The position numbers were made by a program, and so were the translations under genes. The notes below the pieces were generated by a model. The model ran no database searches. It was not told the origin of the DNA and worked only from the letters and a program-made list of their open reading frames with translations. Source: Leptonemataceae bacterium (GTDB lineage: Bacteria; Spirochaetota; Leptospiria; Leptospirales; Leptonemataceae). From it: a stretch of 64,000 nt of DNA. The DNA is taken from assembly GCA_965227295.1 (NCBI GenBank), contig OZ245742.1, forward strand, positions 2,304,001-2,368,000, in the 5' to 3' direction. This document shows, piece by piece, positions 1 through 64,000 of this stretch (the stretch's first letter is position 1; every line of letters begins with the position of its first letter).

Positions 1-626
1 ACGGCGAAAGCTCCGGTCGCGAGGGGCTGCGCTGGTTCAGTATCCGCGACTACGTCGACGACGTGGAGCGCATCATCGGCACGCTGCCGGCGCCGCCGGT
101 GTTGATCGGCCACAGCATGGGCGGCCTCGTGGTGCAAAAGTACCTCGAGCGCGCGGCGGTACCCGGAGCCGTGCTCGTGGCGCCGGTTCCCACCGAGGGC
201 GTGTGGCGCACGGTGCTGCGGCTGCTCGGCAGTGATCCCGTGGGCGTTTTGCTGGTGCTTGCGCGTTTGAGCCTGGAACCGCTGGTGCGCTCGTCGCGCT
301 GGAGTCGCGAGCATTTCTTTTCGAAGGATATCCATCCCGCCGACCTGGCGCGTTATCACGAGCGCATGCAAAGTGAATCTTTTCGTGCCTTAGTGGATAT
401 GCTGCTCCTCGCTCTGCCGCGGCCGAAGCGCGTCCATCGCGTGCCCATGCTTGTTCTGGGCGCCGAGGACGATACCATCTTCCGACCCGCCCAGGTGCGC
501 CGCACCGCCGCTCGTTACGGCGCCGCCCTGCGCATGTTTGAAGACACGGCCCATGACATGATGCTCGAACGCAAGCACCAGGCCGTCGCCGATGTCATGA
601 TCGAGTGGATCCGGGAGCAGGTCTGA
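1..626 (+). CDS. alpha/beta-fold hydrolase (5' end outside window)
   Basis: Frame open from position 3 (GESSGREGLRWFSIRDYVDDV); GHSMGG nucleophile elbow; acid (GAEDD) and His (AHDMM) motifs. Confidence 0.85.
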   Translation, partial: GESSGREGLRWFSIRDYVDDVERIIGTLPAPPVLIGHSMGGLVVQKYLERAAVPGAVLVAPVPTEGVWRTVLRLLGSDPVGVLLVLARLSLEPLVRSSRWSREHFFSKDIHPADLARYHERMQSESFRALVDMLLLALPRPKRVHRVPMLVLGAEDDTIFRPAQVRRTAARYGAALRMFEDTAHDMMLERKHQAVADVMIEWIREQV

Positions 627-1681
627 TGCGTCGCGGCCTGCTGTGTTTTTTCTGCGCGTTGCCGTTGTTCGCCGAGCCCGGGCAGATCCGCCCCACGAAT
701 CTCTGGGAGGACGTCGCCTACCGTCCCGTGGCCGGCCGGGAGGGCTACGTGCAGGCCTGGAACGTCAACGTCCGCAGCGGCGCGCGGCGCATCTATCTAA
801 CTTACGTTGTAAGTAACTTAGGACCGGGCGACCTGAACAGCGGCGTGGTCGTCCTGCTCTACGACGAAACCACGGGGCAGAGCCGCAGTCATACGGCCGA
901 GTTTGCGGAGGAGGATCTGGAAGGCCGGCCGGGAGTCTTCGGCCACGCCAGCGGTTACAACTACATCTATCCGGTGCCGGAAGGCCTGCGCGTCTTCGTT
1001 AAGATGCCCGGCAAGGTGGAACTGGATCTCGTGTTCTCGGATCTGCGGCCCGGCGTCGCGATTTCCGGCGGTCCCTTTCGCTGCACGCGGAACGACGGCG
1101 ATTTTTTCCGCGCGGACATTCCGGTGGCGCATGCGAACGTGCGGGGCACGCTGCAAGTGAACGGCGAAACATCCCGGGACATTCGCGGCACGGGCGGCCT
1201 TGAGTATTTGCGCACGAACTGCTCGCCGGACGTCTACGCCCGCAGCTTCAGTCTCATGCGAACCTACGAGGATCGGAACGGACTCTACGCCGGCCTCATG
1301 GACCCCGCCCCCGGCGCGCGCCCGGGCGGGGGCTTTGATCGTTACGCCTGGATGGAGCGCGGCCGGGTGCGTCGGTCGGGTTTGATCGTGGCGGTGGAAA
1401 CAAGTGAATCGCGGCGCGCGCCGATTTCGGGCTACGACGTGCCCATGCTGCGGGAGATGCGCACGCAGGACGGCTGCACGATCGAAGAACGCAAACTTCA
1501 ATTCGCCGGCGGTTACTCGGTGCTCGCGAACGTTTCGCGCATTCTGCGCTGGTTCCTGCACGCGTTTTTCGCGAAGCCCTACGTGTTGCACTACGACGCC
1601 CGGATCATTCTGCGATGCCCGGACGGAGTCACGGCGGAGTTCCCGAACGGCCAGAGCACGCACTACTTCTTGAACGAGTGA
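626..1681 (+). CDS. secreted hypothetical protein, possibly AttH/CrtC-like beta fold
   Basis: ATG at 626 overlaps the upstream TGA; signal peptide MRRGLLCFFCALPLFA; beta-rich sequence. The fold is a guess. Confidence 0.6.
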   Translation: MRRGLLCFFCALPLFAEPGQIRPTNLWEDVAYRPVAGREGYVQAWNVNVRSGARRIYLTYVVSNLGPGDLNSGVVVLLYDETTGQSRSHTAEFAEEDLEGRPGVFGHASGYNYIYPVPEGLRVFVKMPGKVELDLVFSDLRPGVAISGGPFRCTRNDGDFFRADIPVAHANVRGTLQVNGETSRDIRGTGGLEYLRTNCSPDVYARSFSLMRTYEDRNGLYAGLMDPAPGARPGGGFDRYAWMERGRVRRSGLIVAVETSESRRAPISGYDVPMLREMRTQDGCTIEERKLQFAGGYSVLANVSRILRWFLHAFFAKPYVLHYDARIILRCPDGVTAEFPNGQSTHYFLNE

Positions 1682-1689
1682 CGCTAACC

Positions 1690-2196
1690 GGACAGCAAGT
1701 CTTGAACTACCGAAACGTTTTTATTCGTTCGCACACGCCCCGGATCGTGGTGTAAGTGGCGGCCAGTTTGGCTTAAGCCTTGTATGGGTACGGCTGGTTC
1801 CAGGCGACCACGGAGATTATGCCGGGGAAATGTGGGGTGCGCACCGGAACGGCGTCTTCTTCGTAAGAATCGCTTCGGTAACTGAGTCGCAAAACAACGT
1901 CCGGGTCGAACGCAGCATCCGCGAGCAAAACGACTATCCACAACTCCCGCATCGCCGTAGCCAAATGAATCCCTTCACCATTGCGCAACTTACTGTGTGT
2001 ATCTCACGGCAAACGCCGCGAACCGCAGCTCTTGAACGACCGGAAAGTTTTCAATGGTTCGAGCACGCCACGAATCGTGATGTAAGTTAAGGCCAGTTTG
2101 GATTAAGCCTTTTATGGGTACAGCTGGTTCCAGCAGATGGACGGAGGTCATGCCGGGGAACATGGTAAGGCGCACCGGAACGGCGTCTTCATCGTA
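1690..2196. repeat. long tandem repeat family, array 1 (~1.5 units, period 330 bp)
   Basis: Anchor CTTGAAC(T/G)ACCG at 1701 and 2031 with collinear downstream blocks; no ORF conserved between copies. Confidence 0.9.
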
Positions 2197-2290
2197 AAGA
2201 TTCGCATGATCAGAACACCGTTACGATTTTTTAGAACACGCCCCGCCCGGACTGCGTCAAAGCCGGGAACGTTCTCTGGGAGTCCTGAAT

Positions 2291-3040
2291 ATGCTGCGCC
2301 GAATCATACCCGCCCTTACCCTGATCACCGCAATCCTCTGCACCGCCTGCGGAACCGCGCGCGGATTCTCCGCCGGTAAACTCGGTCCGGTCACCGGCGA
2401 AAAACGAGAAATCGACGACGCCTACATTCGCGAAAAACTCGCGCGCAGGCCTCAGGCATCGGTGCCCCTGCGCGTCGGCGTTTATTTTATTCCGCCGCGA
2501 CCTGACTACGATCATGAATACGAGACACCCGTGGAAGCCGCCTGGCGCGTCGACGGCGACGACCGTGACGCGCTGCTGAACATCGGCGAAGAGTTGCGCA
2601 AGGCCGGCGTGGTCTCGCAATTCTTTTTGATGAGTGACGCCGTCCTGGAACTCAGCATGCAGACGAACCTCCAGCGTGAGTCGGATGATCTGCTTGCCCT
2701 GCGGCGCATGGCCGCCCTCCACAATGCCGACGCGGTGCTGGTGATCGGCGGGCGCAGCGAGGTTCGCGAGCGTGCGAATTTGCTCTCGGCGTTGTATTTG
2801 ACCGTGGCGGGCATGTTCGTCATTCCCGGTTCGGAGCGGGATGCGAGCTTTACCTGGCGCGGGACCCTGTGGGACGTGCGCAACGAGTATCTCTACGCCG
2901 TTGCTGAACACGAGGCCTCGGCCGCTAATATACGCCCGCTGGCACTTACGAACGAAGAAGAGCTAATTGAAGAAGCCAAAGACGCGGCCATGAAAAAGTT
3001 CTCCGCGGAACTCCAGGCCCAGATCAGCCGGTTGAAGTAA
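2291..3040 (+). CDS. lipoprotein, weak resemblance to rhombotarget lipoprotein family
   Basis: Signal ending in a lipobox-like CTAC; PLRVGVYF and LSALYLTVAGMFVIPG segments. Confidence 0.55.
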   Translation: MLRRIIPALTLITAILCTACGTARGFSAGKLGPVTGEKREIDDAYIREKLARRPQASVPLRVGVYFIPPRPDYDHEYETPVEAAWRVDGDDRDALLNIGEELRKAGVVSQFFLMSDAVLELSMQTNLQRESDDLLALRRMAALHNADAVLVIGGRSEVRERANLLSALYLTVAGMFVIPGSERDASFTWRGTLWDVRNEYLYAVAEHEASAANIRPLALTNEEELIEEAKDAAMKKFSAELQAQISRLK

Positions 3041-3066
3041 ACAACCGGCGTCCGGCTATGCGAAAC

Positions 3067-4167
3067 CGGCAAACGCCGCGAACCGTAGCTCTTGAACTAC
3101 CGGAAAGTTTTCAATGGTTCGAGCACGCCCCGAATCGTGCTGTAAGTTAAGGCCAGTTTGGATTAACACTTTTTTGGGTACAGCTGGTTCCAGGCGACCA
3201 CGGAGGTCATGCCGGGAATGTGGTAAGGCGCACCGGAACGGCGTCTTCGCCGTAAGAAACGGTACCGTACGTTCTCGGTGTCTGAGCCTCACAGATTGGA
3301 AGTGCACATCAAGCGAAGCCGCACAACCAGCGTCCGGGTCGAACGCAGCATTATTAACAAAACGAAAATCCACAACTCCCGCTCAGCCGTAGCCAAAAAA
3401 TCCCCTTCACCATTGCGCAACTTACTGTGTGTATCTCACGGCAAACGCCGCGAACCGCAGCTCTTGAACTACCGGAAAGTTTTCAATGGTTCGAGCACGC
3501 CCCGAATCGTGATGTAAGTTAAGGCCAGTTTGGATTAAGCCTTTTTTGGGTGCAGCTGGTTCCAGCAGATGGGCGGAGGTCATGCCGGGGAACATGGTAA
3601 GGCGCACCGGAACGGCGTCTTCGCCGTAAGAAACGACCGGTGTCTGGGCCTCACAGATTGGAAGTGCACATCAAGCGAATCCGCACCCCGGAGCCCCGCT
3701 CTATTCGCGGGGCGGAGCGGGTGCGGGTTCGCGATAGCTGAGTCGCACAACCAGCGTCCGGGTCGAACGCAGCATTCTTCGCAAAACGAAAATCCACAAC
3801 TCCCGCTTCGCCGTAGCCAAATCAATCCCCTCACCATTGCGCAACTTACCTTGCATCTCGCGGCAAACGTCGCGAGACACAGCTCTTGAACTACCGGAAA
3901 CGTTTTTGTTTGTTCGAGCACGCCCCGAATCGTGACGTAAGTGGCGGTCAGTGTGCATTAAGGCTTTTATGATTACGGCTGGTTCCAGCTAACGTGCGGA
4001 GGTCATGCCGGGGAAATGTGGAGCGCGCACCGGAACGGCGTCTTCGCCGTAAGAAACGGTACCGTACGTTCTCGGTGTCTGAGCCTCACAAATTGAAAGT
4101 GCACATCAAGCGAATCCGCACCCCGGAGCCCCGCTCTATCCGCGGGGCGGAGCGGGTGCGGGTGCGC
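3067..4167. repeat. long tandem repeat family, array 2 (~3 units, periods 372 and 422 bp)
   Basis: Anchors at 3091, 3463 and 3885; extra modules inserted after CGTAAGAA. Confidence 0.9.
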
Positions 4168-4173
4168 GCTAAC

Positions 4174-4575
4174 TCAACTGCCCCGCTGCGGAATGCGCAT
4201 GGGTTTGCCCTTGTCGTTCAACGCCACGTAAGTAATTTCGCAGGCGATCACTTCGCGGAAGGTTTCGTTCTCCGGATCGAAGGCGAGGATCTTGCCGTCG
4301 ACGCGTACCGTGGTCCGGCTGATCTCGTTGATGCGACTGTAGATTTGCAGGATGTCTCCCAGGAACGCCGGGTTGCGGAAGCGGATGTTGTCCATGGAAA
4401 GCGTGGCGAAGCGTTTGTACTTCAGAACCTTGCAGGCGTACATGTACAGGTCTTTGTCGAGCCACGCGGTGAGCTGTCCGCCGAAAATGTGATGATTCGG
4501 ATTCAGATGTTCCGTCATGACCAGGTGCTGGCTGGCCAGGGCATAGTCTTCGAGATTGAATTCGCTTTCAGGCAT
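4174..4575 (-). CDS. acyl-CoA thioesterase (hotdog fold)
   Basis: HLNPNHHIFGGQLTAWLD motif, FRNPAFLGD, C-terminal TYVALNDKGKP. Confidence 0.9.
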   Translation of the reverse strand: MPESEFNLEDYALASQHLVMTEHLNPNHHIFGGQLTAWLDKDLYMYACKVLKYKRFATLSMDNIRFRNPAFLGDILQIYSRINEISRTTVRVDGKILAFDPENETFREVIACEITYVALNDKGKPMRIPQRGS

Positions 4576-4752
4576 GGGTTACGCCGGCGCCTGTAAATTG
4601 ATGAAACACCGGATGGTTTCAGGGCGCAGCGGTCGAGGGTGTCTGTCAAGCGGTTCCCGGATTTTGGTGGACCGAGGAGGGGCCGGGTGGTTCCTTCGTT
4701 GTCCTCCGCCCGTTTTTAGCGTTACTTACGAAACGAGACGGGCCCGCGGCTT

Positions 4753-7700
4753 ATGCGCCATTCCAGCACACTTACGGATCGCATTCTTAAAGATCGTTAC
4801 GAGGTTCGAGAACTCCTCGGCGAAGGCGGCATGGGCCGGGTCTTTCGCGTATGGGATCGCCGGTCCCGGGAAGACCTGGCGCTGAAGCTCATCGATACCC
4901 GCAACAAGAAGTTTCCCCTGGAAACGGTGCTGCGTTTTCGCTCCGAGGCGGAGACACTCAAGTCCCTGCGGCATCCGTCCATCATTCGTTACGTCGACTA
5001 CTTCGAGGACGACGACCAGCACGCCCTGGTCACGGAGTTCATCGATGCGCCGACGTTGCGCGAGTACCTCGACGATCTGCTCGACCAGCAGCACGCCGGC
5101 ATCGATACCGCGCTTATGATCCTGCGCGGCGTCGGTGAGGCCCTGGTTTACCTGCACGACCGCGGCCTGGTACATCACGACCTGAAGTCCTCGAACATTC
5201 TGACGGAGGTGCGCGGGCTTCCGGAAGACGCCCCGGCCGACATCAGCGGGCTGCGCATCCTGGACTTCGGTCTCTCGCATCTTGTAGGTGCCGACACCGG
5301 TTCGCATTTCGCCGGGACCCTCGCGTACATGGCGCCCGAGCAAACGGGCATGTTGCACAAGCTCGTCGATCACCGCGCGGATCTCTACTCCCTGGGCGTG
5401 ATCCTGTACGAAGTGCTCACCGGCCGCCTTCCGTTTACGGCCAACGATCCCGCCGTACTCATGCACCAGCACGTCGCCGTCACTCCGCAAAAGCCGTCGG
5501 AGTTGCGCGCGGACATTCCGCCCATCCTGGAAGAGCTGGTGCTCAAGCTGTTGAGCAAAGATCCGGAAGATCGTTATCGGACGACGGCCGGGCTCGTCCG
5601 CGACCTGGATCGATACGATCGTCTGCACGGCGACGGCGAGGACCCGGCACACATTCGTTTTCCCCTGGGCGACGAGGATCACTGGGAAAGCTTTCCGCGC
5701 CGCAATCCCTTCCTGAATCGCGAATCGGAACTGGAGCTCCTGCGCGCTACCATCGAACACGCGCGCACCTCGGAACGCGGCACGCTGGTGTTGCTCGACG
5801 GCGCTCGTTCCGTGGGCAAGACGGAACTGCTGAATCGCATCTACAACGACGAGCAGCAGGGCCGGCGCGGCGTGAAGTGGTTCTACTCACCGCGGCGTGA
5901 AGAAACGGAGAAACCGTACAAGGCCATCACCGACCTCTTACAAAACTTTCTGCAATTCCTGCGCACCATCCCCGAAGCGCGTCAGTACAAAATCGTTTCA
6001 TCGATCCAGTCGCACTTCGGCGATCGCTTTCGGTTGTTCGTGGATTTGCTTCCGGAACTTCGGGGCTGGATCGACAGCGAACAGTCGGACAATGCCGACG
6101 GCGACGACGCGCGCACGGAGGGCCCGAGTGCCCTCGTCACGAACCCCGAGTACGCCGACGTGGCCTTTGAGTTCTTTCGCGTGGTGGCCGCCTATCAGCA
6201 GGGCCTCACAATCTTTGTCGACGACTTTCACTACATGGAAGCGAGCACGGCCCGGGCTTTTCTGGAACGCATCTCGGGCGCCGACGACCTGGGCGGCGCT
6301 CCGGTGGTCCTGATCTTCGCCTACAACTACGATCTGTTGCCCGAGGTACACCGGGACGCCGTGCGCCGGGCCCTCGCTCCGCGCGAAAGCGGCACCGCGG
6401 ATTCCCACGTCCCGCGGCTCCTGCGCCTGGAACCGCTGTCGGAAGCGGTCTGCGCCGAGTTGTTGCACCAACTGTTTTCGCGTAAGCTGGACGATCTTTC
6501 CGCCTTGCTGGAACCGCTTTACTCGACCACGGGGGGCAATCCCGGGGCCTTGCGCATTCTCCTGCAAAACCTGATTGATCGTAAGTTAATATTTTTTGAT
6601 TCTAAGGGTGGCGGCACCTGGCGGACCCGGTTCGCCGAAGCGCTGGAGTACATCCGCGAACGCCAGGGCGCCCGGGGCGCGTCGTTGTGGGTACTCGAGG
6701 ACTTCTCGGACGATGAGGTCGAGTACCTCAAGCAGGCCGCGGTCTTCCAGCGGGCCTTCACCCTGGCCGCGCTGCGAGCCGTGTTGCTGCTCGAAGCCCC
6801 GCCCGAAACGGACAAGGCCGAACACGAAGGCGACGACTCCGACAACGGCGCCGCACGCCGGGACGCGCACCTGCTCGCAACCCTGGATCGCGCGGTGCAA
6901 GCTCAGATCCTCGCCGTGGATACCTCCCGGCTGTACTCGTTCCGCGATCCGGCGCTGCGCGTGCATTTATTGGAACAATTGCCCGAGGGGCAACGGCGCA
7001 TCGTACACAAGATGATTGCGCACTTTCTCGAAACCTCGGTGCTGCCGGATTCGCCGGCGGCGGTCTACGACATCGCCCATCACGAGGAGTACGCCGGAGA
7101 CTTCGACCGGGCCCTGGATTTTTACGAGCGCGCCGCTAAGTTGACCGAAAACGAACTCTACACGAATCGCCAGTCGCAGATCTACTACGAACTCGCGCAT
7201 CGTGTCATCGGCAAGATGCCGGACGATCGTGTACCCGTGGAGCGACGCTTCGAGATTCTCTTTCGTTCGATCATGCACGATCTGAATCTCAATCCGTCGC
7301 GGCCGGAGCTGGAAGATCGTCTGGCGTTGCTGGCGGAACTGGCCGGTGACGAGCGCGTGCGGACCCAACGCTTGCTTTCGGCGCGAACGCTCTTTTTGTT
7401 CATGCGCGGGCGCAAAAAGGAGATGGTGGAAACCGGCGAATCCTTGCTGGCCATCGCCTCGCCGGAAAATCCCGAGGACGCCGCGCACATCCTGCCCACG
7501 TATCTGCTCCTGGGCACGACGCCCACCGGTAAATCGTTCGAAGAGCGCGCCGACCTGTTGCGCACCGGTCTCGACATTGCCATGCGTCTGGAGCGGCCGG
7601 ACATCACGCAGGGCCCCATGGTCGCGTACATGAACATCCTCGCGTACCTCGGCAGATTCGAAGAAGCCGAACAGGAACTGCAACGTCTCACCGCCGATTT

Positions 7701-9828
7701 AAAGCGCATGCATTCGCCCCTGGCGAACGTCGGCCCGCTCTTCGCCCACGGCATTCTGGACGGCGAGCGCGGCGACTTTCCGGCGCTGCTCGCGCGCACC
7801 GAGGGCATCGACCTCGAAGAACTGCCCATGCCCGCGGTATCCCGGCGCTTTATTCTGGCTCACCACGCGCGGGCCCTGGGCATGACCGGGCGATCCAAAG
7901 AGGCCCTGCAAATCTTCGATCAAATCCTCATCCGCGAAGAGAACACGGCACAACGCGGCGAGCGTTCCTTAGCTTTACACGGGCGTGTGTTACTGGCCCT
8001 GCGCATGGACGAACCGGAGACGGCGCTGGAGTACCTGGAGCAGGCGCGCAAACACATGGCGTTGCGTCCGGACCCGTACGTCGAAGCGCTGTTCGAACTG
8101 CTCGCGTGTTTTGCGTACCTGCGATTGGGCCAGGTTCGGGACGCGGCCGCGGCCCTGGCCCAGGGCCGGAGCATCGGCGACCCGCTGGACTCGCCGCTGT
8201 TGCACGCGCACCTGGACTTCGGGGCGGCCAAACTCGGCTGGTTTCAGGAACGCGACGAGAAGTACTTAAAAGAAGGCGAGGCCGTTCTCGAACGTTTCGT
8301 CGACATGAGCGTCGCCGGCTATTACGAAATCTATCGCGAGGACTACAAAACCTGGCGGAACATCTACAGCGACTCGTCCTCGCATACGGTGCTCTCCGGG
8401 GAAAACCGCGAGCTGGTGCAGCTCATGGAGATCAACCGCAAGATCTCCTCGACCCTCGACACGGACCTGTTGCTCGAAGAGGTGCTGCGCGGCGCCATGC
8501 AGATTACCGGCGCGCGGCAGGGGTATCTGTTCACCTGCGACGATCCCGAAGACGCGCTCGGACAAAACACGCCGCTGCCGCAGTTGCAATTGTCCCGGGA
8601 CGCCCACGGCGCGGCGGTGCCCCCGGAAGAGAACGTCTTCAGCCGGACGATCGTACACGAGGTCATAACTTCTCGTGAGTCAGTGTTAACGCGAGACGCG
8701 CGCTCCGAGCGGCGCTGGGAACCTTCGAAGAGCGTGCAGTTGCATCATCTGCGTTCCGTGCTCACCTCGCCCATCCTGCTGCACAATCGTTTGCTGGGTG
8801 TCCTCTATCTCGACAACCGGGAGGCGTCTTCGGTCTTTACCGTGCGCGACCGCGAGATCCTCGAGAACTTTGCGACTCAGTCCGCCATCGCCATGAACAA
8901 CGCGCGGCTCTTCGAGCGCGAACAGAACGCCCGCCGGCAGACCGAGGCGACGCTGGCGACGTTCGCGCGTTTCGTGCCGCGGCAATTCACCGAACGTTTT
9001 GCCGAGGGCAACGTGGAGTTGCTCCAGACCGGCCTGTCGCGCCAGGAGTCGCTGTCGGTGTTGTTCTCCGACGTGCGCGGCTTTACGTCGCTTTCGGAAC
9101 TGCTGGGGTCCGAAAAGACCTTTACGTTACTCAACGAGTACCTCGACCGCATGGAACAACCCATCCGCGGGCGTGACGGCTTCGTCGACAAGTTCATCGG
9201 CGACGCGGTCATGGCCCTCTTCGACGGCCCGCCCCGGGAATCCGCCGTCAAGGCCGTGCGCGCCGGCATTGAAATGCAGACCGCGCTGGTCATGTTCAAC
9301 GACGAGCGCGCGCGCCATGGGGAAGCGCCCCTGTCCATCGGCCTCGGCGTGAATACCGGCGAAGTGATGATCGGCGTGGTGGGTTCCCGCGAGCGGATGG
9401 ATACGACAGTGATGGGCGACACCGTGAATACGGCCTCGCGCATTGAATCTCTGACGAAGTACTATCGTTGCTCGTTTCTCATCGGCGAGGATACCTACAA
9501 CCTGGTCAAAGTTCAGGACGATCTGCAGTTGCGGTTCATCGACGCGGTGCAGGTGAAAGGCAAGGACCAGAGCACGAAGATCTACGAGGTCTTCAATCAC
9601 GATGCGCCGGAAATTCGCGAAAAGAAACTGCAGCACCGCGAGCTGTTTACGGAAGGCCTGCTGTGTTACGAGAGCGGAGACTGGGCCGGTGCGATCCGTT
9701 GTTTCGAAGAGTACGCCGGGATCTTTCCGGACGACGCCGTGGTGAAACCGTTCCTGGAACGCTGCGAACTCTTTCAAACGCTGCCGCCGGAAAACTGGAC
9801 CGGCGTCTACCGCCTCGAAGAAAAGTAA
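4753..9828 (+). CDS. Ser/Thr kinase - AAA/STAND-type ATPase - TPR-like - GAF - class III adenylate/guanylate cyclase
   Basis: Kinase [26 protein letters not shown]; Walker A GARSVGKT and Walker [17 protein letters not shown]; cyclase [28 protein letters not shown]. Confidence 0.9.
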
Positions 9829-9836
9829 GAGCCTTC

Positions 9837-12332
9837 ATGTTGCGTGCGACATTGTTTTGCGCCGTCCTGTTCGTGGTGACGGTTTCCCTCGGGGCGGAAC
9901 CCGCCGTGGTCCCCCTGCCGCCGGAGGAGGGCGCGCCCGTTTCTCTCGGCCCGCGTCTCGAGTACCTCATCGATCCCGGAGGCGAGTTGTCTTTCGACGA
10001 GGTGCGTTCCGGCGTCGTCGACGATCGTTTTCACGCCTGGGACCGGGAGGTCCTCGGCCGCGGTATTACCACCGCGACGGTGTGGGTGCGTTTCGCGCTG
10101 GCCCCGGGCCGGCGGCCGAAAGATGCGGAGAGCCCGGAACGTTACGTCGTCGAGGCACTGTTTCCGCGTCTGGAATACATTGATTTTTACGAACCGCGTG
10201 CGGACGGTTCTTATGTTCATATCAGTGGAGGTTTACGCACCGAGGAGAAGGATCGCATGCACCGGGCCCCGCGCTTTCACTTTCCCGTGAAGCTGTCGGG
10301 AGGCGGCAGCCGGCCGTACTACATGAGCTTTCGTTCGGCCAGCTCCATGATCATCGGCCTGAATCTGCTCGGCGAATCGCGCCGCGTTTCGGAAAGCGCG
10401 TACCGTAACTTTGCCCAGGGAGTCTTCGCGGGGTTGCTGTTGCTGATGATCATTTACAACAGCTTCTTGCTGTTTACGGTGCGTGACATCGCCTTCGTTT
10501 ACTTCATCATCATGCTCGTCGGCTTTCAGGCTTTCGGCCTCGCAATGATGGGCACGGCGGATCGCTACTTATGGCCGGGGCAGCCGGACTGGGCCCTCAA
10601 GGCTCCGCTGGTATTCTCGGGAATTGTGCACATCGCCACGGCGCAGTTCGCCCGGGTCTTTCTGGTAACGCGGCGCTGGCTGTTCATTGAGTGGTTCTTT
10701 CGTCTGGTCCTCGTGCTCGGCGTCTTCATGATTGCCGGTGCCTTTCTCAACTTTCGTTTCGCGAACCAGGTGGCGGTCTACGGCGGCATGACCAGTGCGT
10801 TGACGAGTTTCGGCTGCGCAGTATTCGTCTGGGAACGGGGTTACCGGCCGGCGCGTTTTCTCGTCGGTGCCTGGTTGCTTTCCGTAACCGCCGGTTTCTT
10901 TTTTGGGTTGGTCCTCAGCGGCTATCTGCCGGCGACGTTCTTTTTTCGCTACAGCCTCCAGTTCGCGGGTACCATCTCCCTGGTGCTGATCTCCCTGGCG
11001 CTGACGGATCGCATTAACATCTACCGGGAAGAATATAAGCAAAAACTCGAAGAGACCGTTCGGGAGCGTACCGCGGACCTGAGTCGCAACGTGCGTGAGT
11101 TGACCCGCGCCCGGGAGGCCGCCGAGTCCGCAAGCCGGGCCAAGACCGCCTTCCTTGCGAACATGTCCCACGAAATTCGCACGCCCATGAACGCGATCCT
11201 CGGCGCCAGTGAACTGCTCGAAGAGACCGAACTTTCCGGCGAGCAGAACCGCTACATTCGTTTGTTGCGCGGCTCCGGAGAAACATTGCTGGGTTTAATC
11301 GATGACATCCTGGATCTTTCGCGCATCGAAGCGGAGAAGCTGAGCCTCGATCACGTGCGTTTTTCTCCGGTCTACGTCGTTGTCCGCGTCACCGAACTTC
11401 TGGCCGTGGCGGCCCGGGACAAGGGCATCGAGGTCCACTGGCACGTGGCGACGGAGGTGCCGGAAGCGGTGCTCGGAGATCCTGGAAGGTTGCGCCAAAT
11501 TTTGATCAACCTGGTCGGCAACGCGGTAAAGTTTACGACCCGGGGATCCATCGAGGTTCGCTGCCGCGTGATTGCGGAAGAGAGCAGCGCGGATTCGGTC
11601 TTTCTGGAATTCTCCGTCAAGGATACGGGGGCCGGCATCCCGGCGGAGAAACACGCGGAAATCTTCGAGGCCTTTACCCAGGCGGATGTTTCCACCACGC
11701 GGCAGTACGGGGGGACGGGACTCGGCCTGGCCATCTCCCGGCGCCTGGCCCGCCTGCTCGGCGGCGACATGATCGTAGAGAGCGAACCGAACGTCGGCAG
11801 CGTGTTCACGTTTACCTGCCGCTTCGAGGTTTCCACCGAACCGGCCCGGGATTCCGGGGCGAAAGACGATAGCGATCCCGGGGGCGACGACGAAACCCGG
11901 GTCGGCTTTCCGGAACGCAGCGGCAACCGTGTCGTCGCTGATCGGGATCAACCCGTACGCATTCTGCTCGTCGAGGATAACGAGGACAACCGCCAGTTGG
12001 TGCTCGCATTTCTTAAGAAGCATTCGTACGATATTAGCATCGCAGAGCACGGTCGGGAGGCCCTCGATCTCTTTCACGCGAGCGAGTTCGACCTGGTGCT
12101 CATGGATATGCAGATGCCGATTATGGACGGTTACGAGGCGACGCGCAGCATGCGCGAGTGGGAACGCCGTCGCCCGGATCGCCGTCGCACGCCCATCGTT
12201 GCGCTGAGCGCCCATGCCATGCAGGAGGACATCGACCGCGTCCTCGCCGTCGGCTGCGACGCGTATCTTACGAAACCAGTGAAGAAGGCGGCGTTGGTCG
12301 AGGCGATCGAAAAATACAGCTACGGTAACTGA
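9837..12332 (+). CDS. 7TM-DISM hybrid sensor histidine kinase with receiver domain
   Basis: Signal peptide from ATG 9837; extracellular DISM domain and ~7 TM helices; [37 protein letters not shown]; receiver [11 protein letters not shown]. Confidence 0.92.
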
Positions 12333-13386
12333 ATCGCAAACCGACGTCCGGGTCGAGGCGGACTGTCTTAACAAAACGAAAAGCCACAACTCCCGCTCAG
12401 CTGTAGCCAGATCAATCCCTTAACCATTGCGCAGCTTACCTTGTGTGTCTCACGACTAACGCCGCGAACCACAGCTCTTGAGCTACCGGAAAGTTTTATT
12501 CATTCGAGTACGCCCCGAATCGTGATGTAATTTGAGGCCAGTTTGTATTAAGACTCTTATGGGTACAACTGGTTCCAGGCGACCACGGAGGTTGGGCAGG
12601 GGAATGTGGTAAGGCGCACCGGCAGAACTTTCGCATCGGCGGAAGTTCTGAACCGCCGGCTTTCCGCATCGGCGGAAAGCATAAGTCCCCGGCGTCTTCT
12701 TCGTAAGAACCGCTGCGGTAGCTGAGTCGCAAACCGACGTCCGGGTCGAACGCAGCATGCTTTGCAAAACGAAAGTCCACAACTCCCGCTTCGCCGTAGC
12801 CAAAAAAAACCTTTCACGATTGCGCAACTTACCTTGTGTGTCTCACGGTAAACGTCGCGAGACACAGCTCTTGAACTACCGGAAAGTTTTATTCATTCGA
12901 GTACGCCCCGAATCGTGATGTAATTTGAGGCCAGTTTGCATTAAGCCTTTTATGGGTACAACTGGTTCCAGGCGACCACGGAGGTTGGGCAGGGGAATGT
13001 GGTAAGGCGCACCGGCAGAACTTTCGCATCGGCGGAAGTTCTGAACCGCCGGCTTTCCGCATCGGCGGAAAGCATAAGTCCCCGGCGTCTTCTTCGTAAG
13101 AACCGCTGCGGTAGCTGAGTCGCAAACCGACGTCCGGGTCGAACGCAGCATGCTTTGCAAAACGAAAGTCCACAACTCCCGCTCAGCCGTAGCCAAAAAA
13201 TCCCCTTCCCCATTTCGCAGCTTACTTCTTGTTTCTCACGGCCGATGCAACGAACCACAGCTCTTGAACTACCGGAAATGCTTTATTCGTTCGAACACGC
13301 CCCGAACCGTGGTGTAAGTAGCGGTTAGTGTACATTAAGACCTTTATGGTCACGGCTGGTTCCAGCTATCGTAAGAACCGCTGCGG
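12323..13386. repeat. long tandem repeat family, array 3 (~2.8 units, period 393 bp)
   Basis: Anchors at 12477, 12870 and 13263; the two full units are near-identical and carry a double-hairpin insert. Confidence 0.92.
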
Positions 13387-13411
13387 GAATTGTTGCTTGC
13401 CTGTCGGATTC

Positions 13412-14158
13412 TCAGCGCGCCGTTAAGATCAACGGTTCGCCTCTGGTGATCACGACGGTATGCTCAAACTGCGCGGTGTAAGAACGATCGGGCGTGCGCA
13501 GGGTCCAGCCGTCGTCGGCTTCCCGGGCGTACTCGGCGCCGGTGGAGATGAACGTCTCGACGGCGAGCACCAGGCCCTCGGTGGCCAGGCGGCGATCAGA
13601 GGGGTCTTTGTAGTTCACGATGTCGTGGGGTTCCTCGTGCAGCCCGCGGCCCACACCGTGCCCGGCCAGATTGCGAATGACCTTATAGCCGCGTTTCTTC
13701 GCGCCGGCTTCGATGACGCTGCCGATGCGGTTGAGGCGATTGCCCGCGCGAATCGCTCCCAGAGCTTCGCTTAAGATATCTTCAGATGCAGTTACCAGGC
13801 GTTGCAGCTCCGCGCGCCGCGGTTCGATGACCGTCGTGGCGCCGGAGTCCGCGAAGTAGCCGTCCAGTTCCAGGGAGACATCGACGTTCAGGAGGTCGCC
13901 GGGACGGATCTTCTTGTCGCCGGGAATGCCGTGGGCGATCTCGTGGTTCAAAGATATGCACGTGGCCCCGGGGAAATCGTAGGTCAACTCCGGGGCCGAG
14001 CGCGCGCCCTGTGCTTCGAAGTGTTCCCGGGCAAGCTCGTCGAGTTCTCGCTTACTCATCCCGGACCGCGCGCTCGCGAGCATGAGTTTGATGGTATCGG
14101 CCACAACACGACCCACGCGACGCAGGCCGATCAAATCATCTTCGTTTTCTACTGACAT
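13412..14158 (-). CDS. map: type I methionine aminopeptidase
   Basis: CISLNHEIAHGIP, NVDVS, GYFADS, GHGVG, HEEP, AVET, AQFEHT metal-binding motifs. Confidence 0.95.
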   Translation of the reverse strand: MSVENEDDLIGLRRVGRVVADTIKLMLASARSGMSKRELDELAREHFEAQGARSAPELTYDFPGATCISLNHEIAHGIPGDKKIRPGDLLNVDVSLELDGYFADSGATTVIEPRRAELQRLVTASEDILSEALGAIRAGNRLNRIGSVIEAGAKKRGYKVIRNLAGHGVGRGLHEEPHDIVNYKDPSDRRLATEGLVLAVETFISTGAEYAREADDGWTLRTPDRSYTAQFEHTVVITRGEPLILTAR

Positions 14159-14176
14159 ACTTGCACACCAGTTTTG

Positions 14177-14288
14177 ACTCCGAGGACCGAGGTACCGAGG
14201 AAAAGAATGGGGAGGTGGTCATAGCCTGAAAGCGTTCAGGCTATGATCGCCCTCGTTGTTTGAAACTCGGTAGCTCGGTCCTCGGAGT
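14177..14288. repeat. 112-bp nested inverted repeat (long hairpin; REP/MITE-like)
   Basis: Outer arms ACTCCGAGGACCGAGGTACCGAG / CTCGGTAGCTCGGTCCTCGGAGT (1 mismatch); inner stem TCATAGCCTGAA-AGCG-TTCAGGCTATGA. Confidence 0.8.
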
Positions 14289-14296
14289 TGTAATTT

Positions 14297-15712
14297 TTAT
14301 TTCGCCAGCGCTCGCTCCACTGCGATTTTCGCGCCGTCGTAGACGCCGCGTTCCGCCGCGCGGATGACGGCCAGGTTCATTTCAATAAAGACATCGTCCT
14401 CGTCGCACAACAGGCCGATGTAACGCACCGCGTCCTCCGGCTCCCGGCATTCCACCGTGCCCTCGCCGAGTTCCATGGCGCGGATTGCCGACGCCGCCTC
14501 GTGATCGCCGACCCGGCGCAGGAACAGCTTCGGTAACGGGAAGAAGGCGAGCTCCGACGGCTTGGTCGCCAGGATGTCCGAACAACGCATGAGCACGTCG
14601 GTGGCGGCGAAGGCGGCGAAGTGCGACGATTCGAAGTGAAAGATCGTAACGGGTTTCGTGCCCGGCGGATCGTCCTTGCCGATGGCGTGGCCTTCGGCGA
14701 AGGTCTGGAGTTTCGACCAGGAGTCCACCACGGAGTATTCGACGCGCAGTTCTTCGAGATTCTTGCGGAAGGCCTTGAAGACCGGACGATGATCCCCGGC
14801 ATTCAGGAAGAGTCTAATTTCACCTTCCCGTAACTTACCCTGAAGTGCCTCTAAGACTTCGCCGACGTACTTCTTCTGCGCGCCGGCCCCGCCGATAGGC
14901 AGCAGGATGCGCCGCGGCCGGTTGTCCTGCGCGCGCTGGATGCGGGCCTCGGAATCCGCCACGGCGTTTTCGACGAGTTCGCGAGACACCCAGTGCCCGG
15001 CCACGTCGAGTTCTTTTGCGGGCACGCCCATCTCCCGGAAGCGCGCGTAGGACGCGGGGCCCTGGACCAGGTTCACGGCGCCGGGGGCCAGGACGAAGTG
15101 TTGCGGATGATTGTCCGGCACCAGGTTGATGACGTTCGGGAATCCGGAGTGCACCGCGATTTGCGCGTGCAGCGGGTAGGCCGAGACCACGGGCAAATCT
15201 TTCGGCAGATCGCGCATGAGACTCGTGAGTTCCCGGGCGAGCATGTCGGAGAAAAACAGCGAGTTGATGTTCCCGCGGGACATGAGTACGCCCCAGGCCC
15301 ACTCGAAGGGGCCGCCGAAGTCGGCGGAGAGGCGGGAGAAGAACGAGTAGGCCTGATCGATCTCGCGGATCATGTCGGCACCGGGGGCCTGGATGTTCAA
15401 AAGATCGTGGAGGTAGACGTCGCGACCTTTCTGCATGGCCCAGGTGGCGACGGCGTAGGCGATGCGATAGTGGCCGTAGCCCATGCGCACCGTGCCCGCG
15501 ATGAAGCCGTTCTCGGAGACGCCGCCCTCGCCGCGTTCCACCATGTTCAGGTTGTTCACCAGCGTCGAAGGTTTCGCGGTCAACGGGAGGCGCTCCCCGG
15601 GTTTCGTGAGGGGGTAGCGCATCAACAAACCCTGGCGGATGACGCCCAGGGTTTGCAGGGAAAGCAGGTCGGCCTCGTGGCCGTAGATGATGTTGGATTC
15701 CGGTTCGCTCAT
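14297..15712 (-). CDS. conserved hypothetical protein, GT-B glycosyltransferase-like
   Basis: MGYGH N-terminal motif, IGGAGAQ, DILATKPSEL, as in MGDG-synthase-like folds; start set at MSEPES. Confidence 0.65.
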   Translation of the reverse strand: MSEPESNIIYGHEADLLSLQTLGVIRQGLLMRYPLTKPGERLPLTAKPSTLVNNLNMVERGEGGVSENGFIAGTVRMGYGHYRIAYAVATWAMQKGRDVYLHDLLNIQAPGADMIREIDQAYSFFSRLSADFGGPFEWAWGVLMSRGNINSLFFSDMLARELTSLMRDLPKDLPVVSAYPLHAQIAVHSGFPNVINLVPDNHPQHFVLAPGAVNLVQGPASYARFREMGVPAKELDVAGHWVSRELVENAVADSEARIQRAQDNRPRRILLPIGGAGAQKKYVGEVLEALQGKLREGEIRLFLNAGDHRPVFKAFRKNLEELRVEYSVVDSWSKLQTFAEGHAIGKDDPPGTKPVTIFHFESSHFAAFAATDVLMRCSDILATKPSELAFFPLPKLFLRRVGDHEAASAIRAMELGEGTVECREPEDAVRYIGLLCDEDDVFIEMNLAVIRAAERGVYDGAKIAVERALAK

Positions 15713-15819
15713 TGGTTGCTCGGTGAATGGTTTCGCCAATTGTGGGGCCGTACTGGATGAAAGCAAGAGAATCCTGTGTCGTTCGGGAACGCCGGTGAGC
15801 CGGATAGCTGCGATTCAAC

Positions 15820-16245
15820 CTACCTCTGTAACCGTTTGATAAAAATGATTTCCGGCACGTCCTGTATTGGAGCAAAATCGTTGATGATGCCGGCGTGCTC
15901 AAAGCCGATCTGCCGGTGCCATGTTTGCGGTTCCGGCTCATCTTGCTGAGAGGAACTCATGATGACTGATTGTCCGTTTTCGAAAGCATAGTCCTCCAAA
16001 AACTTGACGATGGATTTTCCGATTCCTTGTCTGCGATGTTCCTGCTCGACGAGGACCATATCGATGCAGGGAATTTCCGACCAGAATAAGGTGAACCGTA
16101 GGAATCCGAGGTGAGTGTCGCCTTGTTTTGCGACTATGTACTCCTGCCGCTTGATTTTTTCTTCTACCTTACCCTTCGAAAGATGATCGTTGTTTGAGAG
16201 ATAGTCGATATCTCCTGACGTGGCGAAGCCGATAATTGGATTCAT
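15820..16245 (-). CDS. GNAT family N-acetyltransferase
   Basis: VEQEHRRQGIGK acetyl-CoA motif; looks lower in GC than its flanks. Confidence 0.85.
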   Translation of the reverse strand: MNPIIGFATSGDIDYLSNNDHLSKGKVEEKIKRQEYIVAKQGDTHLGFLRFTLFWSEIPCIDMVLVEQEHRRQGIGKSIVKFLEDYAFENGQSVIMSSSQQDEPEPQTWHRQIGFEHAGIINDFAPIQDVPEIIFIKRLQR

Positions 16246-16359
16246 TGCGCTGGTATCCAGGAATCATGGGTGAACCTGTGAGAATTTCAAGAGTTTTCAC
16301 CGGGCATATTCTGCATTCTTGCATCAGCCGGAGGGGGGGGAGAGTTTATGGAATCCGAC

Positions 16360-16387
16360 TTGACGCATCTTTCCTGTGTGCCATTCT
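16360..16387 (+). promoter_or_regulatory. possible sigma70-type promoter of the TA locus
   Basis: TTGACG-N16-CATTCT about 20 bp upstream of ATG 16407. Confidence 0.35.
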
Positions 16388-16406
16388 TCTGAACAGGAAG
16401 CGAGTC

Positions 16407-16676
16407 ATGAGCGAAATTACCGTATCAATTCCGGATCATCTGCTGCTTACGCTGAATCTCAGCAAAGACGAACTCGGCACGGCCATGAAGCTCGAGTACG
16501 CGGCCCGGTTGTTCGCGGAGAAGCGGTTGTCCCTCGGTCAGGCCGCCGCCCTCTCCGGCAAATCCGTGGCCGGCTTTATGGACTTCGCTTCGGAGAAAGG
16601 CATCCCCGTGATCAACCATGATCCGCAAGACATCCGCCGTGAGCTTGAGGATTTGGCCTCGCTGAAGCCGGCTTGA
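16407..16676 (+). CDS. UPF0175 family putative antitoxin
   Basis: MSEITVSIPD...LFAEKRLSLGQAAALSG HTH pattern; coupled to a PIN-domain gene. Confidence 0.8.
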   Translation: MSEITVSIPDHLLLTLNLSKDELGTAMKLEYAARLFAEKRLSLGQAAALSGKSVAGFMDFASEKGIPVINHDPQDIRRELEDLASLKPA

Positions 16677-16936
16677 TGCGCGTCATCGCAGACGCCTCCC
16701 CGCTGATGGCGCTGGTCACGATCGGGAAAATCGATTTGCTGGATCGTTTTTCCGCGACGGTGCATATTCCGCCTGCGGTGTTTCAAGAGATTGCCATACC
16801 CGAAAAGCCGTTCGCCCGCCTGTTGTCTGAATGGGCCCGCGACAAGGAGGCCGCTTTAGATACTCCCAAAGTTGCGGATGGTCTGGAATTAGCGCTGGGA
16901 CGTGGCGAGTCCGAGGGGGAAGTTGAACTTCTATGA
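16676..16936 (+). pseudogene. truncated DUF3368/PIN-domain toxin
   Basis: VIADASPL, IPPAVFQE and LGRGESE present, then a stop at 86 aa, about half the usual length. Confidence 0.75.
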
Positions 16937-17531
16937 ATTTGAGTAAACTTAAGGCTGAACTGGCTTCTCGGTATCTGTATGACACCGTATCGAGAAGATA
17001 GAGGATAATTCAAAGGGAGAACGTTGGCCGGATATTCTTGCCACAAAGTCCGATGGAAATAGGGTACGAATAGAGGTTGCCCAGAGGTATCGGGATGAGG
17101 GCGCAGGCGATGAGGGATCGCAGAGTCGCCGACGCTTTCAGGCCTGGAAAGACTTTGCATTTCGCTTGCGCCAGAAAATCAGGTCGTCTGAAACAGACCA
17201 TCCCAATGGCCCATACTTTTATGGTTGCTTGAGTCTCAAAGAAGAAGGGTTCAAAGATCTTATTGCAGAGAGGGAGAGGCGCGATAAGGCGAAGACGGAC
17301 TATTTCATAATCGCTGACGAGATTTCGGAGACGATACTGGCGGCATTGAAAGATATGCCCCGGAGTCCGGATTGGCAGCAATTGCCGATTGATACTGCTC
17401 GGAATAAATACATAGCGTCTGCCAGGGTGAAGGCATTTCCGGAAAAGGATATACTCTGGTGGGAACAGAGTTTGCTGACTTCAATCGCCTCTCGGGAAGA
17501 GATCGCAGATGCCGTGGCTGAGCGGGCGTAG
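16933..17531 (+). pseudogene. frameshifted PD-(D/E)XK-like nuclease fragment
   Basis: ATG 16933 frame stops after 22 codons; the -1 frame 16983-17531 is open without an early start and contains ERWPDILATKSDGNRVRIEV; it ends inside a REP-like element. Confidence 0.5.
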
Positions 17532-17579
17532 CCCTGGAAAGCGCGGTGCCCCGCCGCCACCGCCGCCGGGCAGACGCCC
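17525..17579 (+). repeat. REP-like structured element, partial (3' half)
   Basis: AGCCCTGGAAAGCGCGG - hairpin - ACGCCC, matching the copy at 39985. Confidence 0.7.
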
Positions 17580-17676
17580 AACAGGACTCAACTTTCCCCC
17601 ATTTCCGCGAGTGACTTTTGATTGCCTGCCTCGTCTATCTTCTATATAGAAGCATTGTAGGAACACTTACAGCGTT

Positions 17677-18762
17677 ATGTCCCGGAAGCCCAAGACATCC
17701 CCGAAACCCCCACCGCGCCGCGCCGCCAAACCCGCGCAGGCATCGGTCCAATCAACCCGACCGCCGAAGAAATCCTTCCGCCTGCTGCTGCTTCTGATTC
17801 CCGCCGTCGTTTTGATCGGTGGCGGCGGCGCGCTCCTGGCGTTCGCGCTGCCGGGTGCCGCCCCGGGCGACGGCAGCCGCACATTGAACTACGAGGTCCG
17901 TCCCGGCGTCGGCGCCTACACCGTCGCGAAAGAGCTACAGACCGAGGGCATGATCGCTTCGGCGGATTGGTTCCGCATGTGGCTGCGAATCACCGGGCAG
18001 AGCGGCGCCATTAAGGTCGGCGTTTACGAACTGAACGACGGCATGTCGGCGCAGACCGTCGCTGCAATTCTTACGGAAGGTCGCGTGCGGCTCACCGCGC
18101 TCACGATCCCCGAGGGCTGGAACCACCGGCAAATCGGCGACTACCTGGCCGAGAAGGGATTCGTCGAAGACCGCGAGGAGTGGCTGCGCATTTCCCGCGA
18201 TCCGGAAGTCCGCACGAAGTACGGCATCCCCGACGACACCACCGAGGGTTATCTTTTTCCGGACACCTACATGGTGGCAGAGGGAACGAGCGCCGAACGC
18301 ATTCACGTGATCATGATCGAACACTTCTTCGAGATCCTCGAAGAGGTTGCCGGCACACGTAAGGTTACGCCAGACATTCGCAAACGCATCCTGCTCGCTT
18401 CGATCGTTGAGCGCGAGGCCGTGCGTCCGGAAGAGCGGCCGCTCATGGCGCAGGTGTTCTTGAATCGCCTGGAGCGGAACATGCGTCTCGAAAGTTGCGC
18501 CACGATTCAGTACCTGTTCGAAAAACCCAGGCGCCGTCTCTACGAGAAGGATTTGCAAATCCCGTCGCCCTACAACACGTATCGCAACGCCGGGCTGCCG
18601 CCGGGGCCCATCTCAAATCCCGGCCGGGCCGCCATTGAGGCCGCCTTTGAGCCGAAGCCGAGTGATTTTCTCTTTTTTGTCCTTAAACCGGACGGCTCGC
18701 ACCATTTCTCGGCGACCTATGCCGAGCATTTGAACGCCAAAAAGAAGTACATCGACTCCTGA
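17677..18762 (+). CDS. mltG: endolytic transglycosylase MltG
   Basis: N-terminal TM; TIPEG, EGYLFPDTY, ASIVERE, SPYNTY, GLPPGPISNPG. Confidence 0.95.
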   Translation: MSRKPKTSPKPPPRRAAKPAQASVQSTRPPKKSFRLLLLLIPAVVLIGGGGALLAFALPGAAPGDGSRTLNYEVRPGVGAYTVAKELQTEGMIASADWFRMWLRITGQSGAIKVGVYELNDGMSAQTVAAILTEGRVRLTALTIPEGWNHRQIGDYLAEKGFVEDREEWLRISRDPEVRTKYGIPDDTTEGYLFPDTYMVAEGTSAERIHVIMIEHFFEILEEVAGTRKVTPDIRKRILLASIVEREAVRPEERPLMAQVFLNRLERNMRLESCATIQYLFEKPRRRLYEKDLQIPSPYNTYRNAGLPPGPISNPGRAAIEAAFEPKPSDFLFFVLKPDGSHHFSATYAEHLNAKKKYIDS

Positions 18763-18782
18763 AATCCGCCGATACATCCCAT

Positions 18783-19277
18783 GTGAAAGCGGAAACTGTC
18801 GAACGAGCGAAATCATTGCCGGATAAACAGGACCAGAAACAGACCGGCGGAGCGCAGGCGAAAGACCTCAGCAACGTCGCGTCGCGTTTGAAAGCGCATC
18901 TCACCGAACTCGAACGCGAGTACGTGCGCCTGGAAGCCGAGCTGAAGAAAAAGAAAGCGGCCCGGGCGGATCGTGAAGCCGCCGACGGTGACGAACGTGC
19001 GCGCCTGGACGAGCTGCACTACAGCGTTAAGAAGTCCGAGGCCTACGCCAAAAAGCAGCGCGAGTTCCTCGACAAACTGAAAGTCTTTCACGAGCGCAAC
19101 GAATCACTGCTCAACACCATCGCCGATCGCTTAGGTGACCTTGAGCGTGAGTTTGTCGACGGCGCCCCCGAGCAGGCCGGCGACCGCGAACGCCTGCGCG
19201 GCGAACTGGTGTCCATGCTCTCCGAACTACAGACCATGCGCCAACGCCGTGAGACGTTGCTACAGAAATTGCAATAG
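18783..19277 (+). CDS. coiled-coil hypothetical protein
   Basis: Charged heptad-rich ORF directly after mltG. Confidence 0.7.
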   Translation: MKAETVERAKSLPDKQDQKQTGGAQAKDLSNVASRLKAHLTELEREYVRLEAELKKKKAARADREAADGDERARLDELHYSVKKSEAYAKKQREFLDKLKVFHERNESLLNTIADRLGDLEREFVDGAPEQAGDRERLRGELVSMLSELQTMRQRRETLLQKLQ

Positions 19278-19397
19278 TCAAGTCGCTTCTTCCGCGCGGG
19301 GTCACGCCCAAACTAACTTCAGAACATCTACACTTAGATTCGGAGCGTTCCCGAGTCGAAGCCATCTTAAACAGCGCGTTCCCGAGTCGCAGCAGTC

Positions 19398-20012
19398 TTA
19401 ACCGGTCAGCACCGGCATATCCGCCAGGTACTGCTCAATCCCGCTCATGATCATCTCGACGGCCACGCCGCCGATGAACAGGGCGTTGGTGCGCATGAGG
19501 ATCGCGAAGTACTTGCCCAGCAAGGTTTCCGACGCCCCGCTCAGCCGATCGAAGATCACGTGATACAACACCAGCACCACGAAGTTCACGGCCAGCACCC
19601 CGCCGATCAGGCCCAGGGAGATCGGAGCCGGGTGTTCCCGACCGATCAATAACGCCACCCAGATGGTTCCCGGCCCCACCATGTACGGCAGCGAGATTTG
19701 CGTGGCCAGTTCGGAGATGTCGCCGCGAAAGAGCAGGTTGCTGCCCGCGCCCTGGGTCACGTAACGATAAGCGATGTAGAGCATGATCAAGCCGCCGAAG
19801 ATTTGCAACGAGGCCAGGCGGACCTGGAAGATCGTGCTCATGATGAAGTCGCCGAAGAGCGCGAAGATTACGAAGACCCCGTACGACAACAGCGTGGCGC
19901 GCAAATGCACGCCCATGAATTCCCGCGGGCGCAGGCGTTGCATGAGCTCACTGAGATACAGCGTCTGCGCGAAGGGGTTGAGGATCACGAGCATTAAGAG
20001 AAATTCTTGCAT
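19398..20012 (-). CDS. MarC family membrane protein
   Basis: ILNPF, LQIFGG, PYMVGPGTI; about 6 TM helices. Confidence 0.9.
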   Translation of the reverse strand: MQEFLLMLVILNPFAQTLYLSELMQRLRPREFMGVHLRATLLSYGVFVIFALFGDFIMSTIFQVRLASLQIFGGLIMLYIAYRYVTQGAGSNLLFRGDISELATQISLPYMVGPGTIWVALLIGREHPAPISLGLIGGVLAVNFVVLVLYHVIFDRLSGASETLLGKYFAILMRTNALFIGGVAVEMIMSGIEQYLADMPVLTG

Positions 20013-20014
20013 GT

Positions 20015-21157
20015 TCAGCCGCTTATGGTGTCGTCGATAGGATTGTCCTCGATGAACTCGTCAAGAACATAAACTTCTACCGGATCGGTCTTACCGCGAA
20101 TTTCCATGGTGCCCGCCGGCCGCACGCTGACGTGGTCTTTCACGGCCTCGTAGGTCGCGGCGTCCATGACGATGTCCACGCCGCCCTCGATGACCTTCGT
20201 CTGCTCCTGGAGTCGTGCCGCCAGGTTTACCGGATCGCCGAGCACCGAGTACTCCATGCGTCGCCAGCTCCCGACGTTGCCCGCGAAGATGTTGCCCGTG
20301 GCAATGCCGATGCCGATGCGCAACGGATCGCCGCCCGGCGTGCCGCCGGTGTGTTCGTTGAAGATCTTCACGTAGTTGCGCATGTAAGCCGCGGTCTTCA
20401 CGCAGTTGTAGACGTCGTTTTCGCCCGGCTGCGGACAACCGAACGTGGCCAGGATGCCGTCGCCGGTGAGTTTGTTTACCGAACCCAGGTTGCCGAAGAC
20501 CAGGTCCATCATGTCCGTAAAGATGGTACTCAGGAAGTCCGCGAATTCGTTGGGATCCATGTGTTCGGCGATGCCCGTGCTGTTGCGGATGTCCATGAAC
20601 AGCAACGAGGCGTCGAGCTTGGTGCCGCCCAGTTCGGCCTTAATTTCTTCTGAAAGAATCTTTTCGACGAGGTCGCTGGAGAAGTACTTCGATAGCAGGC
20701 CCTTCTCACGCTCCAGCTTCGCGTTGACGTCGTTCAGCCGGCGCTTGTACTTGAGCAGCTCCAGAGAGTTCTGAATCTTGAGCGTCAGCTCGGCCATGCG
20801 AATGGGCTTCGCAATGAACTCGGTCGCCCCGCTCGACAGACAGACGATGGTCGTTTCTTCGGAGTCGTCCGAGGACATGATCATGACCGGGACGTCGGCG
20901 GTCTCCGGGGCTTCGCGGATCTCTTTGAGAACGACCATGCCCGGCGTGTTCGGCAAATACAGATCCAGCAACACGAGGTCCGGCACCCAGGTTTTGAGAA
21001 GATCCAGGGCCTCCGGGCCGTCGTCGGCGGCGCGGACCTCGTAGCCCAGCATGCCGACGTACTGGCGGACCAATGCGAGTTGATCAGGATCGTCCTCGAT
21101 CACGAGGATACGATCCGCGGTGCCCGTTGCAGTTGTCGAATTGTGCACTTCGTTCAC
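20015..21157 (-). CDS. response regulator receiver - class III adenylate/guanylate cyclase
   Basis: ILVIEDD, LLDLYLP, FIAKP; FMDIRNST, NKLTGDG, GDPVNLAARL. Confidence 0.92.
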   Translation of the reverse strand: MNEVHNSTTATGTADRILVIEDDPDQLALVRQYVGMLGYEVRAADDGPEALDLLKTWVPDLVLLDLYLPNTPGMVVLKEIREAPETADVPVMIMSSDDSEETTIVCLSSGATEFIAKPIRMAELTLKIQNSLELLKYKRRLNDVNAKLEREKGLLSKYFSSDLVEKILSEEIKAELGGTKLDASLLFMDIRNSTGIAEHMDPNEFADFLSTIFTDMMDLVFGNLGSVNKLTGDGILATFGCPQPGENDVYNCVKTAAYMRNYVKIFNEHTGGTPGGDPLRIGIGIATGNIFAGNVGSWRRMEYSVLGDPVNLAARLQEQTKVIEGGVDIVMDAATYEAVKDHVSVRPAGTMEIRGKTDPVEVYVLDEFIEDNPIDDTISG

Positions 21158-21160
21158 GGT

Positions 21161-22003
21161 TCAACCGCTGACGACTTGTTTATAGAAGGGATGGTCCTGA
21201 ATCAAAGCGTAGCGGCCCTCGCCGAACTCTTTGGCCAGGAGATCTTCGGCCTGGTAATGTGCGACGAGCGCATCTTTGCGGGATAGGTCGCGTTCGAAGA
21301 GGGGAATGCCGATCAGCTCTCGCGCGACGAGGCTGCCCAGGGCGGAAAGGCGCACCAGGTCGGACATCTCGCCGATGCGGGCGGCGTCGAATTCGTGTTC
21401 GGAGATGATTTCTTTGAGTTGCTCCGGCAGCTTCCAGGTATTAAAAACCGTGCGGCCGATTTCCACGTGGTCGGTCTTGAACGTTTCCCGCTCCATCTCC
21501 ACGAAGTCCCGGTCGCGTTTCTCCGCCGTTTCCAGGAGGAGCTTGTATTGTTTCGACTGGTTCAATGCGAAGATGGTCATGCCGATTTTATGCAGCAGGC
21601 CGCCGACGAAGATCTCGTCCTTGAATTCCTTGTGGCCCAGCTTCTGGCACAGCTCCTGGGCGACCAGGGCCGCGACGATGGGAAACTCCTGTAAGTACTT
21701 TACGAGCATTTCGCCTTTGAGCGAGCCCGAGATGCTCTGCGTGGAGAGCAGGATGACGAGGTTCTTTACCGTCTTTAAGCCGAGCAGGGTGATGGCGTCG
21801 CGCAGGGTCTTGACCTTGCCGGAGCGACCGTAGAACGCGGAGTTGGAGATGCGCAGAATCTCCGCGCTGACACCCTTGTCCGGCGTAATGATTTGTTCCA
21901 GGGAGTAGCTGCTGGCCTTGTCCGAGTTCGGGTCGAACTGCATGACCTGGATGGCCACCATCGATAGTGGAGGAATTTTAGTTTCGGAAAGGTTCTCGTT
22001 CAT
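21161..22003 (-). CDS. HDOD domain protein
   Basis: IPPLS, LRISNSAFYG, AITLLG, GLLHKIG, DHVEIG, WKLP. Confidence 0.9.
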   Translation of the reverse strand: MNENLSETKIPPLSMVAIQVMQFDPNSDKASSYSLEQIITPDKGVSAEILRISNSAFYGRSGKVKTLRDAITLLGLKTVKNLVILLSTQSISGSLKGEMLVKYLQEFPIVAALVAQELCQKLGHKEFKDEIFVGGLLHKIGMTIFALNQSKQYKLLLETAEKRDRDFVEMERETFKTDHVEIGRTVFNTWKLPEQLKEIISEHEFDAARIGEMSDLVRLSALGSLVARELIGIPLFERDLSRKDALVAHYQAEDLLAKEFGEGRYALIQDHPFYKQVVSG

Positions 22004-22107
22004 ATGGTTACGGCAACGCGCGGTAAATCAGCCTGTGGACGCATCCTGAGATTACTCCGGGAATCCAACAATACTTTTTCGTCGCGTAAATGCGTGCACC
22101 TCATGAG

Positions 22108-24417
22108 CTACCTGTCTTCCGCCAGCTTGCAATAGATGCGCATGTCCTCCAGGTCAAGGCGGTCCAGTTCCAACTGCCACTCTTCGCCGAGAAACGCCGG
22201 TCGGCCCAGGGCCTTGATGTACGCGGAGAAGCGGTCCGGCAGGAGCAACTCGCGTTCGTCGGTCAGATGAAAGGCCATGACCACCGCTTCGGCGGGCAGC
22301 CCCTCGATTTCCAGAAAGACCCGATCGAATTTGATTCCGGTAATGAACCCGGTGAATTTGGTGATACCTTCCTGGCGTACGTAACGCAGGACTTTCAGTT
22401 TGAAGATGTCCCGCTCGGCTTCCATGGCCGTGCGTTCCTGTTCGCTCGTGTGAATTGCCAGCTCATCGACGTCGTCCCGGGTGTAGGGTTGCTTCTTGCG
22501 CTGGATCAACGCCTGCAACGAACGATGGACCACCAGGTCCGGGTAGCGGCGAATGGGTGACGTGAAGTGACAGTAGTTCTCGAAGCCCAGGCCCCAGTGA
22601 CCCCGCGGGTCCGGGGAATACACCGCCTGCATAAACGACCTCAGCATGAGCACGTGAAAGGTATGCAGCAGTCGTTCTCCGCCGACGTGTTTTTCGACAA
22701 TGCGCATCACTTTTTGTAACGACGTGCCGCTGGTGTCCTTGAGTTCGGCGGGGATGTTGTATGAACCGAAGAACTGGTTCAGGTTCTCGGCCTTGCGCGG
22801 GTCCATGGGATCGTGGACGCGATACAAGGTATGCGCCTTGTGTTTCTTTAAGTACGCCGCGACGCAGGTGTTCGCGGAGAGCATGCACTCTTCGATCAAC
22901 ATGGACGACTTCAGTCGCTCGCGATAGTTGATGCTTTCCACGCTGTTGTTCTTGCCGACCTTGATCTTCGCCTCGGGAATGTCCAGGTCGATGCGGCCGA
23001 ACTTCATGCGCCGTTTGCGTTGGGATTGCGCGAGCTTCCAGATCTTGCGCACCATATCCGCGATCTCACGATCCGGGAATTCGTGCGGCGTCTGATCGTC
23101 GTCGTCCGGTTTCGGCGCGGGCCGTTTGCCTTTGCGTCCCGCGGCTTCCGGCGGCGGCGGGATTTCGTTCGCGCCTTCGAGAATGTTCTCGGCGGTTTCG
23201 TAGGTCAGGCGCCGGTCCACGCGGATCACGGACTTGTAGAATTCAGCCGCCGTAAGTTTGCCGTCGCTCAGGCGAATCTCCATCTCCGCCGTAAAGGCCA
23301 GGCGATTCGTATGCGCTACGAGCGAACACAGATTTTCCGAAAGCGCGGGCGGCAGCATGGGCACCACCCAGTTCGCCAGGTAGTACGAGGTCGCGCGGCG
23401 CCGGGCCTCTTTGTCCAGCTCCGAGTTCTGTTCCACGTAGTAACTCACGTCGGCGATGTGCACGAAGAGTTTCACCGTGCCGCGTTTGTGTTTTACGAAC
23501 GTCAACGCATCGTCGAAGTCTTTGGACTCCGCGCCGTCGATGGTGATGGTCGGCAGGTCGCGCAGGTCCCGGCGGTTGTTCCAGTCGCGTACGTTCTTGC
23601 GATTCGGCTCTTCGTCGGCCTTCGGAATTTTCACGTTCGGATAGGCCGTTTGCAGATCATACTTCAACATGATGCGCGCGAAGTCCGGATCGAGGTCCGA
23701 GTCGTCCTCGAAGCGTTCGAAGATCGCCTCCTGCAACTGCGCGCCCTGGTGATAGACGCGTTTGCCGGTAAGCTTCACGATTACGATGATGTCCGGTTCC
23801 AGGCGCTCCACCGCGTCGGCGGAAAGTCGCGAGACGTCCGCCGCGGCGACCAGGCGTGAAGGCAGGTCCAGGACTTCCCCGGCCACGCCGCCGGCCTTCG
23901 GCCGCGTGAGCAAACGCATGCGGTGAAACGAACGCGAACGATTGACGACGTCCAGGACCTCGCCTTCGAAGCGGTCCCGGGTGCGATCCTTGAGGCGAAT
24001 GAGCACCTGATCTCCGGAGAGCGCGTCTTTGGTGTGCGGCGGGGCCACGAAGACGTCCCGGGCATCGCTACCGGTGCCGCGGACGTTGACGAAGGCGACG
24101 CCCTTGGGACTGAAAGAAATCTTGCCGCGGAGCAAGAACGGTTTGCGCACCTGGTAGAGGCCGTTGCCCACGGAGCGCAAGGCGTCGAGTTCTTCCAGGG
24201 CTGAGAGCAGTTCTTCGAGGTACTCTTTGGCGTCGGCCGACATTTGCGGTTCGCGTTTGTTTTTCTTGTTCGGCTTGCCGCCTTTGCGGTCGCCCTTGCG
24301 GCCTTTGTTCGAGTTGGACCATTCGGCCAGTTCCCGGCGCAGTTCACGGAGTTTGATCTTCTGGCCGGCGTGTTTTTCTAAGTAACGCAGTAATGGTGCT
24401 GCTGAGGGTAGTTTCAT
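22108..24417 (-). CDS. rnr: ribonuclease R (RNB family)
   Basis: TIDGAESKDFDDA, VHIADVS, IEECM, HFTSPIRRYPDL, C-terminal S1 domain; start set at MKLPS. Confidence 0.92.
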   Translation of the reverse strand: MKLPSAAPLLRYLEKHAGQKIKLRELRRELAEWSNSNKGRKGDRKGGKPNKKNKREPQMSADAKEYLEELLSALEELDALRSVGNGLYQVRKPFLLRGKISFSPKGVAFVNVRGTGSDARDVFVAPPHTKDALSGDQVLIRLKDRTRDRFEGEVLDVVNRSRSFHRMRLLTRPKAGGVAGEVLDLPSRLVAAADVSRLSADAVERLEPDIIVIVKLTGKRVYHQGAQLQEAIFERFEDDSDLDPDFARIMLKYDLQTAYPNVKIPKADEEPNRKNVRDWNNRRDLRDLPTITIDGAESKDFDDALTFVKHKRGTVKLFVHIADVSYYVEQNSELDKEARRRATSYYLANWVVPMLPPALSENLCSLVAHTNRLAFTAEMEIRLSDGKLTAAEFYKSVIRVDRRLTYETAENILEGANEIPPPPEAAGRKGKRPAPKPDDDDQTPHEFPDREIADMVRKIWKLAQSQRKRRMKFGRIDLDIPEAKIKVGKNNSVESINYRERLKSSMLIEECMLSANTCVAAYLKKHKAHTLYRVHDPMDPRKAENLNQFFGSYNIPAELKDTSGTSLQKVMRIVEKHVGGERLLHTFHVLMLRSFMQAVYSPDPRGHWGLGFENYCHFTSPIRRYPDLVVHRSLQALIQRKKQPYTRDDVDELAIHTSEQERTAMEAERDIFKLKVLRYVRQEGITKFTGFITGIKFDRVFLEIEGLPAEAVVMAFHLTDERELLLPDRFSAYIKALGRPAFLGEEWQLELDRLDLEDMRIYCKLAEDR

Positions 24418-24455
24418 AGTGTTTGTCTTTTTGTTTAAGTTTGATTTCGGTGATG

Positions 24456-25181
24456 TTAGCCCGGAGTCAGGCCTTCCGGGAATTTTGCCCGGGCCGGGTC
24501 TTCGCGTAGATACACCGGCAGGACTTCGCCGAAGCTGCGCGCCACGCCGAAAGCGGCGAGTTCGCAGAGGAGGCGCGCGGAGGGAACCCGCGGCCAGGCC
24601 TCGAGTAAATCCGCACGTGCTCCGTGACGCACGTACGCGCGTACGGCGCCGAGGTCGTCGGCGAAGTAGCGCGGTGTCTGCCCGCGTTCCGCGCAACGAT
24701 CCATGAGTTCGTTCGGGGCGATGTCCAGGAGTTCGACGTCGTGATGCCCGGTGTTCCGGGCAGCGTCCGTCGACATGACGCAGGCGTAGGTGCGCTGCTG
24801 TTTGCCGTCGATGAGCACGGCCAGGTCCGAAGTCCCGGCTTCCATCTCGCAGGCAATGCAGTAAGCATAATACCGTAACGAAGAAACGGCACGCACCGGG
24901 ATGTCCCAGAGCTGCGCCAGATTACGAACCAGGCCCACGCTGATGCGCAGTCCCGTAAACGATCCGGGACCGACGGCCGTTGCGATCCAGTCGGGCCGCT
25001 GGATCTTGCTTTCGCGCAGCACCTCGCGCACCACCGGCACGAGTTGCTGAAACGATTCCCGCGGCGCTTCGAAGGAACGCTCCACGGATTGTCCGCCGTC
25101 GATGAGGCCCACGGTGATCCAGCGATTCGTGGCGTCCACGGCCAGACAACTTCCGGCCGGCTGTTGCAGGGCACGACTCAT
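24456..25181 (-). CDS. tsaB: t6A biosynthesis protein TsaB
   Basis: GPGSFTGLRI motif; PVYLR C-terminus. Confidence 0.92.
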   Translation of the reverse strand: MSRALQQPAGSCLAVDATNRWITVGLIDGGQSVERSFEAPRESFQQLVPVVREVLRESKIQRPDWIATAVGPGSFTGLRISVGLVRNLAQLWDIPVRAVSSLRYYAYCIACEMEAGTSDLAVLIDGKQQRTYACVMSTDAARNTGHHDVELLDIAPNELMDRCAERGQTPRYFADDLGAVRAYVRHGARADLLEAWPRVPSARLLCELAAFGVARSFGEVLPVYLREDPARAKFPEGLTPG

Positions 25182-25711
25182 GTTCCGTAGAACGCGAAGA
25201 CGCGCCCCTCCTCATCGAAGTCGTACTGCCCCGAGCCGGCGCCGTGCGCATCGTCGATGCTTACGTGCAAACGAAAGATCGGTACGGTGTCCGCGGACGG
25301 ATAGTAGTCCCGGCCGCGTTCCCACCACTCGACGGCATGCAATTGCGGGCGATCCGCTCCGACCGCGGCGTCGCGAAAGCGCCCGGCCCAGCGATCGGCG
25401 AAGTCCAGTTGTTCGAGTTCCGCGGGAGTACTCAGGCGGTACAGATCATAATGATACAAATCGCAAACCTTTCCTTCGTAGATGTTAAGCAGATTGAACG
25501 TGGGGCTGTTGATCAACCCGGCCACGCCCAGGCTCGTTCCCAGGGAACGTACGAAGGCGGTCTTGCCGGCGCCCAGTTCGCCTTCGAGAAACAGGAGCGT
25601 CAGCCGGCGCGGGTGCAGATACTCGGCAAAGATCTTCGCGGCCAGCCGTTCCGTGCCGGCGAGATCCGCCGTGCGTTCTTCCAGCAAGAGCTTCGCAGGA
25701 GCCGGGGTCAC
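25178..25711 (-). CDS. tsaE: t6A biosynthesis ATPase TsaE
   Basis: GELGAGKT, SPTF, HYDLYRL, VEW; the GTG start overlaps the upstream TGA. Confidence 0.92.
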   Translation of the reverse strand: MTPAPAKLLLEERTADLAGTERLAAKIFAEYLHPRRLTLLFLEGELGAGKTAFVRSLGTSLGVAGLINSPTFNLLNIYEGKVCDLYHYDLYRLSTPAELEQLDFADRWAGRFRDAAVGADRPQLHAVEWWERGRDYYPSADTVPIFRLHVSIDDAHGAGSGQYDFDEEGRVFAFYGT

Positions 25712-26148
25712 GACGGCGGCCGTCCCCGGCGACGGCCCTGGCCTTGCGAGCCGGCACTGCGCCGACGCCGGGCCGCTGTCTTCCGCGCGGGCGCACTGCC
25801 GTCTCGTGTGTCTCGTTGCACGCCGGCCTGCCGGGCGAAGCTGCGTTCCGACGCGGGTTCCGGGCGCGAACGTTCCGCCGGGGCCCGACGCCGTGGCCGC
25901 CGGAGGTCTTCGTCCACCGACGGCTCGCGCAATCGCCCGAGCACGATGTAGGACGCGCCGAGATACGCCAGCACGACGATCAGCAAAAAGAACGCGCTCG
26001 CCGCGCCCAGGTAGTCCGGGTCGAGGGTGTCCGGTATGATCAACAGCGCCGGATCGTACCAGGCGATGAGATGATAGAACAGGACGTAGAAGACGAGGCC
26101 GTAGACGGTGAAGACGATCGTAAACAGTATTTTCTGAACGGAAGTCAC
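25708..26148 (-). CDS. two-TM membrane protein with basic tail
   Basis: Two hydrophobic helices; stop overlaps the tsaE start; start uncertain. Confidence 0.6.
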   Translation of the reverse strand: MTSVQKILFTIVFTVYGLVFYVLFYHLIAWYDPALLIIPDTLDPDYLGAASAFFLLIVVLAYLGASYIVLGRLREPSVDEDLRRPRRRAPAERSRPEPASERSFARQAGVQRDTRDGSAPARKTAARRRRSAGSQGQGRRRGRPPS

Positions 26149-26193
26149 GGGGAATCGTTGCCGCGCCGCGCCTCCGCTCAGACGGTGCCCGGC

Positions 26194-26724
26194 ATGATGG
26201 TGATGACGGGCGGCATCTCCCAATTCGTAGCGTTTCTGTGGGGCGGCGGGCCGGTGATGGCGTTTCTGATTGTACTCTCCGTGCTGATTCTCGCAACCGG
26301 CGTGTACTGCTACCATCAATTCATAACGCTCCGGACGGTCAATCATCCCGTGCACGCGCGTATGCAGGAATTGCTCCGCCTGTATCCCCGCCTGGACGCC
26401 GACGACGCCTTCGACCTGGCCGTCTACGGACTGCGCCGGGCGGTCCACTGGCTCGCCTACCTGGCGCACATCGCCACGCTCTCGGGTTTGCTGGGCACGG
26501 TCCTGGGGATCCGCGAAAGTTTCAGCCGTCTCTCCGGGGCGAACACCGCCATGTTGCAGATCATCGCGTCGGGGATCGATCAGGCCATCGCCACGACCAT
26601 CGTGGGCCTGAGTCTGGCCATACCGGCGCTGTTGTTGCACTATTACTTTCGCGATCAACTGCGCCGCGCGGAACTGGAACTCCCGCTCCAGTTCGAACAG
26701 CGCGGACCGGAGATGGGGACGTGA
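26194..26724 (+). CDS. exbB: MotA/TolQ/ExbB proton channel
   Basis: GGPVM, GLLGTVLGI, IASGIDQAIATTIVGL. Confidence 0.85.
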   Translation: MMVMTGGISQFVAFLWGGGPVMAFLIVLSVLILATGVYCYHQFITLRTVNHPVHARMQELLRLYPRLDADDAFDLAVYGLRRAVHWLAYLAHIATLSGLLGTVLGIRESFSRLSGANTAMLQIIASGIDQAIATTIVGLSLAIPALLLHYYFRDQLRRAELELPLQFEQRGPEMGT

Positions 26725-27140
26725 GTCGTCGGCGCCGCCGCCGCGCCGAGAACGGCGAGGGCGGCGAAGATCTGCCGCTTACATCCATGCTGGACGCGGT
26801 GTTTATTCTGCTCATTTTTTTGATGATTGCTGTCAATTTTCAGGAGTCGGCTCTAACCCTGGATTTGCCCGAGGTGGCCGAAGCGCCGGGGACGGGCGAC
26901 GACGTCTACGCCACGGTGCTGGTGGATGCGGAGGAACGCATCTTCGTGAGCGGCGGCGGTTTACAACTGCGCGAGGTGCAGGACGCGGAACTCCGCAATG
27001 TTGCGGAGGGCTGGTCGCGGCGAGCGATTCGCCTGGAAGCGGACGCCGCGGCGAACTTCGCCGCGGTGGTGCGGGTGTTCGACGCTTTGCGATCCGCGGG
27101 GGTGGAGCGCTTGCGCATCGGTGTGCGCGAAGCGCGGTAG
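26721..27140 (+). CDS. exbD: ExbD/TolR biopolymer transporter
   Basis: LTSMLDAVFILLIFLMI, LEAD, VVRVFD; GTGA overlap with exbB. Confidence 0.88.
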   Translation: MSRRRRRRAENGEGGEDLPLTSMLDAVFILLIFLMIAVNFQESALTLDLPEVAEAPGTGDDVYATVLVDAEERIFVSGGGLQLREVQDAELRNVAEGWSRRAIRLEADAAANFAAVVRVFDALRSAGVERLRIGVREAR

Positions 27141-27244
27141 CAGCCGGCCGCGAGTCACGGGAAGGTTTGCAATATTTTCTCTGTACGTTGTTGTTCTTCT
27201 CAGGCCGGCGGTTATGATCGGAACAACGACGGTGTATTAGAGAA

Positions 27245-28399
27245 ATGTTAAGATTTTTTGCGCGACAGCTACAGCTTCCGATTTTGTCGGCCGTGTTCTT
27301 TGCGTCGTTCTTGTTCGTACACACCTCACTCTCCGCGCAAATCACCTGCACCGGTACCGCGTGCGACTATATTCCGCTGACGCCGGAAGAGTACAATCAG
27401 GCCTTCTACGAGATTCAGAATCAGTACACCCGTGGTCTGTTTGACGATATGGCCGAGGCCCTGGTCATCGCAAACATCACCACGCCGTACATCGGCACCG
27501 TAAATTTACAGGGCGTAACCTTCGGTGCAAACGTCGGCGCCGGTTATACGGAAGGCAATGAGATAGACATCGACGTGCCCGGCGTCGGCATCATTGAGGA
27601 TATTCCGTCCGGCGGTGCGGCCATCAACGGCCGGCTCTTCGGCGGCGTGAACCTCGGCTGGTTGCTCAGCCAACCCTTCGATCCGTACGCCGAAGACGAG
27701 AACGGCGATCGTCGTACGCCGTCGCTCCTGGCCCTGTCGCGCTTCGACGTTTATTTCGGCGGCTTCAAACACACGCAAACGTTCAGTGACGAGTACAACA
27801 TCGACGGACGTCTGCGGGCCACGGTGCGTTCCGAGAGTTTCGAAGTACGCTATCATCTTATAGAAGGCAGCGAGGTCTTCGGCGGTCCGCTGTTGCGCTT
27901 TCGCGGTGTCTCCCTCGGCGCGGGGTACGCGAGCAGTGCCCAGCGCCTCCGTTTCGCTCAAGAAGATACCGAACCCCTGGGCCTGAACCTGGTGGAAGGC
28001 GTGCGCCTGGAGTGGATCGGCCAGAACGTGGCCCTGCTCGAAAACAACGTGCGCAGTACCATGATCGAATTGCACACGGGCATTCAGTTGCTGTATTTTT
28101 TGAATCTCACCATCGGCGGCGGCATTGCGAAAAGCAAAGGCCAGACCGATTTCTTCCTGACCCGCTACGGTCCCGTATACGTCTCGGGCTCGGATCCGCT
28201 GTCGGCGCTACTGGGAAACAATTCCCAGGGGAACGCGCTGCTCACCCTGAGCCTGCTCGAACAGGGCGAAGTACCTGAAGACCTGCATTACCTCAAGGGC
28301 GGCGTGGAGTTCAATCTCTGGGCGCTGAAGATCGGCATTCAGGGCACTATGACCCGCGCGAACTACGGGGCGAACGTCGGGTTGCGCTTCGAGTTTTAG
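27245..28399 (+). CDS. exported surface/outer-membrane protein, Lsa36-like
   Basis: Signal peptide then AQITCTGTAC; amphipathic beta strands; C-terminal Phe (GLRFEF). Confidence 0.65.
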   Translation: MLRFFARQLQLPILSAVFFASFLFVHTSLSAQITCTGTACDYIPLTPEEYNQAFYEIQNQYTRGLFDDMAEALVIANITTPYIGTVNLQGVTFGANVGAGYTEGNEIDIDVPGVGIIEDIPSGGAAINGRLFGGVNLGWLLSQPFDPYAEDENGDRRTPSLLALSRFDVYFGGFKHTQTFSDEYNIDGRLRATVRSESFEVRYHLIEGSEVFGGPLLRFRGVSLGAGYASSAQRLRFAQEDTEPLGLNLVEGVRLEWIGQNVALLENNVRSTMIELHTGIQLLYFLNLTIGGGIAKSKGQTDFFLTRYGPVYVSGSDPLSALLGNNSQGNALLTLSLLEQGEVPEDLHYLKGGVEFNLWALKIGIQGTMTRANYGANVGLRFEF

Positions 28400-28650
28400 T
28401 CATGGTCGCGTTTGCGCTCGCTCGCCGCCTGCGTGAGTTGATGGAGATGGAACAACTCTACGCCGATGAGGACCTGGACCTCGGTCGCCTGGCCGACGCA
28501 TCAAGCGTGAGCGGCCACCAGCTTTCGGAGTAGGTCGCAGCGTCCGGGAGTATACCGCCGGACGTCCATGCGGATCACACCGGACGACCCGGCCCTTTGC
28601 ATGATGCATACTCCTCTCATGCAGACGAGCTGTCTGCGGGAGGTATGCAA

Positions 28651-29571
28651 ATGGACTTAGACTCTTTATCGTTTTTCGAAGCCGTGCCCTACGTCTTCCT
28701 GTCCGACACGATCTTCTGGCTGGTGCGTTACGCGCTCTTCGCGGGCGCGGCCTTTGTGTTCGTGTATTTCGTTGCGCGGAAATTGTTTCCGGCCCGGCGC
28801 ATCCAGAAGCGTGAGCCCGGCGAAGGCCGGCGCCTCAAGGAGATCGGCTGGTCCGTCGCGACGATTTTGATGTTCGCGACCATGGCCCTGGGCATCTACG
28901 CGCTCAAGCGCAGTGATACCACGTTGCTCTACATGGACATCAATGAGTACGGCTGGCTGTACTACGGCTGTTCCTGGATCGCGCTGATCCTGATTCACGA
29001 CGCCTACTTTTACTGGATGCATCGTTTCATGCACTGGGGGCCGGTCTATCGATATGTGCACTCGGTGCATCATCGTTCCACGAATCCGTCGCCGCTCGCG
29101 GCGCTGGCGTTTCATCCCCTCGAAGCGCTGCTTGAGTTTTCGTTCATGTTCCCGTTGCTCTTCGTGCTCCCGATGCACTTCTCGATCCTGGCGTTGTATC
29201 CTTCGCTTATGTTTCTTTCGAACGTCTACGGGCACCTCGGCTACGAGTTTCTGCCTTCCGGTTTTGCGCGCTCGAAGATCGGCCGTTATTTGCTGACGTC
29301 GTCGTTGCACAATGCGCATCATAAGAAGTTCTTCGTGAACTACGGCTTCTACTTTTACTGGTGGGACCGCTGGTTCGGCACGATCGACCCGGAGTACGAG
29401 AACGACTTTCGGAAAGATGCGGACGGCTTCAGGCATTTGAATCTTACGTTAGCGATTGGAGGGGCGCGCGGTAGCGCGCGTCCGGAGCGTAGCGGAGGAA
29501 CGGAAGTGAATTCATCTCTTCCCCACCGAGCGCGTAGCGCGGAGGGGAACGCCCTTATAAGCATTAACTGA
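28651..29571 (+). CDS. sterol desaturase / fatty acid hydroxylase family protein
   Basis: His boxes HRFMH, HSVHH, GH, HNAHH; GGAGG upstream; C-terminus reads through a REP-like element. Confidence 0.9.
   Translation: MDLDSLSFFEAVPYVFLSDTIFWLVRYALFAGAAFVFVYFVARKLFPARRIQKREPGEGRRLKEIGWSVATILMFATMALGIYALKRSDTTLLYMDINEYGWLYYGCSWIALILIHDAYFYWMHRFMHWGPVYRYVHSVHHRSTNPSPLAALAFHPLEALLEFSFMFPLLFVLPMHFSILALYPSLMFLSNVYGHLGYEFLPSGFARSKIGRYLLTSSLHNAHHKKFFVNYGFYFYWWDRWFGTIDPEYENDFRKDADGFRHLNLTLAIGGARGSARPERSGGTEVNSSLPHRARSAEGNALISIN
29447..29554 (+). repeat. REP-like structured element
   Basis: CGTTAGCGATTGGAGGG-hairpin-TCCGGAGCGTAGCGGAGGA...hairpin-AACGCCC. Confidence 0.75.
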
Positions 29572-29626
29572 TGATAAGTTTGCCGATCTGATTCTTAATA
29601 TAGCCAAATTATCAAAATGCTTATTT

Positions 29627-29782
29627 GGGCGCCCCGCCACTGCGTGTGAGGGGGAACACATGAATTCCGCCCCGACAAGCGGGGCGGAATTGGTCGGGCT
29701 GCTACAGGCTCCGCTTCGCTTCGGTCCTGCGCCTTCGGCTTCGGACTCGCGCCTGTCGGCGCGACCTTGCGCATCCCTGGCG
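29627..29782 (-). repeat. REP-like structured element (inverted relative to the 29447 copy)
   Basis: Minus strand CGCCAGGGATGCG...GGACCGAAGCGAAGCGGAGCCTGTAGCAGCCCGAC...GCGCCC. Confidence 0.75.
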
Positions 29783-29809
29783 CGAAGAACTGGATTTCGG
29801 TGAGTTTTC

Positions 29810-31582
29810 TCACCCAATCAACTGGCCGCCGCCGTCGGCCTGCTGCGCTTTGATCATCTCCATGGTTTCCATGGCCTCGGATTCTTTTTCCATGACGAGC
29901 GCCCGGCCGGCGTTGCCGAGCTTCGCGAGAATCTTCGAGAGCAGGCGCAGGTTGCGCCAGGATTCCGGCCGGCGCAGGCGATAGCGTTCGCACCAGTCCG
30001 CCGCCGTTTCGTAGCGGCGGTCGCCCAGCAGGATGCGCGCGCCGGCGTAGAGAAAATCGGTGTCGTGCGGGAAGTCGTCGAGATACTTTTCGGCGGAATC
30101 CGCGGCCTCGGCGTGACGACCGAGCTTGTAATATGCTTTCGCCATATGTTTGTGCAGCTTCGTACGAAAGCCGTCGCCGCCGAATTTCAGCAGTTCCCCG
30201 GCTTCTTCGAGTTTCGCGAGGACCGCCTCGTAGTCCGGTGAATCGCCGGAGGCAAGTTTGCGGGCCTCAGCCAGAAGATCGTGAAACTTCTGCGGCGGCT
30301 GCTTCGGCAAGGCCTGACCTTCGCCGTAGGATACGCGCATGAGCGACAGGTCGTCGGTGAGTTGGCCGACCTTGCGAATTTCGCTGACGATGCCCTCGAG
30401 CCGGCCGTCGGCCGTTTCCACGTGGCGCAGAAAGAGCGAATCGTCGGCGTTGATTTCCCGATCGCCTTCTTCGTCCGTGCCGATGAGCAGGTCGTCCCGG
30501 CCGTCGGAGCCGATCAAGAGGACGTCGCCGTGTTGCAGCGGGAAGACCTGGATTTTTACGTGCCGGTCGTTCACGTCGGGATAACCGATCTTCTGTAGCG
30601 GGTCGTCGTCTTCGATGAAGTTCGCCCGCCCGTCGCGGTAGAGAGCCATGCCCGGATGTTCGGCGTTGATGTAGTACATGGTGCCCGTGCGATCGTCGAT
30701 GACGCCGAGGACGAGGGAGATGAGCATCGTGGCGTCGAAAGACTCGAAGACGCGTTGCAATTCGACCAGGCTGTGCTTGATCCAGAGCTCCGGCGTTTGC
30801 GACTGCACTTCCAGGGAGATTTTGGAACGTTCCATGTTCGCTTCGAAGATGGACCCCAGCACGAGCACACCGCCGGCGCCCTGCAGGGACTTGCCCATGG
30901 CGTCGGCGTTCAAAAAGACCGTACAGTTGCGCCCGCTCAACTGAAACGTATGCGCGACACAGAGATCCCCGCCCAGTTGGCCGTCCCACTTCTTGAATCG
31001 AAACTGCTTCTTCTGGAGCAGGTAGTACTCCACCGAAACGGAGTCGCTGCGCACGAAGTTGCCGCCGAGCGGTTTGATCAACTGCGCCGTGAGAAAGTAG
31101 TCGCCGTCCTGCTCGAACTTCATCTTCGAAGTGGCCAGGAGATGGTCCTCGATTTCCCGGGACAGCGTGGTCACCTTTTCCAGGTTGGCCTGGTTCTTCT
31201 TAAGTTCTGTTGTGATGGAGTTAAACGCCGCGGCAAACTCGTCGATCTCGCCGCCGTGGCTGCCGACGGGCGTTGCGCTGAGGTCGGCGAACTCCTTTTG
31301 TTCGGCCAGGGTGCCGGCGGCCCGGGCTTCCCGGCCGACCCGGCGAATGGGCGTGACGACCAGCTTCATGAGAATGAGCACGGAGACCAGAGCGCCGGCC
31401 AGGCAGGCGCCGGCAAACACCGCGAGGAAGAGCATGTCTTCCGTGGACGGGAGCAGCAGGCGCGCCGCAAAGAACACGCCGACGCAGTAGGCGACGAGCA
31501 GGACCGGAACGACAATTACGGCCAGGGAAAAACCGCGGTACCAGGGCACGGTCGGGGGGACGGCTGCGTTCGACGAACTCAT
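29810..31582 (-). CDS. HAMP - SpoIIE/PP2C phosphatase - TPR membrane protein
   Basis: 2 TM helices, HAMP, QDGDYFL, LGGD, NADAMGKS, NAEHP, GSDG, DDLS, TPR tail. Confidence 0.9.
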   Translation of the reverse strand: MSSSNAAVPPTVPWYRGFSLAVIVVPVLLVAYCVGVFFAARLLLPSTEDMLFLAVFAGACLAGALVSVLILMKLVVTPIRRVGREARAAGTLAEQKEFADLSATPVGSHGGEIDEFAAAFNSITTELKKNQANLEKVTTLSREIEDHLLATSKMKFEQDGDYFLTAQLIKPLGGNFVRSDSVSVEYYLLQKKQFRFKKWDGQLGGDLCVAHTFQLSGRNCTVFLNADAMGKSLQGAGGVLVLGSIFEANMERSKISLEVQSQTPELWIKHSLVELQRVFESFDATMLISLVLGVIDDRTGTMYYINAEHPGMALYRDGRANFIEDDDPLQKIGYPDVNDRHVKIQVFPLQHGDVLLIGSDGRDDLLIGTDEEGDREINADDSLFLRHVETADGRLEGIVSEIRKVGQLTDDLSLMRVSYGEGQALPKQPPQKFHDLLAEARKLASGDSPDYEAVLAKLEEAGELLKFGGDGFRTKLHKHMAKAYYKLGRHAEAADSAEKYLDDFPHDTDFLYAGARILLGDRRYETAADWCERYRLRRPESWRNLRLLSKILAKLGNAGRALVMEKESEAMETMEMIKAQQADGGGQLIG

Positions 31583-31642
31583 CGGAGAGCGGATGTTGTG
31601 AACGGCCGCACACGGCGCGGCAAGCGAAAAAGTGGTTGGGAG

Positions 31643-32422
31643 TCAGCTCCGACGTTGGCGAGAACGCTTCAGGCGGTCTCTGGTTTTCGCGTCGAGTTTT
31701 TCCACGGCCGCGCGGAACGCCGTCGCCGAAATGGACGAAAGATGGTGTTCGAGGAAGGCCAGGGTGTCCTCGGGATAGACGTGCCCGGTTTCCCGCAGGG
31801 TCCAGCCGAGCCCCTTTTGCACGTAGATTTTTTCATCGTCGAGGAGTCGGCGGAGCAGCGGAAAGATCTTCGACTTTGCCGGGCTGCGCTTTCGCAGAAA
31901 GGCGTAACACAACAGGCTGACCACGGACTGCCGCCGCAGCCAGGGATTCGGCGAGGCATTCCAGTCTTTCAGAACGGGGTAGACGATCTGCGGCGCGCGT
32001 TCGTGAAAGTCGGCGAAGATCTTCGAGAAACGATCCGAGTGTTCCCAGTTGTCGCAGCCGTTCCGCGGATCGCCGACCCAGGCGGCCAGTTCGGGAAAGT
32101 GCAGGGCGACGTCCGGCCGGCGCGCGGGATTCTTATGCGTGGCCAGGGCCTCGTAGTAAAGCAGCGGCTGGATCTTGCTTTCGAAGAGCGGGGACTCGTG
32201 CCACACCTCCGCGAAGGACGCGAGCACGGCCTCGGGTTCCGGGGATTCCCGCGTAAACGAAAAGCCGGCCTTGTGAATCTTACGCAGCGCGGGCAGGGCC
32301 AGGCCCAGGGTTTCCAGTTGCGTGCCGTAGATCGACCGGCGTTTCGCGGCGACGTCCTTCGAAATGCGCGCGGCCTTTGCGGCGGAACGGCAGGCGGCAT
32401 CGACTTCGGCGGCGGGAGACAT
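31643..32422 (-). CDS. DNA alkylation repair protein (AlkD-like)
   Basis: DNWEHSD, PWLRR, YVQKGLGWTLRE. Confidence 0.85.
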   Translation of the reverse strand: MSPAAEVDAACRSAAKAARISKDVAAKRRSIYGTQLETLGLALPALRKIHKAGFSFTRESPEPEAVLASFAEVWHESPLFESKIQPLLYYEALATHKNPARRPDVALHFPELAAWVGDPRNGCDNWEHSDRFSKIFADFHERAPQIVYPVLKDWNASPNPWLRRQSVVSLLCYAFLRKRSPAKSKIFPLLRRLLDDEKIYVQKGLGWTLRETGHVYPEDTLAFLEHHLSSISATAFRAAVEKLDAKTRDRLKRSRQRRS

Positions 32423-32553
32423 GGTCGGAATCGCGCAAACTGGAAATCGGTTCGTCAACGGAAAATTCAAGGCGGCGCCTCCGCGGTAACCATGCCCCGA
32501 TCGACACCAGAAATTGTGCTTGTTTCTCCATGCGATCTGATTTGCATTATATC

Positions 32554-33153
32554 ATGAGCGGAACGGCCGGAACGAAGACGGGCATGGGCATCGCCGCGTG
32601 CCGGGACTACGCGCAGCGCCTGGCGCGCGTCCTCGATCAGCAGGATTGGAGCGGCGTCGAACGTCTCGCCGAAGACATGCGCGCGGCCTGGACGTTTCAC
32701 CGGCAAATCTTTCTGTGCGGCAACGGCGGGAGCGCGGGCAACGCGGTCCATCTCGCCAACGACTTCGTCTACGGCGTCGCAAAGAACAACAACGGCCAGG
32801 GCATGCGCATCCACGCGCTACCGGCGAACACCGCCGTGATGACCTGCCTGGCCAACGACATCTCCTACGACGAAGTTTTCTCACAGCAACTCAAAGTCAT
32901 GGCTCAGAAGGACGACGTGCTGGTGGTCCTCTCCGGCAGCGGGAACTCGCCGAACGTCGTCCGCGCCCTGGAAGTGGGTCGGGACCTCGGCATGCGGACC
33001 TCGGCCATCCTCGGTTACTCCGGCGGTAAGTGCAAAGAACTCGCCGACAACGTCATTCACGTTCCCGTGGACGACATGCAGATCAGTGAAGATATGCAGT
33101 TGATCGTCGGGCACATGTTGATGCAGCAACTGTGTGATCATCCGCCGGGTTGA
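32554..33153 (+). CDS. gmhA: phosphoheptose isomerase (SIS domain)
   Basis: CGNGGSA, LAND, SGSGNSPNV, MQISEDMQ. Confidence 0.85.
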   Translation: MSGTAGTKTGMGIAACRDYAQRLARVLDQQDWSGVERLAEDMRAAWTFHRQIFLCGNGGSAGNAVHLANDFVYGVAKNNNGQGMRIHALPANTAVMTCLANDISYDEVFSQQLKVMAQKDDVLVVLSGSGNSPNVVRALEVGRDLGMRTSAILGYSGGKCKELADNVIHVPVDDMQISEDMQLIVGHMLMQQLCDHPPG

Positions 33154-33159
33154 TGGGTG

Positions 33160-33609
33160 TTAGTCTGCGTCGAGGGGCGGGGTTCTTGATTCAATCTTCT
33201 TGATTCCAATGAGGGCCAGATCCAGGGCCGATACTTTGAGAATCTTGATTTCACCCGAAGCCAGCCAGAATAAGCGTTTCGGGTAAGATTTATACTTCGC
33301 GATTTTCTTTTTGAGCCATTCGGTTTTCTTTTTCATCTCCTGGATGTGTTTGCCGCTTGTTGCCGGATGGACCTCAATACATACGATCTCCTCGTACCGT
33401 TTACGTTGTATGATTGTGAAGTAGTCCCACCGTGCTTCATTGGGTTCGCTCTTCTTGAAGCAGGTATCGAGGTCGAGGCTATGAGTTAGTGCGCCTGGTT
33501 TGCGGAGGCGGATCTGCTTCCGGTGTTTTTTCTGAATTGCTTGCCAGTTGGGTTGAAGGCATTCCCTTAAATTTGGGTCATTACGGATTGTCGCAATCAG
33601 TTTCGACAT
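33160..33609 (-). CDS. basic hypothetical protein with PD-(D/E)XK-like motif; partner of the ATPase
   Basis: RWDY...CIEVH...KK pattern; starts 2 bp after the ATPase stop; low GC. Confidence 0.65.
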   Translation of the reverse strand: MSKLIATIRNDPNLRECLQPNWQAIQKKHRKQIRLRKPGALTHSLDLDTCFKKSEPNEARWDYFTIIQRKRYEEIVCIEVHPATSGKHIQEMKKKTEWLKKKIAKYKSYPKRLFWLASGEIKILKVSALDLALIGIKKIESRTPPLDAD

Positions 33610-33611
33610 GT

Positions 33612-34757
33612 TCAGTCCTGATACAAGTCCGCAATCGTATCCTGAATTCGGTCCGTGAATTCGGTCATACCGCCCCAACTGGATACTTCATCTTCGTCGG
33701 CAGATAAGTCCAGAGAAGATATGTCAATTGTATCAACACCTCGATTGCCCGGCTTGAAGTAGTAGGTTTTAAAACTCTTCGTCAAGCATTCTTCTGCGAG
33801 TTCTTTGGACTGTCCCGATAGATCGAATAATTCCATAAAGGCACGAATGCGGCCCCGCGGTTCTCCTTCCTGAATGCGTTGAATTGCCCATTGCAATTCC
33901 AATACATGATACGAATGTGTTGAGACAATCACCTTGTAGCCGCGGTTCAGTAGTTCCATTACTGCAAGCATGATTGAGCGAATTGCGCGAGGATGGAGAC
34001 CCATCTCGGGTTCCTCGATAATTATTGTTTCGATCTTGCCCCGCGTTGATATTGCGGCAGAGGGGAGCAGATAATAGAGACCTAAGAGGAGTGGGGTAAA
34101 CTCCCGTTGTCCCGTGGACCAGAGCATGATAGGTAGAGTCGTATCACTATTTGCAGGAGTCAGTACCAATCTCTTTTTCAGGCCGGTCTTTTCAAGGCTC
34201 AGTTTGGCGCCTCGAAATAGGCTTTTGTCAAGCGATGCCCGAATCGCCTTCTTCAGGCGATCCTGCGGAAAAACGAAACGCCCACTACCAAGGCCCTGAT
34301 CCATAAGATAGCGAATGTTCTCGCTAAAATCCTTTAGTACAAATGGATAAGAAAGGTCGAAGCCCTGAAAAGGCGTCGGCCAGCCTGACGCAATCATCAG
34401 AACCCGTTGCGCAGGCACGTAAAAGGTTCGATTGTCCGAGCCATCTGTACGAATTTTGCTGTTGATCTTTTGTTCGATCGCAAATCTCTGTTTGTCTATG
34501 CGCAGTTCCGAGTCGGCTCTGGCAATCTGTGACATGCCTTCTCCTAGATAAGCTTCCAGGAAATTTGCACCATTGCCGTCCCAATCAAAGCCGTGGCGCC
34601 TCAGCGTCTTAACGATATAACGATAATCCTGCACAAGTCGCAAGAACTGCAGAAAGATGCTCTTCCCCGTTGCCTGAGGCCCCACCAGAACCGTGAGATC
34701 CCCCAGTTCGACGTCGGCCCGGCGAATCGGGCCGAGTTCGTCAATCTCTAAGCGCAT
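33612..34757 (-). CDS. ABC-type ATPase (AAA_15/AAA_21, AbiEii-like)
   Basis: GPQATGKS, YVPAQR, signature STGQRE, IIEEPEMGLHP, STHS; no TM partner. Confidence 0.88.
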   Translation of the reverse strand: MRLEIDELGPIRRADVELGDLTVLVGPQATGKSIFLQFLRLVQDYRYIVKTLRRHGFDWDGNGANFLEAYLGEGMSQIARADSELRIDKQRFAIEQKINSKIRTDGSDNRTFYVPAQRVLMIASGWPTPFQGFDLSYPFVLKDFSENIRYLMDQGLGSGRFVFPQDRLKKAIRASLDKSLFRGAKLSLEKTGLKKRLVLTPANSDTTLPIMLWSTGQREFTPLLLGLYYLLPSAAISTRGKIETIIIEEPEMGLHPRAIRSIMLAVMELLNRGYKVIVSTHSYHVLELQWAIQRIQEGEPRGRIRAFMELFDLSGQSKELAEECLTKSFKTYYFKPGNRGVDTIDISSLDLSADEDEVSSWGGMTEFTDRIQDTIADLYQD

Positions 34758-34768
34758 GTTCTTAACTT

Positions 34769-35551
34769 CTACCGGTACTGACCTATCTCAGGCATCACCA
34801 TCTCACCCCAGGAACGATAGCCCTCTTCGCCGAAGTGAATGAAGTCGATGCCCCCGCCCGGCAGGGGTTGTTTGTAGCCCTCGCGAATTTCCGGAAACTC
34901 GTGCGAGGCGATCTCGCGCCAGAAATCCACGTAGGTGACGTAGCTGTAATCCTCGGTGGCGTACTTAAGCAGCCAGTTGTAGTACGGGGCGATGGCGTTG
35001 GCCTTCCACATGAGCGTCGGCGGCATCGAAGACTGGTAGATTTGCACGCCCGGTACGCCCTGGCGAATGCTCTGCCAGATTTTGCGCGTGTTCTCCAGGG
35101 TTTCGGGAATGCAGCGCCCCTGTAAAAGATCGTTGCCGCCGATGGAAATCAGCACGGCCCGCGGGCGCCGCGCGACGATGTCGTCCTGGACGCGTTGTTG
35201 CAACATGACGGTGGTGTCCCCGCCGATGCCGGTGTTCGCGACGTCGACGCCCGGCAGGTACTGTTCCATACGCGGCGGAGTGAATAACGCGGCGATAGAG
35301 TCGCCGGTGATGATGACCTTCGCCGTGGGTTTCTGCGCCGCCTGCTGGGCCAGCAGCGCGCGGAAGGCCGTCCAGTGCTTGAGGTACTCCTCGTCCTTTT
35401 CACGGAAGAGCAGTTCCTTCTCGCATTTCTTTTCGGTCTGGAAGTAGTCGAAGCCGTATCCGGCGCCGCGGCGGTTGGGCCCGCAGGCGGCGAGCAGCGT
35501 GAGCGTCGTCGCGGCGATGACTAATAGCTTGTAAGTGGATGTTAGTTGCAT
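34769..35551 (-). CDS. SGNH/GDSL hydrolase lipoprotein
   Basis: LAAC lipobox; GDSI, GIGGD, GGND, DFIH. Confidence 0.9.
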   Translation of the reverse strand: MQLTSTYKLLVIAATTLTLLAACGPNRRGAGYGFDYFQTEKKCEKELLFREKDEEYLKHWTAFRALLAQQAAQKPTAKVIITGDSIAALFTPPRMEQYLPGVDVANTGIGGDTTVMLQQRVQDDIVARRPRAVLISIGGNDLLQGRCIPETLENTRKIWQSIRQGVPGVQIYQSSMPPTLMWKANAIAPYYNWLLKYATEDYSYVTYVDFWREIASHEFPEIREGYKQPLPGGGIDFIHFGEEGYRSWGEMVMPEIGQYR

Positions 35552-35584
35552 ATCGATTCCTTTGAATGTTTGCGCGGTGCGCCG

Positions 35585-36886
35585 TCAGGCCTGGATCACC
35601 CCGCTCAGTTTCGGGTCCGTACGATGTTTGCCGGGCAGGGTATTTTTGCGTTTGCGCTTACGTTCCCGACGTTTGCGCACGCCGTGCATGATGCGGGCGA
35701 AGAAGTTGCGTGCCCGTTTTTCCCGGCCGTGGGTTTCCAGCCAGTCCAGCACGAGCGGGTAGACGTCCTGAATGGCCCGGTCGCCCAGAACCAGACCGGT
35801 GTGACAGTAGTCCAGTTCCACGCCGGTGTCCCGGCCGAGGATGACGAACTTTTTCTTTTTGCTGCGCGCCCTGTCGTAGGCGAAGCGGACCGACTCGGGC
35901 AGGGCCACGTGATCCCGCGCCCCGGCGACGAAGAGCGACGGCGCGCTGATGTTCTTCAGGCCCTCGCGATAGTCGTGGCTGCCGTCGACGGTGGTCTCGC
36001 GGTTGGTGTTGATCCAGCCCATGAACTGCCGCGCCAGCCCGGCGGAGATGTTTTCAATGCCGTTTTTCATTAAGCGGCGGATGGTGCGCGAGCTTACGTT
36101 CTCTTTGCTGTAGATTAGTTCTTCGACGGGCGTGGTGAGCCGGCCGGTGAGCGGTGAGATGACCTGCGCGCCGAACTTGAAGTCGATGATGTCGTTCATC
36201 CAGGGATGATTCGAAAGCGCGCCCCACATGGTACGCTTCGCGTGATCGATGCGCCCGGGCCCGCCCAACGATACGAACGCCGCGATGTCTTCGGAGCCGG
36301 GCAGTTCGCGACCCATGAAACCGTAGCAGATCATGGCACCCATGCTGTGGCCGACCCAGGAAATCTTCGGGGCGCCGGTGAGTTCCCGGGCCTTGCGAAT
36401 GACGGCGGGTACATCGTACTGCACCAGGTCGTCGAAGTTGAAGTCCTTGTAACGATGGCGGGAGGAGTGATACGACTTGCCCACGCCGCGGAGCGACAGT
36501 ACAAAGACCGGGAAGCCGTGCTGCTTTAAAAAGAAGGCCACGCTGTGGGAATGATCCAGGTCCACGCCGTACTTATTGTTGGCGATGCCGTGGCTTACGA
36601 TCACCGGAAACGCGCCGACCCGCGGATACGACGGGCGATGGAAGTGCATGGCGATGTTCCAGCCGTCCTCGGTGTGCGCGTAAAAGACTTGATCGGAGAT
36701 GTCTTCGACGCCGTAGAGCTTGTCCCAGACGATCAGGAAGATCGGGTAGAAGAGCAGGATCAGCAGGATGACCAGGGCGAGGACCACGGCCGCGCTGCCC
36801 AGGAGCACGGCCAGGAGCGCGATGACGAGCATCGACGTGGCGATGTAGATCGGGTCCTTCTTTTTTTTCTGCGGGCCGAAGAGCAT
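35585..36886 (-). CDS. membrane-anchored alpha/beta hydrolase
   Basis: N-terminal TM hairpin; SHG, GHSMG, GARD, YCH. Confidence 0.88.
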   Translation of the reverse strand: MLFGPQKKKKDPIYIATSMLVIALLAVLLGSAAVVLALVILLILLFYPIFLIVWDKLYGVEDISDQVFYAHTEDGWNIAMHFHRPSYPRVGAFPVIVSHGIANNKYGVDLDHSHSVAFFLKQHGFPVFVLSLRGVGKSYHSSRHRYKDFNFDDLVQYDVPAVIRKARELTGAPKISWVGHSMGAMICYGFMGRELPGSEDIAAFVSLGGPGRIDHAKRTMWGALSNHPWMNDIIDFKFGAQVISPLTGRLTTPVEELIYSKENVSSRTIRRLMKNGIENISAGLARQFMGWINTNRETTVDGSHDYREGLKNISAPSLFVAGARDHVALPESVRFAYDRARSKKKKFVILGRDTGVELDYCHTGLVLGDRAIQDVYPLVLDWLETHGREKRARNFFARIMHGVRKRRERKRKRKNTLPGKHRTDPKLSGVIQA

Positions 36887-36978
36887 CGGCGAGCATTCCA
36901 GCACCGCGTCGACCGGCGGTCATCTAAAAAACGCGGCCTGGCGCTGCCGCCACGGCTTATCAAATGAGGGGTACCCAC

Positions 36979-37006
36979 TTGACGTACCGCTCCCGCGCGC
37001 CATTAT
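36979..37006 (+). promoter_or_regulatory. possible sigma70-type promoter upstream of the purN-purH cluster
   Basis: TTGACG-N16-CATTAT, 12 bp before ATG 37019. Confidence 0.4.
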
Positions 37007-37018
37007 GTCGCCCCGGCC

Positions 37019-37456
37019 ATGAACGTTTTCCAGGGTCCATTCTTCGAACTCCAGGTGCCCGAGGACTGGGAGCAGGAGATCATCGAAAACATTCCGGCCT
37101 TCTACGACCTGGACGCCGGCTGGGTCCTGCAAATCGCCGCCACAAGCAATCCCGGCGGTGCCGCCTACGATCCCGACACGCAAATGCGCACCTACCTCGA
37201 ACAGAACGGCCTGGAGTACCAGGACGACCGGGTCATGCGCTATCAAAACGCCTCGGGCCTGGAATGCCTGGCCTGTGAGTTCATCAAAGACAATCGCTTC
37301 TGGCTGGTGCAGATCATCGTGCGCGGCCCGCGCATGTTGCTGATCATCTTCAATTCCGACGAAACGCCGGCGGCGGAGCTGGCCCGGGACATTTCCGGGG
37401 CGGTGGGGTCGATCCGCTTCTTCGAACCCGTGGAAACCCCGGAGAACTCTAACTGA
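37019..37456 (+). CDS. hypothetical protein (PsbP/DUF3805-like)
   Basis: FELQVPEDW start typical of PsbP-like folds; first gene of the pur cluster. Confidence 0.6.
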   Translation: MNVFQGPFFELQVPEDWEQEIIENIPAFYDLDAGWVLQIAATSNPGGAAYDPDTQMRTYLEQNGLEYQDDRVMRYQNASGLECLACEFIKDNRFWLVQIIVRGPRMLLIIFNSDETPAAELARDISGAVGSIRFFEPVETPENSN

Positions 37457-37462
37457 ATTTGC

Positions 37463-38092
37463 ATGAATGTTAAGCGCGCAGTGGTCCTCGCGTCCGGCCG
37501 CGGCAGCAACTTCGCCGCGGTGCTGGAGGGTGTACGCACGGGCGGCATCCGTAACTGCGAGATCGCGACGCTGATTGTTGACCGCCGGGGCACGGGCGCA
37601 GAAGAAATCGCGACGGCGGCGAACGTGCCGGTCCGGGTAATCGCATACAAAGATTTCGCCGAACGCAGCGAGTACGATGCCGTGTTGCTTGCGGCCCTGC
37701 GCGAACTGCAGCCGGATTTTATTCTGACGCTGGGTTACATGCGCATCCTCGCCCCGGAGCTCGTGCGCAGTTTCGCCGGGCGCATCATCAACATTCATCC
37801 GTCGTTGTTGCCGGCTTTTCCCGGCATTCATTCGGCGCGTCAGGCCTTCGAATACGGCGTAAAGCTTGCCGGTGCCACGGTGCACTTCGTCGACGAGGGC
37901 GTGGACACGGGGCCCATTATTTTGCAGGCGGCGGTGGATGTCCCGGAGGGCGGCACGGCCGACGATCTGGCGGAACTCATCTTAACTGAGGAACATCGCA
38001 TCTTAGTGCGTGCGGTGGATTTGTTTTGTAACGATCGGCTGAGCCTGGAAGCGGGCGCCGATCAACGAAAAAAAGTAAGGATATACACATGA
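37463..38092 (+). CDS. purN: phosphoribosylglycinamide formyltransferase
   Basis: SGRGSN, GYMRIL, NIHPSLLP, GATVHFV, DTGPII. Confidence 0.97.
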   Translation: MNVKRAVVLASGRGSNFAAVLEGVRTGGIRNCEIATLIVDRRGTGAEEIATAANVPVRVIAYKDFAERSEYDAVLLAALRELQPDFILTLGYMRILAPELVRSFAGRIINIHPSLLPAFPGIHSARQAFEYGVKLAGATVHFVDEGVDTGPIILQAAVDVPEGGTADDLAELILTEEHRILVRAVDLFCNDRLSLEAGADQRKKVRIYT

Positions 38093-39675
38093 GCGACATC
38101 ATCAAAGTGCAGCGGGCGTTGCTTTCGGTTTCGGACAAAACGGGACTCACGGATTTCGGCCGTTTTCTGGCGGATGAGGGCGTGGAGCTAATTTCCACCG
38201 GCGGTACATTACGGGCGCTGAAGGACGCCGGTGTGCCGGCCCTCGCCATCGAGGACTACACGGGCTTCCCGGAGATCATGGACGGGCGCGTGAAGACGCT
38301 GCACCCGCGCATTCACGGCGGCCTGCTGGCGTTGCAGGACAACGCCGATCACGTGCAGGCCATGCAGGACAACGACATCCCCGGCATCGATCTTGTCTGC
38401 GTGAACCTCTATCCCTTCGCCGAAACCATCGCGAAGCCAGGCGTGAGTTTCGAAGACGCCGTCGAGAACATCGACATCGGCGGGCCCACCATGTTGCGGG
38501 CGGCGGCCAAGAACTACGGCTTCACCACGGTCATCTGCGATCCCGCGGACTACGCGGCGGCCATGGAAATGATCATCAAACACGGCGGCATTCCGCGGGA
38601 TGCGTCGCTGGAGTTCGCGCGCAAAGTGTTCAATCGCACCGCCGCTTACGACGCGCTCATCGCCGGTTACTTAAATGATCGGGCGGGGGATCGTTTTCCC
38701 GAACGCCTCACGTTAACGTACGAAAAATCCCAGCCCTTGCGCTACGGCGAGAACCCGCACCAGAACGCGAACCTGTATCGCCCGGCGCTGGACCTGGCCA
38801 AAGAGCGGCACGTCGGAAGGGCGAGCATTGAACAGTTGCAGGGCAAAGAGCTGTCGTTCAACAATCTGCTCGACTTCAACGCCGCGTTGCGCGCGGTGCT
38901 GAGTCTTCCGAAAGAGGGCGCGGTCATCGTCAAACACCTGAATCCCTGCGGCGCCGCCGTCATGAAAAACGGCGGCAGTTTGAACGACGCGTTCCTGCGC
39001 GCGCGGGCGTGTGATCCGGTGTCGGCCTTCGGCGGCATCATCGCGCTCGGCACGCGCTGCGACGAGGAGACCGCGAAGAGCATCACCGAAAACTTCGCCG
39101 AGGTCATCGTCGCCCCGGAGTACGACGAGGCGGCGCTCGGGGTGTTCGCGGCGAAGAAAAACCTGCGCGTGATCCGCATCAAAGACGCGAGCGCTTACCT
39201 CGCAGGCGAGCCGCGGGAAATCCGCACGATTCTCGGCGGCGCGCTGTACCAGGACCTGGACGTGCGCGTGGCGCAACGCTCCGAATGGAAGGTCGTCACT
39301 AAAGTACAGCCGGATGAAGCTACGCTCGACGCTCTGGATTTTGCCTGGCGCGTGTGCAAACACGTGAAGTCCAACGCCATCGTTTTTACCGGTGACGCGG
39401 AGACCCTGGCCATCGGCGCGGGGCAGATGTCGCGCATCGATTCGGTGGAGATCGCGGCGTCGAAAGCGAAGAAAGCCGGCCTGGAACTGAAAGGATCGGT
39501 GGTGGCCTCGGACGCCTTCTTTCCGTTTCGTGACGGCCTCGACGCCCTCGCGAACGCCGGTGCCCGCGCCGTGATTCAGCCGGGCGGTTCCGTGCGCGAC
39601 GAGGAAGTCATTGCCGCGGCGGACGAGCACGGCGTGGCGATGGTGTTCACCGGCATGCGGCACTTCTTGCATTGA
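38089..39675 (+). CDS. purH: bifunctional AICAR transformylase/IMP cyclohydrolase
   Basis: [44 protein letters not shown]. Confidence 0.98.
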
Positions 39676-39720
39676 GGGGATTTTTGTAGACAGGGCGTCG
39701 TCAGGGGTTCGTATGATGTT

Positions 39721-39900
39721 ATGGCGAGCGTAAAACGTGTGGTCCTGGATGCGATTGAGCAACTGCCGGAGACGGCGGGGTACGACGAAATCATGTACCA
39801 GCTCTATGTCATGCAAAAGGTCGAGGCCGGCAGGGACGCCGCCCGGCGTGGTGACACACTGAACGTCGATGAATTGCGTAAAGAGATGGAGGCATGGTAA
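39721..39900 (+). CDS. 59-aa putative antitoxin (not in ORF track)
   Basis: [59 protein letters not shown]; typical of small genes upstream of RelE/ParE. Confidence 0.75.
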
Positions 39901-39980
39901 GATGGACCAGGCCTGCGTCGCGCGATCACGGTCGATCTATGATGGGTCGCACGGAAAATTGCCCGAGTCCGGTATAACTC
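39894..39980 (+). pseudogene. RelE/ParE toxin remnant
   Basis: Overlapping start [16 protein letters not shown] in another frame; then cut off by a REP-like element. Confidence 0.55.
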
Positions 39981-39984
39981 TTCG

Positions 39985-40100
39985 CGCAAGGGATTGGAAG
40001 GGTCGCGGCTTTAGCCGCGAGTCCGGAGCGTAGCGGAGGACCGAAGCCGTAAGGCGGAGCCCTGGAAAGCCCGGTCGCCGCCGCAGGCGGCGATGCGCCC
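39985..40100 (+). repeat. REP-like structured element
   Basis: CGCAAGGGATTGGAAGGG-hairpin-TCCGGAGCGTAGCGGAGGACCGAAGC...GGAGCCCTGGAAAGCCCGG-hairpin-GCGCCC. Confidence 0.8.
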
Positions 40101-40283
40101 AAAAATGTGTTTAACTGATTGTGGACTTCGCTCTTTGAATTAAGCCCCCGCCTCCCCCATCCAATACGACAACGCCAGCACCGGCCGCTCGCCGAGTTCC
40201 CGGCGCCGGTAGTTCACGAACGCCGGAAGACACTTCGCGCGGAGCGTGCTGGAAAAAAACTATAACTTTATTATCTTGCGACG

Positions 40284-41129
40284 GTGAACACCGGCCATTC
40301 CACCATCGACGTCGATCTCATTCAAAAGATTGTCGGAGGGGCGCCGGTTTCCGGGGTGTCGCGCGCGGAGGCCATTCGCCTGTACCGCAATGAAGGCCGT
40401 CGTCTGTATCCGCTGCTCCTCGAACAACTCACGTTCCAGCGTTGGGACGAAGACGAGGCCGAAGATTTGTGGCACGGCATGCTGCGACACAAGCGCGAAC
40501 TGCGCCGTAAACTCGGTCGCAATCCCGGCGTCTTCGTTGCGGCCCTGGACTATCTTTCCAACGTTCGGAATATCTTAAAAGATCCGGCCATCATGTCGCG
40601 GGATACCGCGGAGACCATCGTCGTGTCGGCCGTGGCGGACGATTTGACCGGACTCATGGACCGGCGCGCCGCTTACGTGCGCCTGGGTAGCATCAAACAA
40701 AATTGCCAGGAGAACGGTAAGTCGTTCAGTGTGATCATGCTGGACCTGGATCACTTCAAGAACTTGAACGATACCTACGGCCACGAAACCGGCGACGCGG
40801 TGCTCAAACACTTTGCCGATGAAATGCGCTCCGTCGTCCGCCGGAGCGATCTCGTGGCTCGTTTCGGCGGCGAAGAGTTTCTCATGGTCATCAGTGAGTG
40901 TTCCTTCGGCGGCGCGAAGAAGGTCCTCGAACGCCTGCGCAAGAATTTACGCGAGGCGCGCTTCGATCCGCCGTACACGTTCAGCGCCGGCATCATTGCG
41001 TATCCCGAGTACAGCCTTTCGAACAAGAAGCTCATCCGCTGCGCCGACGCCGCGCTGTATGCCGCGAAAGAGCGCGGGCGGGATCGCGCCGTGGCCTTCG
41101 AGCCCGGGCACCTGGATCTCATTGAATAA
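40284..41129 (+). CDS. diguanylate cyclase (GGDEF)
   Basis: DDLTGL, DLDHFK, NDTYGH, RRSD I-site, RFGGEEF. Confidence 0.92.
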   Translation: MNTGHSTIDVDLIQKIVGGAPVSGVSRAEAIRLYRNEGRRLYPLLLEQLTFQRWDEDEAEDLWHGMLRHKRELRRKLGRNPGVFVAALDYLSNVRNILKDPAIMSRDTAETIVVSAVADDLTGLMDRRAAYVRLGSIKQNCQENGKSFSVIMLDLDHFKNLNDTYGHETGDAVLKHFADEMRSVVRRSDLVARFGGEEFLMVISECSFGGAKKVLERLRKNLREARFDPPYTFSAGIIAYPEYSLSNKKLIRCADAALYAAKERGRDRAVAFEPGHLDLIE

Positions 41130-41230
41130 ATAGAGTTGATCAGCCGGCCTGTTTCAGTTCTTCGTCGGGGGCGCAGGACTCGTTCTGGATTTCCTCGGTG
41201 AAGTAAATACGTCACATGTCCGGGCTGCGA

Positions 41231-41863
41231 CTACGGACAGCCGCTTTGTCTCGTCAAAGTTAACTGACTCGTATCAAAACCTAAGCCGCCGGCCGTGCTC
41301 AAGAGACTGTTGTACGTCGCGCTATCCATCGTTGTCGTCCGCGAGAGCACGAACAAACTGCGACGCAAGCGGTCGCCGACCAGGGCGTAGCTGTAATCAC
41401 TCGCGAGGGCGATGATGTAATAGTCCGAACCGAAGGGACCGAAGAACGCGACCTGTAACTTTGCGTTCACCCCGGGGTCCGTGACGACGGCCGTGCCGTT
41501 GATGGTACTCAACGATCCGTCCACGCTGTTCAGCCGGCATTGATTAAACACGCTGATGGTCGTGGAATCGATGATGCCGTAGGTGGCCGTGGTACACAGG
41601 CAGTTCGTATTAAAAAACTGCGGAATCGAAGCGATTTCGTACCACAGCCCGATGTACCGCGACGGGTCGACGAACGCCACGGTCTCCAGGGACGGCTTTG
41701 CCAGTTCCTGGCCGACGGCGATGCCGAGGACGAGCCGATCGACGGAGTCGTTCACCGCCGCGGAGTCGACGGCCTTGCAACCCATGCCGGTGAAAAACGT
41801 TCCGGCGAGAAGGGCGCAGGCCGGTATAAAAGTGCGTGCACCTTGCAAACATTTTTGAATCAT
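41231..41863 (-). CDS. lipocalin lipoprotein (Blc-like)
   Basis: GMGC lipobox; RYIGLWYEIA, DYSYALVG, LFVLSR. Confidence 0.88.
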   Translation of the reverse strand: MIQKCLQGARTFIPACALLAGTFFTGMGCKAVDSAAVNDSVDRLVLGIAVGQELAKPSLETVAFVDPSRYIGLWYEIASIPQFFNTNCLCTTATYGIIDSTTISVFNQCRLNSVDGSLSTINGTAVVTDPGVNAKLQVAFFGPFGSDYYIIALASDYSYALVGDRLRRSLFVLSRTTTMDSATYNSLLSTAGGLGFDTSQLTLTRQSGCP

Positions 41864-41877
41864 GTTGCAACCTAATC

Positions 41878-42318
41878 ATGCGCGCGCCGAACAGCCCCCG
41901 AAAAATTTCGCAGCGTGAATTCCTGTACGCAATGCTCATCGTGATGGCGGCCGGTCGTTGCGTCTCGTACGTGGACGTCGCCCCGGATCGCCCGGGCGGG
42001 GTGAACGCGCCGGTGCGCTGCGCATCCGCGGAAGATCAGCGCGGTTATCTCAAACGTTTGCGTTCTTCCGAACGTCCCGACGAGCGCCTGGACTACGAGT
42101 ACCTGGACGCGGTCCTGGGGCCGGAGGACGTGGTGCTGGATCGTTTCCGGGTGGAGAATCCGCTACCGGACGAACGCGGTCCGTTTGCGGTGTTGTTCGA
42201 TCTGTTTCGATTTGAGCCGGACTATGCGCCGGCGTATCGGGTGTACCTGAGCATGTACGGGGACGATCCGCTCTGCGGGACCGAGGCGCCGCCGGGGTAC
42301 GAGTTGCTGCAAGAGTGA
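41878..42318 (+). CDS. hypothetical, possible lipoprotein
   Basis: Short hydrophobic stretch ending in Cys; fills the gap between genes. Confidence 0.5.
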   Translation: MRAPNSPRKISQREFLYAMLIVMAAGRCVSYVDVAPDRPGGVNAPVRCASAEDQRGYLKRLRSSERPDERLDYEYLDAVLGPEDVVLDRFRVENPLPDERGPFAVLFDLFRFEPDYAPAYRVYLSMYGDDPLCGTEAPPGYELLQE

Positions 42319-42337
42319 AGGGACCACTTAAGTGATC

Positions 42338-43117
42338 TCAGTAGGGATCGTCGCCCCGCTCGCGCAGGTCGCTGTCGTCCGCCCCGGCTCCGGTATCCAG
42401 CTCAATGTCCTGCGGTTCCATGCCCCCGCCGTCGAAGTCTCCGACATCTCCCGGCCCTTCGTCGTAATTGTCGTCGTAACTCTCCGCCGCGCCGTAGCCG
42501 CCGCCGTAATCGTCGTAGAACTCGTCGTCGTTCTCCTGCGCGGCGAGATGCAGGCGGTAGCCGCCGTAGATGAAGCACAGTCCGGCGTTGATCGAAGCGA
42601 AGAGGAACGTCATTTCGTGATACACGCCCCAGGTCGTTAAGTTGATCGCGCCTAAAGCTACGGCCAGCCCGAAGAAGAACGGCGTTTCCGCGGAGGCCAG
42701 GCGCGCCGGAAAACCGTCGGGGCCGCCCTGATCGAGGGCCGTGTCCCGGAGGGACGGCCAGACGACGTGCAGGATCACCAGAAAGAGAATCGATTGAAAG
42801 AAGTAGTTCGGGACCTGGTTCTCCGCGTGGTCGGGGGCGTGGGGCATGACGTTCGGCGAAAGCAGGCCGCCGAAGAGCGTGAGCACCCAGGCGATCAGGA
42901 TGCCCGCGCCGAACATGATGTAGGCCGGGCCGGGGTCCCCGCGCCGGCCGGTGAGGCGCTCCACCTGGCGGAGCAGGATGTCCATGAAGTTCAGCAGTTC
43001 GTCGCGAGTGTAGGTGTCCTTGGAACGCACGAGTCCGCCCCAGTAGTCGAGGACGAGGATCACCCCCGCGAAGATCGCGAAGATCGTGAGCCAGACGATG
43101 ATTTCTATGAATATCAT
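42338..43117 (-). CDS. membrane protein with acidic C-terminal tail
   Basis: About 5 TM helices; D/G/Y-rich tail. Confidence 0.7.
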   Translation of the reverse strand: MIFIEIIVWLTIFAIFAGVILVLDYWGGLVRSKDTYTRDELLNFMDILLRQVERLTGRRGDPGPAYIMFGAGILIAWVLTLFGGLLSPNVMPHAPDHAENQVPNYFFQSILFLVILHVVWPSLRDTALDQGGPDGFPARLASAETPFFFGLAVALGAINLTTWGVYHEMTFLFASINAGLCFIYGGYRLHLAAQENDDEFYDDYGGGYGAAESYDDNYDEGPGDVGDFDGGGMEPQDIELDTGAGADDSDLRERGDDPY

Positions 43118-43140
43118 GTTAATTTAAGCTGCCGGGAGCC

Positions 43141-43920
43141 TCAGCGATCATTGACCAGCATCTGCACCAGCGGCTGAAAGCGATCGTTGCCTCCCGGTTC
43201 CGGGTAGCGTGTATACGCCTTAACTTTCGATAAAGTTACCTCGGCCAGGGAGCCTTTGTGATCGAGGCTCACCCTGGCGCCGGTTTCGAGTTCGGTCCAG
43301 TTTTCGAATGTAAACTCGAGTCCCTTCAGCGGGAGAATCTGCACCCACATGTTCCAGCGTTGGGGCAGGCCGTTTTCGTCGGTGATGATTAAGTACGCAT
43401 CGCCGGGGGTTACGCCGCCGCTTTCGAAGGTGAGCAGCAGCGCGCGGTCGCCGGCTTTTTTCACGACGGCACCGGGAGCGTTGAAAGTGGCGAAGGGATT
43501 GAGCCAGAAGAAATCGTTCACGTGATACTTGCGCGCCAGTTCGAAGGCCTCGGCGGCTTCGGCTCCGTCCAGCCGGCGTTCACCGTTCTCGCCGCGCTGG
43601 AAGGCGACGTACTTTAAGCTGCGATTGTCGTAGAGGACGCGGGTTTCCCGGCCCCCGGCGCCGAAGATGACCTCGACGAAGTCGCGTTCGAAGTCGCGGA
43701 AGTGCCGGTTGCCGCGCAGGTCGAAGACGAAAGAAACCGCGGCGGTGTTCTGCCAGCGATTCAGGCGGACGGCGCGTTCGATTTTGTCCGCCAGGGCTTC
43801 GGCGTCCGGGCCGGCCTGGGCTTCCGGAATCTCCGGTTCGAGGACTTTCACGGTAACGATGACGATGAGGCCGCCGAAGATGAGGATGGCGAGCAGGGCG
43901 ATGAGGAGTTTGCGAATCAT
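43141..43920 (-). CDS. membrane-anchored hypothetical protein
   Basis: N-terminal TM; NDFFWLNP and GGVTPGDAY motifs. Confidence 0.7.
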   Translation of the reverse strand: MIRKLLIALLAILIFGGLIVIVTVKVLEPEIPEAQAGPDAEALADKIERAVRLNRWQNTAAVSFVFDLRGNRHFRDFERDFVEVIFGAGGRETRVLYDNRSLKYVAFQRGENGERRLDGAEAAEAFELARKYHVNDFFWLNPFATFNAPGAVVKKAGDRALLLTFESGGVTPGDAYLIITDENGLPQRWNMWVQILPLKGLEFTFENWTELETGARVSLDHKGSLAEVTLSKVKAYTRYPEPGGNDRFQPLVQMLVNDR

Positions 43921-44252
43921 GTGATTGTGGTGAGTCGCCGGAAGTCGCGCCAGATGATGCGCAGCGAGTCCACGGCGTCCTGAATGTTTAACTGAACCGG
44001 ATCGCCCTTATCGTCGCTTTTTTCAATCAAAATCAGGTGCGGGGCAAACATGCGGCCGGATTGTTCCGCTTCTTTTTGGGAAAGCGGACGCGCCTCGTAG
44101 CCGGGCAGGAGATTCACGGCGTTCAGGATCATTTCCCGGGCCTGGTGATCGTCCAGTTCGTCCTCACCGAGGGAGGCGAGTTCTTTGCGCAGCGCGTGGT
44201 AGACGACGAGGGCGAAGGCCCGGCTTTCCTTTTCTTTTTCGGACAGGGCCAC
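43917..44252 (-). CDS. hypothetical protein
   Basis: Operonic ORF with a 4-bp overlap to the next gene. Confidence 0.6.
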   Translation of the reverse strand: MALSEKEKESRAFALVVYHALRKELASLGEDELDDHQAREMILNAVNLLPGYEARPLSQKEAEQSGRMFAPHLILIEKSDDKGDPVQLNIQDAVDSLRIIWRDFRRLTTIT

Positions 44253-44264
44253 GCGATCTCGTTA

Positions 44265-44903
44265 TCAGCGCACGCAGCGTACGTAGTGTACGGTGTCTTT
44301 GCGCACGGTGTTCTCCGTGTTGAAGTTGTTCTCGGCGACGGCGTAGGCGTAGGCCTCGGAGCCGTCACTTTCGTTGGGATTGCCGGTGCCGGTCCAGAGG
44401 AACTTGTCGTCCGGCGTTTCGGGAAACCAGATCAGCAAATTGGAGCGCGTCTGGATGGTGGTCAGAAGGCCGCTCAGTTCGGTTTGTGACGGGAGGCGCC
44501 AGTCGTCGAATCCGGCGAAGGAGAGCTGGTCGCAGGAATCGAAGGCCGCGCCGGAGGTGGCCGTGGGGGCCACGGTGTTCGCGTCGGTGCAATCGGCGTA
44601 GTTGCCGGTGAGGGCGGCGCAGAAGGTCAGCGAGACCGCTCCGTAGACCGTGCCGCCGCCGGTGCCGGCGCAGTTGTTCAGGCCGCCGTTCCAGACCTGG
44701 CCCTGGACGCACTTCATCCAGGTGAGCCCGGTGTTCTGGGCGATGGTGCCGTTGTTGTTGTCCGTGAGCACACCGCTGATGGTCGCCAGGCTGAGGAGGC
44801 TGAGTTCCTCGTCGCCGTCCTCGCTTTCATCGCAGCCCGCCAGGAGCAGCGCCGCGGCCAGCGCCAGTATCCACAGAATCCGCTCTTTATTAGAAGATTT
44901 CAT
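44265..44903 (-). CDS. DUF1566 (Lcl C-terminal domain) lipoprotein
   Basis: LAGC lipobox; DNNNGT, TGLTWMKC, DWRLPSQTEL, terminal VRCVR. Confidence 0.88.
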   Translation of the reverse strand: MKSSNKERILWILALAAALLLAGCDESEDGDEELSLLSLATISGVLTDNNNGTIAQNTGLTWMKCVQGQVWNGGLNNCAGTGGGTVYGAVSLTFCAALTGNYADCTDANTVAPTATSGAAFDSCDQLSFAGFDDWRLPSQTELSGLLTTIQTRSNLLIWFPETPDDKFLWTGTGNPNESDGSEAYAYAVAENNFNTENTVRKDTVHYVRCVR

Positions 44904-45088
44904 AGTTCCACCGGGGATTTATACTAACATCGTCCATTTGACGAGATTTTCAAGTGAAAGATCGGGGGGCGATTCCTGCGATCGGGACGTTTTTACCGCG
45001 GAGACGCCGGGGGTTTGGAAGAAGCCGGAACGGTTATTCTACTTGCAGCATTCTCGGAAATTCGTCAGGAGGTTAATGTCGACTAATC

Positions 45089-45604
45089 ATGGGGCGATTC
45101 TCTCAAATGTCCGCTGTGTCGCTGTTTGCGGCAGTCCTGGTGTGTGCTCCGTTCGGCGCGCTCTTCGCCGCGGATGAGGCCGTGGACCCGTTTCTGCACG
45201 CCCAGGTGGCCGAGTTCCTGGCCGGGGAAAATCTCCCCGCGGACGACCTCTCGCTCCGCACGGACATCGACACCGAGCTGGACGAGGAGTTCGACGCGGC
45301 CTTCGAACAGTACCGCAAACTCCGCGCGCTCGTGGACCGCGAGGCCGAAGACGAGCAACGCAAAGAATCGTGGGGCTGGCAGTCGGGGTCCGCGCCGTTC
45401 GCGCTCGGTATCTTCGGCGACTCCGTGCCGTTTGCCATGCCGCCGCCTGCATCGCGGGCGCTCTTAGCTGAATCTCACACGTACTTAAGCAACTTCTCTT
45501 TCGCGGACGCGCAGGTTCTCGCCGCGATTCCGCTCCGGCCGGATGTGCCGGATCATCTTCGTAATTATCTGGCGAGGCTCCAGCACGCGGGGCCCGTTCA
45601 CTAA
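45089..45604 (+). CDS. secreted hypothetical protein upstream of the giant toxin
   Basis: Signal peptide ending ALFA; acidic helical body; 19 bp before the giant gene. Confidence 0.65.
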   Translation: MGRFSQMSAVSLFAAVLVCAPFGALFAADEAVDPFLHAQVAEFLAGENLPADDLSLRTDIDTELDEEFDAAFEQYRKLRALVDREAEDEQRKESWGWQSGSAPFALGIFGDSVPFAMPPPASRALLAESHTYLSNFSFADAQVLAAIPLRPDVPDHLRNYLARLQHAGPVH

Positions 45605-45623
45605 CTTTCTACGAGTAAACTCT

Positions 45624-48600
45624 ATGAATTTCCGTTTCGCATTCCCTCGATCATTCCTGTCCCTGCGGCGGCGCTATCGGCGCTTCGCCCGCAAATCCAG
45701 ACTCCACCGTCGTTCCCTCAGTTCGTTCATGTCACTGCTCTTTCTCGTGCAGTTCGTCCTCGCGCCGACGGGCGTCTTCGCGCAGACGTTCGATCGTCTC
45801 GATGAGGATGTGAACAAGAATCGCATCGGCGATTACGCGAACGCCGTCGAGGGCGCGGATGACGAGGATGATTGGAATGAGTTCGTCGGCAGCGGTGCGG
45901 ATTTGTTGCGCGCGGAGTGGGAGTATCGCGCGGATCTGTTGCTCGAACAGGAAGTGACTGCCGGCGCGGCGCGGGAAGACCTCGAAGCGGAGAAGGCCCT
46001 CGCTCGTGAAGCCTGGGAAGCGGAACTGGACGACGAGATCGATCAGCGGCGCGGTCGGTGGCGGGCACGCACGGCGGCGCAGTCCCTCGACTCGTTGCTC
46101 GATGACATCGATTACGACGAACTGGTCGCCGCGGTGAACGATGCGAACGCGCTCATGTTCACCGACGCGGACGATGCGGCGACTCGCGTGGCGGCGTGGG
46201 ACGCGATCGCGGGGAATCGCGCGGCGCTTGCGAAGGCGGCGTGGGAATCGCAGCTGGACGCGGAGATGGCGGCGCTGCAATCGCAGGGCGTCGCGCTGGG
46301 TGCCGAAGAACAGGCGGCGTTTCTGAGCGAGCTGGAGCGGCAGCGTTCGCTGGCGGAGTCTGTCTATAAATCCGAAGAGAGTGTTTTCGTAACTTCTGCG
46401 CGGCGTAAGTTTGTAACCGAGGCGAATGCCGGCGATGACCTGGCGCGGGCCCTGGCGCAGAGCACGGACCCCGCCGAGATCGCGCGTTTGCTCGTGCAGC
46501 AGACCGAGCTGGAGATGGAACGCCTGGGCGTGTTACCGGGCGATGTGCGGTTTGACGGTGTCGATGCGCAGTTGATTCTGACCGGCGCGGGGGATTATCA
46601 GGACCAGGTCTCGCAGGCGCTCGAGGCCGGGCAGTCGGCGTGGAAGTCGGCGATCGATGAGTTGATTGCGCGCAAGATCGGCTTTGATGAGCAGGTGGCG
46701 GCGTCGCGCCAGGCCGGGGAGAACCAGTGGGCGACGGCGTATACGACGATCTTAGATGCGCGTGAAACGTGGTTAGCGGACGTCGAGGCGCAGATTCAAC
46801 GTGGTCTCGAAGCCTGGGACGCGGCGGAGTCCGGGCTCGCGGAGAACCGGCAGCTCGCCGAAGAAGAACTCGCGCGGCTGATCGAGAGTGATCGGCGGGA
46901 GTTTCAGGAACACAACCGCGGCATCGGCCAGCTGGTGAGCGGGGCCTCGCAGACGCTCGAAACGATCGTCGAAAACCAGCGCTGGTTTCAACACAAGATC
47001 GCCGATCTCCAGGCCGACATCGTGCGTTTGAACGGGGAATCGGAGAGCTTCGCCGACGGCCTGGCCATCGGCGGCACGCCGGAGTGGACGGCCTGGTATA
47101 ACGCGCATCGGACGGATCATACGAACGCGGAGATGCAGGAGCGGCAGAATCGCATCAACGTCTATACCGGAGAACTGAACTACTGGAACAGCCTCGAAGC
47201 GGAGTACCGGCAGATCATTACGGACGCCGAGAGCGTCGTCCACGACCAGGACATGCGCGACGGCGGTAGCGGGCCCGGCTATTTTCACGATGACGGCACC
47301 GAGGGCGACGTGCTGCTCTTAACCGCCACGGAGTTTGAGTTAAAGCTGGCCCGGGCGCGCCTGGCGGTGCTCGAAGAAGAACGCAGTCGCGCGAAAGAGG
47401 TCTATGACTACGCGCTGGCCGCGACGAAGTTGAGCGCCGCGGAGATCGAGACGCAATTGGCGACCGCGAAGGACGCCTATGATCTGGCGGAGACCGAGTA
47501 TTTGACGGAACTCTCGGCGCTGAACGGCGGCGGTTCGCAGAGCCTTACGCGGGTGGGGCTCTCCGATGAAAGCAGTCGCGCGGCGGGGGAGACGACGGAC
47601 CTCGGCCCGACGCTGCTGGACGACGTGAACACGCGGGCGGCGGAACTGGAAACGGAGGCCCTGGAACTGGAGCGGGCGCGCACGGCCCTGGATAACGCGC
47701 GGCAGGCCTACGAACAAACCGTAAAGCTCCAGGTGTTAATTCAAAATCCGCAGATGTTAAGCGACATCGGCCTGTTGTCCACGGACCCGTACGAAGTCAA
47801 CGAGGACGGCGAGAACGAGGGCCTGCGCTACGAGATCTTCAAGGCCGAAAAGGATCTGGCCGAGGCGCGGGAAAAGATGCGCCAGCAGGAGAAGGCCTAC
47901 GTGCGCCTGCTGTACGAACGCGAGACGGCGCTGCGCAGTACGGGCTTTTTTAATCAGACCAACGAACGCATCATCTTACACGAGGAGACGAAGGATCGCC
48001 TGGCGGAGTTGAGCGCGATCATCGGCGGCGGCGATGCGCTCGAGGACAAACTCACGGCGCTCGCCGCGGGCACCACGCTTACGGATCTCTACGGCAACCA
48101 GGCGGCGGACGCGCTCCGGGATCGCATTACGGAACTGGCGGACGCTCTTGCGAACGCGGCCGGGCCGGTAACTTCGGAAACGCAGAACTTAAACACGGGC
48201 CTCGGCGACTTCGGGCCGGCCCACGCCGTGTTGGACGCGAACTTCACGGGGGCGGAGCGCGCAAGACTCACGCAGTACGCGGACCGGGTGGACGGCGTGC
48301 TGGACGCGCTTGCGGACATTAGCGGGCTCGACTGGACCGGTCTGGGTCTGCCGGACATGCGCGCGCTGGCGACTTCGCTCCGGGACCATTCGACGGAACC
48401 GGGCACGCTCGCCGCCGACTACAGCACAGCCTTTAATGATTTGCAAACAGAACTTACGGCGTACCAGGCCTACGCCGCGGCGAACGCGGGGGCCGAAGCG
48501 AGCGCGGACTACCAGGCGCGCACGGCGGCCGTGTTGATTGCGACGGATGAGTATCGCCTGGCGGCGGCACGCTACGAACAGCGTTACCAGCTCGCCCGGA

Positions 48601-51600
48601 GCGCGCAGGCGCAACTGGAGACGTTGCTGGATCGCGCGCTCACGAGCGGGCCGATTCTTACGGATGCAACGTTGACCGGGGACGCGCGGAGTGCGGCCCT
48701 CGCGACGATCACGGCGCAGAAAGACGAACACACGGCCGTGAAGGCGGAAGCGCTCGCGGCGATCGAGTCCGTGGACGCGGGTTTCGAGGCGCTGGTGGAG
48801 GCCTTTACGAATCACGGTGAACGGTTGGGCGAGTATCGCACGGCCCTCGGGGAACGCAATCTGGCCTACCGTGAGGCGGGGGATTTCTTAACCGAACTGC
48901 ACGAGAACTTACGCGGCAGCCTCGCGTCCCAGCGTTCGCAACTGGGTTTTCTGCTGGATGAGAACGCGGACGAGGCGTTGCTCGAATCCATGGACGCGGA
49001 ACACCGGCGGGGCCTCGCGACGGCGGCGGCGGAGACGAACCTGCGGGCGATCGAACTGCTCGAGGGTTATCTCGGCGTGGATCGTGACGTGAATGTGCTG
49101 TTGATTGAAGTGACCGAGGACATCAACCATCGTCTGGCAAACTATGACGCCACGGACGCGGGCCAGCGGCGGGAGCTGACGGCGCTGCGGGCCGTGGAGC
49201 AATACGTGGGGCGGAGCGCCAATCTGCTGGCGAATCTGTCGGAGGACGAGCGCGCGGAGTTGCTCGCGGGCCTGGCGGACGAGCGGGACTTCGCGATCGC
49301 TCTGCGGGATTTCTACGTTTCGGACGGCGTGATGGACGACGCCGAACAACTGGCGATTCGCAGCGGCGGCAACCCGGAAGAACGGCGGTTGCTGTCGGCG
49401 TACTTCAACCCGCCGGCGCAGATGATGTTCGGTGAGGCCGCCTTCGGCGCGACGGCGGCGGAATCGTACTTAACTTCTCAACACCGTAGGTTTGCGGAGC
49501 AGGTGCGCGCGGGGCTGATCCAGAGCGCGATTACGGATCGGTACCACGAGGAGCAGGAAAACAAGATCACCGGCCTGATCCAGGAAATGAAAACGGCCGT
49601 GCCGGCGCTCGCGAGTCTGTCCGCCTCGCAGCTCTACAACGACAGCGAACCGGTGGATCCGAGCGGCCTCGCTCACGATACGGACGCAGAGGACGCGCGC
49701 CGGGCGATTCTCGCCTCGCTTTTGAGTGCGGCGGGCAGCGAAACCGGCGATCGTCTGACGGCGTTGTATGACATTGCGCAGCTGGAAACGATCTACGGGC
49801 CGGCGATTGCCGTGGAAGTGTACACGGACCTCGCCCGGGTGGTGGACGGTTACGGGAGCGCCGGGCAAGAACTGGTGCGCGCGTCCCAGGCGATTGTCGA
49901 CCAGGCCGCGGAGTTCGACGCCGAAGTGGACGCGCTCTTAGATGCGTACGATGCAAAGTTAAGCTACGAAGGGCAACGGGATCGCGTGGCGGCGGCGCTG
50001 GCGCTTTTGGAGTACGAGGACCCGGCGAGCGGTTCGACGGCAGCCGTGGGGCAGGCGGACGTGGACGCGCACGTGGCGAACCTCGACATTCCCGGCGGCG
50101 ATGATCCGGCGGTGGATCATCCCGCGGACTGGACGCCGGTGGACGATACCGACGGGGACTCGCCGGGAGATGCGGGCTGGGATCCGTCGTACGAAACGGA
50201 AGTTTTTGTGCAGCCGTACGCGGGGCTCGACGCGAGCGAACTGGAACAGGATCGCGACGACCTGAATACAGCGCTCGCCGATTGGGACAACAAACGCACG
50301 GAGCTGGATACGGCGATTGCGACGTACCGCGCGGCGAAGGCGACGTTCGACGCGTTCGTGGCGGCGAACCCCGGCAGCGAGGGCACGCCGGCCTACGAGG
50401 CCGAGATTACGACCTATGCCGCAGCCGTGAACGATATGTACTTCGCGTACCGGGAGCATAATAACTTTTTTACGGCTCTCGAGTTCGTGGCGGAACGCAG
50501 TGCGGCTTCCGGGGCGACATTTTTCGCGGCGGCGCAGGCGATCGATGCGAGCGCCGTGGTAACCACGGAAGAGTCGGCGTTCTTAAGTGCGGCGGATGTA
50601 TTGTTAACGGAGCGGGACGACCGGGCGCAGACGGAGTTTGATTTTACGCAGGCCGCGGTGGACGTGGGCACGGCGCGCAACCGTTACACGGAGGCGGAGA
50701 GCGCGCTCGCGACGGAAACGACCGAGGCGGATGATTTTATTGCGGACCTGGGGGACCGGGTGGATGTACGGATCAGCGCGGTGAGCACGGACGCGGTGAG
50801 CGCGAATGAGTTGATCGACGTGCTTGCGGAGCTGCGCCGGTTTTTTACGGAGAAGCAGGCGCGCGGGGAGGAGATCAATCCGACCATCGTGAATTCGCTG
50901 GAAGCGGCCGGCCAGGTGCTGGACGAACTGGCAGCGCTCAAGGATTACCAGGCGCGGGGCGCGAGCGTGAGCGTGGAGGATGCGCGGCAGGAACGGACCG
51001 ACGCTCAGGAAGAGAGCGAGCAGATGCAAAAGTTCGGTGAGGTGCTGTTAGAGCTACAGCAGTTCATTGCGAACACGGAGGCGGCCGGCGCCGGCCTGCA
51101 CGAGCAGGGCGCGAAGATCAAAGAGCTGCTCGCGAAGTACGAGAAGGCTAAAGACGATTACGGCAGCGTGTATACGTTCAGCGCCGAAGTGGAAGACGCG
51201 ATGACGCTCTTGCGCGATCACGCCTGGGCGCAGCACAAACGGCAACTGGTGGACGCGTATCTTGCAAAGCGCGGGCAGCTGAGTGTGGACGAGTTCATGG
51301 AGGACGTGGTGGAGGGCCGCTTCTTTAGCCAGCCGGTGAACCCGAATCAGACGGAAGCGCCGACAGTAACGTTCGGCGGCGGGGTTGCGCCGGAAGCGGA
51401 AGAAATCAGCGGCGATTTCCTGGGCCAGACCCTCGACGCGGCGCAGCTAAGTGAGGTTCGCGCACTGTTAAGCGAGTACGCGGCGCGGGCGCGGATCGAC
51501 GACGCCGGCATTGTGGCGGACATTGACGCGTTGCTGGCGACGGAAGACGCGGCGGTGCGCGCGGCGATCGAAGACGAGGCACTGGTGACGGTCTTTAATA

Positions 51601-54600
51601 ACTTCAACAGCGCGAACGCCGTGGGGGTGGGCAATCATGCGCAGCTTCCGGATGTTTTGAAAAACTACGGCCTCGTGAGCGCGTATGAAAGTTACGCGGT
51701 GTTGCTGCAACTGGATCTGGACGACGCCGACGACCGTACGCTGGCGATGCAACGCTTCCTGGACACGATGACGACGGAGAACCGCGCGGCGGCGGAGCCG
51801 GTCTTAAGTGAATATCTTACGAACTTTGACGCGCGAAACCCTTCGTTTTACCTGCCGGCCGAATTGAAAGCGCGGCACGCGAAAGAGCGCTACTTTGCGA
51901 TGCGCTACACGGACGAGCTGAGCCCGGGGGACGTGACGGCGCTGAACGACTGGCTGGCCGCGGAGAAATACGACGCGGGCGTGAGCGGGGCCGTGGGTGA
52001 AGCGGTGCGCACGGCGTACATTCTGGATAACTACTATGGTGAGAGCGCCGACGATTACTTAGATTCTATTGATGCGGACTTAACGGCGCTCACCGGGACG
52101 GGGGTGAATGCGACGGAACGACAGGCGTTCGTGCTGGGGCTCACCGGATTGTTGAGCGCGGCCGGGGACGCGTACGTGGAGCCGGAGGCGATGATCGCGG
52201 GGGAGGTTGTGTATGACAACTTTACGTTCGCGGACAACACGCAGGCGTTGAAAGAGGCGCTGCGCAACGAACAGATCGCACACACGGTGGAGCTGGCCGC
52301 GGCCGAACGCGCGGCGGTGCGGGCCGGGTACTTTTATGATTATAAGAGCGGGGCGCGGACGATTCGTTCGTTCAAGAGTTATGTGAACATCGGCCTGGGC
52401 GGTCTCGCGGAACCGGACGAGGCGACGCAGATCGCGGGGCAACTGGCGGAGCTGGAACATCAGGCGGAGCACCGCCTGGGAGCGTTCGTGGGTTTGGTGG
52501 AGCAGTACTCGAGCTTCGCGTACAATCCGGACCCGGCGTACGACAACAACCTGAACATCCGCGATACGATCGCCGAGATCAATACGGACTTTGTGCTGCA
52601 AGACGGGCAGTACGCGAAGAACCCGGACGGCAGCTACGTTTTTGAAGGCGGCTTAAATAACACTCAGGTGCGGTTAGACGAGTACGTGAACGCGAACACG
52701 GCGGCGTTTACGGCGGCGGACCGCGACGCCTACGCCCAGGTGCAGAAGTGGGAAGGGCAGGTGGATCAACTGCAGGAGACGATCGTTACCGCCGGCCAGG
52801 AGGCGGTGATCGTGAGCAACGCCCTCGGGACCTACGGCTCGGACGTGGGGGCGATAACGAACGCATTGCAAGGCGCGCGGGAGGAGTTTGAGCAACGCGA
52901 GAGAGACTTCGGCGAGGCGGAAGAGGAGTACGAGAACGCCGAAGACAACCTGCGCGACGCGCGCAACGCGTATCGGGCGCAGCAGGAGCTGGTGCTCACG
53001 AATTACAATGCGCTAAAGTCGGCCGAGGAAGAGTTAGACCGGCTGAGCGGGCTGCATGATCAGGCGGTGCTGGAGGAGTACTCGCAGCAGACGAACGAGC
53101 AGGGCGAGGTGGAGACGATCGGCGATACACTGGAAACGGTGCAGGCGCGTTATGAAGCGGCGGACGAGGCTTATCAGACTCAACTGGAAAAGATCCAGGC
53201 GCTCGAAGAGAAGTTAGACCGGCAGGTGACGAAGGCGGAGCTGGCCGCGGCGGCGGAGGTGCAGACGAATCGCCAGGAGACGGAAGACTGGGCCATGCAC
53301 GCGATGCGGTTCTCGCGCGCCGAATCTATATTAGAAGATAAGATCAACGATCTGCATGTGCAGATCGACAACCTGAAAGGCCAGATGGAGTACGCGGGCC
53401 TGGGGCAACACTTTGATATATCGCGGAGTCGCTTCGTCGGCAAACGCCAGGACCTCGACGGATACCTGGATTACGGGAGCGCGGCCTACATCGACAGCGA
53501 ACGCATGCATCGCGCACGGTACCGACACTTAGAAGGATTTTTGCGCGGGGAGATTGGTCCGTGGGATTTGATTTACAGTTCGCTCGGCGGCATCTACGCG
53601 AAACCGTATCTGGGAGTGACGATCAACTTCACGGAGGCAAGCGGCGGAATATATTACACGGATGTACCGGGCTGGAGCGAGGGCCTGCGCGTAAACAGCG
53701 GCGGACGGTACGATCTCTACGGCTTTGCGCAGGAGTACAACCAGGGCAAGACCGGTACGAATGATATTCTTTTGAATCTTGTAAAGGATCAGTTTCCCAC
53801 CGCCTGGGACGGCGAGGCATGGGCGTATGCTCGCGCAACGACGGACGCGGCGAGTTTCAACAACGGCATGACGGCGTTGTACAACAGCGACGTCGCGGGA
53901 CAGGCGGTGATCTACGCGGCGATGGGCGCGGCGGGCCTGGGATTTCTGTTTCAGTTGTATGCGAAGGATACGGCTTTTAAGGATCAACTGGATCGTGCGA
54001 TGGATCGGCTGTACGGATTGCCGACGACGAACCTGGTGCAACAGGGCAACGAACTGAAGAACCTGTACGCGGAACTGCACCGGCTCACGGACATAGACAG
54101 CGTGGAGAAACTGCGGGACGTGCTGGACGATCCGGAGTACGGCTTAACCGCGGATGATGTGGCGTTAATCCAGGGCAGCGGAACGTTAGATCAACTGATC
54201 TGGAAGGGCGGCAAAGAGGACTTAAGCCTGGATGATGTGGTGGGCGCGAACGGCCTGCCGATTGCGCAGGATAAGGCGATTCATGATGAGTTTGGATTCT
54301 ACGTGCGGGACGGGGAGTTCAGCGCGGGGAACATAACCGCGAATCCGACGGGGACGGACAAGTACGGACGGAGAACCGCACTGATGGTGAGCGCCGATGA
54401 ATTCACGGACGCGCTTGCCGCGATGAGCCAGACACAGTATGAGATCGAACGCGAAGAGTATTTCAGAGCCGCGGAGACAATGACGGAAGACCGCGTTCAG
54501 GCGGACACGGTGACGATCCTGGATGAACGCGAAGAGTTCTATGGCACGTTGATGCAACAGGCCGCCAGCGTGGGCGTGCAGTTCGAGATGTACCGCGCAC

Positions 54601-57600
54601 TCGCCGAAGACTATCACGGCGAAGGCGGCGTGGTAGACCAGGTGGCGGAGCTGGAGATCCAACAGCGAGTCGCATCCCAGAGACACGAATGGGACCTGCG
54701 CATGGAACAGTTCCGCAAGAAACGCCAGGAGTGGGGTGAAAACATTGCGCAGCTTACGAACGTGGGCGAGCAGAAGTGGAGCGACATGACCACCGAGATG
54801 GCCACGGCATGGAACGAGTGGCGGAAAGACTTCGACGCCGAAGCTAAGGCAGCGGAGGACCTGTACCTCGAACGTATTTCGGAAGCGATTGTAGACGAGC
54901 AAGAGTGGACGCAGGAATTCACGACGCTGGCGGCGCAAGGGACGGATGAGCAGACATTAAGAGAGCTGTACGAAGAAATCAACGCGATGGTGACAAACCT
55001 GAGAAGCGGACTACCGGCGGATATGCAGGTGGACATTAACGCGAACGAGATCCTGAACCGCGTGCTGGCGAACAAACCGGACACGCTGAATGAAAGCGTG
55101 GTGATGGCCGGGGAGTACGCGAACACGCAGATTTTCCTCAATGAACTGAAGGACCAGAACTTCGACAACAGCATCCAGGATCGTTATGATGATCTCAATG
55201 AACGTTACGGAGAAATGGCGCAGCGGCTCGTTAGACTGCAAAGCCTGGATAGTCTGTACGGATTGATTGACCTGTTCGATGAAACGATCGCAGAAGCGAA
55301 CGCCAGATTACAGTTGCAGATGGACCAGAAGATGGGCCAGACGAACTGGGTGAAGATGGGTGATTTGTATACGAAGCAGATCAAAACGGCACAGGCAGTG
55401 CTTACGGGACAGCCGAGCATTCCTGTATTTGCGCCGTCGTTCCACGATTACTTTTACTTAAAGCCGGACCTGCGCAGCGAGGCGGTGGTGAAGGATTCGG
55501 AAGGCAAAGAGTGGAACCTAACAGACACTGAGTCCATATTAGCGGACGGCGGACCGAACAGCGCGGAACTGGAAAGCATGGTGCGGCTTGTGCGCAACAA
55601 ACTGGAGAAGGAGTTCGAGCAAACCTACGATCCGGACGAGGAGGTGGACTACGAGGGCACCAGTGGGTTGGTGTTCATTAACTGGCAACAGGCGCTGGCC
55701 GATGCGAGTGCGGCGGCGATTAACCCCTCCACGTGCAACTTAGCCGAGTCCATGGATGAGTGCGCGCGGAACATTATGCAGTCCGGGTACACCGTGGGCC
55801 TCGTGGAAGGCGGGACGTTTGGACGGCACCACTTCGAGGAGTACTACCGCGCACTGACAATCCGCAATTTCTTCGACCAGATGGAAGCAGACGGTAGAGC
55901 CATGCGCGAGTCTACGGGCGGACGGATGGGGCGGGATTTCGGGACGAATTTGACGGCCTTGCACCGCGGTGCGGTGCGGAACATGAGTTCCGCTCTCGAT
56001 GTGCTGGAACGTAATTCGAAGTACGTCCAGATGCTTCAGGTTGCGAACAGGCAGTTACCGATTGCTCAGGCGCAAATCGGCGCGGCGCGGCGCGGACTGG
56101 ATCAATACGAAGACATGAACCAGCGTGTGCGAGTGGGCCTGAGCAAAGGCTGGCAGCGGAACGACGATGAGATCGATGCGGTGATTAAAGTCGGCGGCAC
56201 GATTGTGGCGGGTGTGCTGTATGCCGTCTCGTTCGTCTTTCCTCCGGCTGCAGCCATCGCCTCCGGTGTTCTTGCGGCAGTAGGTTCGTACTCCGGAGTG
56301 CGCGGTAGCTACGAAGGCGGCACGAAAGGCGCGCTGGCGGGAGCGGCGAGTGTGGTGCCGGCGATCGTTAGTAAAGGTGCGGTGAATACAAACTTAAGCT
56401 ACACGTTTCAGGAGGGCTGGAGTGTCGGTGTGGGCGCGGAGGTTTCGAAAGGCGTCGGCCTTGGTGTGAGCTATTCGGAACAAGCGGGTTGGGGTGGTAG
56501 CATCTCTCTCAGCGGCTCTCAGGGTGTCGGTCTTGATTTCAGCATTGGTGAGCAGGGTCGTTACGGTGTGGGCTTGAGTGTCGGCGGCTTATGGCAGACA
56601 GGGGATGCGAGTGGCGGTGCAGACCTGGGCTGGCGCGTTGGTTACAACACGGGGCCGGAAGGCGAAACCTATAGTGTCGGTCTGACGGGGTATGGCGGAG
56701 AGAAATACGGTCCGAATGGCAACGTCGGTATCGGTGTAACCTACAATCAGAATTTAGGTAACGGCTATTACATTAGTGGCGGAGCGAACGGCGGCGCCGG
56801 GTCCGGTTACTTCGGTGGAACGGCAAGCTGGAACTGGACGCGTTTCGGCGGCAGTTCGGCCACGTTCGGTCTGACGTATAAGCCGCCGCGGCCTGATGAT
56901 GACGGCAGTCCGATCGATACGCCGGAGGAGAAAACGGCGTTGGATATGTTTCTCGCCGCCGCACGGCGTGAGGCCGGTGAGGTCTGGGATGATGTCGGCG
57001 GCGGGCTTGGATGGCTGGGCGAGCAGGTGGCCGGCGGGTTTGGATGGTTGGGTGGTGCCGTTACTGGCGGTCTCGCGAGTGTGGCCGGAGCGCTGGGTTG
57101 GGAGAGTGGTGCGAATTGGATCCGAGGAAAGGGGTACTACGAGAACGCGTTGGTCGGAAATCTCGATTACTTCATGGATACTTCCGACGGGAGGCGAGTA
57201 TACTGGGATCCCGAGAAAGGGGCGTTCTTTACAGAGAATCCCAATGGCAATGGGCTGATCCTGAGCAACGCTCTTGGCGAACCTGAGTATCTTGCCGGGC
57301 CTGGTAGTGAGGTTATGTTTCAGCAAATCCAAAAAGATCCTGAACTAGGTCCCTATGTTCATTACTTAAGAGACCTCTCTCATGAGATTGCGGTTCAGCT
57401 TGGAATTGAACCACCGGAAATGCCCGACCCGAGGGACCCAAACTTTGCGCAGAAATTTGAGGAATGGAAAGATATATTCCGAGCGTGGAAGCATGCTACA
57501 GGTACATCGGATCTTGTTGGGATGACCGGAGGGCCTATAAGGCAGCCGCCAAAATTACTTGACGTTCTCAGAAAGCTTCACACGGCCGAAGGTTGGCGTG

Positions 57601-58256
57601 ATCTAAAGACTTATTTGAAAATCGCCTCAGGATTCGATGACACCAACGGGATGCGAGCACTCTTTGTTGGCTCCAAAGCTCCGAGTCTTCAAGACCTGGC
57701 AATGTTTGCGGCCATGAAAGATTGGAACGTCATTCATAGCGGCGGAACTAGAGTCACATTCGTTGACAGAGCCGGCAAGACTCAGTTGAATGTTCACACA
57801 CTTGCTTTCGAAGGTAAAGAACGAGCTTTTCATCATGTATATAATCGAGATGGAATTCGGGTCGACCCCGTGACAGGGGATGCTATACCCGTGGGAGATT
57901 TTACTGGCCTCAAGGGGGCAAGCCTGGATAAACTGATGCAACGCATTCCTTCTCCGCACGAAGTGCAGGACTGGAGAATTCGAAAATTAACTCCGGACAC
58001 TCACGGTGCCCTTGAGGGCTGGGAGTTTGTATGGCGTGAAAACGGTACAACAAAACGTTTGAGAATTCATTCGCCCGACGTTAAACGATCCGAGCATACG
58101 CATGCGGGTAGTGGTTGGACATTTAGATTGCAAGTAGGTAGACGCTATGTGGATAGCGACGGGCATATTCATGCAGCAGGAATCGGTAATGTGGATAGCC
58201 CGAACTACAATCCCGATGCAATAAATGAGACGCATATTCCGATTTACCTGGATTAA
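45624..58256 (+). CDS. giant (~4,210 aa) secreted polymorphic toxin with C-terminal Ntox30-type RNase
   Basis: Arg-rich extended signal (VFA-QT); acidic coiled-coil body; hydrophobic helices and Gly-rich beta region (~56180-56880); low-GC tip with RIH (58062) and THIP (58230). Confidence 0.85.
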   Translation: MNFRFAFPRSFLSLRRRYRRFARKSRLHRRSLSSFMSLLFLVQFVLAPTGVFAQTFDRLDEDVNKNRIGDYANAVEGADDEDDWNEFVGSGADLLRAEWEYRADLLLEQEVTAGAAREDLEAEKALAREAWEAELDDEIDQRRGRWRARTAAQSLDSLLDDIDYDELVAAVNDANALMFTDADDAATRVAAWDAIAGNRAALAKAAWESQLDAEMAALQSQGVALGAEEQAAFLSELERQRSLAESVYKSEESVFVTSARRKFVTEANAGDDLARALAQSTDPAEIARLLVQQTELEMERLGVLPGDVRFDGVDAQLILTGAGDYQDQVSQALEAGQSAWKSAIDELIARKIGFDEQVAASRQAGENQWATAYTTILDARETWLADVEAQIQRGLEAWDAAESGLAENRQLAEEELARLIESDRREFQEHNRGIGQLVSGASQTLETIVENQRWFQHKIADLQADIVRLNGESESFADGLAIGGTPEWTAWYNAHRTDHTNAEMQERQNRINVYTGELNYWNSLEAEYRQIITDAESVVHDQDMRDGGSGPGYFHDDGTEGDVLLLTATEFELKLARARLAVLEEERSRAKEVYDYALAATKLSAAEIETQLATAKDAYDLAETEYLTELSALNGGGSQSLTRVGLSDESSRAAGETTDLGPTLLDDVNTRAAELETEALELERARTALDNARQAYEQTVKLQVLIQNPQMLSDIGLLSTDPYEVNEDGENEGLRYEIFKAEKDLAEAREKMRQQEKAYVRLLYERETALRSTGFFNQTNERIILHEETKDRLAELSAIIGGGDALEDKLTALAAGTTLTDLYGNQAADALRDRITELADALANAAGPVTSETQNLNTGLGDFGPAHAVLDANFTGAERARLTQYADRVDGVLDALADISGLDWTGLGLPDMRALATSLRDHSTEPGTLAADYSTAFNDLQTELTAYQAYAAANAGAEASADYQARTAAVLIATDEYRLAAARYEQRYQLARSAQAQLETLLDRALTSGPILTDATLTGDARSAALATITAQKDEHTAVKAEALAAIESVDAGFEALVEAFTNHGERLGEYRTALGERNLAYREAGDFLTELHENLRGSLASQRSQLGFLLDENADEALLESMDAEHRRGLATAAAETNLRAIELLEGYLGVDRDVNVLLIEVTEDINHRLANYDATDAGQRRELTALRAVEQYVGRSANLLANLSEDERAELLAGLADERDFAIALRDFYVSDGVMDDAEQLAIRSGGNPEERRLLSAYFNPPAQMMFGEAAFGATAAESYLTSQHRRFAEQVRAGLIQSAITDRYHEEQENKITGLIQEMKTAVPALASLSASQLYNDSEPVDPSGLAHDTDAEDARRAILASLLSAAGSETGDRLTALYDIAQLETIYGPAIAVEVYTDLARVVDGYGSAGQELVRASQAIVDQAAEFDAEVDALLDAYDAKLSYEGQRDRVAAALALLEYEDPASGSTAAVGQADVDAHVANLDIPGGDDPAVDHPADWTPVDDTDGDSPGDAGWDPSYETEVFVQPYAGLDASELEQDRDDLNTALADWDNKRTELDTAIATYRAAKATFDAFVAANPGSEGTPAYEAEITTYAAAVNDMYFAYREHNNFFTALEFVAERSAASGATFFAAAQAIDASAVVTTEESAFLSAADVLLTERDDRAQTEFDFTQAAVDVGTARNRYTEAESALATETTEADDFIADLGDRVDVRISAVSTDAVSANELIDVLAELRRFFTEKQARGEEINPTIVNSLEAAGQVLDELAALKDYQARGASVSVEDARQERTDAQEESEQMQKFGEVLLELQQFIANTEAAGAGLHEQGAKIKELLAKYEKAKDDYGSVYTFSAEVEDAMTLLRDHAWAQHKRQLVDAYLAKRGQLSVDEFMEDVVEGRFFSQPVNPNQTEAPTVTFGGGVAPEAEEISGDFLGQTLDAAQLSEVRALLSEYAARARIDDAGIVADIDALLATEDAAVRAAIEDEALVTVFNNFNSANAVGVGNHAQLPDVLKNYGLVSAYESYAVLLQLDLDDADDRTLAMQRFLDTMTTENRAAAEPVLSEYLTNFDARNPSFYLPAELKARHAKERYFAMRYTDELSPGDVTALNDWLAAEKYDAGVSGAVGEAVRTAYILDNYYGESADDYLDSIDADLTALTGTGVNATERQAFVLGLTGLLSAAGDAYVEPEAMIAGEVVYDNFTFADNTQALKEALRNEQIAHTVELAAAERAAVRAGYFYDYKSGARTIRSFKSYVNIGLGGLAEPDEATQIAGQLAELEHQAEHRLGAFVGLVEQYSSFAYNPDPAYDNNLNIRDTIAEINTDFVLQDGQYAKNPDGSYVFEGGLNNTQVRLDEYVNANTAAFTAADRDAYAQVQKWEGQVDQLQETIVTAGQEAVIVSNALGTYGSDVGAITNALQGAREEFEQRERDFGEAEEEYENAEDNLRDARNAYRAQQELVLTNYNALKSAEEELDRLSGLHDQAVLEEYSQQTNEQGEVETIGDTLETVQARYEAADEAYQTQLEKIQALEEKLDRQVTKAELAAAAEVQTNRQETEDWAMHAMRFSRAESILEDKINDLHVQIDNLKGQMEYAGLGQHFDISRSRFVGKRQDLDGYLDYGSAAYIDSERMHRARYRHLEGFLRGEIGPWDLIYSSLGGIYAKPYLGVTINFTEASGGIYYTDVPGWSEGLRVNSGGRYDLYGFAQEYNQGKTGTNDILLNLVKDQFPTAWDGEAWAYARATTDAASFNNGMTALYNSDVAGQAVIYAAMGAAGLGFLFQLYAKDTAFKDQLDRAMDRLYGLPTTNLVQQGNELKNLYAELHRLTDIDSVEKLRDVLDDPEYGLTADDVALIQGSGTLDQLIWKGGKEDLSLDDVVGANGLPIAQDKAIHDEFGFYVRDGEFSAGNITANPTGTDKYGRRTALMVSADEFTDALAAMSQTQYEIEREEYFRAAETMTEDRVQADTVTILDEREEFYGTLMQQAASVGVQFEMYRALAEDYHGEGGVVDQVAELEIQQRVASQRHEWDLRMEQFRKKRQEWGENIAQLTNVGEQKWSDMTTEMATAWNEWRKDFDAEAKAAEDLYLERISEAIVDEQEWTQEFTTLAAQGTDEQTLRELYEEINAMVTNLRSGLPADMQVDINANEILNRVLANKPDTLNESVVMAGEYANTQIFLNELKDQNFDNSIQDRYDDLNERYGEMAQRLVRLQSLDSLYGLIDLFDETIAEANARLQLQMDQKMGQTNWVKMGDLYTKQIKTAQAVLTGQPSIPVFAPSFHDYFYLKPDLRSEAVVKDSEGKEWNLTDTESILADGGPNSAELESMVRLVRNKLEKEFEQTYDPDEEVDYEGTSGLVFINWQQALADASAAAINPSTCNLAESMDECARNIMQSGYTVGLVEGGTFGRHHFEEYYRALTIRNFFDQMEADGRAMRESTGGRMGRDFGTNLTALHRGAVRNMSSALDVLERNSKYVQMLQVANRQLPIAQAQIGAARRGLDQYEDMNQRVRVGLSKGWQRNDDEIDAVIKVGGTIVAGVLYAVSFVFPPAAAIASGVLAAVGSYSGVRGSYEGGTKGALAGAASVVPAIVSKGAVNTNLSYTFQEGWSVGVGAEVSKGVGLGVSYSEQAGWGGSISLSGSQGVGLDFSIGEQGRYGVGLSVGGLWQTGDASGGADLGWRVGYNTGPEGETYSVGLTGYGGEKYGPNGNVGIGVTYNQNLGNGYYISGGANGGAGSGYFGGTASWNWTRFGGSSATFGLTYKPPRPDDDGSPIDTPEEKTALDMFLAAARREAGEVWDDVGGGLGWLGEQVAGGFGWLGGAVTGGLASVAGALGWESGANWIRGKGYYENALVGNLDYFMDTSDGRRVYWDPEKGAFFTENPNGNGLILSNALGEPEYLAGPGSEVMFQQIQKDPELGPYVHYLRDLSHEIAVQLGIEPPEMPDPRDPNFAQKFEEWKDIFRAWKHATGTSDLVGMTGGPIRQPPKLLDVLRKLHTAEGWRDLKTYLKIASGFDDTNGMRALFVGSKAPSLQDLAMFAAMKDWNVIHSGGTRVTFVDRAGKTQLNVHTLAFEGKERAFHHVYNRDGIRVDPVTGDAIPVGDFTGLKGASLDKLMQRIPSPHEVQDWRIRKLTPDTHGALEGWEFVWRENGTTKRLRIHSPDVKRSEHTHAGSGWTFRLQVGRRYVDSDGHIHAAGIGNVDSPNYNPDAINETHIPIYLD

Positions 58257-58263
58257 TATCACC

Positions 58264-58716
58264 ATGCTTGACCTGGAAGGAATAAGAACTCGCTTCAAAT
58301 CAACTGATCGCGAAGTTCGCATCGCGCAGATTCATACCGTGGGAGATCATATCTACCCTCGCGGCGAACCACAGGAGATATATATTGATAACTTTGACGA
58401 AATTATCGATTTCCTAATTGGAGTGGTCGGTTACGAAAAGGATGAGGATGTCCGAGAGGAAGTTTTAACGGCGTTGTTCTATGCTTGCTCTTCCAGTACG
58501 CGAATTGAGAAGCATGACATATCCGCACTCCTTGAGGTCCTTTCCGACCTGAGTGACCAATCGCTGGAGTATGCCCTATCCTGCATTGGCTTTACGCATG
58601 ACCCTCAGCATTTGGAAACTCTAAGGCGGTTCCTGGATCATACGTCGCCAATCGTAATGGACGCTGCACACGAAGCTATTTTTGAGATCGAAAATAGAAA
58701 GAACCGGGAGCTGTAA
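58264..58716 (+). CDS. putative immunity protein, HEAT-like helical repeats
   Basis: 7 bp after the toxin stop; acidic, 150 aa; EDVREEVLTAL, ALSCIG, LDHTSPIVMDAAHEAI; low GC. Confidence 0.75.
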   Translation: MLDLEGIRTRFKSTDREVRIAQIHTVGDHIYPRGEPQEIYIDNFDEIIDFLIGVVGYEKDEDVREEVLTALFYACSSSTRIEKHDISALLEVLSDLSDQSLEYALSCIGFTHDPQHLETLRRFLDHTSPIVMDAAHEAIFEIENRKNREL

Positions 58717-58783
58717 TGCCGAAAACCTATCTCAGGTGACCTCCCGCCATTCATAACGATCATGACTCCCTCGCACGTGTCGC

Positions 58784-59066
58784 CGATTGTAGTTGCAAAC
58801 GTAGATTGCTCGTCGCATACTTGCGAAAATGTGCCCAACAGGCACACCGAAATGTCTGATGTAATGGAGACGTTTCGGATGAGATCAGAGGATCTTTAAC
58901 AGGCAAGCAGTGATAGTCTGAACGGACTGACTGCGGCGAGAAGAAACAGCAGAGGTTCGCCTCTGCCGAAACGATATGCTGAATTCCGCACACGTGTGCG
59001 GAATTCGCCGCTCCGTAAGCGCGGACCGTTCAGTTCTTTGCGGCTAATATCTGATTCACAAGCGTT
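58784..59066. repeat. 283-bp cassette-boundary repeat, copy A
   Basis: Collinear with 63443-63724; contains GCAGAGG-TTCG-CCTCTGC and a perfect 26-bp palindrome at 58981-59006. Confidence 0.92.
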
Positions 59067-62000
59067 GTGCTGGCGAACAAACCGGACACGCTGAATGAAA
59101 GCGTGGTGATGGCGGGAGAATACGCGAACACGCAGATTTTCCTCAATGAACTGAAGGACCAGAACTTCGACAACAGCATCCAGGATCGTTATGATGATCT
59201 CAACGAACGTTACGGGGAAATGGCGCAACGACTCGTTAGACTGCAAAGCCTGGATAGTCTGTACGGATTGATTGACCTGTTCGATGAAACGATCGCAGAA
59301 GCGAACGCCAGATTACAGTTGCAGATGGACCAGAAGATGGGCCAGACGAACTGGGTGAAGATGGGTGATTTGTATACGAAGCAGATCAAAACGGCACAGG
59401 CAGTGCTTACGGGACAGCCGAGCATTCCCGTGTTTGCACCGTCGTTCCACGATTACTTTTACTTGAAGCCGGACCTCCGCAGTGAAGCGGTGGTGAAAGA
59501 CTCGGAAGGCAAAGAGTGGAACCTAACAGACACTGAGTCCATATTAGCAGACGGCGGACCGAGCAGCGCGGAACTGGAAAGTATGGTGCGGCTGGTGCGC
59601 AACAAGCTGGAGAAAGAGTTCGAAGCGACATACGATCCGGATGAGGAAGTGGACTACGAAGGAACGAGTGGGCTGGTGTTTATTAACTGGCAACAGGCCC
59701 TTGCGGATGCCAGCGCGGCCGCGATTAACCCATCCACCTGTAACTTAGCAGAAAGCATGGATGAATGCGCCCGGAACATTATGCAGTCCGGGTATACCGT
59801 GGGCCTTGTGGAAGGCGGGACGTTTGGACGGCACCACTTCGAGGAGTACTACCGCGCACTGACAATCCGCAATTTCTTCGACCAGATGGAAGCAGACGGT
59901 AGAGCTATGCGTGAAAGTACCGGCGGTCGCATGGGGCGGGACTTCGGGACGAATTTGACGGCCATACACCGCGGTACGGTGCGAAACATGGACTGGGCGT
60001 TGAATACTCTGGAACGTAATTCGAAGTACGTCCAGATGCTTCAGGTTGCGAACAGGCAGTTACCGATTACTCAGGCGCAAATCGGCGCGGCGCGGCGCGG
60101 GCTGGATCAATACGAAGACATGAACCAGCGCGTGCGGGTGGGACTGAGCAAAGGCTGGCAGCGGAACGACGATGAGATAGATGCGGTGATTAAAGTGGGC
60201 GGCACGATTGTGGCGGGTGTGCTGTATGCCGTCTCGTTCGTCTTTCCTCCGGCGGCAGCCGTCGCTTCCGGAATCTTAGCAGCAGTAGGTTCGTACTCCG
60301 GAGTGCGTGGAAGTTATGAAGGCGGCACAAAGGGCGCGCTGGCGGGAGCGGCGAGTGTGGTGCCGGCGATCGTTACCAAAGGTGCGGTGAATACAAACTT
60401 AAGCTACACGTTTCAGGAGGGCTGGAGCGCCGGTGTGGGCGCGCAGGTGACAAAGGGCATTGCCGCCGGTGTGAATTACTCCGAACAGGCCGGTTGGGGC
60501 GGCAATGTTAGCATCGGCCTCGGCGATTCACCGTTCGCTCTTGATTTGAGCGTGGGTGAATACGGCCGGTACGGCGCGGGGCTGACGTATAACTTTATTC
60601 AGTCGCCGAATGACGTCAGTAATCAACTGACCAGCGGCTTACGCGTGGGTTTTAATCAGGGGCCGGAAGGTAATACGTATAGCCTGGGGCTGAATGCTTC
60701 ACTGGTGGATACCGTGAACAGCACGAGTGGGAGCCTGGGTCTGGGGCTGACTTACAACAAGAACTTCGGAACCGGCTTTTATGTGAGCGGCGGGGCCGGC
60801 GGCGGTACGCATAGCGGCGGTCTCGGTACAACAGCGCAGTATAACTGGAGCAGATTCGGGGAGGACTCGACGACATTCGGTCTGACGTACAGCAAGCCGC
60901 GGGATTGGGATGGTTCTGACGGTCCGAATACTCCTGCGCAGAAGAATCTGCTCGACCTGTTTTTGGCGTCCGGCACAGGGCGGACGATGCGGGAGTTCTT
61001 TGGGGATGTCAGCCGGATGGGTATGACCGACGCGGAGAAAGAACAGGAGTATCAACAGTACCTTGCGGCGAAAGAGAAGGCGGAGTTCAACCGATTGCTG
61101 AGTCTGGAGGGTTTCTCCAGCATTGGAGATGCCGCGTTGATGGGCGTCGCCATTCTTCGTAACAACGACTTTGAGCCGGATTCCAAGCAAGGGAATCATG
61201 AACAATACGAAGAGATGGTGGATCGCCTGGAGCAGCGGAAGCTGGAGAAGGGCGATGAGCTATCGAAACTCGACGTCGCCGCTGTTGCGCAAGAGATGGC
61301 CGGGGAGGCCGAACTCAGCATCAATTGGATCGATACGCACGAGCGAGCTGTTGCTATTAAGCAGCAGGATATTCGGGAAGAGAGGTTGGCGAATGCGCCT
61401 GCGGATTCTTCCGAGGAAGGTGTTGCTTTCTACGGAGAAGGGGGCAGTGGATCCTGGCCATCACCTCAGCCAACCATTGTCGGTCCCGGTTATCACATTC
61501 CCGGGCCCGATATTAGCTTTCCTGATTTATGGGATAATCCGAATACGAAAGATGATAACTCAAACCCGTGGCAGTTGGATTGGAATCTTGACCGTTCGAA
61601 CGAAATTCCGGATTGGGGGGACTATGGAGCTACGGGAGAATGGGAAGGATACGATGGGGGCGGGGGCCGCTTTGGTGGTCACGGAGCTTCTTATGGAGTT
61701 GAAGATAAGGAATGGGATGTAGTATTCTTCCAGACTAACGTTACCTTCGGTATTGGCGTTGGCGGCTCAGCCGGATGGGGCGGGGCAATTGACCTCGGAA
61801 ATTTGAATTATGCCTTTGGGACACCAGCAGGTATCTATTATGGTTTGGATGACGGCCTTTCCGGAACAATCGGTATGTCTAATGTGCAAAACCCAAGAAG
61901 TCTCTTTACTAATGCCACAACCGATACTTCAATGGTTTTTCTAGTCGGTGGTAACCATAAGGTCATCCATGAGACCCATGATCCCAATACTGCGAGGCAT

Positions 62001-62123
62001 GCCTTAGGCGTTGTCATTGGCGCCAGAGTTGCCGCAACAACAACGCCAGGGTTTCAGACAGTCGATCCATGGAGCGCCTATCTAAAATGGAGGGAGGATT
62101 TGCGTCAATCAATGATGCAGTAA
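59067..62123 (+). CDS. orphan (5'-truncated) toxin module with alternative C-terminal tip
   Basis: Near-identical to 55062-~56440 at offset 4005, diverged homology to ~60968, then unrelated; no signal peptide or clear RBS. Confidence 0.85.
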   Translation: MLANKPDTLNESVVMAGEYANTQIFLNELKDQNFDNSIQDRYDDLNERYGEMAQRLVRLQSLDSLYGLIDLFDETIAEANARLQLQMDQKMGQTNWVKMGDLYTKQIKTAQAVLTGQPSIPVFAPSFHDYFYLKPDLRSEAVVKDSEGKEWNLTDTESILADGGPSSAELESMVRLVRNKLEKEFEATYDPDEEVDYEGTSGLVFINWQQALADASAAAINPSTCNLAESMDECARNIMQSGYTVGLVEGGTFGRHHFEEYYRALTIRNFFDQMEADGRAMRESTGGRMGRDFGTNLTAIHRGTVRNMDWALNTLERNSKYVQMLQVANRQLPITQAQIGAARRGLDQYEDMNQRVRVGLSKGWQRNDDEIDAVIKVGGTIVAGVLYAVSFVFPPAAAVASGILAAVGSYSGVRGSYEGGTKGALAGAASVVPAIVTKGAVNTNLSYTFQEGWSAGVGAQVTKGIAAGVNYSEQAGWGGNVSIGLGDSPFALDLSVGEYGRYGAGLTYNFIQSPNDVSNQLTSGLRVGFNQGPEGNTYSLGLNASLVDTVNSTSGSLGLGLTYNKNFGTGFYVSGGAGGGTHSGGLGTTAQYNWSRFGEDSTTFGLTYSKPRDWDGSDGPNTPAQKNLLDLFLASGTGRTMREFFGDVSRMGMTDAEKEQEYQQYLAAKEKAEFNRLLSLEGFSSIGDAALMGVAILRNNDFEPDSKQGNHEQYEEMVDRLEQRKLEKGDELSKLDVAAVAQEMAGEAELSINWIDTHERAVAIKQQDIREERLANAPADSSEEGVAFYGEGGSGSWPSPQPTIVGPGYHIPGPDISFPDLWDNPNTKDDNSNPWQLDWNLDRSNEIPDWGDYGATGEWEGYDGGGGRFGGHGASYGVEDKEWDVVFFQTNVTFGIGVGGSAGWGGAIDLGNLNYAFGTPAGIYYGLDDGLSGTIGMSNVQNPRSLFTNATTDTSMVFLVGGNHKVIHETHDPNTARHALGVVIGARVAATTTPGFQTVDPWSAYLKWREDLRQSMMQ

Positions 62124-62130
62124 GAGAAAG

Positions 62131-62439
62131 ATGGTACAAATCTTGGCGCTAATATTCGTAGCTTTGGTGATTGCCATTCTTGGTGTGTCGACGTATTGGT
62201 TTCACCATTATTCAAAGCTGGTGCGAGAGCATATGCGCGAGAATGGGTATGAAATGGAAGGGTACATTTCTATCGGTTACCCCTGGCTCTATTTGCAATA
62301 TAGCATGTATCTTGAAGAAAATAATAAGAAGCTCCCCACGGAGCTATATCGGTGCCTTTGGATCCCATTCGTCGGTGTCGTCCTCTGTATGCTATTCACG
62401 TTTGGTTTCATACATCTGGTAACGACTGTCTTTCGTTAA
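62131..62439 (+). CDS. putative membrane immunity protein of the orphan tip
   Basis: 7 bp after the orphan stop; 102 aa with two terminal TM helices; low GC. Confidence 0.7.
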   Translation: MVQILALIFVALVIAILGVSTYWFHHYSKLVREHMRENGYEMEGYISIGYPWLYLQYSMYLEENNKKLPTELYRCLWIPFVGVVLCMLFTFGFIHLVTTVFR

Positions 62440-62463
62440 TTCCTCAGTGGGAGTGATGTTCGT

Positions 62464-62706
62464 ATGAACGAAGAGAATATTGACTTTTATGCTAATCAGA
62501 TTGCGGTAAATATGAATCCGCTTGAAGTAGAGATTGATGCAAAGATTATCAGATCAGATGGCAATGAGGGGGGCCGGCTATTCTTGCGATTGCCGCCAGC
62601 GCTGGCACTAGGATTAGTTCATGGTCTCTCTGCTCAGCTTGATGCATTCCAGGAGCAATTTGGTGAGATTAAACTCCCGGAAGGCTTAGTTCAGAGAAAA
62701 AAATGA
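62464..62706 (+). CDS. DUF3467-like small protein
   Basis: FYAN...EID...LPPALA...FQEQFGEI pattern; GGGAG upstream. Confidence 0.65.
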   Translation: MNEENIDFYANQIAVNMNPLEVEIDAKIIRSDGNEGGRLFLRLPPALALGLVHGLSAQLDAFQEQFGEIKLPEGLVQRKK

Positions 62707-62717
62707 CGGTTCTGAGG

Positions 62718-63245
62718 TCATAGTTTCCGCTCTACCTTCTGTAGAGCGGACTTGATGCCAGACTCGAATTGACGTTTTTTGAAAGCAGGTACGAGGGTGG
62801 TTGCGATCACATCGTTGAAATAGTCGTTCCGAATTGATTGTGCGAGTTTCCGATCTGCTTCAATTCGAATTTTTCCATCACGAGTGGCAATCACAATAAG
62901 CATGGACATATTCTCCGCCGGAATGTGCCCAGCTGAGTCCCACTGTCTGGCAGCTGTTAAAGAGAAGTCCTCAATTGGGATACCGTTCGTAGTTTCTACA
63001 ATAAGAATAGCCGATGATAAACGTTTGTTTTTTTCCAACTTTTCGATAGTGGATTCAATGCGAAGGATGCTATCGGCTGCGAGAATCTCTGCGTAATCGT
63101 TCACAGATCCCTGTACTGTGGTCGCAAGTTGCTGTGAATTGATCGGAGAGTCCTTTGCTTCTGGGAAGAAATTGCACTGCACACGTGGGAAGCAACTCAC
63201 AATGAATGCAAGGACAATAATGAGAGCGACTCTGCTGCGGATCAT
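62718..63245 (-). CDS. TPM domain (YgcG-like) protein, possibly lipoprotein
   Basis: VNDYAEIL, IEDFS, LIVIATRDGKIRIE, PAFKKRQFESGI; start set at MIRSRVALII. Confidence 0.8.
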   Translation of the reverse strand: MIRSRVALIIVLAFIVSCFPRVQCNFFPEAKDSPINSQQLATTVQGSVNDYAEILAADSILRIESTIEKLEKNKRLSSAILIVETTNGIPIEDFSLTAARQWDSAGHIPAENMSMLIVIATRDGKIRIEADRKLAQSIRNDYFNDVIATTLVPAFKKRQFESGIKSALQKVERKL

Positions 63246-63366
63246 TAGTGTTTTATCGATGCTCTCCTTTACTTCGTCAACTGGAATTGGTCTATGAAAA
63301 TTGAAAATCTTTTTGGATGTGTCGAATAGGGTGTAAGCTTGAAATACTCGTCGACGCCTCCAGGCG

Positions 63367-63444
63367 GCCCCACGCCGGGTTATCCCTTGCGAGTCTTTGA
63401 ATGAGCCGGATTTCTTCGACTGGAATTCGCGGCCGGCGCGGTCG
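63367..63444 (-). mobile_element. transposase/integrase remnant
   Basis: RPRIPVEEIRLIQRLARDNPAWG resembles the RP...LIxxxAxxNPxWG segment of rve-core transposases. Confidence 0.5.
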
Positions 63445-63724
63445 ATTGTAGTTGCAAGGGAAGATTGCTCGTAGCCTACTTGCGAAAATGTGCCCAACAG
63501 GCACGCCGGAATGACTGCTGTAACAGAGACATTTCGGATGAGATCAGGGGATCTTTAACAGGCAAGCAGTGATAGTCTGAACGGACTGACTGCGGCGAGA
63601 AGAAACAGCAGAGGTTCGCCTCTGCCGAAGCGATATACCGAATTCCGCACACGTGTGCGGAATTCTCCCTTCGAGAGTCGGGGCCGCTGAGTTCTTTGCG
63701 GCTAATGTCTGATTCACAAGCGTT
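63443..63724. repeat. 282-bp cassette-boundary repeat, copy B
   Basis: Direct repeat of 58784-59066; palindrome at 63640-63665. Confidence 0.92.
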
Positions 63725-63839
63725 AGCGATGCGGAGGGTGGCGCGCAGCGCCAGTCTCGCGTCTTCGCGAGACCGCAGCGAAGCGGAGCCCGTAGCAGCG
63801 CGACGGCCCGCCGCCTCCGCGGCGCGGCGGGCCGGAACG
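63721..63839 (+). repeat. REP-like structured element interrupted by the intron
   Basis: CGTTAGCGATGCGGAGGG...AGCGAAGCGGAGCCCGTAGCAGCGCGAC-hairpin-GAACG, lacking the terminal CCC. Confidence 0.75.
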
Positions 63840-64000
63840 GTGTGCCCGGCATGGGCGATGACTACCGGTGAGAGTCCGGAACCGTAGGTCAGCAAAACGG
63901 TTAGCAGAGGGCAAGGGTTCCATCGCGAGGTGTGGCCTGAAGGAAGCCGTATGCGAAATTCCGATCCGACGAACAGGAATCTGATGAGGCTGGTGTCCCC
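63840..64000 (+). mobile_element. group II intron, class IIC, 5' end (domain I; continues beyond window)
   Basis: Starts GTGTGCCCGGCATGGG, then GGTGAGAGTCC, GCAAGGGT, CTGAAGGAAGC and ATGAGGCT in the order recalled for the Oceanobacillus iheyensis IIC intron; lies 5 nt after a stem-loop. Confidence 0.88.

Follow-up and report, generated by a model that had tools for sequence, protein, structure and literature searches.

A probable array of orphan toxin/immunity cassettes downstream of a giant polymorphic toxin gene in an uncultured member of the Leptospirales

Introduction

Arrays of orphan toxin/immunity cassettes are the means by which many bacteria keep and change the weapons they use against close relatives. 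To our knowledge, nearly all experimental knowledge of such arrays comes from the CDI and Rhs systems of proteobacteria.

Replacement of the toxin tip by standalone cassettes is presented as a defining feature of polymorphic toxins by Zhang et al. (2012, PMC3482391). For Salmonella Rhs, recombination between the main gene and an orphan over a region of 522 bp with 95% identity has been demonstrated (Koskiniemi et al., 2014, PMC3967940), and the exchange of tips by main/orphan recombination is the textbook model for orphan cassettes (PMC3482391, PMC3150448, PMC4927057, PMC3967940). Transposase and IS genes are described between the modules of CDI orphan arrays (Ruhe et al., 2016, PMC4927057). 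For the toxin domain Ntox30, an all-beta structure, the motifs RxH, R and THIP and a predicted metal-independent RNase activity are listed, with spirochaetes among its hosts (PMC3482391). The Leptospira protein LA_3725 is described as a large protein whose only transmembrane segment is N-terminal and which has a pre-toxin domain close to its C-terminus (PMC4751964).

Here we analysed a stretch of 64,000 nt (the window, whose positions are used throughout) from an uncultured Leptospirales bacterium. The region examined is probably the beginning of such an array, in which a giant polymorphic toxin gene is followed by orphan toxin/immunity cassettes. The array is of a known kind, by which bacterial weapons are stored and swapped, and it shows the constant body, the variable C-terminal toxin and the arrayed toxin cassettes described for polymorphic toxins (PMC3482391), with candidate immunity genes next to the tips; the carrier protein family is unstudied. 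Our literature searches returned no paper on orphan arrays or on this carrier in Leptospira. The locus presents the array logic of CDI and Rhs in a carrier family that has no name, is rare and occurs only in Leptospirales, and the sequence evidence that the copies were functional alleles which recombined recently is unusually clear.

Results

The main gene is located on the plus strand at 45543..58256 and forms an open frame of 4237 amino acids. Translation probably starts at M28 (45624), which agrees with the database gene call of 4210 amino acids. By reading of the sequence, the protein begins with a signal/anchor segment, and it is predicted to be secreted or anchored. Its body of about 3500 residues is rich in A, L, E and D and is probably helical, as judged from this composition and a weak SMC hit. 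The architecture resembles the one in the published description of LA_3725 (PMC4751964). Two full-length paralogs encoded in the same genome aligned over amino acids 2–3868 at 62.7–62.8% (tblastn) and diverged beyond.

Towards its 3′ end the gene contains segment A1 (55062..56494, plus strand, amino acids 3174–3651), which is repeated in every orphan. The predicted product of A1 is a conserved alpha/beta domain followed by hydrophobic helices and by the strands with which a beta-barrel begins. For the conserved domain (model pLDDT 73.6) the best PDB match was to designed helical bundles (Z 7.6) and is uninformative. The diverged part of the carrier end follows at 56495..56960 (plus strand), with glycine-rich beta-hairpin repeats up to an LDMFLAA motif. 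It occurs in two sequence types, one found in the main gene and orphan 3, the other in orphans 2 and 4. Tip 1 (56961..58256, plus strand) consists of a linker, common to orphans 3 and 4 up to position 57119, and an Ntox30 toxin domain (amino acids 4143–4234 of 4237, nt 57969–58244; Pfam E 1.2e-24, 87 bits against a cut-off of 25). The tip contains RIH and THIP motifs and, by analogy with the family, is a predicted RNase. Candidate immunity gene 1, encoding a HEAT-repeat protein, is found on the same strand at 58264..58716; its ORF opens at 58225, with M14 at 58264 as the likely start.

Just before the tip, the carrier is predicted to contain a 12-stranded beta-barrel of the outer-membrane type. 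In the model of orphan 2, residues 439–612 aligned to 12-stranded barrels, among them EstA (3kvn), AIDA-I (4mee) and NalP (1uyo), with Z values of 14.4–16.3 and an rmsd of 2.5–3.1 Å over 164–171 residues. The confidence of the model is moderate in this part (pLDDT about 55–73, residues 440–610). Since LpxR and the porins KdgM and NanC scored equally well, the alignments support only the fold class, and the Pfam family Autotransporter gave no hit. Type V autotransporters possess a 12-stranded barrel as translocator; here, the predicted barrel is preceded by hydrophobic helices and, in contrast to these proteins, is not C-terminal, being followed by a toxin tip of at least 400 amino acids. The topology is neither that of classical type Va nor clearly that of inverse type Ve. 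With its position just upstream of the tip, the predicted barrel is a hint that spirochetes may have a route of export that has not been studied.

The first orphan of the array, orphan 2 (59067..62123, plus strand), comprises segment A2 (59067–60499), a barrel region that has diverged and an unrelated tip (tip 2), all in an intact frame of 1018 amino acids. Tips 1 and 2 do not align, and all four copies of the gene end part from one another beyond the carrier region. Pfam assigned no family to tips 2, 3 and 4, and for tip 2 nothing meaningful was found at E up to 1. The best ESM Atlas score of tip 2 (0.83) lies within the range reached by shuffled proteins, and its AlphaFold model has a pLDDT of 25–35. 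Tip 2 was absent from 6629 candidate full-length proteins of 1783–5000 amino acids and had no relative among the 43 carrier hits of an exhaustive search of 1.84 billion representative proteins; none of 68 pattern matches in metagenome contigs was confirmed. With no relative of tip 2 found, fused or free, the usual support from an orphan tip that sits on a full-length gene elsewhere is missing. Downstream of the orphan, candidate immunity gene 2 (62131..62439, plus strand) encodes 102 amino acids with two hydrophobic segments, as read from the sequence, which would fit a membrane-acting tip 2. A small ORF of 80 amino acids follows at 62464..62706 (plus strand; weak DUF3467 hit, E 0.015), and a TPM-domain lipoprotein-like gene on the minus strand (62718..63245, likely start MIRSRV at 63245) represents cargo within unit 2. 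A longer TPM ORF up to 63497 overlaps the following element B2 and is probably not real.

An earlier note on this DNA had described two head-to-tail units at a constant offset, each with a carrier segment, a variable tip, immunity or cargo genes and a boundary repeat. This layout was confirmed, with an unrelated tip, small ORFs and the repeat (element B, 58782–59066 and 63438–63724, 90.5% identity) after each carrier copy. By blastn, 55062–56494 matches 59067–60499 with 91.858% identity over 1437 columns, and the offset is 4,005 nt at both ends; the length given for the shared segment, about 1.37 kb, has to be corrected to 1.43 kb. A repeat search gave 98% identity for the first 300 nt, at a spacing of 4005. 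At the protein level, weaker homology continues past 56494 by about 460 nt, to approximately 56960.

The differences between A1 and A2 are mostly synonymous, as the note had also stated (90.8 synonymous versus 30.2 non-synonymous over 479 codons). For the A segment of the main gene we obtained dN/dS values of 0.08 against orphan 2 (at dS 0.34), 0.028 against orphan 3 and 0.14 against orphan 4. Such low values are, at the level of sequence, a signature of purifying selection. The barrel region of the main gene and orphan 2 is saturated (dS 1.8), whereas dS is 0.34 in the adjacent A segment, and this jump points to a recombination boundary rather than to uniform ageing. The mostly synonymous differences, the intact frame of 1018 amino acids and the unrelated tips together argue that the orphans stem from functional alleles and not, in the alternative raised by the note, from decaying local duplicates.

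The differences are also patchy. Main gene and orphan 2 show none in two 90-nt bins at 55242–55421 (59247–59426 in unit 2) and 13 and 15 in the bins at 55602–55781 (59607–59786 in unit 2); 7 differing sites fall into the first 360 nt and 114 into the remaining 1077 nt. Their longest identical run of 197 nt was reached in none of 2000 shuffles. The same holds for a 690-nt identical run between the main gene and orphan 3 (0 of 2000 shuffles), which ends exactly at the point of tip divergence, 57119. In a three-way comparison, 87 of 149 variable sites single out orphan 2, 32 the main gene and 28 orphan 3, and sites of the same type form runs of 19, 8 and 6; among 20000 shuffles, runs as long as these occurred 15, 7 and 64 times, respectively. 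From these mosaic site patterns and the 690-nt identical tract, we conclude that the copies have recombined.

The array extends beyond the end of the window, and units 1 and 2 are only its start. Downstream of the main gene it contains at least three intact orphans (2, 3 and 4) and one fragment (unit 5). In window-equivalent positions, copies of A begin at 55062, 59067, 66993, 73612 and 77514, the last being the unit 5 fragment with 153 nt of carrier; the copy at 66993 is part of a 3312-nt match of 95.7% identity that begins at 65752. The copies at 59067, 66993 and 73612 and the 153-nt fragment are 86–96% identical to the main gene. The orphans are 5′-truncated carrier ends with intact frames (1018, 1468 and 984 amino acids for orphans 2, 3 and 4), each bearing an unrelated tip and followed by one or more small genes of its own. 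The co-oriented small ORFs after the tips encode a HEAT_2 protein of 163 amino acids, a membrane-like protein of 102 amino acids, a WD40 protein of 326 amino acids and a 177-amino-acid product.

Element B is represented at 58782, 63438, 73196 and 77103. Its junctions with the carrier are of three types within the array, with or without a REP-like repeat, and truncate the carrier at the equivalents of 53809, 55062 and 55281/55289. Units 4 and 5 share a duplicated B-REP-A junction of 580 nt (90.5% identity). The REP-like dispersed repeat of the window (63725..63839, plus strand, 115 nt) ends in a GC-rich hairpin; it yields 104 blastn HSPs genome-wide, and orphans 3, 4 and 5 each have a copy immediately on their 5′ side. 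A group II intron is inserted right after its hairpin. The 5′ end of the intron occupies 63840..64000 (plus strand), and the intron as a whole covers 1888 nt up to window-equivalent 65727, followed by orphan 3 outside the window. IS (rve) genes and the group II intron lie between the cassettes, and among 28 ORFs scanned in and around the array a recombinase gene was not found, only rve transposases and the reverse transcriptase of the intron. The main-plus-orphans architecture recurs at three other loci of the same genome and in three other Leptospirales genomes examined (G135, G080 and G074).

The inter-cassette element B is a structured, non-coding sequence of about 285 nt, as judged from its sequence, found only inside the four toxin arrays of this genome. 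B1 is located at 58782..59066 and B2 at 63438..63724, both on the plus strand; blastn aligns 58784–59066 with 63443–63724 at 90.493% identity over 284 columns. B1 has a perfect 26-nt palindrome (58981–59006), carries no REP-like tail and ends exactly where A2 starts. Identity of B across the four arrays, including that of a distant 1862-amino-acid PT-HINT paralog, is 77–93%. Outside the genome, blastn detected B in none of 41 family genomes, an nhmmer search of 16 loci from relatives with a B profile was negative at E up to 10, and a 30-nt invariant B motif had no match in genome contigs and metagenome contigs. Rfam returned nothing at E up to 5 except a chance snoRNA hit. Double changes at 3 of 83 pairs in seven closely related copies are suggestive of a conserved structure. 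Two candidate signals within B were discarded: a putative promoter (TTGCAA-17 nt-CATACT), which is conserved by eye but scores 8/12 and was not called by the scan, and a terminator-like hairpin on the minus strand, whose T-run is lost in three of the seven copies.

Discussion

Orphan rhs-CT/rhsI and cdiA-CT/cdiI modules are described as the same co-oriented, 5′-truncated fragments behind a full-length gene, likewise with a conserved upstream coding stretch, an unrelated tip and their own immunity gene, for which we have candidates here (Poole et al., 2011, PMC3150448; PMC3967940; PMC4927057). In Salmonella Rhs, 522 bp at 95% identity suffice for switching (PMC3967940); the homology between main gene and orphan is longer in our case, 1.43 kb at 92%. 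The cost of switching, deletion of the resident immunity gene, would be the same as described for Rhs and CDI. Tip replacement by recombination at this locus would be no new mechanism.

The carrier, however, is neither CdiA nor Rhs. In the main protein, Pfam recognized only Ntox30 and no haemagglutinin or RHS repeat, nor the TPS domain of a CdiA/CdiB (type Vb) system; a search for Rhs/YD repeats gave no family in the main protein or orphan 2 at E up to 0.01, and a CdiB-like POTRA/ShlB-type transporter was not encoded by the eight upstream neighbouring ORFs scanned. Instead of a VENN or PxxxxDPxGL boundary, divergence starts inside or after the predicted beta-barrel. A structured element of about 285 nt and a REP-like repeat between modules, as seen here, do not appear in the relevant passages of PMC3150448, PMC3967940 and PMC4927057. 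For Ntox30, export by T2SS, T6SS, T7SS, TcdB/TcaC or with RHS repeats is described (PMC3482391), in contrast to the giant, probably helical carrier and predicted barrel of this locus. Homologues of the carrier end are found in Leptospira under the NCBI record name 'polymorphic toxin-type HINT domain-containing protein'. In these named relatives PT-HINT follows the glycine-rich region, whereas the three giant paralogs of the present genome lack it and only the array of the distant 1862-amino-acid paralog has it.

We propose as the most likely history that the 3′ end of the main gene received, time and again, new cassettes from diverged alleles by recombination. On the left, the crossover would have been homologous, within the carrier segment, and the right join illegitimate, and with each insertion the tip then in place would have been moved downstream and become an orphan. 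The array may subsequently have been shuffled by gene conversion and unequal crossing-over among the A and B repeats. B precedes every orphan on the 5′ side and, in loci II and III, does not follow the last cassette; this placement fits the proposed history and fits equally well a role of B as 5′ leader of the orphans. By analogy with CDI and Rhs systems, orphan immunity genes would widen protection and the silent tips would form a reserve. Homologous recombination between A1 and the A segment of an orphan would load the new tip in frame on the carrier and delete the intervening DNA. For tip 2 this would cost 4,005 nt, namely tip 1, immunity gene 1 and B1; the in-frame fusion foreseen in the earlier note is consistent with the frames. 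The offset of 4005 nt is 3 × 1335, and both copies are translated in the same frame.

The earlier note had read the layout as consistent with single-crossover integration of a 4-kb circle. On this model, a circular molecule of about 4 kb with carrier segment, tip, immunity gene and B would integrate by one homologous crossover (Campbell type) in A or B and so add a cassette, and the reverse event would excise it. This would produce the observed topology: the end of B1 is the start of A2, the very joint such a circle would carry, recombination between A copies or between B copies inside the array would release such circles, and B, at 77–93% identity across four arrays, could serve as a portable homology arm. 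As an explanation it is nevertheless unsupported and in our view improbable, since serial displacement gives the same layout. The three junction types of the array argue against one defined site or circle, for every circle would need its own illegitimate closure. A crossover in A further predicts donor/resident hybrids that differ along the whole length of both A copies, and the 7 differing sites in the first 360 nt versus 114 in the other 1077 nt do not look like this, although gene conversion could blur such a pattern. No site-specific recombinase gene was present among the 28 ORFs scanned, and a literature search returned no paper that proposes circular intermediates for toxin cassettes, its one hit concerning island excision. 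Nor did public runs furnish evidence of a free circle, their short contigs being unable to show a circle or a deletion. Serial displacement explains the array more simply than circle integration.

If the gene end had simply been duplicated in tandem and had then diverged, the orphan would be a decaying copy of the resident tip region. This reading accounts for the head-to-tail layout with constant offset, and the B-REP-A junction of units 4 and 5 was clearly duplicated locally. For the units themselves it is very improbable: their tips and downstream ORFs are unrelated, the orphan frames are intact, a dN/dS of about 0.5 or more rather than 0.08 would be expected with one copy drifting freely, and the rise of dS from 0.34 in A to 1.8 in the barrel marks a recombination boundary. 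That two strains with different tips were collapsed by assembly into a false tandem is extremely improbable. Assemblers can be misled by 1.4-kb repeats that are 92% identical, and no public contig shown bridges the B1/A2 joint; against this, the genome is one single 5.94-Mb contig, four further units of the array each have unique sequence, and the architecture recurs at the three other loci and in other Leptospirales genomes. In addition, two runs from a single study contain the locus in the form of short Logan contigs, interrupted at the repeats, and contigs of both runs include the unique parts of both units. The depth of the unit contigs resembles that of the flanking carrier in both runs, a measure that cannot rank the parts. 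Three listed contig joints have sides of 28–40 nt and map to paralogous A and B copies, and they are therefore uninformative on a circle or on a deletion of 4,005 nt. Nothing of the locus was present in another run with the same species label.

Beyond serial displacement, it is conceivable, though improbable, that the cassettes are self-contained, exchangeable export-and-kill modules, each consisting of a barrel-bearing carrier end, a tip and an immunity gene and bounded by B. B would then act as a portable homology arm, as an RNA switch or as both, and whole modules would pass between the arrays of the giant paralogs and of the 1862-amino-acid PT-HINT paralog, possibly via excised circles and single-crossover reintegration. 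If true, this would amount to an integron-like cassette economy driven by homologous recombination, without a dedicated integrase. Integrons possess the tyrosine recombinase IntI and attC sites at the ends of their cassettes. The units described here cannot be equated with integron gene cassettes: no tyrosine recombinase was encoded by the 28 ORFs, B had no meaningful Rfam match, and the units are gene fragments and not whole promoterless genes. Should B turn out to act in regulation or as a module for recombination, the polymorphic toxin toolkit would gain a new part.

Judged from sequence searches, the family of the carrier is a rare one and confined to Leptospirales. Its relatives number 43 among 1.84 billion representative proteins in the exhaustive search, and of 156 genomes of the order, 26 contain the carrier end. 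The carrier is absent from both same-genus genomes, in which the flanking genes lie megabases apart (synteny comparison). In a collection of 15 billion proteins, four proteins of the locus form one-member clusters, each from this contig only.

An array of five units

The two units described in the earlier note were placed in a longer array by searching the genome with orphan 2, a 5′-truncated carrier copy with its own toxin tip, followed by a 52-kb self-comparison. The window (2304001–2368000 of the genome) belongs to a single 5.94-Mb contig and the array extends past the window end, therefore the first reading covered only the first two of five units (positions beyond 64000 continue the window numbering). 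The main gene (45543–58256) encodes a 4,237-aa frame with a C-terminal Pfam Ntox30 domain (E 1.2e-24) and is followed by a candidate immunity gene (ORF 58225–58716, HEAT_2) and by B1 (58782–59066), a copy of the inter-cassette element B. The second unit comprises orphan 2 (59067–62123; 1,018-aa frame, no Pfam family found), a membrane-like ORF of 102 aa (62131–62439), an ORF of 80 aa (62464–62706), a TPM-domain gene on the opposite strand (62718–63245) and B2 (63438–63724). Then follow a 115-nt REP-like repeat (63725–63839), a group II intron (63840–65727) and orphan 3 (homology 65752–69050, frame to 70217, 1468 aa; 95.7% identical to main-gene positions 53809–57119), with a WD40 ORF (70217–71197), an IS with an rve transposase (71233–72303) and B3 plus REP (73196–73599). 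Orphan 4 (segment A at 73612–74787, 86%; frame to 76410) precedes an ORF of 177 aa (76407–76940), B4 plus REP (76997–77505) and a 153-nt carrier fragment (77514–77666) interrupted by another IS.

The head-to-tail arrangement with a constant offset described in the earlier note is real. In blastn comparisons of units 1 and 2, the conserved carrier segments A1 (55062–56494) and A2 (59067–60499) are 91.858% identical over 1437 columns and offset by 4,005 nt at both ends; B1 and B2 are 90.493% identical over 284 columns (58784–59066 and 63443–63724), and between these shared parts the units do not align. B1 and A2 abut, the former ending at 59066 and the latter starting at 59067. Because 4005 is divisible by three and A1 and A2 are colinear in the protein alignment, a crossover between them would fuse tip 2 in frame, as had been predicted.

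Tested against the features that define known systems, the locus matches polymorphic toxin systems with orphan cassettes and does not match CdiA, Rhs or integrons. Switching of the kind proposed in the earlier note was shown experimentally in Salmonella Rhs across a 522-bp region of 95% identity (PMC3967940); passages of PMC3150448 discuss it for CDI, at the cost of losing the resident immunity gene. The earlier note thus correctly read a locus of known type whose carrier family is new and unstudied.

The intron is complete (1888 nt), with a 471-aa RT/maturase ORF (64275–65690) and Rfam matches to D1–D4 and domain V. A second, 100% identical copy lies at 2020597–2022484 of the genome. Both copies are inserted directly after the GC-rich hairpin of the REP-like repeat (...ACG followed by GTGTGCCC), a placement reminiscent of introns whose targets are hairpins or terminators.

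Divergence and recombination among carrier copies

Nei–Gojobori counts were made over 479 A-segment codons in a codon alignment of four copies. Main gene and orphan 2 differ by 90.8 synonymous and 30.2 non-synonymous changes (dS 0.345, dN 0.028, dN/dS 0.08); dN/dS was 0.028 for orphan 3 and 0.14 for orphan 4, each against the main gene. Compared with the much higher ratio expected for unconstrained drift, these values indicate that the divergence arose mostly while both sequences belonged to working genes. This supports the proposed origin of the orphan from a functional allele rather than from a decaying local duplicate. In the 154 codons directly past 56494, dS reached 1.81 and dN 0.54 for main gene versus orphan 2, whereas main gene and orphan 3 showed zero differences.

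The differences were confirmed to be not only mostly synonymous but also patchy. The 121 differences between main gene and orphan 2 (1437 sites) leave both 90-nt bins at 55242–55421 empty, and the longest identical run, 197 nt, was matched in 0 of 2000 shuffles. Between main gene and orphan 3 (138 differences, 3315 sites), a 690-nt identical run, also matched in 0 of 2000 shuffles, stops exactly at the tip divergence point, 57119. Among 149 three-way variable sites, orphan 2 was the odd copy at 87, the main gene at 32 and orphan 3 at 28, and all differed at 2; runs of one type reached 19, 8 and 6 sites, respectively (15, 7 and 64 of 20000 shuffles). Each copy is thus a mosaic of the others, as the recombination tests suggested in the earlier note bear out, and the main gene and its orphans have exchanged sequence by gene conversion or crossing-over, partly recently. 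Units 4 and 5 have a 580-nt B–REP–A stretch in common (90.5%), a joint that was copied whole.

Origin of the array

The earlier note had proposed a 4-kb circle integrating by one crossover as a source of the layout. Such an event would indeed yield the B–A joint; the same joint, however, is produced when a linear cassette displaces the resident tip. Moreover, three different joints occur in this one array: B abutting the equivalent of 55062, B-REP with intron and 24 nt joined to that of 53809, and B-REP with 8–12 nt joined to those of 55281/55289. These point to separate illegitimate events and not to one site, and we regard the circle as unsupported and improbable.

Homology-facilitated illegitimate recombination is a known mechanism. 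In the displacement model, an incoming linear cassette would recombine homologously on its left, within A, and its right end would join illegitimately upstream of the resident tip, creating the B–A joint. A1 and A2 show 7 differences in their first 360 nt versus 114 in the remaining 1077 nt, as expected where a duplicated resident stretch gives way to donor-versus-resident sequence; later conversion could also be the source of this split. Because of the three joint types and the A1/A2 pattern, we prefer serial displacement, with later conversion and unequal crossing-over reshaping the array, over the circle. Displacement is described for CDI in passages of PMC4927057.

The carrier family

Apart from weak SMC-like matches, which reflect its helical, A/L/E/D-rich body, the main-gene protein matched no Pfam or NCBIfam family besides Ntox30. 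Two more full-length paralogs in the genome (4422 and 4367 aa, each with its own orphans) share 62.7–62.8% identity with it as far as aa 3868; between the two of them, identity is ~97% in the compared stretches. A distant paralog of 1862 aa with a PT-HINT orphan array lies 8–28 kb upstream of the window start (2276001–2296600, minus strand). This array holds three PT-HINT orphans and small ORFs, with DUF6973 in two toxin tips, DUF6896 in one downstream ORF and the same REP-like repeat, and in one case a B copy, between units.

When 1.84 billion representatives were searched exhaustively, orphan 2 had only 43 relatives, each aligning to the carrier end and none to tip 2. Named relatives are Leptospira proteins annotated as 'hypothetical' or 'polymorphic toxin-type HINT domain-containing'. 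The carrier end was found in 26 of 156 genomes of the order (2/41 in its own family, 23/114 in a second one) and was missing from both same-genus genomes (0/2). Three arrays from other Leptospirales genomes (G135, G080 and G074) have the same main-plus-orphans layout, with shared segments of 0.8–3 kb at 83–98%.

Adjoining the array at locus III, a further toxin array of the genome, is a plus-strand ORF of 1078 aa (5000033–5003269) matching Pfam TcA_TcB_BD, the TcB-binding domain at the C-terminus of TcA in Tc toxin complexes (E 1.9e-102). Self-comparison of the window also revealed direct repeats of ~300–430 nt (78–92% identity) at 1700–4168 and 12316–13372, in and around the plus-strand ORFs 4753–9828 (1691 aa) and 9468–12332 (954 aa).

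Predicted structure of the carrier end

The AlphaFold model of orphan 2 (20 sequences, mean pLDDT 51.5) reached pLDDT 75–90 at residues ~40–200 and 250–285 and 55–73 at 440–610, the tip being poor. The glycine-rich repeats at residues 439–612 (~60381–60902) form a predicted 12-stranded beta-barrel at this moderate pLDDT (55–73), with a homologous part at about 56376–56960 of the main gene. The barrel model resembles autotransporter translocators and small outer-membrane barrels or porins at Z 14–16: EstA (Z 16.3, rmsd 2.5 Å, 165 residues), LpxR (16.2), KdgM (15.8), AIDA-I (15.6) and NalP (14.4). It sits upstream of the toxin tip and not at the protein end.

Modelled by itself (pLDDT 73.6), the conserved A-encoded domain is predicted to adopt an alpha/beta fold without an informative structural match (best Z 7.6). 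On these models, A codes for this domain and for hydrophobic helices, and a predicted outer-membrane-type barrel starts within it; each cassette would supply its own version of the remaining barrel along with its own tip, and the tip would presumably cross the outer membrane. A catalytic or self-processing role for the A domain is conceivable. Within this domain (55062–55931), 14 homologues share invariant motifs, including KDSxGKEWDL and a G..GG.FG..HHF block that reads VGLVEGGTFGRHHF in the main gene.

The spacer between cassettes

The B core (~285 nt) occurs seven times in the genome, always within the four toxin arrays, co-oriented with the toxin genes and 5′ of an orphan; the copies are 77–93% identical to the B2 query, and no B follows the last cassette in loci II and III, two further arrays. 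It folds much better than shuffled sequence on both strands (z −4.84 plus, −4.80 minus). The consensus structure comprises 83 pairs, in which 96.4% of cells are paired; conserved G–U pairs are numerous on the plus strand, and double changes are present in only 3 of the 83. The copies differ by indels of 1 and 2 nt, which speaks against conservation of a reading frame. No Rfam family matched B, and it was not found elsewhere by blastn in 41 family genomes, by nhmmer in 16 loci from relatives or with a 30-nt motif in genome and metagenome contigs. That B is part of a neighbouring gene was rejected; the long ORFs that overlap it on the minus strand are probably artefacts, 63245 being the most likely start of the TPM gene and the other ORF crossing the intron.

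The REP-like element gave 104 HSPs genome-wide by blastn, 46 of them at least 80 nt long, and a copy lies directly 5′ of most orphans in the toxin arrays. In G135 a different element of ~370 nt is repeated ahead of each orphan, and the REP-like portion of this element is also found immediately 5′ of orphans in G080 and G074. Thus, a conserved spacer with a REP-like hairpin at its end seems to be a general feature of these arrays. It may act as a terminator, leader, processing site or recombination substrate. A 26-nt palindrome of B occurs apart from the rest of B at 523400–523577 and 529794–529971 of the genome, each time followed ~20 nt downstream by a partial REP-like repeat.
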